Below, in pieces: positions 1 through 64,000 of a DNA stretch of 64,000 bases (the stretch's first letter is position 1; each line of letters starts with the position of its first letter). This DNA is from Mantamonas sphyraenae STR306. Taxonomy: Eukaryota > Protista > CRuMs. The stretch is taken from positions 62,001 through 126,000 of the forward strand of contig JAPMXV010000025.1 in NCBI GenBank assembly GCA_026936335.1, written 5' to 3'. The translations under genes and the position numbers were made by a program. The notes under the pieces were generated by a model. That model ran no database searches and was not told the DNA's origin. It worked only from the letters and a program-made list of their open reading frames with translations.

Positions 1-3000
1 AGCCACACTGCACCCTGATCCACCTGTCGCGTGTCGGGATCCTGTGCAATTTCGTCGCCCACCACCAGCATCTGCGCGTGGGCGTTGTACACCATTTCGT
101 ATCCAAACCTACCGCGCAACACATTGCCGGGCGCACGCAGGGGATGATCCAGCACCTGGTCCAGTCCATAGTTCAGTGCGCCTCCCGTGTTGCGTCCAAA
201 CACAAACACCTTGCCCATCCCATCGTCATCGTACGCTGCCACAAACACTTGGTCCTCACTCATGCCCACACGCCAACCAAACCTACCCGCTGGCGATCCC
301 AACGGGTTGTTCAGCACCTTGATGATGCCCCATGCGTTTGTGCTCGGTGTGTTGCGATGCATGATTGTCACAACGCCGTCGTTCTGCGTGCTCCGTTCCG
401 GAAACGGTGTTCCGGCAATGATCTGCGACAGTTCCGCCGCATTCGGGTCGCCTGCAACCATCCAATCGCCAAAGCCAGCCAGGGAGTAGCACACCGTACC
501 TGTGCCCGTGACAGGTGTCACCGTGCTGACAAAGTCGTACGAGCCGGTGGCGCCGCGAAGATAGGCCAGGCAGGCACCCACGTTTGAGTCCCAGTACCTG
601 CCAGCACCTGCCATCATCCAATCACGCATCAAATACAGTCCCTCTTCGCCAAACTCGGTGTCTGGGCCCGGTGTGTAGGCAGGCACGGCGCCGGGGAGCA
701 CCGTTTGCAAATGTTCAAAGCTGCCGTCCGCCTGACGTTCCCACAGGATGACTTCCCCTGTGACGTCGTCGGAGCCACGGGAGCCTGCTGCAAGTACGTT
801 ATAGTCTGCATACAGATTTTGTCCAAGGACGTCGCTTGTGGTGGGCGGGCGCGTGAGGTTCATGGTCTGTTCGTACTGAATGTCCAGCGTGCGTGCAGGC
901 ACGGTGGAGGATACGCCGTCGTTGTAGCTGACAGTGACAGCCACTGCACCCGCAGCGGTCTCGTCCAGCCGGTCAGCAGGGCCTGTGAAGCACACGCCCA
1001 TGGTGCTGTTGACCACACGCATCATGCCTGATGCATACACACTGTTGCTACCGTAGTTGCATCGCGGTGCTCGATGCAGTGCTGTGTCCCCTGTGGGGAA
1101 CCCTGTGCCCGTCACCGTCACCAGCGAGCCGCCCTGGATGTACGTCGCGGTCGTCAACATTCCCGTCGCACTGATGGGCGCATAGAAGTACACAGTCGCC
1201 ACATGGGTGCCATACGGCAATGCATGTGATCCCTCGGCTGGGATGAACACATCTGCATACCCTGCTGCTCCAGACGGCGACGCGGGCGCGGTACACGTGA
1301 TTATCTGCGCACTCACTCGCGTGCAAGTCACGTCCGTGTGGGCGTTGGTTTGTTGCGAGCGGAACCGCACAGTGGGTGTGGCCGCTGCAGGGAAGCGAGC
1401 ACCATACAGAGTCACTGTGGCCCCTCCTGCCTGGGGCACCGTGTCGGGACGCACCGCACGCGGTCTCCAGCTGCATTGTGTGCTGCACGACCACGTTTGT
1501 GTGTTGACACACTCATTGCTTGCACAGTTGGGACTCAGTTCTGTGTCGGGTTGGGGTGTGGGGGGCCAGGAAAGCAGTGTGTGTGAGCGCCGGAGGAATG
1601 TTTTTCTACGAATGGAAGGAAAAGATGTCCGCCCCCCGTTCATGAGCTGCCATACACACAAACTTACCAAACAGTCGTGTCACGTTGTTGTTATCTGCTG
1701 TTGTGCTCACGAGGATGCTCTGTGAGGTAAAGTGCACATGGTGAGGCGCTCCGGGCACCGATTCGCTGTGAACACGCGTCCAGGAAGTCGCGTTTGCACG
1801 TGCATAGACTGTGGTGCGGGGTGTTGAGTGTCAGTTGGGTGCGATGGTACGTTTGCGGCCCATGTTTGCACACGATGGGTGCGGTGGTGCCGTTAACAAG
1901 CGTCGCTGTGGACGTGTTTGCAGGAAAGGAAGTTTCAAACTAACCCATGACGCGAGTGTTGCTCGACACAGAAATCTGTGACAAAACGGCCACGGTGTCC
2001 TGCTCGTTCACGGCTGTGTACAGGGCCCAGTTGGTGTCATTGACCTCTGCTGCAAGTGCACTGTAACGTGCCACCAGTGCGAATGGGCTGTGCAGGGTGT
2101 CGTTGCGCTCGTACACAAAGAATTTGCCGTCGAGGGAGCCAACGACGGCAACGCGCGCATTCGAGGAGACGCTCCCGCCAAAAAAGTACGACTTGTTCGG
2201 GGTCCTGTCCGGCTGCTCAAGCACCTGATAGGGTTCGGTGCTCTGTTGTACGGCGCCCTGTGTGGTCACCACATGCACGGTGCCGTACCTTTGGTCGGTT
2301 TTCTGGCCAGCAAACGCGGCGCTGACCAACAGCACGCCGGGTGCCCAATGGGTGCGCACACCGTAACGCATGCCGGGCACACGCAGCATGGGACGCAACA
2401 GACGCACATAGGTCAGTTGGCCACTGGCCTGCACCGTGTACACAGCCACGGTGCCATAGCCATTAAAGTCGTTGTTCAAGTTGCCTTCTGCCCGGTTGGC
2501 GTCCTGGTCGGCACTCACGTACAATGTGTCGTACGCCATGGTCATCCACACTCCAAAGTCGGCCGTGGCACTCAGGCCATCGGGGGGCATGGCCCTCCAG
2601 CGAGGTGCCGTTGACCCAACTGGTCAGGGTCAGGCTGGAGTTGCGCGCAAACACGTACACAAGTCCATTTGCGGTGCCTGTGCCTGCACTCACTGCCAGC
2701 CACTTGCTACCCAGGGCCACACTCTTACCAAACCCGTCGGGGCCCCCCGCGGGCGACTCTGGTTTCCCCAGAGTCGCCCCGTACGCGTAGTGCGTTCCGT
2801 TCCATGGATAGGTGTACACACGTCCCACCCCTGAAGTCAATGCATCGTTGTACGATGCGCCCACCACCAGCATATCTTCGTCTGCAGAGTGGGCCAACCC
2901 AAATCGGCTGTGAATCGAGAGCGTTTCAGGCGGTGTCACCTCGACGGCCGCCGCGCTCACAACCCCAATACAAGCTGCTGCCAACAGCAACATGGCTGCG

Positions 3001-3011
3001 CATGTCCACAT
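1..3011 (-). CDS. Secreted/cell-surface protein: signal peptide, FG-GAP (integrin-alpha-like) propeller repeats, two IPT/TIG-like domains, then further FG-GAP repeats; 3' end runs off the window
   Basis: Signal MLLLAAACIGVVSA; repeats RFGLAHSA..LVVGAS, FGKSVALG, FFGGSVSS..VVGS in ORFs 2463-3089 and 1940-2590 (joined by a 1-nt shift in a C6 run at ~2585). A long minus-strand frame from ~1500 towards 1 (not in the ORF track, spot-checked) encodes PDTVPQAGGATVTLYGARF and QGGSLVTVTGTGF (IPT-like) then further propeller repeats. GT-AG introns near 1905-1944 and ~1590-1668; joining into one gene is inferred. Confidence 0.62.
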
Positions 3012-3161
3012 GTGTGTGGATCGCTGCCTACTGTGAAGCACCTGCATGGATGGCTTTCCTTGAAATCCAGGAATGTTTTTTGTTGCCAAATCCGCGCAAT
3101 CTCTCTCGTTGTCACCTCCGCGCTTCCCACTCCACGATCAATTCCACTCAGGTCCCATCCA

Positions 3162-5078
<1,917 letters not shown>

Positions 5079-5104
5079 TTACCAAACACCCAGGCATCCG
5101 CAAC

Positions 5105-5952
5105 ATGCACCTGTCCCCCGCCATCAAAGCCAAGTTGGGTGCGGGAGGACGTGCTCGGAGCAACAGCAGTGCCAGTCAGGCATTGCGAAGAGGCTCCACG
5201 GCCTCCCACGCCTCACGCTTGTCTGGCCGCCGTGGATCCACTGCCTCTCGCGTTAGCAACAGCGGCGGTTCCGTCGTTTCCAACCTTCGACAGCATCATT
5301 CGTCAGGTTCCAGTGCATTGGGAGTGGATCACAGCAACTCGGGAGATGGTGCGTTGTCCCACCCCGTGCTCCGTTCAACCGCCGGCTTCATTCTCAACAC
5401 CGCCCCCCCCCAACCCGCTGTATGGCTCACACAATGCCCCATCATGATCACCTGGAACTCGTATGCACACAGATGGTCGTTCTGTCGGAGCTGGTTCCCA
5501 AATGACCGCAGGCTCGTCTTTGAGCAAGGCCGTGGGGCGATTTAAGAAGCAGTCCGTTTGAGACCGTTTGAGCGCGCGGGTCCCACCCACACCAGAGCTT
5601 CATCAGTCACTCACACACCATGGAAACACACACACACACACACACACACACATGCACACACACGTCCCCACCCCACATCCACCGAAATCTGCGTCTTTCG
5701 TCTTGGATCACCCACAGACGTTCAACGGGGTCAAGCGAACGCAAAGGCAGCGGCAGGGTAAGTTCAGGATCCGGGTATGGGGCCACAACACATGGACGAC
5801 TCACGAACAATCCATGGACCATTGCCACATGCACCACCTGTGCGTCGCACCCACCGATCCACAGGAGCTCATGGTTATGCAGCAGAAACTGGACAAGCTG
5901 GAAACGGAGAACGCGCGCTTGAAGCGTGTCGACGAGGTAGGGAACCACCGTG

Positions 5953-5994
<42 letters not shown>

Positions 5995-8830
5995 ACAGTC
6001 TCACACCTTCACACCTCATCCCCTGAGGGGTTTTTGCGTCGTGCCCACGCAGGAGTTGGCGATAATGCGCACGAAAGCAGAGGCGTTGGAGTCGGAACGA
6101 GACGACCTGTACGTGAAGATCTCCAACCTGAACAGCAACCACAACCGTCGCCTGGTGTCCTACCAGGAAGAGGTGCGTGAGTTGACCAACCAAAACCAGG
6201 ACATGCACTTCAAAGTGGAGCGCATCAACCAGGTGGAAAACGGCATCATCGAGTTCTTCCTGGATGTCAAGGATCGAAGTGCCGACCCTGAAAAGACCGA
6301 CTTTCGCCAGGAACGCGAGGAGTTGCGCAAACTCAACCCATTGGTGGTGCTGGATTATGCACGTGCCAACCTGTCCAACCTCATGGCATTCAAAGAGTCG
6401 TACGAGAACGAACTGCGCGGGGAGCTGGCACGGAAGAAGGACGAAAACGAAGAGACGATTGCCAAGCTGCGCAAGGAGAACCACGCAGTGAGCAAAACGG
6501 CGGTGGAGGCCAAGCAAAAGGCAGAGGTGTACCTGAAGCAGTTGCAGGAGATGGAATACTACAAGAACGAGATGATGCGGGAGTCGGAACAGGTGATTGG
6601 CGACCTGCAGCGTGACAACCAGGAGCTGATCAACCTGTTGCGTGAGAAGGAACAGACACTGAACAGCATGCACAGCGAGACGGAAAACAGGGATTCGTAC
6701 ATCAAACACCTGCAGCAGCGCAACCAGCAGATCAAGACACTGCAACAGCAGTTGGAAAACACACGCACGTTCCACACCTCGGAGATCCAGAAGCTAAAGG
6801 TGGCCCACGGGGTGGAATTGGACGAGATGAAGCGCAAATTGTCACGGATGAGCATGAGTGTGCACGCCAGGGACAAGCTGGAGGAGCGGTACAACGAGGC
6901 ACAGGACATCATTCGGCAGCTGAAGCAGAACACGTTCCAACAGAGTGTGGAGGCCATGGAGAAGCGCATGGAGCAGGCAGTGCGTGCGGAACATAGGCTA
7001 CGTGAGGAAGTGGCCACCTTGCAGGAGGCCAACAAGGCGCAGGAGAGGCAGTTGCACCAACTCAAGACAGTCAACGAACGGTTGCGTGCCAACGAAACAC
7101 AGGTGAATCGCATGCGCAAGCAGCTGATCAAGGACAGGGAGACCACGTACAAGGAGATGCTGCGTCGGGCGTGGGAGGATTCGCCAAGCATCCAAATCTA
7201 CAAAGACAAGCTGGCAGATAGGGAGCGTGAGATCGATTCGCTCAAGGAGAAGCTGCACCAGTATCTGTCGACGGAACAAGAAGAAGACGCAACTGGTGCG
7301 CAGGTATCAGTTGGAGCGTAAGGAGTACGAAGGCAAGATTGCGGCGTTGAAAGGCGAAGGTGGACCCGGGGCAGCTGCGGCCGCGGGGGCCATGCGACCC
7401 ATGAGCGCACGCGGACCGCGCATTCGTGTGGTGCACACCAACGCACGTCACAAGCGCAGAAGAAGCCCAGGCGACCACGCACGGCAGCAAGCACACGATC
7501 GACAGCAAGTGCCCCTGTGGCTGGGGAAAGCAGCAGCAGCATGAGTGGCGGTGGAGGAGGAGACCAGAGGGAACGACGTGTGACCATTGGCAGGGCACGA
7601 TCGAGGTCGATGGCAGACGAGGATGACGATGATGTGGATGAGGACGAGGATGGTGAGATGACGATGATGGGAGGCAGCAGTGGAGCAGGCGGAGAACGAC
7701 GAGAGGGCGAATCGTCCACGTCTGGGTCATGGTCGGCACCAGGCATGGCAGACAGTATGAGTGACAGTGAGGGAGACAGTGACGAGGACGACGACGAGGG
7801 CTTTGTCTCCCTGAACGAGTTGGATCAGGTGTACCAGCTGGAGAAGGAGAACGAACAGCTGACGGCGAGGATGCAACAGATGAACACCATGCGCAGTGCA
7901 GCCATGGGACTGGTGTCGTCGTACTCGCGTCTGGTGGACTCGACTGTGAGTGACAAGGAGTTGCGTGTGCCCACCGATCCCATCGAAGTGGCCACCAAGA
8001 TGGTGGAACTCAACACCCTCCTGTCTGCCCCCTCGTTTGGTCTGCGCCAACAGTTTACATACGACCGCAAGCGCAACCGGGGCAAGATTGAACAGAGCAC
8101 AAAGGAGTTTGCGCAGCTCGTGGGATCCGGAGGTGCAGCCGCGGCGTCCTTTGACACGGACAACAGCAACACCTCCGGCGATGGAGGACAAAGCAGCAGT
8201 GGCAGCAACAACAGCAACAACAGCAACAGCAGCAGCAACACATATAATAACAAGAGCAAGGAGGAGGGCAAGGACAGTCATTCGGTCCCTAGGGAGAAGG
8301 AACAGAGCAGCAGGGAAAGCGAGGAGGAAGACGCCGAGTCGCACGGCAACGGCAAAGGGCTGACAACACCTTCAGGCACACCAAAGACACGTCACATGCG
8401 TGCACTTGGTGCAGCAGCCATGGTGGGCATCCAGGGACGAGCCCGCGCTCGCAAGTCGCTGGCAGAATCGGGTCTGTCTGAAGGCGGCAGTGTGGATTTG
8501 AGCGAGGACAGCAGAGAGGTGGTGCGCCACGAGGTGGCCACACACAGTGACACCTACCAACGGTTCCGTGAAGAGAGCGGTGGTGCCAAAGGAGGCCCAC
8601 CCAAGAGCCCGCGGCCCGGATCGTCGGACGGAAGCCGACAGCAGCAGCAGCAGGCGCAGAAGCAGCAACAGGTGGAGGAGCATATGGATACAAAGATGGG
8701 CCACGGGGCATCTCGGTTTGAACTGGCCAAGCAGCGACACTTGGAGAGCACTGTGCCGATTCCGAGGCGCAATCGGGTGATGAACCGCGGCGGAACGATG
8801 AGCACGCTCAAGGTGGGCACCTTGCAATGA
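5105..8830 (+). CDS. Long coiled-coil protein with S/G/E-rich disordered termini, function unknown
   Basis: Heptad-rich ORFs (5777-7321, 7227-7544, 7517-8830), with (CA)n introns at ~5550-5720 and 5937-6052. Frame breaks at ~7273 and ~7440. Start codon and exon joins are uncertain. Confidence 0.55.
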
Positions 8831-8906
8831 ATGACACCATGGGAGACGCCCCCCGTCCGTCAACTGTGTTGGTTGTGAATGTTGGTGTGTGTGGTGTTCA
8901 TTGCGC

Positions 8907-11063
8907 TCACATGTCGGCAATGGTGATGTAGGGTGACTTTTTCAGCTCGGGTCTCTGGAGGTAGTCCCGCTTGGGCAGGTTGGGATAGAAGTAGAGGAGT
9001 TGGCTTTGCTGGCGAATGACATCGCTGAGCTTCTTCTTGTCGCCAGCGTAATCAATGGTACGCAGGAGCAGGTTGAGGACCTGGCCCGACTCTTCGTCCA
9101 CGTAGGCAATGGCAAACTGGCCGGCACGGGTGGCGCTGAAGCGAACGATAAAGTTGCCCGGCTTGATGTGATCCTGTGTGAGCATGGACTGTGCGGTTTC
9201 ACGGTCAATGAACCCGTGCACCAGCACGTCGTCGTGGCCTGTCCACAGGTCGTTGATCTTCTCCACACTCTTCTTGACATAAAAGTACCAGCTCCAGAAC
9301 TTCTGAAACACCTTTTTGCTCAGCACAAAATCCAGTTGCTGCTCTTCGCTCTCGTTGCTCACGTGTCCCTCTTCGGTCTTGCGTCGCTTGGCAGCCGAGG
9401 TCACCGTGCGAAGATCGCTGCCGACGCTGCCGCCGCCTCCCCCGCTGGCCTTGTCCTTGAGCTGCAGGATGTAGTTGGCCAAATACATGAGATCCTTGCT
9501 GCTGAGGTCTCTCTGTGGCGATTGCTTCTTGAAATCCTTGAAGAGGACCTGTGCGAGGTCACTCCAGCGACAGGTATCCGACCCATGCCGGAACCCTTTG
9601 CCGGCCATGTTCCACACAAGGTCACCGGTGCCCTTTTCGTAGAACTGAGCCAGTTGCGACGAGTGTGTGCCCACCTTGACTGCAATCAGACCGTCATCGT
9701 CTGACCCCACCGTGCCCCGCAGTGTGGTGGCCAACACCACCTCTGCCTGGCTGTCTGCATTGGCCACCACCTCAAAGGACATGTAAAAGTCCTGCTGCCG
9801 TTTGCTGTCCAGGATCTTTAGCTTTTCAAAGCTCACGTCGTGGCTTTCCAACGGCTCCACGTGGCCACTCAGCTTCTTGCCCTTGCACACCTTCTTCTTG
9901 GGATCGTACAACACCCCACGCACATGCAACTGGTCAAACTTGCTCTTGTCGCCATGCACCACCACGCGGAAGGGCGGATCGTTGATGTTGTGACCCTTGA
10001 TCACCATGCGGTTGCACCGTTCCACCACCTGCACTGCAATCGGTCCCTCCTCACGCACAGCTGCCATTCCAACGCCCGTCGAAGTGCCACTGCTGCTGCT
10101 GCTGCTGCTGCTGCTGCTTGACGATGCAGCTGACTCTCCCGAGGGCACAAGGGGTAAGGGTTCCACCTGAAGAAGGGATGCAGAAGAGGAAGACGATGAT
10201 GATGATGATGATGATGAGGAGGAGGAGGAGGAGGAGGAGGAGAAGAAGAAGTCATGGTGCTGTGGCCATGGATGGGCACTGTGGGCCCGCCTTCGAGATC
10301 CATGGAGCGAGAGGAGGAGGAAGCGATGAGATCCTGGTTTGGCGCGAAACACGCAAAGTCAGCACGGGAGGAGTACTGGGACAACGCAAACGAGACAGAC
10401 TGGATGCAAAGGGAGGAGATGGCAATGAAGGGATGGATGCACACATACCTGCATGCCACGCTCGTCAAACGACTCGCCCAGCCCAAGGGAGAACTCGGAC
10501 GCGAGCGGTTGCCTGACATCTGAGCCAGCACTGCTGCTCAAGGTGGCGGCAAGGGGCTGCGAGTACAGATTCAGAAACGCTTCAGCTTCTTGGCTATGGG
10601 CCGAGTTGGAAAGAACGGGGGAATGCGAGGTGAGGAGGAGAGCGGGGACGCGGGTAGTGGGAGGGGGCGAGTGGTGTCAGAGGGCGGAAGGTGGAGGGAT
10701 GGGGGTTTGAGAGGCTGCAGCAGGCAACAAGGAGAGACACATCACGAGGACAGAAAGGCACGTACATGAGAGCAGAGTCTGTGTGTTCGTTTGCACTGCA
10801 GCAATGCGTGTGGACATGGATGGTGGCACAAGGAGGTGAGTGTGTGGGAGTAACCGATTGCCAACGAGGTGTGAGAGGGGTGGCGGGGGAGGGGAATGGG
10901 GTGAGGCATGAGGAACATACAGAGACGCAGCAGCTGGGATGTCATTGTTTGTGTACTGGAACTCATTGAGATCTGCATCCCAGTTTGCAGATGCAACGGA
11001 CTGGTCGTCGGGGGTCCAGTCTTCGTCGTCCATGTCTCGTTTGCGGTGGCATCCACCGCGCAT
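8907..11063 (-). CDS. STAT: STAT-family transcription factor (DNA-binding domain, linker, SH2, C-terminal Tyr)
   Basis: Linker W-SDLAQVL..RDLSSKDLMYL..FQKFWSWY; SH2 VHGFIDRETAQSML..PGNFIVRFSATRAGQFAIAY; YFYPNLPK; terminal KKSPYITIADM. GT-AG intron at ~10378-10449 and a frame slip in the poly-Ser tract. The 5' end (11063) is tentative. Confidence 0.85.
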
Positions 11064-11273
11064 GGTGCACTCCATCAATGGGAGGAAAGGAAATGGGGGA
11101 ATGGAAGGGAGGATGTGCTGGAGTGGAGGCACACGCAGGCAGTGGGAACGCGGGACATGGCGCGAATGAACCAACCTGTCGCAGCGACTCTGACCACACA
11201 CACGCAGGGCAAAGAAGCCACCTGTGGAAAGAGGAAAGCCAGGGAATCACAAACGGGGAGGCGAAGAACACAA

Positions 11274-12444
11274 ATGTCGCAGTCGTCGAGTGCATACGTG
11301 ACAAGCAACACAAGCAAGGATGTGCAGGAAGAGGTGGCGAAGCAACTGAGCAAGGACCTGCGCACACACATTCGCAACCTGCACATTACGAGATGTTTTC
11401 GAAGGAGTGGAACGTGATGTGCGAGTCACTGTCGAGTCTGGCATCGATTGCATGGGTGGAGAACGAAAAGCATGGCGAGGAGATGGAGGAGGGCACGCTG
11501 TGGGAACGGGACGAGTTGGCAATTCGCTTCATTTTGGAGGAGGGCAAACTGAACATGTGCACACGCCTCATGGCCTCTTTCAAGGAGTTTAAGGACTCGT
11601 TGAGTGACGACAGTGGGACGCTGGACAAGCTTGCACGTGAGCACGGGACAAGCGTGGGTTCGTTGCAAAGCAGGATGCAGCTCTTTGAGACGTCGCTGGG
11701 CCAGCTGCTGCGTTGTGCCTACCAAAGCGTGGAGAGCATGCAAACCATCGATCTGGACGAACTGTTGGGCCATACAGTGCGTGTGATGGAACACTGGGTC
11801 AACGTGGGGGTCAAGGAAAAGCTACTTCTTCTCGAAAGTGGGCAAGAACTGCTGGTGCTGACTTACCTGGGTGGAGTGGGACGGCACATCGACGACATCA
11901 ACACCGAACGAGTGTGTGAACTCTTCCAGAGCAAGAGCATGGGAAAGACCCTGTTGGCCTTTCTGCAGGTCATGGAGGGGCATCTCAAGACGATGCAGTG
12001 GCTAGCCCTTGGCGATTTTCTCCAGGGCATCATGAGCACGGACGAGTATGCCACCCACCCGGTAGGTTGGGTTGGAGGAGAGGCAGAGAGAGAGGGAGGA
12101 AGGGGGGGGAAAGGGGAGGAGGAAGGGGACGAGGGGACGGAACAAGACGAACGCACTGACACGAGGGCCACCCATTGCCCACTCTCTACGCACACCACAC
12201 AGGACCACTTCTTCACCGAAGAGGAGGATCAGAAGGCACTGTGGGAAGTGTATCGTAGGTGCCGACGGGATTGGGTGGGATAGGGGAGCTTGGCGAAGGT
12301 GTACTGACACACACGGGCCCACAAACACGGCACACAGGCACACACGTGGCCGAGTTTGCCTCGCAAAGCAAGAACAGAAAGCGATGGAAAGCCATGATCA
12401 GGGAGATGGAGCGATTTGAACTCGAGTTTGACGAAGATTTTTGA
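11274..12444 (+). CDS. Uncharacterised alpha-helical protein
   Basis: Coding-like stretch MFSKEWNVMCESL..EGTLWERDELAIRFILEEGKLN; GT-AG intron ~12062-12202; frame breaks near 11385 and ~12260. Confidence 0.55.
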
Positions 12445-12729
12445 AGAGAAGATTCTCGGTCATTGCATTCTTCAACCCCGGCGAGCCTCTGTACGAAAAC
12501 ACAGCGGGAAGGGAGGGGAGCACGCGTGTGAGTGGCAATACATGGGGCATTGGGGCATGGCACAGACTAGGGTGGGTGGGATGGGGCCACGTGTGTGTGT
12601 GCATGCGTGCACGCCCAGGCAGGCGCGAGAGAGGGGAAAGGGCGCGGAATCGAGGCGGCTCGAACGCGACGTTTTCGGGGCACTGGACGGCGCCACAGCC
12701 TTTGAAAGACAGTGGCTGTGGCATCCATC

Positions 12730-12963
12730 TCACCGCATGGAGCATGCAAGTGCAGACATGGGACCAACGCGGTGTGGAGATGGTGCATGGACGACGGGAG
12801 GGCGAAACGGAAACACGCCGAAAAACGTACTGCGGCGCTGGGCCTCGGCCACGTAGAAGTTCTCCAGCTCAGCCTTGCGGTTGTCGTTCCACGACTTCCA
12901 GGCCAGGCCGGCACCCACGCCCAGGACGAGGGCTGTAGAAATCTCTTGAATCACAGACGGCAT
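12730..12963 (-). CDS. Small single-TM cytochrome c oxidase subunit (plant COX5C / Dictyostelium subunit VII type)
   Basis: MPSVIQEISTALVLGVGAGLAWKSWNDNRKAELENFY resembles the PSVVKEI..GLALGLAAGGLWK..FY pattern. The 3' end is uncertain (possible GT intron at ~12830). Confidence 0.6.
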   Translation of the reverse strand: MPSVIQEISTALVLGVGAGLAWKSWNDNRKAELENFYVAEAQRRSTFFGVFPFRPPVVHAPSPHRVGPMSALACSMR

Positions 12964-13036
12964 TGTATCGATGTGGTGATGTGTTTGGGTGTGTGCGCAG
13001 GGGCAGCCACCTCCAACCACCCTCCCCCTTGTTCAC

Positions 13037-14098
13037 ATGCCCCCCCACACTCTGGTGTTGGGCCTGTTTGCCCTGGTGGTGACCTTGATGGCTGTGCCAG
13101 ACTCGAGCCCACGGCTGCCTGTGGTGGATCTGCAGAGCAAGGACACAAGCTCCCTGCTTCACGCCTGCACCTCGTCGGGGTTCTTCTACCTGGCCAACCA
13201 CGGCATCAACCACACATTTGTCAGGAGATTGCGTGCTGCATCCGATGCCTTCTTTGAACTGCCTCGTGAGCGCAAGGAAGCAATCGCCATGGTGCACGGG
13301 GGCCCGGCCTGGCGAGGCTGGTTCCCTATGGACGGGGAGATGACTTCCGGCCGCGCAGACCACAAGGAAGGCCTGTATCTGTCTCGTCACGAACCCAATC
13401 GTGCAGGACAGCGCTTTCTGGGTGCCAATCTGTATCCAGAGTGTCTGCCGGGAGACTCGGAGGCCCTGTGCGAGCTGCCAAGGTTGCTGGAAGAGTACAT
13501 GGCAGCCACTGAAAAGGTGGGCATGGCCTTGGTGGGCCAACTGGGTCGGGCACTGAACCATTCATTGGATGGATACTTTGGCAATGAGCCGACTCTGTTG
13601 ATGCGAGTGTTCCGGTATGCACCGGATGTGTGGGGGGCACAGGAGAACGAATTTGGGGTTCAGGAACACACAGACTATGGTGGAGTGACTCTGCTTCTGC
13701 AGGATGACACAGGAGGGTTGCAAGTGAAACACAAGCAGCATGGATGGATTGATGCACCCCCGTTGCATGGAGGTGATGGTCCATTGCTGGTGATCAACCT
13801 GGGGGACATGCTCGAACGCCTCACACATGGTCTTCTGCGTTCCACTCTGCATCGAGTGCGCAATCGGTCGCCCCACAAGCATCGCTACAGCTTCCCTGTG
13901 TTTGTCGACCCGTGTCTCGCCTGCACCATTGTCCCCTTGCCAAGGGAGAGCTTGGACATTCCTGCGGGCCACAACGCCAAGTACGAGCGTTGGGATGCAG
14001 CAGATGTTCTCTCCTTACCTGAGGACATGCAGTATGGCCAGTACTTGTACAGCAAGGTTGTCAAGGTGTTCCCTGCACTTGCCAGCGCGGTGGTGTGA
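13037..14098 (+). CDS. 2OG-Fe(II) dioxygenase, isopenicillin-N-synthase-like family, intronless
   Basis: LPVVDL, GFFYLANHGI, HTDYG (HxD), INLGDMLERLT..STLHRV, RYSFPVF (RxS). Confidence 0.92.
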   Translation: MPPHTLVLGLFALVVTLMAVPDSSPRLPVVDLQSKDTSSLLHACTSSGFFYLANHGINHTFVRRLRAASDAFFELPRERKEAIAMVHGGPAWRGWFPMDGEMTSGRADHKEGLYLSRHEPNRAGQRFLGANLYPECLPGDSEALCELPRLLEEYMAATEKVGMALVGQLGRALNHSLDGYFGNEPTLLMRVFRYAPDVWGAQENEFGVQEHTDYGGVTLLLQDDTGGLQVKHKQHGWIDAPPLHGGDGPLLVINLGDMLERLTHGLLRSTLHRVRNRSPHKHRYSFPVFVDPCLACTIVPLPRESLDIPAGHNAKYERWDAADVLSLPEDMQYGQYLYSKVVKVFPALASAVV

Positions 14099-14279
14099 TC
14101 GAGAACCTGAGAATGAACAAACTTGAACTTGGGACAATCGGAGTGCAGGGTGGCACACCTGTGTTGAGGAAGGTATTGGTGGATGCATGACACATGATGC
14201 TGAACCCACTGAAACACACACACACTCCCGCGCAGATGGATCCAAAACAATTCCAACAGAATCTCTCACACTGAGGAGA

Positions 14280-17200
14280 ATGGACGACGAGGAAGAGCGA
14301 GGTGAGCTACCAAACCATGCATAACAATGCACATGGCATGTGGAAATGAAATGAAGCACCAAAATGCACAGACTGACACCTGCGGTGGTGATAGTCCGCA
14401 ATCTGCTTGAGTTGTCGTTGTACGACGCCAACATCACCTCCCTGCAGGACATTGAGCAGTTTGATCTGTGTCTCAACCTGCAGTCGCTCAACCTCCACAG
14501 CAATGCCATCTCTCGCATTGAGAATCTGCAGGCACTTACCGCCCTGCGTGAACTCGTGCGTTTGCTCAGAAATCCTTACAAAGCGGGAAACGACAACTCT
14601 CACACACTCACACACACGCAACGTGCACAGAATCTGTCGTCCAATCTCATCCGTGAAATCGAGGGGTTGGACACTTTGGTCAATCTGGAGGTGCTCAACC
14701 TGTCCAGCAACCGAGTAAGCCGGTGGGCGGAGCAAGCGACAACGGATTTTGGCGCCCTTGCTGACGACCACGCGCTTTCTTGCCCCCACCCTCCCCACAC
14801 ACACACACACACACACAGATCAGCATCCTGGATGGCCTGGACAACCTCAAGTCTCTGCGCCGTCTTGTGCTGTCGTTCAACCACATTGTGTCGCTGTACG
14901 GGATGAGCCAGCTGGAAGGGAGCGAGCTGGAGTACGTGGATCTGCGCGGGAATCGGATTGGCACTCTGAAGGAACTGGGTCACATGGACGGATTGGATGC
15001 ATTGCATGAGATCCACCTTGAGGATGGAAGTGCATCCAATCCCGTGTGTGAACACAGGGACTACCGCGTGTTTTGCTTCTCCACTCTGCCGGCCCTGCGC
15101 AACCTGGATGGCCGTGACCACGCTGGGGATCCACTTGTACAGCAAGTGTCTGTCAGTCACTTGGCCCTGGAACCCTATCTTGAGTTTCTTTCTGTCGACG
15201 AGGTGCTCTCCCCGGCTGGCGGAGATCCGCCGCCTTCGCATGGGTTCCGCGGCCTCTCTGTGGCCCCACCGCCACCACGACAGCGCCATGCACGCATTGA
15301 ACGCCTGCATGGCGGCTACGGTCGCACACGGGATGCGAGTGACGACGACGAGGAGGACCATGACGACGACGACGAGAACGACGATGACAACGCTCCCGCC
15401 GTGGGATCACGTGTTGAACGCGCCCTGGCTCGGTTCAAGGCCCGACGGCAGGAACAGGAAGGAGGGAAGGGGCCCAGAGGAGGAAAGAGGAAATCAGGGA
15501 GAAGCAAACGCAGGGTAGAGGAGGATGAAGATGACGACGAGGAGGAGGAAGAGGAGGATGAGGAACAAGAAAGGAAGCCATCCAAGCAGAAGAAGAACGT
15601 GGAGGTCACGACGCGTGCAGCAGGCCGAAGCGCAGAGAGATGCCACAGCTGAACGACTTCGTGTGGTGGAGTCCATGCTGGAGCAACTGCAGAAGCAGCA
15701 GGCGGAAGCCGCCGCGTTGCAGAAACAATCAACGCAACCAAGCCCGGAGAAGGATCAAGGGGAGAACGACGACGACGAGCAGACGCACAACCAGGAGAAG
15801 GCACACAGCCCACAAGAACGCACACAGAGGGATGCAGATGAGGAAGCACGGCGGGAACTTGCGACACACATCGAGAACAACGCCGAGGCCATTCAGGTGT
15901 TGCAAGAACTGAGCCAGCAGATGGAAGCGATGTCGGAGGAGAAGCAGGAAGAATTCCAGGTGGATGCCAACACACTGGGCACGGGGGTGGAACAGATCAT
16001 CCTCATGGTGTACGGACCAGGAAACGGAGCCAATGTCCTGCAACACCTGCTCGCACACCCTCTGTCTTCAGTGCCGGTGGTGCTCAAGCGACTGCAGCAA
16101 AAGGACAACGAGTGGAGAAAGGTGCAGCAGCAGATGGCCGGTGAGCAAGAGGCACAGACAGCCGGCGGCAGCGGGGGGGAACAGCAGCAGCAGCATCCAA
16201 ATCAGCAAGACTTTCCCACCCTCTGGGGACACGGGGAGGACGACGATGCGGACACAAACACACAGGACATGTCGGCGAGGAAGCACGCTGTGCGTTTGCC
16301 CGAGGTGAAACCCGACTTGAAGCAGATTCAGGATGCACACGCGGCCGCCAAGGGGACGACGTCAAACACGGCAGCCGCAGCCAGTTCAGGGAAGCAGAAG
16401 CAAGAACAGAACGACACGACGACGACAACAACAGCGACAGCACCCAAGAAGGAGCACGTGGAGCAGAAGAACGTGGAAACGGAGCACGGGCAGGGAGACA
16501 ACGCCTATGTGCAGCTAAAGGCACACATGGAAAGCGAGCTGGAGGCGGCGGAGGAGAGGGAACGGGAGCTGTTTGAGGAGTTGACGGCGGAGAGAAAGAG
16601 GAACAGCTTGCTGAGCAGCAGCCACAAGCGGGAGGTGGACTCGTTGAAGGAAAAGATCAAAGAGTTGCACATCCGTGTGGAAGCGTCGTCGGAGCAGGAA
16701 GGCACCGTGGCGTACCTAAAGAGCAGTAACAAGAAGCTGGAACAGGCGGTAGAGGAGGCCGAGTCGCAGATGAGCACGATGCGACATCAGATGAATCTGC
16801 TTCGTGCCAAGGAGAACGAACACAAGGCTGCTCTGGAGCAGTACGAACACACACTGCAGGCAGTGCGCACACGGTCCATGGAAGACACGCGACAGATTGT
16901 GGGCTTGCAACACGAGGTGGACATGCTCAAGAGTCAGGCGCAGGCGGCAACAGACCAAACACAGCAGCTGCGTGAGTTGCTGAAACTCAAGAGCAACGAA
17001 CACCAGCGGGCCATGGAAGAGGTCACACAGTTGCACGAGCTGCAGATGAAACAGGTGCATGCGCAGTGGAAAGACAAGTTGGAGCAGGTGAAGATGGAGG
17101 ACCAAGCGGCGCAGCAGGCCGCATCGGAGCAGGAGGACCAAATGCGAGCAGCTCAACAGTGGCAACATCAAGCAGCGCAGGCACAAGCACAGGCACAGGC

Positions 17201-18464
17201 ACAAGTTCAGGAGCAGGTGCAAGGGTTGGAACGCAAGCACAAGGAGCAGTTGGAAGCGTTCTTAAAGTCGCACGGGGAAAAGACACAGGCATTGGTGGCA
17301 AGCAAACAGGCCAAGGTGGACCGTCTGAAGGAGGCGTACGCAGGGGTCAGCCAGGAGAACGCCAAGTACAAGAAGCTACTGCAGGTGGCCATGGACAAGG
17401 AGAAGCAGAGCAGCGAAATGATACGGGAACTGCAAGCGGTGGTGGAGAGCCAGAAGAGCAAGCTGGGCCAGCTGGTGGCGCACAAGCAGCAGAGTGTGCA
17501 GGTGATGCAACAGCAGAAGCAACAGTTGGAGGCCATGCAGGCAGCGGCATCACACGCAAGCAACGTGACGTATGTGGAGGGGGAGCTGGACAAGCTGCGG
17601 GACACGCTGCAGTTCAAGGATAGGGAGATTCGCAGTTTGCAGAAGCAGCTGGCACAACGTGAGGAAGAGGTGGAACAGGCACAGAGGGTGGCAGACGATG
17701 CCCTGTTGGCATTGGAACAGCACACGGAGCAACAAAAGACGGCCACTGCCACAGCCACAACCACCAGCAACAGCAACAGTGTGGATGCAGAGACAGCACG
17801 AGAGGCAATAAGAGAGGCGGCACAGCTGAGGGAGCAGGTGGTGGACCTGAAGGATCAGCTTGCAGAAGTGGAATTGGAATTGAAGAACAGACGGGCGACA
17901 CACAAGAGTCAGCTGGAGTCGATGGCAGACAGGGTGGCGGCGGAACAGGACGCAAGTGCATCGCTGAGACAGCAAATGGAGGCACAGAGTCAGATCATGC
18001 GGCATCTGGAGTCGCTGGTGGACAACATGCGTGAGGAGGGAGAACGGAAGCACAGGCGGCTGGAGGAGATGGATGCGCTGCTTGCGGACAAGAACAACAC
18101 CATCAAGTATGCCGAGAGTGAGATCAAGAGCATGGAGGCTTTGTACAAAGAGAAACTGGGAGGGTTGGAGGCGCAGTTGGAGCATGCAAAGACGCAGAGT
18201 GCACGTGATTCTGCGATGCTCCAGCAAACCATACGCGAGTTGGGTGAACAGCTGGAGGGTGCACAGGCACGCGCCATGCGGTGTGAGAAGCACAACATGC
18301 AGCTGCTGGCCATGGTGGATGAGAACAAGCAGGCGTTGCAAAACAGCAAACGGGACGCAAAGCTACTTCTGCTTGCGCTGGACAAGCAGAAGAAAGCCAG
18401 CGACGAAAAGATGGCCAAGCTGCATGGGGTGTTTCGTGACGTGGTCAACATCACGCGGGAGTGA
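14280..18464 (+). CDS. LRRCC1: Leucine-rich repeat and coiled-coil centriolar protein (LRRCC1/VFL1-like)
   Basis: SDS22-type LRRs (LNLHSNAISRIENL, NLSSNLIREIEGL), LRRcap NPVCEHRDYR..LPALRNLDG, then a long coiled coil. Several short introns; 1-nt shift at ~15605. Confidence 0.78.
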
Positions 18465-18528
18465 ACGAAACAGACGAATGGAAGGAAGGGTGTCGTTGTG
18501 TTTGTTTGGTTTTGTGGCATGCGATCCA

Positions 18529-19714
18529 TCACAGGCTTGTGAAGCGCTCGGCATCGACTTCGTCGGCAAGACCCTTGCGACGCCGTGTCTTGAGGGTGAG
18601 CTCACGTGCGAGAGCACCGGGCCCAGCAGGCTCGAGGGGCCTGAGCACGACATCCTTGTCCAGGGGATCGCCGGGCACCATGCTCCAGTGGTCAAACACA
18701 GAGGTGGCAAAGGCCTGGCCCTGGGTGTGGGAACGCAGATCGGTCTCAAAGCCAAAGCTGTCCAGGACGGGCACGTAGGCGTGGACAGTGTACAAGGGAG
18801 TGCCGTCCTTGGGAGCGTCGCGTGTCACGTGGCCGCGTCGGCGTCCCAGCACATTGTACACGGCGGACACACAGTCTGCGGGACATTCGATTTCCACAAA
18901 GTAGACGGGCTCCATGAGACGCGGGGTGGCCGTGAGGAAGGAGGCGTAGGTGACACGGCGGGCAGTGGGAATGATGTGGCCGCCTGCACGCATGAGTGGC
19001 TCGTCGGCAATGGTTGCGTCGACAATGCGAAACTTGACATTGCGGATGGGTTCGTCACACAGGGGACCCTCGCGTGTGGCCCATTGGAAGCCCTGCACGG
19101 TGGTGTCCTGCACACTGCGCATCTTTTTGGCAGAGACCTCTCCTGGCAGGGTGTCGTTGATGAGCACGTTTGCACCGTTGCTCTCTGGACCAAAGGCCCA
19201 CACGTTGCCTGCTGCCAGGGCGTCCCACTGGTATCGTTCCTGGAAAAAGTGTTTGACGCGTGCCTTGCCCCACGCGGTGCTGACGGCGCCACTCTCGATG
19301 TCCTCGGCCAGTCCCACTTCCAGGGGCTCTGCAATCATGGACAGCTTGTTGCGCTTGTTGTTGCTCTCTGCGTAACACTTGATGGAGGAGCTGTCCTCCA
19401 CGGTCTCACACAGCTTGACAATGGGGTCTGCCACCTTGATCTCCACCTCGGCGTACAACACACGCAGGTCGTGGAGCACACAGTCCATGTACAGCTCCCC
19501 CGTGCCCAGCACCACATGTTCGCCACTCTCCTCCACCTTGGTCTCCACCAACGGGTAGCTCTTGTTGATCTTTCGCAACGCCTCCAGCACCTTGGGCAGC
19601 TCACTGGGGTTGATGGGTTCGATGGCCACCTTGACCACACTCTTGTTGATGTGTGCCAGCGGACGGAACACTTGCACCTGGTCGTCGTCGTCGTCGCCAC
19701 CCACCCTCTTGCCT

Positions 19715-19745
<31 letters not shown>

Positions 19746-21710
19746 CACTGCCATTGCCCAGCACATTGGTCACCGTGGCTGTCTTGGCAATGCTTGCGTC
19801 GATGCCCTCGATGAGCACCCAGTTGCCTGCGGGCACGTGGGAAATGCCCACCCGGTACCGTGTCTCGTGCACCCAGAGATTGGTCACCTCCTGTTGGGCC
19901 ATGTCTTCGGGGTCTTGGGGCGAGTACGCCTGTCCCAACACCTGCACGCGGTCGCCCACGTGGACGGTGCCACTCATGACACGCCCAAAGGCGTCAAAGC
20001 CCGTGCAGTCTGCCTTTTCAAACATCTTTGTGACCTGGATCATGAGGGGACCACGTGGGTTGCACTCCATCATGGCTTCCGCAATGGATCCATCCAGTGC
20101 GCCCTGGTAGTGTTGTTCCACCTTGGCTGCCCCTCCCTCCTGGGCACTGGGCACATGGTCCACCAGCATGCTCACCAACCCCTGCGTGCCTCCAAAGAAG
20201 CCCGACAGAATGATTTTCAGCAGCGGCGCCGTGTCCATGTTCAGCATGTGCTTCTTGACCAGATCGGGCATCCCCAGCGCCGCCAGGGTCTCCAACACCT
20301 GTTCCGGATCCTCGCCCACCACCTGCGAGTAGAGTTTGTACAGTGGGTTGAGAATAAAGTGCACAAAGGTGCGTGGTGCCGTCATGCTGCCCCCTGCGGG
20401 ACGCTTCTTCCTGAAGCGCCGCGTCTCCTCGTCGAACCACACGTCGCCCCACAGTCGCTTTGCAAACGCATGTGTGTCCCATCCCTCCCCAAACGCACCC
20501 GCATAGATCTGTGCAAACGAGTCCAGGGTGAAGCACCACGCGTGCTTGCCACTCCCAAACGCCACATTGCCTGCGGTGGGCGAGAAGCGCACGTCAAACT
20601 CGGCGGCGATTTCGTTCAGATCCTCCAACATGTGACGCAGCTTGTGGTAGGCATCGTTGGGGGGGATCTTCAGTTCCAGGATGAGTCGATCCATTTTGTT
20701 GAAGAGCACGGTGACGGCCAGCTGGTTGGAGAGGGCATGACGCAGCAGGGCGGCGGTGTGTGTTTGCACCCCTTGGATGGCATCCACCACCAGAATGGCC
20801 CCGTCGGCAAGACGCAGGCTGGCAGTGACTTCGTCGGTAAAGTTGACATGGCCCGGTGTGTCCATGAGGTGCAGGAGGTAGTGTTTGTCGGCCAGAGAGG
20901 GCAGCACGAGGGACATGGGGGCTGCCTTGAGCGACACCTGCCTCTGTTGCTCGTCCACACGATGGTCTGTGTATCCAATGTCTGACGAGGGATCCCACAC
21001 ATGTGGATGGCACTGGGACACAAGCAGGTCCATCAAGGCTGTCTTGCCGTGGTGGAGTGCACCCAGCAGCACCACGTTGCGCACAAACTGCGGATACGCC
21101 ATCAGTGCTGCCATGTAGTCCTTTTCGTACGTCGTCTCTGGTGTCTCCTCTTCCATGGCATGCTGGTTCTTGGTCTTGATGGGCGCAATGATCGCTTCAG
21201 TGATCGGCGCTCGGTCTTCGTCTTCCACCTTGGTTTCCACTCCCGGTCCAAACACCTCCTCCGCCGTGTTGTAGTGCTTCTTGTCCTCCGGCAGAATGAT
21301 GGCCGTGGCTGTGTGTGCGTGTGCGTGTGTGTGTGCGTGGTCCGTCCAGGTGTGTCAGCCTGTGGCCCCCCTTTTTCCCTCCCCTTGGCGACGTGCCAAG
21401 GCAGCAGCGCGCGCATGTTCCGTCGCCAACGCCGCCAGCATGCGCGTCCACTCTACGCCACCCCACGCCCACACATACACATGGTACCCGATGAAGAGGA
21501 GGCGGATGAGGCATCCGCGCCTACTGCGTCGCCGTCCTGCACGTCCATGGCGTCTGCGCCGTCTTCGGTGTCATCCAACCAATTCTGCACCTGCTGGTCG
21601 TCCGCAAACAGGAATCCATCGCCCTCTTCATTCTCCTCATCGCTGCTCCCGTCGTCCTCGGGCCCAATGTAGTTGCCAAACTCGTCGTAGAGGGCGTCGT
21701 CGAGATCCAT
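18529..21710 (-). CDS. EFTUD2: U5 snRNP 116 kDa GTPase Snu114
   Basis: MDLDDALYDEFGNYIGP; GALHHGKT; DTPGHVNFTDE; QGFQWATREGPLCDEPIR; GFETDLRSHTQGQAF; TRRRKGL. One intron at ~21310-21487. Confidence 0.97.
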
Positions 21711-21750
21711 GGTGTGGCGTGGCTTGCGCGTCGCACACGAGCATGTGTGT

Positions 21751-22407
21751 TCACGTCTCCTCCTCCAACAACGCTGCCGCTCGCACAATGCTCAGGTGGG
21801 CAATGGTGTTGTTTGCCACCTGCAGTTGAGTCTCCAGTCTTGCTTTCTCCTCGCTGAAGCTCTCCAGGTCTGTTTGGCATCCGCGGCTGTTGGTGCTTTG
21901 GCTTCTTTCCAGCCGACGCCTTTTGCCTCGTGTCACGCTCACATTGTGGCCCCACGCCTCCTGGAACTCGGCCTCCTCCTCCGATGCCATGGATTTGCGC
22001 TTGTGTAGCGGCGGTTGCTTGGGAGGTAATCTGTGTGTGGAGATCGAGGCGTCCTTGACAGGATGTGACGGGGGTGTACCATCCGCGGATGGGGCAGATG
22101 AAGAGCGATGGGAATGGGTAGTGTGGGTGCTGTGTGTGCGACGCACTGGCTTGCGAAGCAGTCCTTGGAGGTCGAAGGAGGAGGTGAGTGACACCGCGGG
22201 TTTGCTCGAATTGCTTCGCTCGATCTGAGATTCCTGATGTTCCAGCAGTTCCGGAAACACACAGGCAGAGTGATGGACATCGGCGGAGGCAACTTTGCGC
22301 TGCTCCTTACGGCGTTTGTCAAAGAACTGCTGCTGCTTGGAGGTCTCCGTCTGGTTGCGAGCCTGTCGGACGCGATGGGACTGGCCCGTGTTCCAGCGCT
22401 GGATCAT
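21751..22407 (-). CDS. Protein with REDIC1/C12orf40-like N-terminal motif, disordered middle and short coiled coil
   Basis: MIQRWNTGQSHRVRQ..KQQQFFDKRRKEQ resembles the recalled MxWxGGSRxRV..KQKxYFEKxR N-terminus. Confidence 0.45.
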   Translation of the reverse strand: MIQRWNTGQSHRVRQARNQTETSKQQQFFDKRRKEQRKVASADVHHSACVFPELLEHQESQIERSNSSKPAVSLTSSFDLQGLLRKPVRRTHSTHTTHSHRSSSAPSADGTPPSHPVKDASISTHRLPPKQPPLHKRKSMASEEEAEFQEAWGHNVSVTRGKRRRLERSQSTNSRGCQTDLESFSEEKARLETQLQVANNTIAHLSIVRAAALLEEET

Positions 22408-22483
22408 GTGGGCGTTTGGGAGCGCGAGCGCAGGCAGGGTTTCCAAACAGACGCACAACAACGTGGTACACACGCCCGTGGAC

Positions 22484-23149
22484 ATGACAGGCATCATTCC
22501 AGAGGGACATGCACCAGGACTGAGGCAACGGACGGCTGCACGGAGAACGGGGCCGAAGGAGGAGGGCAAGGAAGGGACGCAAGAGCAGGATGGACGTGGC
22601 AACGAGGCTCAAGAGAGCTACGGCAGTCTGGCGGCCACGTTTGTGTCGTGGTTTGCTGGCACACTGCTTCTGCTGCTGCTGCTGGGCATGGTTTCGTACT
22701 GGACGACGGCGACTCTGAGCTTCGGCGTGCTCCAGCCTGCCAAGGGCATGGACAAGACACACGTGGGCTGGCTGCGCAAGGTGGTGCTCCAGTCTGTGCA
22801 GGGGAAGCCCACGCATGTGTTCTCCCTGCAGGAGCTGGCCGAGTACAATGGCTCCGTGTGGTGGAAACCCATCTACATCGCCGTCGACGGCGTCGTGTAC
22901 GACGTGACGGCCGGACGGCGCTTCTACGGCCCTGGTGGCTCCTACCACATCCTTGCAGGCAAGGACTGTACCATGCTTTTCGTCACGGGCGACTACAAGC
23001 AGCTGAACAAACCATACACGGGGTTCGACCGCGGCTCCGAGGGCTTCAAGGGGTTTGCCAGCGTCTATGACGAGCACGACGCCTACTTTGCTGTTGGCGT
23101 GCTGGATGAATTGAAGGAGGAGGGGTTCGTGCGCAACGTGGCTACATAG
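22484..23149 (+). CDS. Membrane-associated progesterone receptor-type cytochrome b5 domain protein (neuferricin/neudesin-like)
   Basis: TM helix followed by FSLQELAEYNG..IYIAVDGVVYDVTAGRRFYGPGGSYHILAGKD. Confidence 0.9.
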   Translation: MTGIIPEGHAPGLRQRTAARRTGPKEEGKEGTQEQDGRGNEAQESYGSLAATFVSWFAGTLLLLLLLGMVSYWTTATLSFGVLQPAKGMDKTHVGWLRKVVLQSVQGKPTHVFSLQELAEYNGSVWWKPIYIAVDGVVYDVTAGRRFYGPGGSYHILAGKDCTMLFVTGDYKQLNKPYTGFDRGSEGFKGFASVYDEHDAYFAVGVLDELKEEGFVRNVAT

Positions 23150-23311
23150 GAAGGTCTGGGGATGAGTGTATGGTATGAATTTTGATTGATGTAGAAATGT
23201 GTGTGGAAAGTGTGTTGTTGTGATTTGGGGTTGAATCAAAAAATGTACATTAAAGGTGGGCACGTGCAATCAGAGTCACTCAGAAAGACATTGGACGCTC
23301 GCATGTCGGCG

Positions 23312-24902
23312 TTACCGGACGGGATCATCCTGTACAGAGAGCAGAGGGACGCGCTGGAAGGTGCTGCCCGGACCGCTGAGCCAGAACCAGATGATGAGGA
23401 CGACGGAGACGGCAATGAGGCTGACGGCTACACTGACGATGACAAGACCGGTGTCGGTGTTGACGAGGCGTGTTTTGAGGACGTGGGAGTCGAGGGCAAA
23501 GGTCTGCTGGGTCATCCAGCCGAGAGGCCATTGGACAGAATAGCCCGGCTGCGTGGTGGTGATGTTGGCCGTCTGCTGGTATCCGTCGTGAAAGAGGGCA
23601 GTTAGGTAGGCAAGGCGGAAACAGTCGTAGCGAGCACCCTCGTCGTCGCTGCGCATGGCGGAGGAGCAGACGCGGACACCGATGGAGGCGGTGACGGGGC
23701 TGCTTGGGTTGCTGGGGCAGCTTGTAGGCGGCCGTAAGGTTGGCCCAGATGGAAATGGCGGAAAAGGAGTGGATTGCAATGTCCTGGGGTTGGGGCACGC
23801 CGTCGAAGCCACAGATGGAATTGGGAGGGAGGGGTTGAGGACACGGGGCGTTGAGGTGCAAGAGGGAGCGACAAAGAGCGTGGCAGGCGTGATAGTCGCC
23901 CGTACCCTTCATGGGAGGCCCACCCTGGATGGGAGTCTGGACATCGCCTGTGAGCAAACAGGGGGAGGTAGTGTTGCCCTGTGCAGCGAGGGTGTGGTGG
24001 AGGGCAACAAAGGCACCGGTGTACCCGTAGGCAGGGTAGGCGTTGGCCCACACATCATACGAGACACCATCCAGGGAGACTTGCATGATGGACGATGATG
24101 ATGATGATGGTGGGTTGTTGTTGTTGTTGTTGTTGGCCACATGGGAGGATGATGATGATGATGGAGGATCCTGAGGACGCATGGCCACCATGGCATTGGA
24201 GGCACGCGTGTCCAGCACGCCCACGGGGGTGACGCTGCTTCCCTTGCTCAGAGCACCCCGACCAATGTTCAGGGCCACCCAACTGTGCAGGGCCTGCTTC
24301 TGTGCTGGCATGACCTGTACCCAGTCGCTGCCGGCCAGGTCGGTGTCAAAGGTGTAGAAGCGGGTGACAAAGTCGCGAATGCTGCTCTGGACCAGGGCCA
24401 GATTGTCGGCGCTGCAGGGGCTGGCGGCAGAGGGCTGGGGCACAGGGTGCAGGGTGTCGTTGAGACAAGTGGGGCTGAGCATAATCCATAGGGGTGCCCG
24501 GTGCACAAAGGCCAGCGGGATGGTCGTTGCGGCGTAGTCGAGATGGGGTCGCAAGATGGAACCGGCGTCGGAGGGATGGGCCAGCAGACGGGCAAAGAGG
24601 TTGGATGCACGATGGCTGCTGCTGCTACTGCCCTCCTTTGGGTCAGGATCCACGTAATGGCCCAGGGTTTCCACGCGGTTGACACTGTGGTTGGCTGTGG
24701 GCCAGCCAAACACAAAAGTTTGGCAGTGGTCGTCGTCGCAGGCCACCACCGCTGCAAACGAGCTGGGTGCGGGCACCTGCACAAAGTACACTGTTACCAT
24801 GACCACAATGGACAGGGCCAGCAGTGTAGGCACGGCACGTGTCACCCAGCGAAGCGAGGAGAATCCATACGAGGACGGCGGCGTGCGGTAGCGCGACTCC
24901 AT
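23312..24902 (-). CDS. GDA1/CD39 (NTPDase/apyrase)-fold protein with N- and C-terminal TM helices; catalytic motifs degenerate
   Basis: WVALN, WANAYPAYG, SPCL..G, GTGDYHAC, CGFDGVPQP, CFRLAYLTALFHDGY and WPLG are CD39 landmarks. 1-nt shift in a C4 run at ~23716. Confidence 0.8.
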
Positions 24903-25140
24903 CGGGGGTGTTTGGGGGGCGTTGGTTGCAATTGAGCGTGGAACGTGGCGCTCACCACCGAGAACAACGCCCAGAAACAGATGGAATGGTCACCACCAAG
25001 ACATGATATCACTCATCTGTGGGTTCTTTGTTGTGATCACAGGGATGTTCACCCGGTCCGTGTGGCTGTGCTCCCAGCCGCCTGACGTTTGCAGTTCCAT
25101 GCTGCAGGGGAAAGGGGGCTGAGTGGGTGAGGGGGTGGGT

Positions 25141-28127
25141 TCATTGCAATGACATGCGCATGACGGCAGACAATTCCAGCAGATCCAACAATTCGTCGCT
25201 GGGGGCCAGGGAAAACGAGGATCCGGTGCCGCCACCCACGCCGGTGTCTGCACCTGCGCCGCCACCACCACGTGCCAACTGTGACACGTGTGTCAAGCCG
25301 CTGTCGTCCAAATCGCTGATGGTGGAGGTGGATTGGTCGCCTGTGCGCCAGAGCGAGCGCATGTGTTCGTGGTCCTGGCGTTCGATGAGCCGTTCGAGCT
25401 CGGTGAGCAGGAAGCGCTGCGAGCGGTCGTGGGTGCCCACGTAGGTGGTGCGATTGACAAGGACGGCAGTCTCCAGGGTGCGTTTGGGCGTGTATAGGGC
25501 CACGTTGTAGCGTTGGCCCAGCAGCAGATCGTGCTGCATGCCGTTTGTGCGGCAACCGGGCGTGTTGCGGTAGGTTGTCAGGACGCCGTCGCTGCTGTTT
25601 TCGAGCAAACCGTAGAGCACGCGTGTAGACTCGAGTTCCACCCACAGCTCGGCAACGATTTCGGAGCTGTCCATGAGCGGGCGAGCGTTGAGCACAAGCT
25701 GCAGCTGGTGCTCCTTGACGGTTTCGTCGAGGGCCAGGCTGACCTTTTGGCGCAGCGTACGCACGGTGTCGTCCATGCCCACCTGGATGTGCACTTTGCG
25801 TGCGTCGGGCAGACAGACGGTAATCTTCTCGTCGCCCTGTTCCTTCAAGGCCTGCTTGGCGTCGTCGTCCAGCGGGGCCTGCACAAGCCCGCTTGTTCCC
25901 GTGCCCAACTCCCTGTACAACACGTCTGCGCCCAGCACGGCCACCAGGGCGTGGACGGGCAGCACAGACAGGAGAGAGCGCACATCAAAGGCCTGTCCTT
26001 CGTGAGCCATGACCACACGGGGCTGCAACACAGAAGCTGTCCTGCTGTCCAGCTCCCTGGCCACACGTTGACACTCAGCCACATACGACTGCACAGAGCC
26101 AAACAAGCACGCGCAACGGACGAACGTCGCGTGTGGTTCGCACGCGCACCACGCCCCCGTCACTTCCTGCCCCCGTATGCACACGCACCTCGTCGTCCCC
26201 GTCCTCGTCATCCTCCAGGCCGCCCGCAGCAGCGTGGAAGCGACCCGAGCCGCCCTCCACGTCCACACACTCGAACCAATTGAGGATGTCAAAGAGAGGC
26301 AGGAGGAGATCGTGGACGTGGCCCTGTGCGACGTCGTCTGCGTCGAGCGCCAGTGCCACGCCGTCATCCTTGCCTCCGGCTGCTTCCACGGCTGCCGCGT
26401 GTGTGTCCTCATCAATGACCACCAGACACTCGGCGGCACCTGCGCCCAGACGGTGGCTGAGACGCATGCGGTTGAGGAGGAGCCACTCGGAAAACAGCGA
26501 CTCGTGTTGTGCGCCGTCGACGGCCACCACGGCACGGCCTTGGCCAGGATACTCTTCGCACATGTCCACCAGGGTCTCTTCGGCAATGTGTCGTCCGTAG
26601 GGAGCAGTCTTGCGATCCAAGGTGGGGTCGCTGTGGCGTGTTTCGCAGGCGCCTGTGAAAAGGTGAGCGATGTCGCCCATGAGCTGCGAGGGCGCCGCAC
26701 ACCAGTCCACAGGCTGATGTTCCTCCTCGTCCATGGGTTGACTCAGATTCAGTCCCACAAAGCGACATCCGGCTGCACTCACGCCGCGCAAAGCCCCCGC
26801 ATACACCTGCACGCCCTGTGACAGGTCCAGCGGCTGGAAATCCTGACGAGAGTCTGCCGGCGCTTGTTGCTCTGTCTCTGCCTCGTTGCCTCTGCGTTCT
26901 GTGCCTCCACTGCCCACATCTCCATGTACGCCTCGTAGCCAGCCATGGCATGCACGACCTTGTGCCTGGAAATGGCCTTGAGAGGCATGCGGTCCCCACA
27001 CACGTCGCACTGGACCAACGCATAGTCATTGGTGGCTCCCCACATTCCTCCTCCCATGCCCCCGCGGCCCGACAGTCCCCCAAGGCCTCCCAGGCCTCCA
27101 CCGCCCAGCCTACCACGCCCCACCGAGTCTGCATTCCGACCCAGCCCATCCATCACATTGAGGCTATCCAGGAGGGGGTTGGTCAGTCCACGCCCGCCTG
27201 CAATGCCACCTCCACTGCCGCCTCCACCTCGCAGGGGCATCATTTGGCCCTCCTCGTCCTCGTCGTCCGCCTCGTCACCGTCGCTCAGATGGCCTTCGTA
27301 GAGGCGAGGACGGTCTTCGGGGCCCATCATCTGGAAGCGCATGTGTTTCTTCTGGTGTCGTTCGTAGGCAGAGAAGGGCACGAGCTTCTCACACGTGTCA
27401 CAAGGCAGCACAAAGTCGTCCTCCCCCTCCAATTCCCACTCTTCCTCCTCGTCCTCCTCGTCTTCCATGAGCAGCCCGCCGTTCTGGTTATGCCTGGACC
27501 CATCCCCATGCCCATGGTCATGTCTGTGTCCGAGTCTCCGATGGGCATGTAGGGCACTCCGTCCAGGAGGCTGCCCAAAGGGATCGACCCAACCGGCGTT
27601 TGTGTTCCGGTTCCGCTGCCGCTGCCTTGCGCCCCCCACATACCAGCCCCTGTCCTTGCCCCTGGTCTTGTTCCTGTCCCGGGGCCCAGACGTGTCCCTT
27701 GCACTGCCATGGCTCCGTCCAACCCACGCGGCATCTGTCGACTCCACGGGTTGAGCGAACCGGGCTCACGTGTTGTCAGTTCCGCCCCTCCCACCATGGT
27801 CGTCGTGTTGGTTCCGCCTGCCCCGTCCCGTTGCCTGCCCTTGCCCTTGTCTCCCCCATGTCCTCCCACTTTGTCCTTGCCCTTGCCTGCCCCCTGCCCT
27901 CCCGTCGTGGTCCCATTCTTTCCAATGTCCGTGGTTTTGGCCGCCGGCTTGGGTTTCGGCAGCGCTTTGGGATCATGGCGAACCGAGGCTCGTTCTGCGT
28001 CCATTTCCCGTCGCCCGCCACGCGGCACCATGCTGTCCGGATGGCTGAGTGTCCACTCCCCTCCGCCCTCCTCGATGTACTGCTGCAGGGATTCCCCTGT
28101 CGATTGCACCGAGAAGACCGTGACCAT
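25141..28127 (-). CDS. Putative ubiquitin-binding scaffold: two UBZ-like C2H2 fingers, ubiquitin-like domain, C-terminal UIM-like helix
   Basis: CDTCEKLVPFSAYERHQKKH and CDVCGDRMPLKAISRHKVVH; ITVCLPD..VGMDDTVRTLRQKV..LQLVLNARPL; DELLDLLELSAVMRMSLQ. Joined across introns and frame breaks by inference. Confidence 0.55.
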
Positions 28128-28309
28128 CGCTCGGGGGGGGAAAATGGGAGGTGCCAAAGACGGAATTGCTTTGAGTCGTGCTGCGAGGGCTGGGGAGGAC
28201 GGACTTTGGAGTCTGGGATGGAAGTAGAAGGGAGAAGGGGGGAGGAGATGGAAGATTTATAGGGAAGCGAGTGCATGAGTGTGTGCATTTGTTTTGCGTT
28301 GATGCCTGT

Positions 28310-31300
28310 TCATCCGTGGCCGCTCTCGGTGCCAGAGACCTCGTGTGCACCACCCTCTGTGTCTGTGGAGGAGGAAGAGGATGGAGTGGCGGCGGCTGAG
28401 GATGCATCGGAGGAGGAGGAGGAGGAGGAGGTGCTGTGGGAGGAATAGAGGGCTGGGGAGCTCTGCTCGTGCACTCCACCGCTGGTGAACATCCTGTGTT
28501 TGGCAGAGATGACCTTGGACAGATTGGTGGTGTCCATGTCCTTTAGGGAACCCTGGCGGCGCGTGTTGCCCAAGGAAGTGTGTCCTCGATGGCCTGCCAG
28601 CTGCTGCCCGAGGAGGAGGAGGAGGAGGAGGAGGTGCTGGGTGCACCTGTGGATCGGATGCCCAAATGGAGCTTGTCTGTACGCGTGAGGTAGTTGCTGA
28701 TCACCTGGGCCATGCGCTTCTCGGTGAGCATCATGAGTTCGTCCACCTTGAGCAGGCGTGTGCGATCGTTGCTGTCCATGGCCTTGGATTGAAGCAGTCG
28801 CTTCACGTGCGACCTGTAGTCTGCAATGTCAAACAGAGAATCCTTGAGCTCCTTGGCGTACGTGTTCTTCTTGCGCGTGTCGCTTTCCCCCGATGAGGAT
28901 GATCCACCGGCTCCCGAGTGACCCCCGTGGCTGTCGCGTGCCTCTCGCAACTCTGTCGACTCCATTGTGCTCTCGTACGCAAGCAGGTCTGTAAACAGCC
29001 GTCCCAGCTTTTCGTTTTGCTGGCTGATGAGCTCCTTCAGATCGCGTTGGAAGACTGCAAACTTGCGCAGCGTGGGCAACCCCAACAGACGCACCTGTGC
29101 AGGGTGCCTGTTCAACTCCTCGTCCGACGTCCCATCTCCTTCGTTCGGCGTCTGTGTCATGTACGGACTGATGCTGCTCGATCGCTTGCGTCCGGCTCCG
29201 CGTCCACCCACACCCAGCCCGCTGCCTTCCGAAGGCTCCATGGTGCGCATCAAATCCTTCAGATTGGTCCGTTCAAAGCTAAAGTACGACTGCCTGCCCT
29301 CCAGATGGTACGGCATCAGTGCCATGGCGTTCTCCCGGATGTTTTCCATCTTTTCCCGACGTGCCATCTCGTTGGAAAACTGCATGGCATCGCCATTGTT
29401 GTTGGACTGGTCGTCGTCTGCGTCTGCGTTGTTGTTGGTGGTTGTACCACGTCCTCCTCCTCCTCCTTTCCCTCCTCCTCGACCTCCTCCACGTCCGTTG
29501 CCACTGCCTCCACTCTTGCCGGCGTTGTTCAACTCACCCACGGTGCTGGAGCGCTGGAGGGCACGTGTGCCACCGCCTGCGTTGTGGCCCTTGGTGGACA
29601 TGACACCGGCGGTACTCTTGCGCACCAGGTCTTTGCGCGAGGGCAGGTTGCCCATGGTGTTCAATCGCACGCTGCTGGCACCATGGCCATCCGAGGTCCC
29701 ACTGGCCGAGGTGACTGACAACCTGGCATTGCCACCACTGGCGTGGTGAGTGTTGTTGATGCGCGCCTGTGAGTTTTCCGTCAGTTCCTTGATCATGCTC
29801 TTTTTCTCCACAAAGATGCACATGATGTCATCGACGCCGTTGCTGACGAGGAACTGGTTCTGCAGCTGCTTGGTGTTGAGTTCCAACTGGTGTGGCTCCT
29901 CGTACAGGCCCACCTTGGCCTCTTCCCACACGTCGGCGGTGGCAAGGATCTGTCCGCCGCGTGCTGTGCAGGCCAACTGCGCCGCCTTGCGCAACACAGG
30001 GTCATTGTCCACATCGATGGGTTCATCGTTGAACGCATACTGCATGCAATCGGTGCTGCCTGTGTGGATGCCCATGCGCACGCGGAATCCGCGAAAGAGC
30101 ACCTCGCGCTGTCGTCCGTGGATGCTCTTGGCCGACAGATGGCCCTCCAGAGATTCGGGCCATTCCTGGTTGACCAGCTGCGATTGGACCATCATGCACC
30201 ATTCCACCGCCTGTGTGGGGGTGTGGAATGCTGCCAGGAAGGAACAGCCCTCCACACGCACAGCCACGCCTTGGAAGACTTCCAACAGACGACGCAGCAA
30301 CACATTGTGTGTCTTGCCCGCCTGGAACACAGCCTGCGAGTCAAAGGCCCACAGGTCGTTGTAGTCTTCCACGCCGGTCACCACCACCGTCAGCGATTCG
30401 CTTTCCGACAGACTCTGCGAGCGTTCCAAACCCACCAGGGGTCTATTGCCAGTGAGAGCAGACACGGCACTGTCGTTGCTGTCCTTGCGTCCTGCGCTGC
30501 CGCCGCCGCCGCCGTCGGAGGAGCGGCGTCGTTCGCGTTCTGCCTGTTCGGCCTCGAGCATCTGGTTGGCACTCATGAGGGCCTGGACGAGGTTGAGCTT
30601 GTGGTTGAGGGCGTTCATGTACACGTGGAGGGAATCGAGCTCCCTGAACTTGGCCTCAAAGAGGGTTTGGTACTGGTCGGTGGTGGACTTGCGTCTGCTG
30701 TCGAGTTGCAAGCGTTCCTGTTGGGAGGCGAGCAGGTGTTCGTCCAGCTCACGCACCTTTTGTGCACGTGTGCGCGACTCCTCCTCCAGACGGGCAATGA
30801 TGGTTTCCAACTTCTGATTGTCACGCACCACCTCGTCACGCTGCTCCTTCATCTTGCGCAGGTAGCGTTGCGTGGTGCGCATCTTGTCCTCCAACTCCTC
30901 GCTGTGTGCCGTCACCGTGGCCATGCGCTCTTCAAACTGCTTCATCTTTTCCGCCAGGTGCATCTTCTCCTCAAAGGCCAGCGCCAGTTTCACCTCCAGC
31001 TCCTTCTTCTGCACGGCAATGCTCTCCATGTTGCTTTCGCTCACCTTGTACTTGAGCAGGGCCACCTGTTCCTTGAGCTGCCCGTTCTCCTTGTTCAGTC
31101 GCTCCACTTCCGCCTGCGACTTGAGATTGATGCCCAGCAGGGTGTCCATGGCCACCTGGGACAACAGGGCGGCTTCATCCACCTGCGACTCCAGAGCGTG
31201 GGAGTACGAGATGATGTCTGACAACGCCAACTGGGTGTCCTGCACGGGTGCCACCGCATTGAAGACACCGACCGAGTTGTCTGCGGTGGCACACCACAGC

Positions 31301-32476
31301 TGCGTGGTCACCGTGCGGCGTATGGGAAACAGTGCGGTGATGGACGTCTCTCCCGTTTGGAACTCCTCCACACAGGCACGCGTGGCCGCGTCAAACACCT
31401 GCACACATGTGTCCTGGAAGCACCACACAGAGTGACCCAACACCAACAGCTTGAACGGCGCCTCCTTGGTTTCCATCCTGGCCACCGCCGTCTCCTCCTG
31501 CTGGTCCAACATCCACACTGCCAACGAATGGGACAGGTCTGCCGTCCACACTTGGTCATTCACCGCCACCAGAGACGTCACTGCATCCTCGTGTGCCACA
31601 AGCCTGTGCATCACCGTGCCATACTCGGCATCCCACACCAACACGTCCCCACTCAACGTGCCCGTCCACAGCCAGGCCCCCGTGCCTGCCATGCACGTCA
31701 ATGTTTGCTTGCTTGCCACTGTGTTCTCTTTGCATTCGTATCGCTCCAGCGGTTCCAGCGATTCCGCGTCCACACGCAGAATCCGTCCCGCCGCCTCTGC
31801 CGCGTAAATCGAGCCCCGGCTGTATGTGATTCCCACCACGGGCGAGTCCAGCCGATCGATTTCAATCAGCAAGTGGAACCTCTGTGTGTGTGGCGTGGAC
31901 GTGTGCACGTGTGCACGTGTGGATGTGTGTGTGTAAGCGCACTGTGGGCCTTTTTGGGGATGGAGGTGCGGGAGGAAGGTGGCCGTTGGCGTACCTTGCT
32001 ATCAAAGATGGCCAGCATGCCGTCCTTGTACCCCACACACACGTGGTTCTCGCCAATGGCTTCGATACATGTGATGGGGTCGTCTCTGGAGGGGATCTTT
32101 TTCGCCAGACGTCCACTCTGTGCGGTGACGGGCACGGGTTTTGATCGTTGGGGGGTCAGGCCTCTGGGCTGGGTGGATCTTGTGCGGGGCGGCAGAACAC
32201 GCGTGCAGTGGATTCATGGGTTGGGAGGAAAGGGGGGGGAGGGGGAAGGGGAAGGGGAGGGGAGGGTGGAGGGTACTGGTGGCGGTGTGCATGTGTGTGC
32301 ATGTATGGTTGGGGGGGGGAATCACTCACCTCGGTCTCGTGGACAGAGAGCCATCCCTCTGCGTTTGCCATCCACACATAGCGGCCACTGCCGGCAAAGA
32401 AGGTCATGTCTTTGATGTGAGACGGCATGACGCGAGTGCACTCGAGCACATACGGCTCGTCGGGCGACGTCGACAT
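28310..32476 (-). CDS. WD40-like propeller, coiled coil and class III nucleotidyl cyclase-like domain protein
   Basis: WD-like repeats (LVAHEDAVTSLVAVNDQVWTAD); heptads; cyclase-fold motifs WPESL..FRGFRVRMGIHTG..ARGGQIL. Three 5' exons separated by GT-AG introns; both termini approximate. Confidence 0.75.
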
Positions 32477-32540
32477 CCGCCTAAAAACCTGTTTCTTTTG
32501 GTGGGCCACGGGCGAATGGCCATGAACGGGTATGGAGGAA

Positions 32541-33428
32541 TCATCGAATGGTGCAAATGGAGTTGGAGGGTCCACTGTTCAATATCTTGAACGTTCTCAT
32601 TCTGAACGGGACACACCTTTTCGCGAGGCAACACCGAGGGGGTCTCCCACGGCGCCAGCCATTCAAGAGGCAAAACAGGACCAACTCATGGCCAAAGGGC
32701 ACACTTGTGTCCTCAAAGGCCTCTTGGATTGCCTGTTCAGTCACAGAGCGACCATCGTAGCCGATGAGAAGGATGTTCTTGCCGTTGGCCACCGCCTGTT
32801 CGAGCTCACGATAGCCCTGGGTTTTGACCACAGCCTGTGCGTACAGGGGACAGTAGATCTCACGTCTGGCCTCGTGGTAGCTCAGTCTGCGTCCATCTGG
32901 GTGGAGGGAGAACAGTGGGATGTTCGAGTTTCCTTTCTCCTTGCCAAACTGCTTTCTGCGCTTGCCTTTGGTCATGGCAAACCACGTACGACGAGTGTCT
33001 TCCCACACAGGCAACAGGGTGTGGCCGTCGGATGAAACCTCATTCGGGTAAACCTTGAGGCTTTGCCAAAGGTTCTCGAGCTTTTTCGCCGTCCACACAG
33101 TGTCTTGGCCATCCGAGATGCTCACAGGACCCACGTTCATGGGAGACACACTCTTGCCAATGCTTCCGCCTCCGGAACACACGCTGATGGTTTGGAATCC
33201 GTCCAGACGCGGGAAGCGTTTCGGTTTGTCCGTCTTTGCCCGGTAGTGGACCTGGTGGTCCACACAGACCCGACCACGACGGCCCTGGCTGCGGTTCTCT
33301 TGGGTTGCCTTTGCCACAGACTCTTCGTGGAGCTTGAGGAAGCTCTTGTAGGGGTGGGGGGCCATGGTGAGGAATGCTCGGGTTTGGATGTCTCGCTCGT
33401 AGTCGTCACGACCATAGTCCTTTGGCAT
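32541..33428 (-). CDS. DUF6939-like / NADAR-fold protein, intronless
   Basis: SPMNVGPV, LENLWQSLKVY, LSYHEARREIYCPLY, LLIGYDG, PFGHELVL match recalled motifs of the DUF6939 family (SP, ExxWQxxKV, YxEARxxIY, H). Confidence 0.65.
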   Translation of the reverse strand: MPKDYGRDDYERDIQTRAFLTMAPHPYKSFLKLHEESVAKATQENRSQGRRGRVCVDHQVHYRAKTDKPKRFPRLDGFQTISVCSGGGSIGKSVSPMNVGPVSISDGQDTVWTAKKLENLWQSLKVYPNEVSSDGHTLLPVWEDTRRTWFAMTKGKRRKQFGKEKGNSNIPLFSLHPDGRRLSYHEARREIYCPLYAQAVVKTQGYRELEQAVANGKNILLIGYDGRSVTEQAIQEAFEDTSVPFGHELVLFCLLNGWRRGRPPRCCLAKRCVPFRMRTFKILNSGPSNSICTIR

Positions 33429-33791
33429 GGTAGATGCAGGTTGAGGTGGTTGCCCCTGTGCAACCCTTTGCCGTGGTGTTTTTCACTTGGTTCATGTGTT
33501 CTCGAGTGTCATTTCGAGGAAAGAGTTCCTGGGAACCGTCTTGAGATTTTTGGGTTGGGTTGGCTCGAGCATCCAAGGTGAACCAACCAGGACCTGTGGG
33601 GGGAGGGGGAGGGGGGCCACAGGGGGTTGCGGAGGATGGATTGTGGGGACGAGGTTGGGGTGGTTTCCGCTCCCACACATGGTTCGGGTGTGGCAAGGGG
33701 CCAGATTTTGTGTCCCACAGCCTCACATAGCACATAGCAAGGTAGAAAAAGGTGGTGTGCAGCTGCGGGATTCGAGCCATCTCATCATCGC

Positions 33792-34680
33792 ATGTCCGAA
33801 TCAACCACAACCACCTCGAAGCGCGTGTTCATCACAGGCACCTCCTCTGGCTTTGGAAAAGACCTGGCCATCACCTTGGCCGGCAGGGGCCACACGGTGT
33901 TTGCCACCATGCGTGCCACGGGCGAGGGTGAGAAGAACGCGGAGGTTGCAGCCGAGCTGGGCGCGATTGACAACATCACGGTGCTGGAGTTGGATGTGAC
34001 GTCGGACGAGTCGATCACAGCAGCGTTGGCAGAGGCAAAGGAAGCTGGAGGGTTCGACACGCTGGTCAACAATGCCGGTGTGGGCAGCTTTGGCATGGAT
34101 CTCGGCTTCAGTATGGGCGAGCGCCGCAAGGTGTTTGATGTCAACGTGCTCGCCGTCATGAACCTGACATTGGCAGCTGTGCCGTTGCTGGAGAAGGAGG
34201 ACAACGCAAGCATCATCTACGTGTCGTCTGGCCTGGGACGGCTAGTGATTCCTTTTACGTCGTTGTACGCGGCGTCGAAACACGCGTTGGAAGCGTGGGC
34301 AGAGGGCTTTGCGGTGGAAATCGAACCGCTGGGCATTTCCTCTTGCATTGTGGAGCCTGGTGCGTACGACACCGAGTTTGTGGGCAACTGTCTGCGTGGC
34401 AAGAACGCAGACGAGGCACGCAAGCAGTTTGCGGGGGTCGCCGATTCCTTTGACGCCTTTCTGGAGAAGCGCATGGCTGGTGGAAGAGGTGACGCGAGCG
34501 AAGTGACTGCCGTGCTCGTGCAAGAGGTGGAGTATGTGCCCAATGGCGACGAAATCCGTCCTCTGCGCCACCCTGTGGGCAAGGACATCGAAGTGGGCGT
34601 TGGGCCAGGTCATCAACCCGGCGCACGAAAAGGTGGCTGGCATCGTCCTGGGCAAGTTTGGATTCCGTTCGGTGGAGTGA
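33792..34680 (+). CDS. Classical short-chain dehydrogenase/reductase
   Basis: TGTSSGFG, LDVT, NNAG, S..YAASK, EPG. The true C-terminus (VGQVINPAHEKVAGIVLGKFGFRSVE*) needs removal of one G at ~34603; the 567-aa ORF is read-through. Confidence 0.92.
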
Positions 34681-34862
34681 TTGTGCAGGCATGGGACCCC
34701 ATCAGCACATCGCACGACGCCGTTGGAGTGGGTGGGAGCCCGGGGAGGGAAGAAGGTTCGCCAAAGAGGATTCCAAGAAAAAAAATCGTTGATTCCGTCC
34801 GTCCGTCCGTCCGTCCACGTCCATCCACTGGGTTGTTGGTTGTCCTGTTTGCCCCTGGTGGG

Positions 34863-37407
34863 TCAGCCCTTGACCTCTGCCTCGAGGAGGTCGTCCAAGT
34901 CGACGTCTGCCGGATCGAGGTCTGTGCAAAAGGCGCGTGGGAAGCAGCCGAGTTGCAACGAGGCGTCGTTCTTGTCAAAGCCCACCAGCCAATCGTCGTT
35001 CTCGTCGCACACGCAGTAGATGTTGCCTGGTACCAATTGCAGCTCATCGTCAGCCGAAGGGTCAAAGTCAAAGTCTGCCTGCACGACACGGATGATCTCC
35101 AAGGCGTCGTCGTCGTCGTTGTTGTTGTCGTCGTTGTCGTTGTCTGCGGCCGCCGCTTCTCCCTCGTGGCTGTGCTCACTGGCACTGTATCCACCCAAGG
35201 ATTGAGTGTCGTCTGCTCCTGCGTCGCTGGAGGCGTAGATGACCGCACTGGCAAGGGAATCTGCAATGGAGTCGATGCCAGACAAGGCCGCCGCATGGTC
35301 CTCCTGCTCGTCCCCAAGTGCCTCCGCCGCCGCCGACGTCGTCGTGTCCTGTTCAAACCGTTCTGTGACCTCCACGTAGTTGGACGGGAATGTGCCTGTG
35401 TGCCACTCCCTGCCAACGACACGGCCAATCCACCAGCCCTCGTGCTCCATGTTGGTCACCTCCACCGCATCGCCCTCGTTGAACGTCAGCTCTGAATCGT
35501 CCGCCGCCTCGTAGGAGTGCAACACGCGTGCCATGGCCACGGTGGGGTCTCGTTCACCCGCGGCTGCTGCCCCTTGTTCACCGTCGCTGTCGCCGCCTCC
35601 CACACTGCCGGCCAGCGCACTGCTGCTGCTGTCTGTGCTTGCGGTGCGCGACAACATGGAGGAAGGAGAGAGAGGAGGAGGAGGAGGAGGAGGAGGAGGA
35701 GGAGGATGCAGAGACGGGTGCGTTGCGCAAGGCCTCTGTTTCTGCCTCGCCAAAGTATCTGCTCTCACGGCGTCCCTGGACACGATGGATGCAGGCAATC
35801 CAATCGCGCATTTCCTGTTCTGTTTTGGCACAGAGAAAGTACTTTTGTGTGTGTGTGTCGATCACAAAGCAGTTCTTCTTCTTGACCTTCTCCTCGGCAA
35901 TCTCCACGGTGGCGCCACTCAGGGGCACCCCCTTGATGGCCTCTGTGCTCTCGGGTGTCTTGTAATAATACAACGCCGTGCCCTGGCACTGGAACCAGCG
36001 GGACTTCCAATTCTTGACCAGATGGCCGCGTTTGCTGAGCCATCCCTGCTTGGCAATGGCCTTGCTTGCATCCTCGCCCTCCACCTGCATGCTCTTGCGT
36101 GCACTCTTGCTCAGGGTGGCACGCACACCGGCGGTGGTGTACGCCTCGTACTTGACGGTGAGGTGTGCCTCGTTGCCCGTGGCACGTGCCGCAACAAAGG
36201 CAGCCTGATCCGCCGCCACATCGATTGCCTCTGAGGTGCGCACCATGTTCACACGCATGGTGTGGTGTGCCTCTGCCGACAACGCGTGGTGTTCCGACAC
36301 CTTGCGCAACACAGCCTGTGTGCGTTCCACACGCGCGGCATCCATGCTCTCAAACCGATCCAACGCACTGCCCAGGCTACTCTCGTACGCAGGCTGGCCC
36401 TGATTCTTGATCTCATCCACCTTGGCACGGTACTCCTCGTCCGCCGCCTTTGCCTGTTCACGCGTGCTGGCCAACGACGCCGTCAGCTTCTCCTGCTTCT
36501 TGGGATCGTCCACCACCTGTTGCAGCTGGCTCTCCAACGAGTCACAGTCCAGCATGAGTTTGAAGTATCGTTCCTGCAACTTGCGGTACGACGACAGAAT
36601 CTTGTTTTTGTCCTCAATCGCCTGCTGCGTGGTTTTGATCAGCGCCTTTTGGTCCACCGTCTGATCGCGCTGGTAGTCCTGCAGCTCCTTCTGTGCAGCT
36701 GCAAGCTTGTCTGCCAGCGCAGTGTGCTTCTCTGCCAACGTGGCTGTCTCCTGCTTCAGTGTCACCACGGCATCCCACAGAGATCTGAATCCAAAGGGAG
36801 GTGCCGGGACGTGTCAGCTCTCTGCACCATGGCACAGCGTTGCATCGACGTTTTCTCGTCTCTGGTCCATCTGTGGTCATGACCTACCCTTCCTCCAGCT
36901 CGCCGCTGGTACTGCTCTTGGCCAGCTTGGCCAGCGCCTGCGGTCGGGAGAGACGGGTGGAGAAGGAAGAAAACCCGGGTTTGGGAGGGTCAGTCGTTAT
37001 CCAAAACGAAGAAAGGGCGCCTACGGTTGTTGGGTGGGCACACGAGGGAATACACGGGCGCGAGTGGAGTGCTGGACCACATGTGTACACCTACCTTTGC
37101 ATACTGGGTTTCGATGTTGTTGCGTTCGTTCAGGTAGCGGCAAAGTTCGTTTGTGGTGTTGCCGCCTTGGGTCATCACGCGGGCCACCACCACCTGGAAG
37201 CCATTGTCTCCCTGCACAAAACACATCATCATACAGACACACGTGTGGACAACATCCGGACGGGGGTTCAGGAAAGGGGAGTGGATGCGTGAGTGGGAGA
37301 GGGAGAAAGGGGGGGGGGAGCTTGGGAGGGGATGGTGGCAAACGGGGGTGGGAAGGGGACCAATGACAGGGTGTGCCACCTACAAAGAAATTGGCTTTGT
37401 AGCTCAT
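34863..37407 (-). CDS. F-BAR - PH - SH3 - SH3 membrane-remodelling protein
   Basis: FCH start MSYKANFF/GDNGFQVV..ELCRYLNERNNIETQYAK; PH KQGWLSKRGHLVKNWKSRWF..WIACI; SH3 ARVLHSYEA..EL..GWW..FPSNYV and a second SH3 ADFDFD..EL..DW..FP. Frame slip in a (CCT)n tract at ~35670. Confidence 0.85.
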
Positions 37408-37503
37408 GAGGGCGTGTGTGTTTGTGGGACGACCAAAGCCGTCGTTGGATGGGTGGGGAGTTGTTTGGTTGACACAGCGCTTCGGCTGCCAGTGCAACAG
37501 GAC

Positions 37504-38000
37504 ATGAGCTCACGGGAGGCACTCGGATTGTACAGAGGGCTCATGCGTGAGGCGCGCAACATGCCCACCATCAACAGGCGTGTGTACTTGGTGCGCAAGA
37601 TCCGCGAGGAGTTTCGGTTGCATCAGAGGAAGCGGACGTGGAGCGGGTGGAGCTCCGCCTGGAGTAGGTGGCCATTGCCGTTGCTCTGCGCCTTTACACA
37701 CACGCGCACACACTCACACTCATCCCCGTGTGCGTGGTCACATGCACGCTGTGCGTCTGTGCTGCTCTCTGCAGCCTTGCACGGACTCATCTCGACACGT
37801 TGCAGCTGCAGGGCAACTACCTGCGCGACCTGTTTGGCCGCAACGACCTGGATTCCGTCAAAATGGACGCTCCGCTGCGCATCAACGACTACATGCGTGC
37901 CAAGGACATCCTGGACGAGGAGGAGCAGCAGGCCGAGGCGGAACGGAGGGCACTCACGGCCGTGGAGCGAGCCAAAAAGAAGCTGGACCCGTTTGGGTGA
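37504..38000 (+). CDS. Mitochondrial LYR-motif protein
   Basis: MSSREALGLYRGLMREAR..YLVRKIREEFR; GT-AG intron ~37663-37773. Confidence 0.8.
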
Positions 38001-38076
38001 AGATTGGAATGAATGAACGGTGGCATGAACATGGGTGATGGGTGGGATGATGAAAGAGCACAGAGACAGAAAAAAC

Positions 38077-38087
38077 AAAAAAAAAAA
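38077..38087 (-). terminator. RNA polymerase III oligo-T terminator of tRNA-Arg
   Basis: T11 on the minus strand, 3 nt downstream of the tRNA 3' end. Confidence 0.85.
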
Positions 38088-38090
38088 GCT

Positions 38091-38163
38091 AGAGCGCGAC
38101 GGGACTCGAACCCGCAACCTTTTGAGCCGAAATCAAATGCGCTATCCATTGCGCCACGCGCCC
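38091..38163 (-). tRNA. trnR-UCG: tRNA-Arg (anticodon UCG)
   Basis: GGGCGCG-TG-GCGC-AATGGATA-GCGC-A-TTTGA-TT-TCG-GC-TCAAA-AGGTT-GCGGG-TTCGAGT-CCCGT-CGCGCTC-T folds as a 73-nt cloverleaf with A and B boxes. Confidence 0.97.
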
Positions 38164-38250
38164 AGTCGGGCGTTACACCGGCTGTGTTGGGCCGCGGCAA
38201 ACATTATGAGGAACGGTGTGCGCATTGCGCATTTTTCTCTTGCGACCACG

Positions 38251-39459
38251 TCAGTACTCCTCGTCTTCTGCATCGTCTTCTGGGAGCGTCCACACGTCCC
38301 CCACGGCCACATGGGCGGCGTCCACTTGTGCATCCAAGTCAATTTCGGCAGCTTCGGTGTCCGTGTCGACTGCGAGTCGCCAGTTGGGGCTCTGCTGGCT
38401 GCGGAGCCAGCGAAAGTCCTGCACGTCTTTGTACAGCTGCGAGTCCACCTGTTGGTTGGCGGCCGCAAAGTGGGAGTCTCGGTCTGCGTAGTGGACACGG
38501 TAGGGCGCAAACACGAGGGTGTCGCAGTGCTCGATGATGGGCTTGCTCTTCATGGCTAGCTGGAACAAGCACTGGTGGCTGTCGTGGATGCGCATCTGAC
38601 GCACACCCAGGGCAAACACGCACTCCTGCGCCTCCTGCATGTGCACAGAGCCGTCTACAGGGCCTGCCAGCAACCTGCATTGGCGCACTCTATCCACACG
38701 CACGGCTGTGGGCACGCAGCGAAACACCAGCGTCGCCTCTTGCACACGCGTCACCATCACATCCATGCCTGCCACCACAGCTGCGTCGGCCTCCCACACC
38801 TCTCCCTTGCCCACGATGGCATAGCCGCCCTCCTCGGCGCCGAGTGCCTCGACCACCGCCTGCGACCCCGTGACCAGGAATGCACCGCCCAGCAGTTCCT
38901 TCTCTACATCTGTGTGGTTGCTACTCGAGTCTGTGGAAGCCGGTTGGGAATCGGAGGCATTGGAAGAGGAGGAGGTGGAGGTGGAGGTGGACGTTGCGCT
39001 GGCTTCCTTCTTCTTGCGCGCCTCCTCCTTTTGCTTGCGACGCGCACGAAAGGAAAACTTGGGTTTGGGCATGTGACGTGCACGGCAATCGGTCACGGCC
39101 TGTTGCAGCTCTGTGATCTGTTCCTGAGCCAGACGCAGGTCGTAGCTGGGCAGGAACAAAACGGCATCGTTCACCACCTGCTGTGCCTCCTCCATCTTTG
39201 CCCCAACGGCGTCCATGTGACTCACCACCTCCTCTCCTTGCATCTCCTCCACAGCCTCCATCATCTCACGCACCTCTTGCTTCACAAGGCCAAACGCGCG
39301 CGCAAACGCCGCAATCGACTCCTCGGGCGACTTGTCCTTCTCTGCCTCCTCACGCGCCGCTTGCCGCTTTGCATTCCGTTCCAGAATCGACGCTTGCAGC
39401 TTTGCCTCCACCTGTGCCTTCTTCTCTGCATACAGCTGCGCTTCTTCGTCGTCGCTCAT
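38251..39459 (-). CDS. TBCC: Tubulin-folding cofactor C
   Basis: FLPSYDLRLAQ, PKPKFSF, GPVDGSVHM, RQMRIH, SKPIIEHC..FAPY, VQDFRWLRSQQSPNW. Confidence 0.93.
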   Translation of the reverse strand: MSDDEEAQLYAEKKAQVEAKLQASILERNAKRQAAREEAEKDKSPEESIAAFARAFGLVKQEVREMMEAVEEMQGEEVVSHMDAVGAKMEEAQQVVNDAVLFLPSYDLRLAQEQITELQQAVTDCRARHMPKPKFSFRARRKQKEEARKKKEASATSTSTSTSSSSNASDSQPASTDSSSNHTDVEKELLGGAFLVTGSQAVVEALGAEEGGYAIVGKGEVWEADAAVVAGMDVMVTRVQEATLVFRCVPTAVRVDRVRQCRLLAGPVDGSVHMQEAQECVFALGVRQMRIHDSHQCLFQLAMKSKPIIEHCDTLVFAPYRVHYADRDSHFAAANQQVDSQLYKDVQDFRWLRSQQSPNWRLAVDTDTEAAEIDLDAQVDAAHVAVGDVWTLPEDDAEDEEY

Positions 39460-39745
39460 TTTGTTGTTGATCACTCACTCACTCACTCACGCACAATCCG
39501 TTGGGTGCCCACGCGCATCCGAATCGTCAGGTATGCATGAGGGGGGGGGGGGGGGAGGGGGTTTGATGGGCATCGTGGGGAAGGGGGGGGTGGGCATGCA
39601 TGTGAATTGGCACCCGCAACTGTGGCAACAGCAACACCACTGCAGGCATCATCAATGTGAGTGAGTGGATGGGTGTCATGGTGTGTGGAACCATGTTCGA
39701 GTCCCATCTCCCCTCCCCCCCTTCCCCCCGCGTCCTTGGTGAGCC

Positions 39746-42700
39746 ATGCCGCCGCGGGATTCAACGCTGACAATGACACGGATTACAGGAATGGCCTCGG
39801 CTACAGCTTCGGGCTGGGATCCAGCGACGAGGACGAGGCGTTGGACTTTGGCAGCAAGGCATCGAGCAAGAAGAAGGGCAAGAAGAAAGGGAAGAAGGAC
39901 AAGAAGAAGCGCAAGGGCCGGTCGTCGTCGTCGTCGGATGCGCGAGCCAGCGGCAAGGGTGCCGTTACAGAGATTTGGCGCGCGGACGGCGGAGGCGGCG
40001 GTAGCAGCGTGGGCAGTGCGGGAGGCGACGGCGGAGGCCTTCAATTTGGTGTCAGCAAGGCCAAGAAGAAGAAACGTGGAGGGACGGTGGACTATGCGGC
40101 GGCGGCAGCACGTTTCGGCGGAGGGAATTCGTCCTTGGGTGGCAGCAAGGTGAGCTTTGCCGACGCCGGCCCGGGAGCCAAGGCTACGAAAACGTCGTAT
40201 GCCATGGACAAGGCATCGTCGTACCTGGGTGGCACGGGGAGTCACAGCGATGCACGTCCGGCCAGCCGGGGACGACGCAGTGCACGGAAGGAGATTCCGG
40301 AAGACCTTGACGCGGCGTTGGAGGACAGCAGCGACGAAGAGGTGGACGGGCGCCAGGATCTGGCATCCAGTCTGGGGGCCACTGTGTATCGGTCAAACAC
40401 GGGTCGCAAGGCATTGGATGCGCTGGAGGAGGATATGATGTTTGGCAGCGGGGCTGTGGGGCAGCCGGATTCGGCGACGGTGACGACCACGGCCAAGCCT
40501 GTGTTTGGAGACTACGAGTTTGGCAGCAGCAACAAGTACAGGCAACCAGCAGGCAGCAAGCAAGCAAAGAGTGAGGATGATGACGATGATGATGAGGATG
40601 AGGAGGATGCGTACCACGGATACGGGAAAGGACACAAGCCGTTAAAGTCCAACGCATCGACACATTCGCTGACGCGGTCGGTGGCACATGCGTCGTATGG
40701 AGATGATGATGAGGAGGATGACGATGAGATGGGATACACACAGCTGGATTGGGGGGACATGGAGGACGAGATGGAGGGGATGATGTTTGGCCGAGGGTCA
40801 GAGACGTTGTACACGGAGGCCACGGGCAAGGCGGGAGGAGGAGGAGGAGGAACACGTACCAACAACAACACCAGTGGTGGGAAGAGTCAACAGCGGTGGT
40901 TTGACGCCGATCCCGTGGCCAAGGTGGTGGTGAATGATCGTCGTGAGGATGATGATGTTGATGATGACGATGACATGGATGGGTTCTTTGATGAGGACGA
41001 GGATGAGGAGGAGGACTACTTTGACGACTTTGACGCAGCCGGGTACGGTCGTGCTGGGGCAGCGCCGGTGACACGCGGGGTTGTGGAGGAGGAGAAGCCA
41101 GAGGAGGAGTCAAAGAAGGTGGACGACGATGACTATGATTACTACGCGAGCGTGTTTGATCGCTTCCAGGGCCAGGTGGTGGAGGACGAGTACGAGTTGC
41201 CGCAGGTGAAGTACGACGAGTATGAAATCGAGGGCGAGGACGAGGGAGTGGTGGTGCCCAAGCAGCAACAGGTGGACGTGGATGTGGATGCACAGGACGA
41301 TGGCACAGGTGGATCCAAGGAGGAGGAGAGGAGGAGGATGTGAATCGCAGCGTGTTGGCACAGCTGGAGGATGACGATGCGTTCTTCAAGCAGATGGAGG
41401 AGGAGGAAGAAGGGGCGGAGGAGAGTGGAAAGGTGGAAACGGTCGTGTTTGACAGCGATAGCGACAGTGACGGCGTGGTGTTTGGGAACGGGGACGGGCA
41501 CGTCACGTTTGGTGCATTGCCCGAGGACAAGGACAACAAAGAGACAGTGGCGGTGGAGCAGGAAGAGAGGAGGAGGAGGAATACGGCGATGATTTCGTGG
41601 ACGAGGCAGAGCTGGAGGCACAGGTAAAGGCGGAGCAAAAGGCACAGGCAGAGGCAGCTGCAAAGAAGGCAGAGGCAGAGGCAGAGGAGGCAGAGAGACG
41701 TCGCAAGCGGGAGGCATGGGAGGAGGAGCGGGAACGGCAGCAGGCAGAGTTGGAGTTGGCACGCAAGCGGCAGGAGATGGAACTGGAGGCAGCACGCAAG
41801 CGGCAGGAGATGGAACTGGAAATGGAGCGCAAGAAGCTGGAGCTGGCCAAGGCCAAGCGTCAGATGGAGGAGGAGATGGAGGAGGAGCGCAAACGGAAAC
41901 AGGCGGCGCTGCAGTCGATGTTTGGAGGGGATGAGGATGAGGAGGAGGAGGGAGGAGGAAGCGGCCGAAGAGGTGATTGAGGATGACGAGGAGGCACAGC
42001 GGGTGGCTGGGAAGAAGGTGGCGTGGGGAGGGGAGCAGCAGGGACAGGAGCAGCAGGGACGGACAGCAGCAGCAGCAGCAGCAGGGACAGCAGGGACAGC
42101 AGGGACAGCAGTGGGCGTGGCAGACACCGCCCGCTCAGATGATGGCGGGTGCGGGAGGTGGACCGGGTGCGGGACCGCCGATGTGGTCGCCGTACGCTAT
42201 GCCCATGTCTGCTGGCCCCGGGTATGGAATGATGTACCCCATGCATCCGATGCAGCAGGCGTATCAGACTCCACCTGCGTATGGGTACGGGTACATGGGC
42301 GCGCCAGCGTATGCCGGGAACCCGGATCCGTTTGCAAGTCCCGTGGCCTACCACACGGCAAGCAACATCATGCGCACGCTGCGTGCGGAACAGCGCTTGC
42401 GCAACAGTCGTGTGGGCAACGTGCAGGCGGGCGCCGCACGCGAGGCGTGGGCAACGTCACCGTCGTCGTCGGCGAGGGGCGGCAAGGTGAGTGATCAGGA
42501 AACGGCGCAGGCGGCGGAAAAGGAGAAGGAGGAGGAGCAGGAGGAGGACGCAGGGCAGGGAAAGGGGCAGGCAAGGAGAACATCGATCATCGGGATGTGT
42601 ACATGCAACAGACAGCGTTGCGTGATGAACTGGCAGAGCTGCGTGACAAGCTGGAGGAGATGAGCGAGGCGAGCGCACAGGTGGACGACGTGCAGGGCGC

Positions 42701-42977
42701 CCTGTCGGCCACACTGCACATGCGCACGTCGGAGCGGCTGTTTCGACGCCACATGGCCCTGGTGGAAGACTTTATCGAGCAGACACGCCTGCTGGTGCGT
42801 TCAGCTCCCCAGCTGCCTCAGCAACAGCAGCAGCAGCAGGGTGTGACGGGAAGCAGCAGCGGCGGCGGCAACACGAATGCAAGCGGAACTCGCCGCAGGA
42901 AGAAAAAGGCGTACACAACGCTCAAAGGGACCAAGAAGGAGATGAAGCGCATCAGGAAGAGGGCGCTGGCCACCTGA
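39746..42977 (+). CDS. Large acidic, low-complexity protein with charged coiled coil and C-terminal helical segment
   Basis: Consecutive coding-like ORFs (39661-41343, 41340-41627, 41597-41980, 41922-42663, 42597-42977) linked by 1-nt slips in GAG repeats; the single-gene model is inferred. Confidence 0.55.
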
Positions 42978-43619
42978 GTGGAGAATAGAAATAGAGAAAT
43001 AGAAAGGGATGGAGAGAGTGTGTTCATTGGTGGTGGGGGGAGGGGCTAGGGGGAGGGGGAGGGAGTGTGGACAGGAGTGTGGTGGTGGTGGGGCAGGGGG
43101 GAAAGGGGAAGAGGATGAGACATGCAGAAATCCTTTGTGGGGAGCGCAAGCAGACACGGCCACAGGAGAGGAAGGGAATGGAAAGGAATGTCAATGCCGC
43201 GCGAAACCGACAAGGTGTGTGCACAAAGCAATACCAGGCCAGTGATTAAGACGGTTGTCCCGCCACACGTCGCACGAGGGCGGCATGCGGGGAGGGAGTG
43301 CTTTCCGGACCACTCTGGAGCGGCTGCAAGCGGCACAACGGATCCCGAGAACGGGAACCCGCACGCACAGTCGCCCAGGTTCGCCACATCCACCGAGGCA
43401 GATGCGGCGTGGATGTCCGGTTGCGTGCAGCAAGACGCTGCACGACTTTTAACAGTTTATCTGGTGGCAACTGCGGCATGCTGGGCATGGCATGGAGGCC
43501 ACACGGGGGATTGGAGTGTAAGGTGGGTGATTGGGCGACGTGGATGCCATATGGGTGGGGGTGTGGTGCGCGGGGGAAGGCAGGGAAAAACACACCACAG
43601 AGGAGCACATAGCATCAGC

Positions 43620-44270
43620 ATGGCGTCGTCATCCAGCCACGAGATGGGCGAGGGGCACGTGCCCACATATTCGGACGAGGACCATTGGAAGCAGACTCAG
43701 GACGGGTACGGGGAGCCGCCGCACACGCACGACTACGGGGACATTCCCACGTACTCGGACCAGGACGCGTTTTACGGGGAACAGGACGACAACACGTACG
43801 TCACACCCGAGGGAGAGATTGTACAGCGGTTCGACAAGAAGCGCACCGAGGTGCCCAAGTTTGTGTTTATCCCAGACAAGACGCAGCCGCGGACCAACTG
43901 GCTGAACAGCATCACGGACAACAAATGCGGCCAGAGTCTGATCCTGGGCTCGACCATGGGCGCAGGGATCGGTCTGTCGATTGGGTTTGTGGGTGGCTTC
44001 CTTGCCGCACTGTTCTCTGGCCTTCCACGCTCAGAGATCCCTCGGTACACGGTGAAACGGGCGCTGCAGAGCGGCGGCTTCTTCACGTTTCTGCTGGCGA
44101 CTGCGTTTGGCCTGCGCTGTGACACTCTGCCACACAACACAGGCACGATCTATTCTCTGTACAACGGCGTCGGGGGTGGCGTTGTGTCACGTCATGATGT
44201 ACACACCAGTGTGTCAATTGTGACTTTGGAGGAGGAGGAGGAGGATTGGGAGGGGGAGGCGACGATGTGA
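43620..44270 (+). CDS. ROMO1: ROMO1/Mgr2-like TIM23-associated inner-membrane protein with acidic N-terminal extension
   Basis: CGQSLILGSTMGAGIGLSIGFVGG..LQSGGFFTFLLATAFGLRC matches the C..MG..G..G..QSGG.F..F..G.RC pattern. Confidence 0.8.
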   Translation: MASSSSHEMGEGHVPTYSDEDHWKQTQDGYGEPPHTHDYGDIPTYSDQDAFYGEQDDNTYVTPEGEIVQRFDKKRTEVPKFVFIPDKTQPRTNWLNSITDNKCGQSLILGSTMGAGIGLSIGFVGGFLAALFSGLPRSEIPRYTVKRALQSGGFFTFLLATAFGLRCDTLPHNTGTIYSLYNGVGGGVVSRHDVHTSVSIVTLEEEEEDWEGEATM

Positions 44271-44740
44271 TGATGATCAGGCGGGTGGTGGAGGGGGGGT
44301 GGGAGGGAGTGGGGAGGGAGGGGGGGGGTGTAGGGTGCACACAGGGAGTGGGGATGGGGTGGTGTGGTGTGGGAGGGTGGGATGGTAGGAGGACGGGGAG
44401 GATTTGGGTGGGAGAGGAGGGAAGTGGGTGGGGAAGGAGGGAGAGGGGCGAATGAATGGATGCTTGGGAATATGGTTGCGAGGTGAGTGGGGGCAGATTG
44501 TGCGGGGGGGGGCGTTGGAGGGAGGTGGGGAGGTGGATGCGTGGAGGGGTCCACCGGAACTTGGAAAGGAGACAAGGTTTGTTTTGGAGGGTGTGTGTGT
44601 GTGGGAACGGTGGTGGTGGTGGCGATGGATGGGTGGGGTGGAGTGAGGTGGGGAAGAGCGGGGGAGGGGTGGAAGGGGAAAGAGGGAAAGATGGGGGGAC
44701 ATCGGAGCGGGAGCTGACACGTGGGGCAGAACTGGTTGAT
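44271..44740 (+). other. Extremely G/purine-rich spacer upstream of the kinase (also 51822-52270)
   Basis: Dense GGG/GGGG tracts and almost no C on the + strand. Confidence 0.8.
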
Positions 44741-44745
44741 CGATC

Positions 44746-47700
44746 ATGAGCACAACACAACAAGTGGACTGGAAGACACTGCTGGCGAGTGGCGATGTGG
44801 AACGCATTGGGGTGGCATTGGCAGAGGCAGGAGAGGTGGGTTTGCGGGAGAGACGAGAGGGAAAATTGGTTGACGTGTGGGTGGAGAGGATGGTTGAGGA
44901 GTGAGGAAGGAGTGAATGGGGGCGATTGGGATTGGGTGGAAGTGGGTGGGTGGGTGGATGCGGGGGGTGATGGCTGACGCAGGTGGTGCAGGAATTGAAA
45001 CTCGGAGGGAAGAGTCTTGGGGACGAACGTGTGGCAGCCCTGGCAAAGGCATTGGGAAGGAACAGCAGCTTGAAGAAACTGTACCTCAACAACAACAGCA
45101 TCGGAGCAGAGGGAGCAGCAGCACTGGCGCAGGGACTGAGTGGGAACAGCAGCTTGCAGAACCTGAACATCAACAGCAACAGCATCGGGGACAAAGGAGC
45201 AGCAGCACTGGCGCAAGCACTGAGTGAGAACGGCAGTTTGCAGAGACTGGACCTCTACAACAACAGCATCGGGGCAGCAGGAGCAGCAGCACTGGGGCAG
45301 GCACTGAGTGGGAACAACAGCTTGCAGAGGCTGGACCTCAGCAGCAACAGCATCGGGGCAGAAGGAGCAGCAGCACTGGCGCAGGCATTGAGTGAGAACG
45401 GCAGCTTGCAGAACCTGAACATCAACTACAACAGCATCGGGACAGATGGAGCAGAAGCACTGGCACAGGCACTGAGTAAGAACAGCAGCTTGCAGACACT
45501 ATACCTCTACAACAACAGCATCGGAGCAGAAGGAGCAGCAGCACTGGCTCAGGTACTGAGTGAGAACAGCAGCTTGCAGACACTAAACCTCAACAACAAC
45601 AGCATCGGGGACAAAGGAGCAGCAGCACTGGCGCAGGCATTGAGTGAGAACGGCAGCTTGCAGAACCTGAACATCAACTACAACAGCATCGGGACAGATG
45701 GAGCAGAAGCACTGGCACAGGCACTGAGTAAGAACAGCAGCCTGCAGACACTGGACCTCAGCAACAACAGCATCGGAGCAGCAGGAGCAGCAGCACTGGC
45801 CGCAGTACTGGAATCCAACCACACCTGCTGGTACATGTCTGGTGTAGGCGATGATGCAGTCAAGCAGTTTCTCTCGCGCAACAAGGAGCACGCAGATGCG
45901 TTCCTCGCCGCCGCCCGCTCTGCCGACACCGCTGCCATGCAGGAGCAGCTGGATTGGGGTGTTCACGTCGATGCCTGGCCTGACGTCGAGAACACAGCCG
46001 TCACCGTTGCAGCCAACAACAACGACATTGAGCTGTGCGCATGGCTGATCGAGCGTGGTGCAAATCCACTCACTCGCCCATATGGCTACAAACCCAATGC
46101 CTTGGAGCTGGCCCAGAAAAACGGCAACACGGCCATCCTGGAGCTGCTCTCTGCAGCAATCAATCCTGTTGACCCATCCTGGCCAGCATACGCCACAGCA
46201 ACAGCCAATGTGGAGCTTGTGACTGAGCTGGATGCCATGCTGACAGCACTGTCATCATCATCGTCTGGACACACAAGCGTAGCGGATGTTGTGTCTGTGC
46301 TGAACGACAGCGCAAAGACGACACCGATGCGCGAGGCATCGTCTGTGCAGGAACACCTGGAGACAGTGCTTGCAGACACTGAGGTGGCATCGACACACCA
46401 TGCTGTGCTGGACACGGTGAAGGAAAGTGTGGACCAGGAAAACGCACGCGCACGCATACTCTTGGCTGCAGCTGCTCCACACGCTGCACAAGCACAGCAG
46501 ACACTGTGGACAGCAGAGCAGGAAGAAGTGGAAAGGCTGGTGGTGACACACAAGCAAGCGGCGAGACAGCGACAGGCAGGAACGACGATTGAAGCCAAGA
46601 CGAGTGCACGTGAAGTGGAACTGCAGACGAGTGTGGAGCTGGTGGGAGCGTGTGCACAACGGGCAGAGAAGAGGATGGCAGTGCGGAGGGAGGTGTATGG
46701 AGCAGCAGGAGAGGAGTGGGAGGGAGTGTGGAAGGAAGCAGCAGCGGGTGAACCATCGTCGTCACCTGGAGGATGGATTGCAGAACGGGCAGAGGCACAA
46801 CGGGAGCATGTGTTGGCACAGGCTGGGGTCACAAGGGAGGAGGGAAGACTGTATGCAGCTGGGCTGGAGCAACTGGAGGCCAACACAGGAGAGCTGGTGG
46901 CACGGAAGGAGGCACTGGGTGCAGAGGAGGAGGAGGTGCGGATGGCGAAGGAGATGCGTGTGATGGAGATGGAACGAGAGATTGAAGAGCTGGAGACCAG
47001 ACTGGCACAGCTGCGCAGGGACAAAGCAGCTGAAGAGGAAGCATTGCGTGAGCTGCCCGCTGTGTACAGACAAGAGTGCATGCAGATCGAAGCAACACTG
47101 AAACAATGTGAGAAGTGGCGCACACAGCTGCGGATGCTCTGTGAGCGTCAGGAGGGACTGACGCATGCGCTGGAGCAGCTGGCAGAGGCGAGCAAGGAGC
47201 ATCTGGAAGAAACCGCTGAAGCAGTGGACCACACGGAGCAACAGCTGCAGACACACCACAGAGCAGAACAGACGATGACCAAAGAGGCAGCCGAGTTGGC
47301 ATGTGGGTCGCTGGCAGGGGAACTTCAACGTCTGGAACGGTCGAAAGGACCGAAGCAGAAGCGTGTGCAGCAGGCAGAGGCAGACATGCTGCGGTACCTG
47401 GAGGAGGAGCTGACCGAAGAGTACAACCGTGCACGGGAGGAGCGGGAGCAGGCAGCAGCGGGTGTGAAGCAGGTGGAGGCGATGCAGACCGAGCGTCTGG
47501 ATACGCTGAATGCAGCCGAGGCACTGCTGGGCAAGGAGGCATCGAGTCTGGCGGCGGTGCTTGCAGGGGATGACAGACGAGGCTCATCGAACGGGTGGAC
47601 ACCTCCTGGGTCGCCACTGGGATCCGAGGTGGAGAGTAGCGGAGACGAGTCGCTGGAGATTCCGTGGTCGGATCTTTCGAAAGGGGAACTGCTGGGAGAG

Positions 47701-49020
47701 GGCGGATTTGCGTTTGTGTACAGGGGGATGCTGCGTGGAAGCACGCCAGTAGCCATCAAGATGATGAAGGTGCAGGTGATGGATGCTGAACACGCAGCAG
47801 CATTCAACCACGAGGTGCGGACGATGAAGGGACTGAAGCACCGGAACATGATCACACTGCACGGGGTGTGCATGGAACCGGAGCATGTGTGCATGGTGAC
47901 GGAACTGTGTGAGCTTGGGTCGCTGCACAAGCTGCTGCACGAGAGGGGCGAGGGTGCGGAAGGGCTGTCTGAGGAGGCCAAGGTGCAGATAGCACGAGAT
48001 GTGGCAGACGGAATGGCGTACCTGCACGGATACAAACCACCGATCATGCACAGGGACATGAAGCCAGAGAATGTGCTGCTGGACAGGCGTGGCGTGGCAC
48101 GGATCAGCGACTTTGGACTGAGCCGTGTCAAGGAGCACACCAAGACGAAAACCAAGTCAGGGGCCGGCTCATGGCAGTACATGGCACCTGAGCTGTTGTT
48201 GGATGATGATGACACGGACAGCGACGAGGAGGAGGATGCAGGGGCGTCGTCCTCGAGCGTTTCCATGCGGACGTTTGACGAAAAGGTGGATGTGTTTGCG
48301 TTTGGGATGCTGCTGTGGGAGATGATGCATGAAGTGCAGCCGTACAGCGGAAAGGGAGGCTTCTCGATGGCCAAGTTGATCTCCCGATGGGGCAAGAAGC
48401 CGGACAAGCGAGAGAAGATCGACACGAGCGTGTGTCCGGGATGGGCAACAAAGCTGATTGAGCAGTGCTGGGCGACGGATCCATCGCAACGGCCTCCATT
48501 CACACAGATTGTGGCGACGCTGGACACGGTGGAGGTGATGAAGAAGGAAGAGATGCACTCGCAGGTGGAGATTGTGAGCATCCTGCACGAGATGCAAGGG
48601 ACACAGGCACAGATTCTGGACGCGATGCAGTTTGACCACGAGGCATGGCAGGCACAGGTGGCTGCACTGGACCCGAGGGCACAGGAGGAGATTGTCACTG
48701 CGCTGCGAGAGGTACAGAGCGACACGGAATCACTGAAGAGAAAGAGTGGCCAACAGAGCAAGGCGATCCGGTTCCTGGGAGAGCAGGTGCCACAGATGCG
48801 AGCATGGCTGACAGAGGTGCAGACACGGGCAGAGGCACAAGGGCTGAACGCAGCCGATGTGGACATTGTGCGTGCGCAACTGGCTGCAATGGAGCAGGAT
48901 GTGATGGAGGTGAAAGAGCGAGTGAGCAGTCAAGGAGCAGCTATGGTGGGAGTGCAAGCGAAGCTGGTGACGGTGGAGATTGGGATGGGTGAGAGTGGAG
49001 AGGATGATGAAGGAATGTAG
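44746..49020 (+). CDS. Intracellular LRR - ankyrin - coiled coil - TKL protein kinase - coiled coil, copy 1 (9 full LRRs)
   Basis: Exon 1 MSTTQQVDWKTLLASGDVERIGVALAEAGE; phase-0 intron 44836-44982 (GTGGGT..CTGACGCAG); RI-like 28-aa LRRs; ankyrin repeats (TAVTVAA..WLIERGANP, NALELA..NGNTAILELL); kinase GEGGFAFVY, VAIK, HRDMKPEN, DFG, YMAPE, DVFAFG. No signal peptide or TM helix seen. Confidence 0.93.
45061..45816 (+). repeat. Array of nine 84-bp LRR-coding units
   Basis: Units start every 84 nt (45061, 45145 ... 45733) with consensus AACNNCAGCTTGCAGANNCTGNNCCTCNNCNNCAACAGCATCGG..GGAGCAGCAGCACTG. Confidence 0.97.
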
Positions 49021-49415
49021 AGCGATGAAGGAAGGAGTCGGCTGTAGAGGACCATGTCTGACACGATGTGGAACGAGTGAACGAGTGTACGCACAAGGAC
49101 TGGGTGATTGCAGGGAGGACAGGGGATCCCAACCCACGAGCAGGGTGCAACGGAAGCATGTTGAACGAGAACTGGAGGCAGCAGCAATTGATTCTACCCA
49201 ACATGGAAGAAACACGAGCAAACAAGGCAGCGTGTCCCTTCAACACATCCATCCCAACCTCTTTGCGGACACCACCAACCACCCAACACAACTCCTCAAC
49301 GACTGGGAACGGGGGTCTCTCCATTCGACTCTCACGTCATCACAAATCCCACACACACCAACCCCCAATCCTTGCCAGTCTTGTGTACCATCCACCTCAT
49401 CCACTCATCCACTCA

Positions 49416-51326
49416 TCACCTCCCTTGCGCATCCAAACCAAACGTCACCGGCGACGCCAACGTAACCACGCCATGGCGCATAAACGTACCATCGCGCAGG
49501 TCCAGGGCGCCCAGCATCTTCACAGAGCCCAGAACCTCCCACGTGCCACTGAGCAGCGTCAATGTACCCACTTCCATGGATCCATGGACACGCAGAGTAC
49601 CGCCCTGGCCGATGTGTACGGCATCGAAGCGAGCGCCAGTGTTGTGGACGCGCACTTCGCCACCCTGGGCCACGACGAGGTCATCCAGGACGGCGTTGCT
49701 GAGCCACGTCACTGTGGACGACGCCACACGCAGACGCAGACGCGACGTCTGTCCCTCCACGTGCCATGCACCCACCGTCTGGAGCGGGTCCTGTGCCGAC
49801 GGGTTGCCCCGCAGTGCACCGTGCTGCATGACTGTCATCTTGCTGTTCATCGTAGCGACACCATCCAATGTCACATTGGCTCCTGCCATCACACGCAGCT
49901 CGCATGCACCCGCGGTGCCGTTGACCGAGCCGTACAGCGAGGCCTCGCCGTAGAAGGACACGGTGGCGTTGCTGTCACACAACAGGTTGTGCACAGCCAT
50001 GGAGCCAAAGGCATGCACATGGCTGCTCACACGGGCCTGGGACAGCGTGTGCATCGAGCCGCCGAGGTCGGCGCCTGTCAGCGTCGTCACACCGTTTCCA
50101 CGCAGCCATGCGTTGGATGCCATGTCCAGCACACCCGTCACCTGCACGTCGGTGTTCACCTGAAGCACACCGCCCGCAGGCACGCGTGCATTCAGCACCT
50201 GTGTGCTCACGCCGACGCTCAACACGCCGTTGTTGCTTGTCAGGATGTTCACCACACGCAGCTGCGTCGTGTTTCCGCTCACTCCACCGCCTTCCGACAG
50301 TGTCACTGTGTTCATCCACAGTTGTGGGTCCTGCGCAACACCAGTGAACGCACCCTGCACCACGCTGCCTGTGCCGTGCACGTGTGTGTCGCCTGCGAGA
50401 GCTGCGCCACGCACGATCTCCAGCACGCTTCCTGACAGCACGGTGACGTTGCCCCAGGCAAGCGCACGGTCCACGCGTGCCACTGTGGCCTGCGAAAGCA
50501 CCACCGAGGCATTTGCGGGAACCAGCACACTGTCTGTGGCGTTGGGCACACGTCCGGCATCCCAGTTGGCGCTGACGTTCCAGTCGCCGCCGGCTGCGCC
50601 CACAAAGGTCAGCGTGGGCACAAACGGCGCCACGGTGACGTTGAGCACCGCCTGGCGCGAGTAGGCCGGTCCAGCGCCGTGGTTGCCCAGGTCGTAGACA
50701 CTCACCACGAGGGGATCGACACCCGAGGACAGACCAGGGACGCTTGCGTAGCGCAGGGTGGCCAGCTGGGCGTTGATGGAGCCGAGAGTGCCCACCACAT
50801 CGATCTGCAGCTTGTCTGGATGCGACACCGTCGACAGGCGTCCATGGGTGGCACTGACGACCAAACGCATGTTGCCATCGACCTGTGCGGCATCCACATC
50901 CGTCACAGAGATGCCTGCCACGTGCACACTGTCCAAATAGTCCACAGTGAGCTCTGTGGGCATGCCAACAATGTGCACGGGGTCGTTCACGGCGGTGACG
51001 TTGACAGTGAGCACAAACACGGCCTGGGTGGCAGGGCCACCGGTGAAGCCGTTGTCGTTCACCACCACTGTCACGGTGTCGCCACCCACGTGATGCACAG
51101 GAGCATGGTACACGAGTGTTGTCAGCAGCGCGTTGATCTGCGTCAGCGTGCCATTGTTCACCACCACGGATCCGTTGGCCGCGGCACCGGCTGCCAGCTC
51201 CACCGTGCCCAGCGTGGCACTCACGTTGAGGGTGAGCACACCAGCCGCGGCATCGGGGTCTGCCACGCGCATAAAGGGCACGTGGAAGCTGCTGCCCTGG
51301 GCGTGGGTGAACCAGATGCCCTTGAT
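49416..51326 (-). pseudogene. Internal fragment of a large adhesin-like surface protein (cadherin-like/Ig repeats plus beta-helix-like region), 5'-truncated
   Basis: Repeats VADPD..VNDNGFTGG..VTAVNDP and VTDVD..VYDLGNHG; GDWNVSANW..VP motif. The adhesin-like frame runs into the duplication junction at 51326 with no signal peptide. Confidence 0.65.
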
Positions 51327-51821
51327 GGGGAACAGGACGACAACACGTACGTCACACCCGAGGGAGAGATTGTACAGCGGTTCGACAAGAAGCGCACCGA
51401 GGTGCCCAAGTTTGTGTTTATCCCAGACAAGACGCAGCCGCGGACCAACTGGCTGAACAGCATCACGGACAACAAATGCGGCCAGAGTCTGATCCTGGGC
51501 TCGACCATGGGCGCAGGGATCGGTCTGTCGATTGGGTTTGTGGGTGGCTTCCTTGCCGCACTGTTCTCTGGCCTTCCACGCTCAGAGATCCCTCGGTACA
51601 CGGTGAAACGGGCGCTGCAGAGCGGCGGCTTCTTCACGTTTCTGCTGGCGACTGCGTTTGGCCTGCGCTGTGACACTCTGCCACACAACACAGGCACGAT
51701 CTATTCTCTGTACAACGGCGTCGGGGGTGGCGTTGTGTCACGTCATGATGTACACACCACTGTGTCGATTGTGACTTTGGAGGAGGAGGAGGAGGATTGG
51801 GAGGGGGAGGCGACGATGTGA
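51327..51821 (+). pseudogene. 5'-truncated ROMO1-like duplicate
   Basis: Near-identical to 43776-44270 but lacks the first 52 codons and the promoter. Confidence 0.8.
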
Positions 51822-52274
51822 TGATGATCAGGCGGGTGGTGGAGGGGGGTGCATGGGCGTGTAGGGTGCACACAGGGTGGGAGTGGGGTGGAGTGGTGGG
51901 GGAAGGGTGGGATGTTGGGAGGATGGGGAGGATTCGGGTGGGAGAGGAGGGAAGTGGGTGGGGAAGGAGGGAGAGGGGCGAATGAATGGATGCTTGGGAA
52001 TATGGTTGCGAGGTGGGTGGGGGCAGATTGGAGGGGGGGGTGGTTGGAGGGAGGTGGGGAGGTGGATGCGTGGAGGGGACCACCAGAACTTGGAAAGGAG
52101 ACAAGGTTTGTATTGAGGGGGTGTGTGTGGGAACGGTAGTGGTGGTGGTGGCGATGGATGGGGTGGGGTGGAGTGAGGTGGGGAAGAGCGGGGAAGGGGT
52201 GGAAGGGGAAAGAGGAAAAGAAGAGGGTAATCGGAGCGGGAGCTGACACGTGGGGCAGAACTGGTTGATTGATC

Positions 52275-55200
52275 ATGAGCACAACACAAAAAGTGGATTG
52301 GGAGGCACTGCTGGCGAGTGGCGATGTGGAACGCATTGGGGTGGCATTGGCAGAGGCAGGAGAGGTGGGTTTGCGGGAGAGACGAGAGGGAAAATTGGTT
52401 GACGTGTGGGTGGAGAGGATGGTTGAGGAGTGAGGAAGGAGTGAATGGGGGCGATTGGGATTGGGTGGAAGTGGGTGGGTGGGTGGATGCGGGGGGTGAT
52501 GGCTGACGCAGGTGGTGCAGAAATTGAAACTCGGAGGGAAGAGTCTTGGGGACGAACGTGTGGCAGCCCTGGCAAAGGCATTGGGAAGGAACAGCAGCTT
52601 GAAGAGGCTGGAACTCAACAGCAACAGCATCGGGGCAGAAGGAGCAGCAGCACTGGGGCAGGCACTGAGTGGGAACAGCAGCTTGCAGATACTGAGCCTC
52701 GACAACAACAGCATCGGGGCAGCAGGAGCAGCAGCACTGGGGCAGGCACTGAGTGGGAACAACAGCTTGCAGAGACTGTACCTCTACAACAACAGCATCG
52801 GGGACAAAGGAGCAGCAGCACTGGCGCAGGCACTGAGTAAGAACGGCAGCTTGCAGAACCTGAACATCAACTACAACAGCATCGGGACACATGGAGCAGA
52901 AGCACTGGCACAGGCACTGAGTAAGAACAGCAGCTTGCAGACACTGGACATCCGCAACAACAGCATCGGGGCAGCAGGAGCAGCAGCACTGGCGCAGGAA
53001 CTGAATGAGAATGGCAACTTGCAGTCGCTGTACCTTGACAACAACAGCATCGGGGACGAAGGAGCAGCAGCACTGGCGCACGCACTGAGTGAGAACAGCA
53101 GCTTGCAGAGACTGGACCTTGACAAGAACGGCATCGGAGCAGAAGGAGCAGCAGCATTGGCACACGCACTGAGTGCGAACAGCAGTTTGCAGAGACTGTA
53201 CCTCAGCAGCAACGCCATCGGGGCAGAGGGAGCAGAAGCACTGGCCGCAGCACTGGAGTCCAACCACACCTGCTGGTACATGCCTGGTGTACACGATGAT
53301 GCAGTCAAGCAGAGTCTCTCTCGCAACAAGGAGCACGCAGATGCGTTCCTCACCGCCGCCCGCTCTGCCGACACCGATGCCATGCAGGAGCAGCTGGATT
53401 GGGGTGTTCACGTCGACACATGGCCTGACAATGCCAACACAGCCCTCACCATTGCAGTCAACAGCAACGACATTGAACTGTGCGCGTGGCTGATCGGACG
53501 TGGTGCGAATCCACTCACGCGCCCTTGGGGCACCAAACCCAATGCCCTGGAGCTGGCCCAGAAGAATGGCAACACGGCCATCCTGGACCTGCTCTCTGCA
53601 GCATCCAAGCATGTTGACCGTTCCTGGCCAGCGTACGCCACAGCAACAGCCAATGCGGAGTTTGTGACTGAGCTGGATGCCATGCTGACAGCGTTGTCAT
53701 CACCATCGTCTGGACACACGAGCGTAGCGGATGTTGTGTCTGTGCTGAATGACAGCGCACAGACGACACCGATGCGCGAGGTATCGTCTGTGCATGCACA
53801 CCTGGAGACAGTGCTTGCAGACACTGAGGTGGCATCGACACACCATGCTGTGCTGGACACGGTGAAGGAGAATGCGCACCAGGAGAACGCACGCGCACGC
53901 ACACTCTTGGCTGCAGCTGCTCCACACGCTGCACAAGCACAGCAGACACGGTGGACAGCAGAGCAGGAAGAAGTGGAGAGGCTGGTGGCGACACACAAGC
54001 AAGCGGCGAGACAGCGACAGGCAGGGACGACGATGGAAGCCAAGACGAGTGCACGTGAAGTGGAACTGCAGACGAGTGTGGAGCTGGTGGGAGCGTGTGC
54101 ACAACGGGCAAAGAAGAGGATGGCAATGCGGAGGGAGGTGTATGGAGCAGCAGGAGGGGAGTGGGAGGGAGTGTGGAAGGAAGCAGCAGCAGGTGAACCA
54201 TCGTCGTCACCTGGAGGATGGATTGCAGAACGGGCAGAGGCACAACGGGAGCAGGTGTTGGCACAGGCTGGTGTCACAAGGGAGGAGGGAAGACGGTATG
54301 CAGCCGGGCTGGAGCAACTGGAGGCCAACACAGGCGAGCTGGAGGCACGGAAGGAGGCACTGGGTGCAGAGGAGGAGGAGGTGCGGATGGCGAAGGAGAC
54401 GCATGTGACAGAGATGGGACGAGAGATTGAAGAGCTGGAGACCAGACTGGCACAGCTGCGCAGGGACAAGGCTGCTGCGGAGGAAGCATTGCGTAAGCTG
54501 CCCGCTACGTACAGAAAAGAGCGCAAGCAGATCGAAGCAACACTGAATCAATGTGGGAAATGGCGCACACAGTTGCGCATGCTGTGTGAGCGTCAGGAGG
54601 GACTGACGCATGCGCTGGAGCAGCTGGCAGAGGCGAGCAAGGAGCATCTGGAAGAAACCGCTGAAGCAGTGGACCACACGGAGCAACAGCTGCAGACACA
54701 CCACAGAGCAGAACTGACGATGACCAAAGAGGCAGCCGAGTTGGCATGTGGGTCGCTGGCAGGGGAACTTCAACGTCTGGAACGGTCGAAAGGACCGAAG
54801 CAGAAGCGTGTGCAGCAGGCAGAGGCAGACATGCTGCGGTACCTGGAGGAGGAGCTGACCGAAGAGTACAACCGTGCACGGGAGGAGCGGGAGCAGGCAG
54901 CAGCGGGTGTAAAGCAGGTGGAGGCGATGCAGACCGAGCGGCTGGAAACGCTGAATGCAGCCGAGGCACTGCTGGGCAAGGAGGCATCGAGTCTGGCGGC
55001 GGTGCTTGCAGGGGAGGACAGACGAGGGTCATCGAACAACTGGACACCGCCTGGGTCGCCACTGGGATCAGAGGTGGAGAGTAGCGGAGACGAGTCGCTG
55101 GAGATTCCGTGGTCGGATCTGTCGAAAGGGGAACTGCTGGGCGAGGGCGGGTTTGCGTTTGTGTACAAGGGGATGCTGCGTGGAAGCACGCCAGTAGCCA

Positions 55201-56462
55201 TCAAGATGATGAAGGTACAGGTGATGGATGCCGAACACACAGCAGCATTCAACCACGAGGTGCGGACGATGAAGGGACTGAAGCACAGGAACATGATCAC
55301 ACTGCACGGGGTGTGCGTCGAACCGGAGCATGTGTGCATGGTGACGGAACTGTGTGAGCTTGGGTCGCTGCACAAACTGCTGCACGAGAGGGGCGAGAGT
55401 GCGGAAGGGCTGTCTGAGGAGGCCAAGGTGCAGATTGCACGGGATGTGGCAGACGGGATGGCATACCTGCACGGATACAAACCACCGATCATGCACAGGG
55501 ACCTGAAGCCAGAGAATGTGCTGCTGGACAGGCGTGGCGTGGCACGGATCAGCGACTTTGGGCTGAGCCGGGTAAAGGAGCACACCAAGACGAAAACCAA
55601 GTCAGGGGCCGGTTCATGGCAGTACATGGCACCTGAGCTGTTGTTGGATGATGATGACACGGACAGCGACGAGGAGGATGATGCAGGGGCATCCTCGAGC
55701 GTTTCCATGCGGACGTTTGACGAAAAGGTGGATGTGTTTGCGTTTGGGATGCTGTTGTGGGAGATGATGCATGAAGTGCAGCCGTACAGCGGAAAGGGAG
55801 GCTTCTCGATGGCCAAGTTGATCAAACGCTGGGTACAGAAGCCGGACAAGCGAGAGAAGATCGACACGAGCGTGTGTCCGGGATGGGCGACAAAGCTGAT
55901 TGAGCAGTGCTGGGCGACGGATCCATCGCAACGGCCTCCATTCACACAGATTGTAGCGACGCTAGACACGGTGGAGGTGATGAAGAAGGAAGAGATGCAC
56001 TCGCAGGTGGAGATTGTGAGCATCCTGCACGAGATGCAAGGGACACAGGCACAGATCCTGGACGCGATGCAGTTTGACCACGAGGCATGGCAGGCACAGG
56101 TGGCTGCACTGGACCCCAGGGCACAGGAGGAGATTGTCACTGCGCTGAAGCAGGTACAGAGCGACACGGAATCACTAAAGAGGAGGAGTGGCCAACAGAG
56201 CAAGGCGATCCGGTTCCTGGAAGAGCAGGTACCACAGTTGCGGACATGGCTGACAGAGGTGCAGACACGGGCAGAAGCACAAGGGCTGAACGCAGCAGAT
56301 GTGGACATTGTGCGTGCGCAACTGGCTGCCATGGAGCAGGATGTGATGGAAGTGAAAGAGCGGGTGAGCAGTCAAGGAGCAGCGATGGTGGGAATGCAAG
56401 CGAAGCTTGTGACGGTGGAGATTGGGATGGGGGAGAGTGGAGAGGATGATGAAGGAGTGTGA
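52275..56462 (+). CDS. Intracellular LRR - ankyrin - coiled coil - TKL protein kinase - coiled coil, copy 2 (8 full LRRs)
   Basis: Exon 1 MSTTQKVDWEALLASG.., intron 52365-52511, intact 1316-codon ORF; HRDLKPEN, DFG and APE intact. Confidence 0.93.
52590..53261 (+). repeat. Array of eight 84-bp LRR-coding units
   Basis: Units at 52590, 52674 ... 53178; same scaffold as the copy 1 array. Confidence 0.97.
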
Positions 56463-56770
56463 AGCCATGAAGGAAGGAGTCGGCTGTAGAGGACCACGTC
56501 CACTTTGCTTTGCACACATGCCACTGGTTGGACTAGATGACACGATGTGGAACGACGTGTGTGTGCCCTTGTCCAATTTCAGCGGGCTTGGGCCGACGAG
56601 TGGTTTCGCGGCGAACAGCCGCATCGGCCAATCAGCGGTCACATCGACTGGAGAGCATAATCAAGCGGACAAACAATCTCTGGGAAGCATGGGAAAACCG
56701 TTCATATGGGCTGAACACCCATGTTAGGCGAGTTTAAGAGGGAAAGTCCCCAACACAAATTCCCACCCGG

Positions 56771-58064
56771 TCACACCTCCCGGACAAACGGATACCCAAT
56801 TGGTTGGTTGGGCTGAAACAAATTGTCGCTGGGATACCATTGGGTGGTTCCAGACAAGGGACCGCTGGTCACGTCGACCTGCAGTACAGCGTTTGGCTTC
56901 CAGCTCTTGGTGACACCAAACTGGGATGAAGGGAACAGGATGGAGGTGGACAGCATCAACGTAGTGCATCCTGTGATCGAACTCCACACCAGCTTGTAGT
57001 TCCCGTTGCTATCAACCTGCAAGGCAGGAGTTGGAAACTCCGTTGCGAGGTTTGTGATCTTCGTGCGCGGAGATCCTGTCACGTTCTCTGATGAAACCAT
57101 GACATAGACATTCTTGGTTGTTCCATAAGAATAACCTTGAACGATAGTGAACATTTTGCGCCAGTGGTGTGGTGCGGTGCCAGCGACCTGAAACACGTTG
57201 AAGTGCAACGAAGCCGTACATGATGCTCCGCTGAAACTTCCATACGTCGTCAGCATGGCAAAGTCTCGAAAAGCGGCGGAATGGCGCGGAATTGGGTCCC
57301 CGCTAAAAGCGGCCAATGTACGATCGACGATCGGGCCGCGCTGGCTGAACACCGTCTCTGCGCATGAAAATGTGTTAGCATCGTGGGGGCCATGACACAC
57401 ATCAACTCACCTTTACGTACTGGCTTGGTCCACCATAGCATCGCCGTTGCGCAGATCGACTCCATACGCAGCCACTTGGTCGCGGACGCTGGGTGCCCAG
57501 ATGTGCTCTTGCGCATCCAAGGAGACGACGTATGGCATGGCCAACGCCGCCTCGAACTGTCCGTATCCGCTGGTCCCGTTGCCATCAAAGCGGATGTGGA
57601 AGCCCCGTGGGTGATTCATGGACGTCCGAGGTCAGCTGCGGGCCTGATGCTGGTTGGGACTGCGCTGTGGGCATGTAGGGTCCCTCGAAACAGAAGGAGT
57701 ACGGGTGGATGGCCGTGATTATGATTGATCCTGGCTTGTGCGCATCGTTGCTGACACACACGTTGCCCTCGTTTGATTCCCACCACCAGCCTACAGAGAA
57801 ACCCACAGGGATGTTTTTGTCGTCCACGCGACCCATCATGGAGTTGTCCAACATATTGGGTGGCAAGTACGAAAACGACGCTCGCCGTTGCTCCTGCAGT
57901 GCGCGTTCGGCGGTCGGGAAATGAAGCGACTCCACAGAAACACTTTTTGCACGCACCGCTTGTTCACTCACAATCGTCCCATTGACATCCATCGACCAAG
58001 ATGAGCCACGGGTTCCCGCAATGAGGATGAAAAGAGTCAGCAGGGAAACGTGCGGGCTGGTCAT
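56771..58064 (-). CDS. Secreted protein of an unrecognised 3-member family, paralogue A (internally deleted, possibly a pseudogene)
   Basis: Signal MTSPHVSLLTLFILIAGTRG; LPPNMLDNSMM..PVGF, HPY..CFEGPY, ALAMPYV..WAPS; C-terminal exon FPSSQFGVT. Lacks the central segment present in B and C and has a frame break at ~57620. Confidence 0.65.
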
Positions 58065-58293
58065 TTTTCCTGCGTTTGTTGTTGGTTGACCCCGAGCGGT
58101 GGAAGGCAGCCCTTCGTTGTCCATACTGTATGAAATGCTCCACAATGTACGTGTCAATCCCGATCTGCGGCTGCAGTAGGGGCTTTGATGTCTGCATTTC
58201 GCCGGTTGAGAACGCCTGCTGTACGTGTCGATGTCGGAACATGACTTTAGGGAAGGGGGGGGGGGGAGCGTCAGGTCCACCAACTCCTCCTCC

Positions 58294-60428
58294 ATGCCCA
58301 ACACTGTCTGTCCAAGCGCAGTGAGAACCATTCATGTGTTCCTCATACTCCTACTTGTGATGTTGGTGGATTCACAGCAGCTGTACATGGACCACAACGG
58401 GGTGCTGAACCATCGTGGAACTTTTGTTGGATCCTTTCGGGCCACGCCGCTGTTGTACAATACCCAGGCAAACCAAGCATTCTTTGGAACATACAACGGT
58501 GAGACACGATTTTGGAAGTTCAAATGCAGGTCTGCCCTGAAGGAGGTGGTGTGATTTGGTCCTCAGCCCACTCGAGGGCAACCCGAACACACAAGCCATT
58601 GCGGCTCGCTTCTACCTATGTCAAAGTTCCTGGCGTTGTGGAAAGCAGTGATGTGCTTATTATGCTGTGCCTGGCTGTGTCAATCCAGCACGTTGCAAGT
58701 GAACGTCGACGGAACTGTGCAAAGCACCGGACCATTGTCATCCGGTATGTGGACCGGATTCAGTGGGTAACACGTCGATTTGCTCACACCACCGGATCGG
58801 AAAAGACTCTGTGGAAGCGACCACGGTGAGGGTCAACTCTAAACTTGAGTTTCCACATGCCAGAGAGCATCAGCAGCGGCAAACTGAGGCTGCCTACAAT
58901 CTACTGCCACCAAACCTGATCGACAACTCGTTCATGTCCCGTTTGGATCGTTTCAACGTGCCTGTGGGCTTCACCACGGGTTGGCTTGCCTACAAGCCTG
59001 GAACCGGCTGGGCGTACGAGGGTGGGGATGAGTCTACAAACACAAACTTGAATCCCGGCACCATCACTGCGGTGGCGGTGCACCCCTACACATCGTGCTT
59101 TGAAGGGCCATACACGGCATCTGCAGGTGCCAACGCCGCATTGGGAATCACAGGGACACTCCCGCGTTCGCAGTGCGACCAGGCCTCAGCGACGCAGCCT
59201 GTGTGGTTCGGTGCAAACTACAAGGGACCCCGAGTGCCAGTGATGGGCCTGAGGGACGGTTGGGCCACGAGCAGTTCTGGAAACTTGTTGCACATCAATG
59301 TGTCCCGGAATACTGCCCACGTGTCGGCCAACTCGCTGACACACGTTTCCCAGTTTGTCAACGTCCCCGTCGTGGTGCAAGAGGTCACACGGACGGTGCG
59401 CGTCAGATACTACGTCAAGGTAATCGCCGGATCAGCTGCGCTGCGCCTGACCTTGAACGACGCGGTCAACGCCAGCAACCCGACCCTGGTCACCTCTCAG
59501 AACAATTGCCCGGACGGCTGGTGCTACGTCGACACAGTGCTGCGACTTGAGCCGTGGAGCAATGCACAGGACCCGTTGTTCACTAGGCTGGACAACTGGC
59601 GCCAATTCCAGTTTGTGGTGGAGCCCCAAGTGGGCGGTACTCAAGCCGAAGCGTACCTGGCGTTGCCGTACGTGACATCGATGGACACCCAACCGGTCAT
59701 GTGGTCGCCCAGTACTGCCGATCGCATGGCGGAGCAGGGGTTCGTCCACTCGCGGAAACACAAGCTTGTCGGGGTCGATGCAAAGGGTATGCGCTTGATG
59801 CAGAGGTTTGTGGATGGAGAACATCGACTCACACACTCTACACACATCCACAGTGGCGACATTTGGTCAATACGGCAAGGTGGATGACACCCGCTTCGGA
59901 TTGCCTCGTCGTGCAGCCAGCTTTCCGAATTTTGCCTATCTGCACACCCCAGGATCGGGTGCATGGTTCTTCGGGACGTGTTCCATGGCCGTGCACATCA
60001 ATATATTTCAACATGTGGATACAGAGCCGACCTTCAACTTCAAGGTCTTTACGGTTCATCTCAAGGGCTTCTCATACGGCCACAACCAGAATATCGACAT
60101 CATCGCATCCAGACAGAATCTTCCCAACTCGCAGTTGACACGCATCACCAACAACGGCGAGTTCCCCAGCCCAACGTGGGGCGTCGACGGCGACAATCAC
60201 TATTATCTCTTCTGGGCAAGTGTTGGCCCCGGATGCGGTGCTGTCTCGATGTCTGTGAGCCTGTCGTTTCCCAACGCCGAGTACGGCGTCACACAGCAGT
60301 TTGAGCCAGCATCGGTGATGTACTTCAATCGTACTGGGCAGGCGTACGGCTATCCAGTCAAGGACAACCTCAGTCCTATCAGCGCCAACAACCCAGTGAT
60401 TGGAACGCCACTGAAGGAGTCGTTTTGA
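58294..60428 (+). CDS. Secreted protein of the same family, paralogue B
   Basis: Signal VFLILLLVMLVDS; LPPNLIDNSFM, HPYTSCFEGPY, LALPYV; phase-1 intron 59787-59853. The 5' exon structure is unclear. Confidence 0.75.
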
Positions 60429-60592
60429 GTGTTCGGTCACGCGATGGCGTGGTGCGTGCGGCCAATGACAACCCTTCAACGCCGGATCGCTGTACGCCAG
60501 CCTTGCCATGCGGGGACGTCAACACGACCATCTGGGTGCACTCCCGCCCGATTCCGTGCAACACACCATGCCCGCGAGGGCGTGCACCAGAA

Positions 60593-62443
60593 ATGACACG
60601 AACAACTCTGGCCCAAACAGGATTCACACGGGTGCATATTGTTGTGATAACGGCATGTGTGCTTGCTCACATCGTCACTTGTCTGCACATGAATGCTGAG
60701 GGTGTGCTCCGACAGGATGGCTCGTTCGACACGGGTACGTGAAAAAAAAGGGCACCTCCTCTTCCTCCCCTCCGTCCTTCACATCGCCCTGCGCACACGC
60801 TGACGCGCACGCCTGGTGAAACCAGGACGCATCTCTGCGATGAATGCCACCGTTGGTGGCAAGCTTGAGTTCCCCAAGGCAGGCCAGCGCGTTCAAAGTC
60901 AAACGCGCGCTGCCTTCAACGAACTCCCGCCCAATCTCGTCGACAACTCGTTCATGGAGCGCGTGGACCAGAACAACGTGCCGCTGGGATACTCCACGAC
61001 CTGGAGTGCATTCAAGCCAGGGACAGGATGGGGCTTCGAAGGGAAAGGCACACCGGGGGCAAACACGGCGTTGAATCCAGGCACCATCAACATCACAGCC
61101 GCGCACCCATACACAGCGTGCTTCGAAGGCCCATACATCGCCGCATCGGGTGCGGTCCCTTCATTGGGCGTCGTAGATACGCTCCTTCGTGGGGAGTGCA
61201 ACAACGCGAACGCCACGCACCCTGTGTTTTTTGGGGCCTTTGACAAGGGCCCCCGCGGCAAGCTCTCTGGACTTCGTGACGGATGGCTGAGCAACAACGG
61301 CAACCTGCTGCACATCCGAGGCACACGGGATGCTGCCAAAATCGTGGCACAGCAGTTGCAAAACATCACACAGGCCGTCAACTTTCCCACCACGTCCAAG
61401 GCGGTCGCGGAGGCCCTTCGAGTCCGCTTCTTCATCAAAGTCCTCAAAGGAGCGGCTGCCCTCAGGATGACTGTTGACGACAGTGCCTCGTCTGACAATC
61501 CCACGTACGTTTCGTCAGCCAACACGTGCACCGACGGCTGGTGCTACGTCGACGCTGTGCTCGACAGTGAGACGTGGAACAGCAATGGCAATGGTCCATT
61601 GACTCGATTGGACGACCGACGCGTGCTTCAACTGGTCATGCATCCCGATGGCAGCGGTTTCTTCGAGGCGCTTGTTGCCCTTCCGTACATCACACCGACA
61701 GACACTCAGGTTGTCCAATGGGCACCCAGTGTCTCTGATGCACTTGCAGAAAAGGGAATCGTGTCTGACCCCACCAAAGGTCTGGTTGGCGTGGATACAC
61801 GAGGTAGGACATGCCATTTTGTTTGCAAGAGGCAATTTGCACCCCCCCCGAACGCTGACACTCGCACACAGTTTCCTCCTTTGGTATCTACGGTGGAGAA
61901 GGTGATTTGGGAGGCATCCCGAGACGTGGTGCAAACTTTCCCGACTTTGCGTTCTTTGGTACACCCGGAACAGCTACATTTGACGGAACGTGCAGCATCG
62001 CTCTGCACGTCAACTTGTTCCAGGTGGAGGTTCCTGCGCCATCCAACTCCTACTACAAGATTTTTCGGTTGCACATCCAGGGATACCATTTTGGCACCAC
62101 TCAGACAATCGACATCATCGCCGCAAGGCAGAACATCGCTGCAGGACGGCCTGTGATCAGGAACAACGGAGACCTTGCGTCTCCAACGTGGGGATTTGAC
62201 ACTGACAATCACTACTACCTTCAATGGACCAATGTGCCAAGCTGCATGGCATTTGGAATCTCCGTCAGCATGTCCTTCCCAATCCCAGAGTACGGCGTCA
62301 CACAGCAGTTTCGCCCAAAGGCGGTATTGTTCTTCAACCATGGTGGCCAGACCTACGCATCCCCTGTACCTTCCAGGACGCAACCCCTTGGACCTGGAAA
62401 TCAGCTCCCCACCGACCTGTACCCGTTCACCCGAGTCAATTGA
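60593..62443 (+). CDS. Secreted protein of the same family, paralogue C
   Basis: Hydrophobic N-terminus; introns 60735-60824 and 61804-61871 give a continuous frame; LPPNLVDNSFM, HPYTACFEGPY, ALPYI..WAPS, SPTWG.D.DNHYYL. Confidence 0.8.
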
Positions 62444-62604
62444 CTCGTCGGGAGTGCACGTTCGTCTCGTCTCTCCAACGTGGCATGGAAAACACCTTCT
62501 ACATCCATGTCGACGGACGCAAACACATATTGCGCAAGAAGGATCAACATTGGTACCTGGCAACCTCAGTTTTCGGTGAACGCTCCCTCCGTTCACTATC
62601 TTCA

Positions 62605-64000
62605 TCACGCGCCAGCAATGTACCCGACCTGTCCACCCGCATCGCCAGCCCCGCCTCCCAGGTTGTTCATCTCCACCGTGCCGCCTTGGCGGTAGCTATT
62701 GGAGTGGTCACGTGCCCCTTGCTTCACGCTCTTGTCCAGCGACGCCTCGTTCCAGGCAGCAATCTTGGACTTTGCCTTTTCGCGGGTCAGCACCATGACC
62801 AGGCCAATGATGACCACAAAGAAGCCACCATTGAGCACAAAGATCACCGCGGTTGTGAACGTCGTCGACGTCTCGTCCGCATCCGCGCCCACAAGCAGCA
62901 TCCCCGTTTGCAGGGTGCCCAGAACCACCATAAGGCTGGCAGTGGACAGGTACGTGAGCACCTGCACTCGGTATGGCTTCAGCCACTGCTCAACCACCAG
63001 CGACACCAGGATGATAAGCGAACCGACGTACAGCTGCACCAGGGGCTGATCGACAAAGGCCACCGTGCAGAACACCAGTGCGCTCTTGCGTGCAAGGATG
63101 ACAAAGTCGTACAGATAGCTGCTGGTGCGGTACGAGTCGTAGAAAAAGTGGTAGCCGTCCCACTTGTCTTGATCGTACAGGCGGCACTCGTCCCCGGTGA
63201 CCATGCGCTGGTTGCGAAGGATGCGCAGACGCACCAACACCATCAGAGGAAAGACCACAAGCTCCAGCACAGCCAGGACACCGATCCAGATTTGTTGGCT
63301 TTGGAAATCGGCGCTTTCGCAGTCCAGGCGCGTGTCCCAACGCACCACGTACGAGCTGCCAAAGTACGTACATCCCATAAGCAGCTGTGTGGTCATGCGC
63401 AACACCTGCAAATGCACAATAAAGACCATGATGCGGGCGATGGGCAACGAGCGCTTGCGGAACTGATCGACGATGTCCAGACTGCTCCAGCCCTCGCGCA
63501 CGCCCACGATCAGCAAACGCACAACAAACGCCACCATGAGCGTGGCAAATGGAAGGATCAGGTACGAAGCAAACTTGGAGACGAGAAGTGGGCGATCAAA
63601 CACGCAGTCCATCGGGGACGAGTTCCACACGCTCAGGTTGCTGGCATCTGCCACCTGATAAAACCCATCAATGGAGCTCGACCAGTCGACGTTGACCACA
63701 GCAAACACACTGAGTGCCTGTGTGTGATTGAGCGCAATCTTCACCACCAGCATCGGCGGCGTCTCCAGCAACCGCTGCCGGCCCTTACCTGTGCTCACCT
63801 CCGAGCTGGACATGTACACTTGCATGAACCAAATCAGCAGCACGAGCCAGATGAAGATGCCCACCACCAGCAAAGCAATGTCCACACCCACCTCGCCGCA
63901 ATTGTCGCACAATCCGCTCGATGACCGTCCATACCCGGGCTCACACTGGCTACACAGAACCGCTGTGTACCCCGTGTTACACGCGCCTCCCTCGCTGCAT
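62605..64000 (-). CDS. 3' part of a protist multi-pass membrane protein with a Cys-rich juxtamembrane ectodomain (~7-9 TM)
   Basis: CNTGYTAVLCSQCEPGYGRSSSGLCDNC followed by hydrophobic helices with KIAL..Q, YHFFYDSY..YLYDFVILARK and KPY motifs; 5' end lies outside the window. Confidence 0.8.
   Translation of the reverse strand, partial: CSEGGACNTGYTAVLCSQCEPGYGRSSSGLCDNCGEVGVDIALLVVGIFIWLVLLIWFMQVYMSSSEVSTGKGRQRLLETPPMLVVKIALNHTQALSVFAVVNVDWSSSIDGFYQVADASNLSVWNSSPMDCVFDRPLLVSKFASYLILPFATLMVAFVVRLLIVGVREGWSSLDIVDQFRKRSLPIARIMVFIVHLQVLRMTTQLLMGCTYFGSSYVVRWDTRLDCESADFQSQQIWIGVLAVLELVVFPLMVLVRLRILRNQRMVTGDECRLYDQDKWDGYHFFYDSYRTSSYLYDFVILARKSALVFCTVAFVDQPLVQLYVGSLIILVSLVVEQWLKPYRVQVLTYLSTASLMVVLGTLQTGMLLVGADADETSTTFTTAVIFVLNGGFFVVIIGLVMVLTREKAKSKIAAWNEASLDKSVKQGARDHSNSYRQGGTVEMNNLGGGAGDAGGQVGYIAGA

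What the first reader, a model, noticed from the sequence alone, without database searches (positions are those of the whole stretch)
44746..56462. Paralogous intracellular LRR-ankyrin-TKL kinases with hypervariable LRR faces: candidate diversified immune/sensor receptor system
Seen: two tandem genes share a near-identical kinase and coiled coils but differ in LRR number (9 vs 8). The exposed x positions of xLxLxxN also differ. Copy 1 has KLYLNNN, NLNINSN, RLDLYNN, RLDLSSN, NLNINYN, TLYLYNN, TLNLNNN, NLNINYN, TLDLSNN. Copy 2 has RLELNSN, ILSLDNN, RLYLYNN, NLNINYN, TLDIRNN, SLYLDNN, RLDLDKN, RLYLSSN. The helical scaffold (GAAALAQALS) stays almost fixed. Known: these x positions form the concave ligand-binding face of LRR solenoids, and similar patterns mark lamprey VLRs, plant NLRs and brown-algal ROCO LRRs. 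Inference: this is a cytosolic variable-sensor/constant-kinase receptor family with no NACHT, NB-ARC or ROC switch. I do not recognise this architecture as a described family.
Basis: partly seen in the sequence, partly recalled or inferred. Interest (0 to 1): 0.88.

Follow-up and report, generated by a model that had tools for sequence, protein, structure and literature searches.

The report
Variable-LRR ankyrin kinase gene family
Two neighbouring genes of the deep-branching marine protist Mantamonas sphyraenae belong to a family, so far seen only in this genome, of at least a dozen soluble kinases whose leucine-rich-repeat end changes fast (repeat number, and four surface residues per repeat) while the kinase end is conserved, which is the evolutionary signature of a recognition receptor, although what it recognises is unknown.

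Summary
Window 44746-49020 and 52275-56462 hold two tandem two-exon genes, 88% identical in protein. There is no signal peptide, transmembrane segment, P-loop, NACHT, NB-ARC or Roc.

The genome is Mantamonas sphyraenae (CRuMs). It holds at least 11 close LRR-bearing paralogues with 3-20 LRR units, plus an Hsp70-headed one. The same LRR-ankyrin module also occurs with a U-box, with other tails, or alone. At least 310 copies of the 84-bp unit are scattered over the genome.

Kinase dN/dS is 0.06-0.26. Beta-strand codons 3, 5, 7 and 8 of the unit have pN about twice pS, other x positions about 0.85, and scaffold positions 0.28. Identical units are shared between loci and duplicated within arrays.

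No orthologue was found in public protein collections. An immune or non-self sensing role is inference only. The closest evolutionary analogue is the Podospora NWD/HET-E repeat family.

First readers of this scan noted the same family on other DNA of this genome (s1-590317, s1-596551, s1-582078, s1-590357).

The parts
43776..49058 (+). Duplicated segment 1: about 1 kb of upstream DNA plus gene copy 1. It matches 51327-56500.
   Evidence: blastn of the window on itself gives 91-94% identity. The same upstream homology is seen at copies B2-B4.
44746..44835 (+). Copy 1 (A1), exon 1: 30 codons, hydrophilic, no signal peptide.
   Evidence: ATG at 44746 and GT donor at 44836. Contigs of run X4 join 44835 to 44992.
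44836..44991 (+). Copy 1 intron, 156 nt, GT..AG, G-rich.
   Evidence: Joint 'skips 156, GT..AG (cut +2)' in 2 contigs of X4. Depth over it is zero or near zero in X3/X4 while X1/X2 cover it. Sequence read.
44992..49020 (+). Copy 1 exon 2, ending at the stop codon 49018-49020.
   Evidence: Open frame 44983-49020.
44986..45825 (+). Copy 1 LRR array: 10 in-phase units of 84 nt (28 aa), RI/NLRC type. The first is a degenerate cap unit.
   Evidence: Phase and units. Pfam LRR_6 at 3.9e-39. AF2 horseshoe with pLDDT 89.5. Foldseek hits RI, NOD2 and NLRP3.
45814..46173 (+). Copy 1 LRR C-terminal cap (SNHTCWYM, one extra beta strand) plus 2-3 ankyrin repeats.
   Evidence: AF2 strand 280-282 and helices 287-389. 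Ank_2 is weak here (20.8 bits) but above the cut-off in relatives. The exhaustive search hits only ankyrin-repeat proteins. dN/dS is 0.4-1.0.
46174..47652 (+). Copy 1 linker and long helical (coiled-coil-like) region CC1.
   Evidence: No Pfam family. AF2 predicts helices up to 146 residues, at low confidence. dN/dS is 0.3-0.5.
47653..48534 (+). Copy 1 TKL protein kinase domain with all catalytic motifs and a 25-aa acidic/serine insert after APE.
   Evidence: PK_Tyr_Ser-Thr at 7e-55. Nearest solved chains are CTR1 (1.4e-51), ZAK, MLK, BRAF and TAK1. GxGxxG, VAIK, HRD, DFG and APE are invariant in 10 paralogues. dN/dS is 0.06-0.26.
48535..49017 (+). Copy 1 C-terminal helical tail CC2.
   Evidence: No Pfam family. 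Helices in AF2, low confidence. dN/dS is 0.03-0.17. A CC2-like tail also occurs in kinase-less relatives L018 and L021.
51327..56500 (+). Duplicated segment 2: upstream DNA plus gene copy 2.
52275..52364 (+). Copy 2 (A2), exon 1. Boundaries are set by homology to copy 1.
   Evidence: Translation matches copy 1 except 3 of the first 30 residues. The splice itself was not seen in reads.
52365..52520 (+). Copy 2 intron, by homology, 156 nt.
   Evidence: Same spacing ATG to ORF start as copy 1, 237 nt.
52521..56462 (+). Copy 2 exon 2, ending at the stop codon.
   Evidence: Open frame 52512-56462.
52515..53270 (+). Copy 2 LRR array: 9 units of 84 nt.
   Evidence: LRR_6 at 7.7e-36.
53259..53618 (+). 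Copy 2 LRR cap plus ankyrin repeats.
   Evidence: Homology to copy 1. Ank_2 and Ank_4 are weak.
55095..56012 (+). Copy 2 TKL kinase domain.
   Evidence: Own-genome search places it at C25:117095-118012, 97% identical to copy 1. PK_Tyr_Ser-Thr at 8e-56.

Best explanation
These are two members of a gene family, found so far only in Mantamonas sphyraenae, that encodes soluble (cytosolic) modular kinases. Each protein has an N-terminal RI/NLRC-type LRR horseshoe, an LRR cap with 2-3 ankyrin repeats, a long helical linker, a MAP3K-like TKL kinase and a helical tail.

Shown. The family has at least 11 close LRR-bearing members with 3-20 LRR units. The units are 84-bp cassettes drawn from a genome-wide pool of at least 310 near-identical copies. 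They are duplicated within arrays and exchanged between loci (concerted evolution). Against that homogenised background, the four beta-strand codons facing the concave surface (unit positions 3, 5, 7, 8) accumulate amino-acid changes about twice as fast as synonymous changes. The kinase and the tail are under purifying selection.

Inferred. The LRR face is a ligand-recognition surface kept diverse by selection, so each paralogue recognises a different partner, most plausibly a non-self protein from bacteria, viruses or other cells met by this bacterivorous flagellate. Ligand binding would relieve an autoinhibited state or cluster the helical regions, so that the kinase autophosphorylates and starts a MAPK-type cascade. 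No nucleotide-binding switch is involved. The family is one output branch of a larger LRR-ankyrin 'sensor module' superfamily, which also carries U-box and other tails.
For: Architecture: Pfam LRR_6, Ank and PK_Tyr_Ser-Thr. AF2 model of the LRR-cap-ankyrin part has pLDDT 89.5 and pTM 0.85. Its fold matches RI, NOD2 and NLRP3. The LRRs are 50-56% identical to coral NLRC3-like LRRs. The kinase is nearest to CTR1, ZAK, MLK, BRAF and TAK1, and its catalytic motifs are invariant.

Soluble, no switch: no TM segment (highest 19-residue hydropathy 1.11), no P-loop, and no NACHT, NB-ARC or Roc.

Family: 12 kinases at 85-100% identity on contigs C25, C2, C9, C34 and C58, plus more distant ones. LRR counts range from 3 to 20.

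Selection: dN/dS is 0.06-0.26 in the kinase, 0.03-0.17 in CC2, 0.3-0.5 in CC1 and 0.4-1.0 in cap+ankyrin. For unit codons 3, 5, 7, 8, pN/pS(all codons) is 2.30 in the C25 cluster (bootstrap 1.94-2.78) and 1.66 in the C2 cluster (1.37-2.16). On a minimum spanning tree of 67 distinct units it is 2.11 (Fisher p = 1e-12), against 0.88 and 0.83 for the other x positions and 0.28 for the scaffold. Third bases of codons 5, 7, 8 are C in 131 of 138 cases and never T, whereas the same two-fold codons are only 62-79% C-ending in the rest of these genes.

The DSSP strand covers unit positions 3-7, so 3, 5 and 7 alternate with the core leucines; that alternate strand residues face the concave surface is the known geometry of LRRs, the model's coordinates were not inspected.

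Exchange of units: identical units are shared by A1 and B3 and duplicated within A1 and B2. The A1-B3 cap+ankyrin tract has zero differences while flanking parts have dS 0.06-0.16. Unit identity is the same within genes and between genes, 0.838. At least 310 unit copies lie on 20 or more contigs, including non-kinase genes.

Transcription and splicing: a GT..AG joint appears in X4 contigs, and X3/X4 lack the intron.

Module reuse: LRR-Ank with a U-box (L020), with CC2-like tails (L018, L021), or standing alone (L019, L022, L024). Hsp70-Ank-kinase in L008.
Against: There is no functional, expression-response, ligand or population data of any kind.

The selection test compares paralogous repeat units, not orthologous sites. 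If the denominator is the synonymous rate of the four codons themselves (inflated by codon 3), the ratio falls to about 1.2. In the older, non-homogenised array of gene D the ratio is 0.82.

Other x positions evolve near neutrality. The cap+ankyrin part also evolves fast, which could indicate generally relaxed constraint on the N-terminal half.

Coiled-coil formation and dimerisation are not demonstrated: the AF2 model of the C-terminal half is poor (pLDDT 45).

Which paralogue is transcribed cannot be told from the contigs, and runs X3/X4 are only guessed to be RNA.
Confidence: 0.55

Rival explanations
1. Ordinary signalling kinases. The LRR-ankyrin end is a generic protein-protein interaction scaffold for endogenous partners. 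The variation is a by-product of repeat instability (unequal crossing-over, conversion) and relaxed constraint after very recent tandem duplication, with no role in non-self recognition.
For: LRR-TKL and ankyrin-TKL fusions are common in protist kinomes: 16 LRR-TKLs and an ankyrin-TKL in Phytophthora (PMC3019232). LRR_6 plus kinase occurs in other eukaryotes. The paralogues are young, with dS 0.05-0.3. Non-beta x positions have a ratio of about 0.85 and cap+ankyrin up to about 1. The ratio drops to about 1.2 with the class-own synonymous denominator.
Against: pN at codons 3, 5, 7, 8 exceeds the synonymous rate of the interleaved leucine codons 4 and 6 (0.09-0.13) and of four-fold sites about twofold. 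It also exceeds the other unconstrained x positions 2.5-fold. Relaxed constraint alone cannot push the ratio above 1. Third bases of the variable codons are frozen while first and second bases changed repeatedly. The kinase and the tail are clearly constrained.
Confidence: 0.25
2. Self/non-self (allorecognition, mating or kin discrimination) receptors rather than pathogen or prey sensors. The diversity would serve to distinguish conspecific cells, as in the fungal HET-E/HET-D NWD family.
For: The mode of evolution is the same as in Podospora het-d/het-e: a family of about 10 genes, concerted evolution of repeats within and between loci, variable repeat number, and four surface codons under positive selection (PMC1805685; compare).
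Against: The proteins are predicted to be cytosolic, and cell fusion or sex is not documented for Mantamonas (my knowledge, not tested). Nothing in the data separates this reading from pathogen sensing.
Confidence: 0.1
3. Programmed hypermutation. The variable codons would be diversified by a targeted mechanism, either DGR-like adenine mutagenesis or VLR-like somatic cassette assembly, and not by germline mutation plus selection.
For: Variable codons 5, 7, 8 are mostly AAC, GAC, TAC or AGC with an invariant third C. Units behave as cassettes.
Against: Variation is not confined to adenines. Codons 3, 13, 14 and 25 vary at G and C positions, and the AAC codons 9 and 26 never change their adenines. 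All variants are fixed in the germline assembly as separate paralogues. Joints seen inside the LRR region in Logan contigs are what graph tangles among 310 or more units would give, and they are not evidence of rearrangement. No reverse transcriptase or template repeat was looked for near the loci.
Confidence: 0.03
4. Assembly artefact: unmerged haplotypes or a collapsed or expanded repeat.
For: The organism is diploid and was assembled with FALCON.
Against: Both copies lie in tandem on one primary contig with distinct spacers. They are 6-7% divergent in DNA. There are 10 more copies at four other loci. Genomic runs X1 and X2 cover all bins.
Confidence: 0.01

Closest known systems
Podospora anserina NWD / HET-E / HET-D family (fungal STAND/NLR-like proteins with highly internally conserved WD repeats; PMC1805685)
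   Same: Gene family of about 10 members. The repeats are nearly identical in DNA and are exchanged within and between loci. Repeat number is variable. Exactly four codons per repeat, on the interaction surface, are under diversifying selection. The proteins are cytosolic.
   Different: The repeat type is WD40 rather than LRR. The fungal proteins have a NACHT NTPase and a HET death domain. Here there is no NTPase and the output is a TKL kinase. RIP does not apply.
Animal NLRC3/NOD2-type NLRs (RI-like LRR sensors)
   Same: The LRR units are of the same 28-residue RI/NLRC type, 50-56% identical to coral NLRC3-like LRRs. The fold matches NOD2, NLRP3 and RI. Both are cytosolic.
   Different: There is no NACHT domain and no CARD, PYD or other death-fold domain. 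The LRR is N-terminal rather than C-terminal. The output is a covalently attached kinase rather than an oligomerisation-driven adaptor.
LRRK2 / ROCO kinases, including brown-algal LRR-ROCOs with shuffled LRR exons (PMC11378527)
   Same: Cytosolic proteins combining ankyrin repeats, LRRs and a TKL-group kinase. The brown-algal ROCO LRRs are candidate immune receptors diversified by exon shuffling.
   Different: There is no Roc GTPase or COR domain and no P-loop. The LRRs are RI-type rather than typical-type. The order is LRR then ankyrin. The LRR units here are not separate exons; the whole array lies in one exon.
Plant Raf-like MAP3Ks (CTR1/EDR1) and animal MLK/ZAK/DLK MAP3Ks
   Same: The closest kinase domains among solved structures: CTR1 at 1.4e-51, ZAK/MLK at about 1e-33. 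MLK, ZAK and DLK also use helical zipper regions next to the kinase (my knowledge).
   Different: The N-terminal regulatory regions are unrelated and lack LRRs. These are not multigene variable families.
LRR_6 plus kinase proteins of environmental eukaryotes and Mesostigma (P0361, P0362, P0382, P0399, P0445)
   Same: RI-type LRR array together with PK_Tyr_Ser-Thr in one protein; the LRR is N-terminal in the metagenome proteins.
   Different: The P0382 kinase is only 26% identical, and a hydrophobic segment lies between its LRR and kinase, so it looks like a receptor kinase. There is no ankyrin module and no homologous helical region. In the Mesostigma protein the kinase precedes the LRR.

Membership tests
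TKL-group protein kinase (MAP3K-like) | Match to the Tyr/Ser-Thr kinase profile above the curated cut-off | tested here: met
   PF07714 scores 186.5 and 189.6 bits against a cut-off of 23.1.
TKL-group protein kinase (MAP3K-like) | Catalytic motifs intact (GxGxxG, VAIK Lys, HRDxKxxN, DFG, APE) | tested here: met
   All are present and invariant in 10 paralogues. Copy 1 has HRDM where copy 2 has HRDL.
TKL-group protein kinase (MAP3K-like) | Nearest characterised kinases belong to the TKL group | tested here: met
   CTR1, ZAK, MLK1/4, BRAF, TAK1 and DLK head the list of solved chains. No kinome-wide tree was built.
RI-like / NLRC-type LRR (Pfam LRR_6) | 28-residue unit LxxLxLxxNxIGxxGAxxLAxAL, profile match, and alpha/beta horseshoe fold | tested here: met
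   Strict 28-residue phase. LRR_6 at 130 bits. AF2 horseshoe. Foldseek hits RI, NOD2 and NLRP3 at E 1e-16.
Ankyrin repeat | Profile match at or above the cut-off, and helix-turn-helix repeats | tested here: met
   Below the cut-off in the two window genes (20.8 and 19.1 against 27.3). Above it in family members L008 (30.3), L012 (28.4) and L018 (36.7). The exhaustive search returns multi-ankyrin proteins. Paired helices in the AF2 model.
NLR / STAND receptors | Central NACHT or NB-ARC P-loop NTPase | tested here: not met
   No Pfam hit and no GxxxxGK[ST] motif. Weak NACHT and NB-ARC loci exist elsewhere in the genome but not in these genes.
ROCO / LRRK | Roc GTPase plus COR between LRR and kinase | tested here: not met
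   No Pfam family in 46237-47649, no P-loop, and the region is predicted all-helical.
LRR receptor kinase (RLK type) | Signal peptide and a transmembrane segment between LRR and kinase | tested here: not met
   Exon 1 is hydrophilic. The highest 19-residue Kyte-Doolittle mean is 1.11. No dedicated signal-peptide predictor was available.
Concertedly evolving hypervariable-repeat recognition families (NWD/HET-E type) | High internal DNA identity of repeats, and exchange of repeats within and between loci | tested here: met
   Unit identity is 0.838 both within and between genes. Identical units occur in A1 and B3 and within arrays. At least 310 units are spread genome-wide.
Concertedly evolving hypervariable-repeat recognition families (NWD/HET-E type) | Variable repeat number among members | tested here: met
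   3, 5, 7, 8, 9, 9, 9, 10, 12, 16 and 20 units.
Concertedly evolving hypervariable-repeat recognition families (NWD/HET-E type) | Positive selection at a few codons on the binding surface | tested here: met
   The ratio is 1.7-2.3 at codons 3, 5, 7, 8 by counting methods. Caveats: the comparison is between paralogous units, no likelihood site model was run, and the ratio is 1.2 with the class-own pS.
Diversity-generating retroelement target | Variation restricted to template adenines | tested here: not met
   G and C positions vary in codons 3, 13, 14 and 25. The adenines of codons 9 and 26 are invariant.
Diversity-generating retroelement target | Nearby reverse transcriptase and template repeat | not tested
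   No search for a reverse transcriptase near the loci was made.

The most novel reading that the evidence does not exclude
Mantamonas, a member of the deep-branching CRuMs lineage, has a switch-less cytosolic innate recognition system. An NLRC-type LRR-ankyrin sensor module is diversified by genome-wide cassette exchange plus positive selection on four concave-face residues per repeat. It is wired directly to alternative effectors: a MAP3K-like kinase, a U-box ligase, or other tails. The kinase-bearing tandem arrays would act as a repertoire of receptors for microbial or viral ligands. This would be an immune-receptor architecture evolved independently of NLRs, RLKs and ROCOs.
Probability: 0.3. 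Interest if true: 0.8.

Novelty: new variant of a known kind. Interest (0 to 1): 0.6.

Why it matters
If the LRR face really is a diversified recognition surface, this family would be a third way of building an intracellular LRR receptor: direct fusion to a MAP3K-like kinase with no nucleotide-binding switch. The other two are NLRs and ROCOs. It occurs in a lineage near the base of Amorphea for which nothing is known about defence or cell-cell recognition.

It would also extend the 'concerted evolution plus four hypervariable codons' mechanism, first described for fungal WD-repeat het genes, to LRRs in a distant eukaryote. That would suggest the mechanism is a general route to recognition repertoires.

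The family is compact and nearly intronless, with a constant kinase. That makes swap experiments (LRR array against kinase activity) and ligand fishing practical.

If the variation turns out to be neutral repeat instability, the locus is still a clean example of genome-wide LRR cassette homogenisation.

Tried and rejected
1. Orthologue searches. Searches with the non-LRR part, the whole protein and the cap+ankyrin module against 1.84 G representatives found only generic kinases, NLRC-like LRRs and generic ankyrin proteins. No orthologue appeared, not even from Mantamonas plastica. The length window and fragmentary transcriptomes mean this is not proof of absence.

2. Homodimer test of the C-terminal helical tail (complex prediction). 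No verdict (score 0.02, own fold uncertain). This is neither for nor against dimerisation.

3. AF2 of the C-terminal 932 residues with an alignment of near-identical paralogues. pLDDT is 45 and the kinase is not folded properly. Only the all-helical character of CC1 and CC2 is usable, and weakly.

4. Laying four public runs on copy 1 (4401 letters, within the operators' 6000 limit). Contigs are 120-640 nt fragments because of the paralogues, so allelic, strain or clonal variation of the arrays cannot be read. Joints inside the LRR region are treated as cross-paralogue tangles.

5. DGR-like adenine mutagenesis was rejected on the base pattern.

6. The haplotype artefact was rejected.

7. A hidden NTPase in the linker was rejected.

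8. Treating the metagenomic LRR_6-kinase proteins as relatives was rejected: the kinase is 26% identical and a TM-like segment is present.

9. Spliced model. Exon 2 was searched by reference only. The 30-residue exon 1 was not searched. The two exons were joined only inside a local hydropathy script.

Full report
**What is there.** The window is G000:C25:62001-126000 of a 25,061,354-base, 78-contig, roughly 59% GC eukaryotic assembly. Those figures are exactly those of the FALCON assembly of Mantamonas sphyraenae: 25.06 Mb, 78 contigs, GC 59.19% (PMC10492846). The ER Hsp90 of the genome finds its best match, at 76% identity, in Mantamonas plastica. I therefore take the organism to be M. sphyraenae, a bacterivorous marine flagellate of the CRuMs clade. 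The genome paper does not contain the words kinase, leucine or LRR.

**The two genes.**
- Frames 44983-49020 and 52512-56462 are open for 1345 and 1316 codons.
- Each is preceded, 237 nt upstream, by an ATG-initiated 30-codon exon.
- For copy 1 the splice is seen directly. Two contigs of run X4 join 44835 to 44992 and skip 156 nt with GT..AG ends. Runs X3 and X4 have essentially no depth over the intron, while X1 and X2 cover it.
- X3 and X4 have the short-contig profile of transcriptomes. Their label 'DNA?' is a guess of the tool, so I treat this as probable but not certain evidence of transcription and splicing of at least one family member.
- The two proteins are 88% identical, with one 28-residue gap.

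**Domain anatomy.**
- *LRR array.* Pfam gives LRR_6, the RI type. The array is strictly phased in 28-residue (84-nt) units: ten in copy 1 and nine in copy 2, counting a degenerate N-terminal cap unit.
- *Model of the N-terminal part.* An AlphaFold2 model of the LRR, cap and ankyrin part is confident (pLDDT 89.5, pTM 0.85). It shows a regular horseshoe, an eleventh short strand formed by the conserved SNHTCWY motif, and then paired helices. Its nearest solved folds are ribonuclease inhibitor, NOD2 (36% identity), NLRP3, axonemal LRR proteins and RanGAP. The closest LRR sequences in public data are coral NLRC3-like NACHT-LRR proteins, at 50-56% identity over the array.
- *Ankyrin module.* Pfam Ank_2 is below the cut-off in the window genes but above it in family members. 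An exhaustive search with this module returns only generic multi-ankyrin proteins at about 30-35% identity.
- *Linker (CC1) and tail (CC2).* The next roughly 490 residues and the last roughly 160 have no Pfam family. They are predicted as very long helices, but in a poor model (pLDDT 45). 'Coiled coil' is therefore plausible, not shown.
- *Kinase.* It has all catalytic motifs, and they are invariant in ten paralogues. It is closest to CTR1 (1.4e-51), then ZAK, MLK, BRAF, TAK1 and DLK. That makes it a TKL kinase of MAP3K type. A 25-residue acidic/serine insert follows APE.
- *What is absent.* There is no hydrophobic segment (highest 19-residue hydropathy 1.11), no P-loop, and no NACHT, NB-ARC or Roc. 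The proteins are predicted to be soluble and to lack a nucleotide switch.

**The family.**
- *Kinase-bearing members.* A six-frame search of the genome with the kinase finds twelve copies at 85-100% identity. Six lie on C25: the two of the window, plus four at 150-176 kb with a spacing of about 7.4 kb. Three lie on C2 and one each on C9, C34 and C58. More distant ones lie on C38 and C73. The LRR arrays of the close members have 3, 5, 7, 8, 9, 9, 9, 10, 12, 16 and 20 units.
- *Variants.* The C9 member has an Hsp70 in place of the LRR array. The C58 member lacks the long linker.
- *The module in other contexts.* The cap+ankyrin module is found at 90 or more places, which is a lower bound. It occurs with a U-box (L020), with CC2-like tails but no kinase (L018, L021), with another tail (L025), or as the end of short LRR proteins (L019, L022, L024). 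There is also a broken copy (L026).
- *The unit genome-wide.* One 84-nt unit of copy 1 has at least 310 matches of roughly 82-94% identity on 20 or more contigs, many in non-kinase genes. This explains the 10-40-fold excess depth over the LRR bins.

**How the arrays evolve.**
- *Homogenised units.* In the 46 canonical units of the six C25 genes the helix codons are almost invariant, even at synonymous sites (GGA GCA GCA GCA CTG). Variation is concentrated in the first and second bases of codons 3, 5, 7 and 8, and to a lesser degree in codons 13, 14, 21, 24, 25 and 27.
- *Concerted evolution.* Units are as similar between genes as within genes (0.838). Units of the C73 genes form their own, even more homogeneous pool (0.89-0.91). 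The array of the C34 gene is old and diverged (0.65) although its kinase is 91% identical.
- *Exchange and duplication.* Units 2, 3 and 9 of copy 1 are identical in DNA to units of copy B3, 57 kb away. The adjoining cap+ankyrin tract has no difference at all, whereas the rest of the two genes has dS 0.06-0.16. Within arrays, unit 5 equals unit 8 in copy 1, and unit 3 equals unit 6 in B2. So units are duplicated within arrays and exchanged between loci.

**Selection.**
- *Outside the array.* dN/dS is 0.06-0.26 in the kinase, 0.03-0.17 in the tail, 0.3-0.5 in the linker and 0.4-1.0 in cap+ankyrin. dS is 0.05-0.3. The genes are therefore functional and young.
- *All-pairs comparison of units.* I pooled codons by structural class and used the synonymous diversity of all codons of the unit as the yardstick.

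| Codon class | C25 cluster (all pairs) | C2 cluster (all pairs) | Spanning tree of 67 distinct units |
|---|---|---|---|
| Beta-strand x (3, 5, 7, 8) | 2.30 (bootstrap 1.94-2.78) | 1.66 (1.37-2.16) | 2.11 (Fisher p = 1e-12) |
| Loop x (13, 14) | 2.03 | 1.14 | 0.88 |
| Helix-end x (21, 24, 25, 27, 28) | 1.03 | 0.62 | 0.83 |
| Scaffold | 0.28 | 0.20 | 0.28 |

- *Diverged array.* In the C34 gene the beta-strand ratio is 0.82.
- *No local mutation excess.* The leucine codons 4 and 6, interleaved with the variable codons, have ordinary synonymous rates of 0.09-0.13.
- *Yardstick not depressed.* Non-coding DNA upstream of the two window copies differs by about 6%, which is not more than dS.
- *Frozen third bases.* Third bases of codons 5, 7 and 8 are C in 131 of 138 cases and never T. 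The same codon families are only 62-79% C-ending elsewhere in these genes. The units are too young for synonymous change, yet have changed repeatedly at the first two bases.
- *Where the codons sit.* DSSP on the model puts the strand at unit positions 3-7. Positions 3, 5 and 7 alternate with the core leucines, so by the known geometry of LRRs they should point to the concave face, with position 8 just beyond the strand. I did not inspect the model's coordinates, so this placement is inferred, not measured.
- *Caveats.* The comparison is between paralogous units, not orthologous sites. No likelihood site model could be run. With the synonymous rate of the four codons themselves, which is dominated by codon 3, the ratio is only about 1.2.
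- *Conclusion.* I consider diversifying selection, or selection maintaining diversity against homogenisation, well supported but not proven.

**Interpretation.**
- *Shown.* The architecture, the family, cassette turnover, purifying selection on the output half, and excess amino-acid change on the beta face.
- *Inferred.* The LRR face binds different ligands in different paralogues. The ligands are non-self. Binding controls the kinase by relief of autoinhibition or by clustering through the helical regions. The kinase feeds a MAPK-type cascade.
- *Rivals.* These are ordinary signalling scaffolds with unstable repeats, conspecific allorecognition, and programmed hypermutation. The last is disfavoured: variation is not adenine-specific and all variants are germline paralogues. 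A haplotype artefact is excluded.

**Comparison with what is known.**
- The kinase is a TKL member and the repeats are RI/NLRC-type LRRs; both memberships were tested and met.
- The proteins are not NLRs, ROCOs or receptor kinases. The defining NTPase, Roc-COR or TM features were tested and are absent.
- LRR-TKL fusions as such are common in protists. LRR_6 plus kinase proteins exist in metagenomes and in Mesostigma, but they are not homologous beyond the domains.
- The mode of evolution is that of the Podospora NWD/HET-E family: concerted evolution of repeats within and between about 10 loci, variable repeat number, and four surface codons under positive selection (PMC1805685).
- I therefore rate this as a new variant of a known kind. 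It combines a previously undescribed domain architecture with a known diversification mechanism, in a lineage where neither has been reported.

- Exon 2 was always used by reference. The joined exon1+exon2 protein was not sent to any search or folding tool; it was assembled only in a local hydropathy script.
- The dimer test gave no verdict and is not used as evidence.
- First readers of this scan noted the same family on other stretches of this genome. Their notes served as leads, and I checked them where stated.

Noticed in passing
L008 (G000:C9:148318-155635), ORF 3167-6865 +: A close paralogue of the kinase (95% identical) carries a complete Hsp70 (PF00012, 1.8e-169) at its N-terminus in place of the LRR array. 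The Hsp70 is followed by the ankyrin module and the kinase.
   Followed up: partly
L020 (G000:C76:94400-102700), ORF 1823-5020 -: The LRR_6-ankyrin module is fused to a U-box E3 ligase domain (PF04564, 36 bits) and further ankyrin repeats, with no kinase. L018 and L021 have the module with a CC2-like helical tail but no kinase. L025 has another tail.
   Followed up: partly
genome-wide; example unit window 45574-45657: There are at least 310 copies of the 84-bp LRR unit at roughly 82-94% identity on 20 or more contigs. Only 40 of 214 candidate regions were scored. Non-kinase genes hold units as similar to copy 1 as its own units are to each other.
   Followed up: partly
G000, low-coordinate ends of contigs C4, C5, C15, C17, C22, C25, C26, C29, C30, C31, C35, C41, C45, C60, C76: Many LRR-cap-ankyrin loci lie within 4-20 kb of contig starts: at least 16 of the 90 cap hits, where about 6 would be expected by length. 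Most contigs end in telomere repeats according to PMC10492846. The larger superfamily therefore looks enriched near chromosome ends. The kinase arrays themselves are internal.
   Followed up: no
window 45814-46173 versus L003 3662-4021: The cap+ankyrin tract and LRR units 2, 3 and 9 of copy 1 are identical in DNA to copy B3, 57 kb away. The rest of the two genes has dS 0.06-0.16. This is a recent gene-conversion or recombination tract.
   Followed up: yes
L009 (G000:C34:200583-207900): Gene D has a kinase 91% identical to copy 1, but its 16-unit LRR array has units only 65% identical to each other. Either the array escaped homogenisation or it was acquired from another pool.
   Followed up: partly
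L026 (G000:C34:195500-203800), about C34:199480-199875: A truncated LRR-cap-ankyrin copy with two in-frame stops (TGA, TAA) lies next to gene D. It is probably a pseudogene.
   Followed up: no
window 44700-49100, runs X3 and X4: Two runs labelled 'DNA?' behave like transcriptomes. They have short contigs, no depth over the intron, and one GT..AG spliced joint. X4 also shows a 3-nt deletion at 48247, which matches the one-codon difference in the acidic insert of other paralogues.
   Followed up: partly
window 49058-51327: The spacer between the two copies is not part of the duplicated segment. It differs from the DNA upstream of 43776. Another first-reader note describes gene fragments there. 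I did not examine it.
   Followed up: no
G000:C73:130-147 kb (L012-L014): This is a second, more distant tandem trio of LRR-ankyrin-kinases without the long linker. Its own unit type (NQIGDEGAAALGTGLAQNST) is extremely homogeneous, at 89-91% DNA identity.
   Followed up: partly
G000, about 20 loci (e.g. C5:279432-280037, C73:155028-155498): Weak NB-ARC and NACHT-like STAND NTPase matches exist in the genome (best 48.7 and 40.7 bits). None lies in the kinase genes. Whether any carries the same LRR units was not checked.
   Followed up: no
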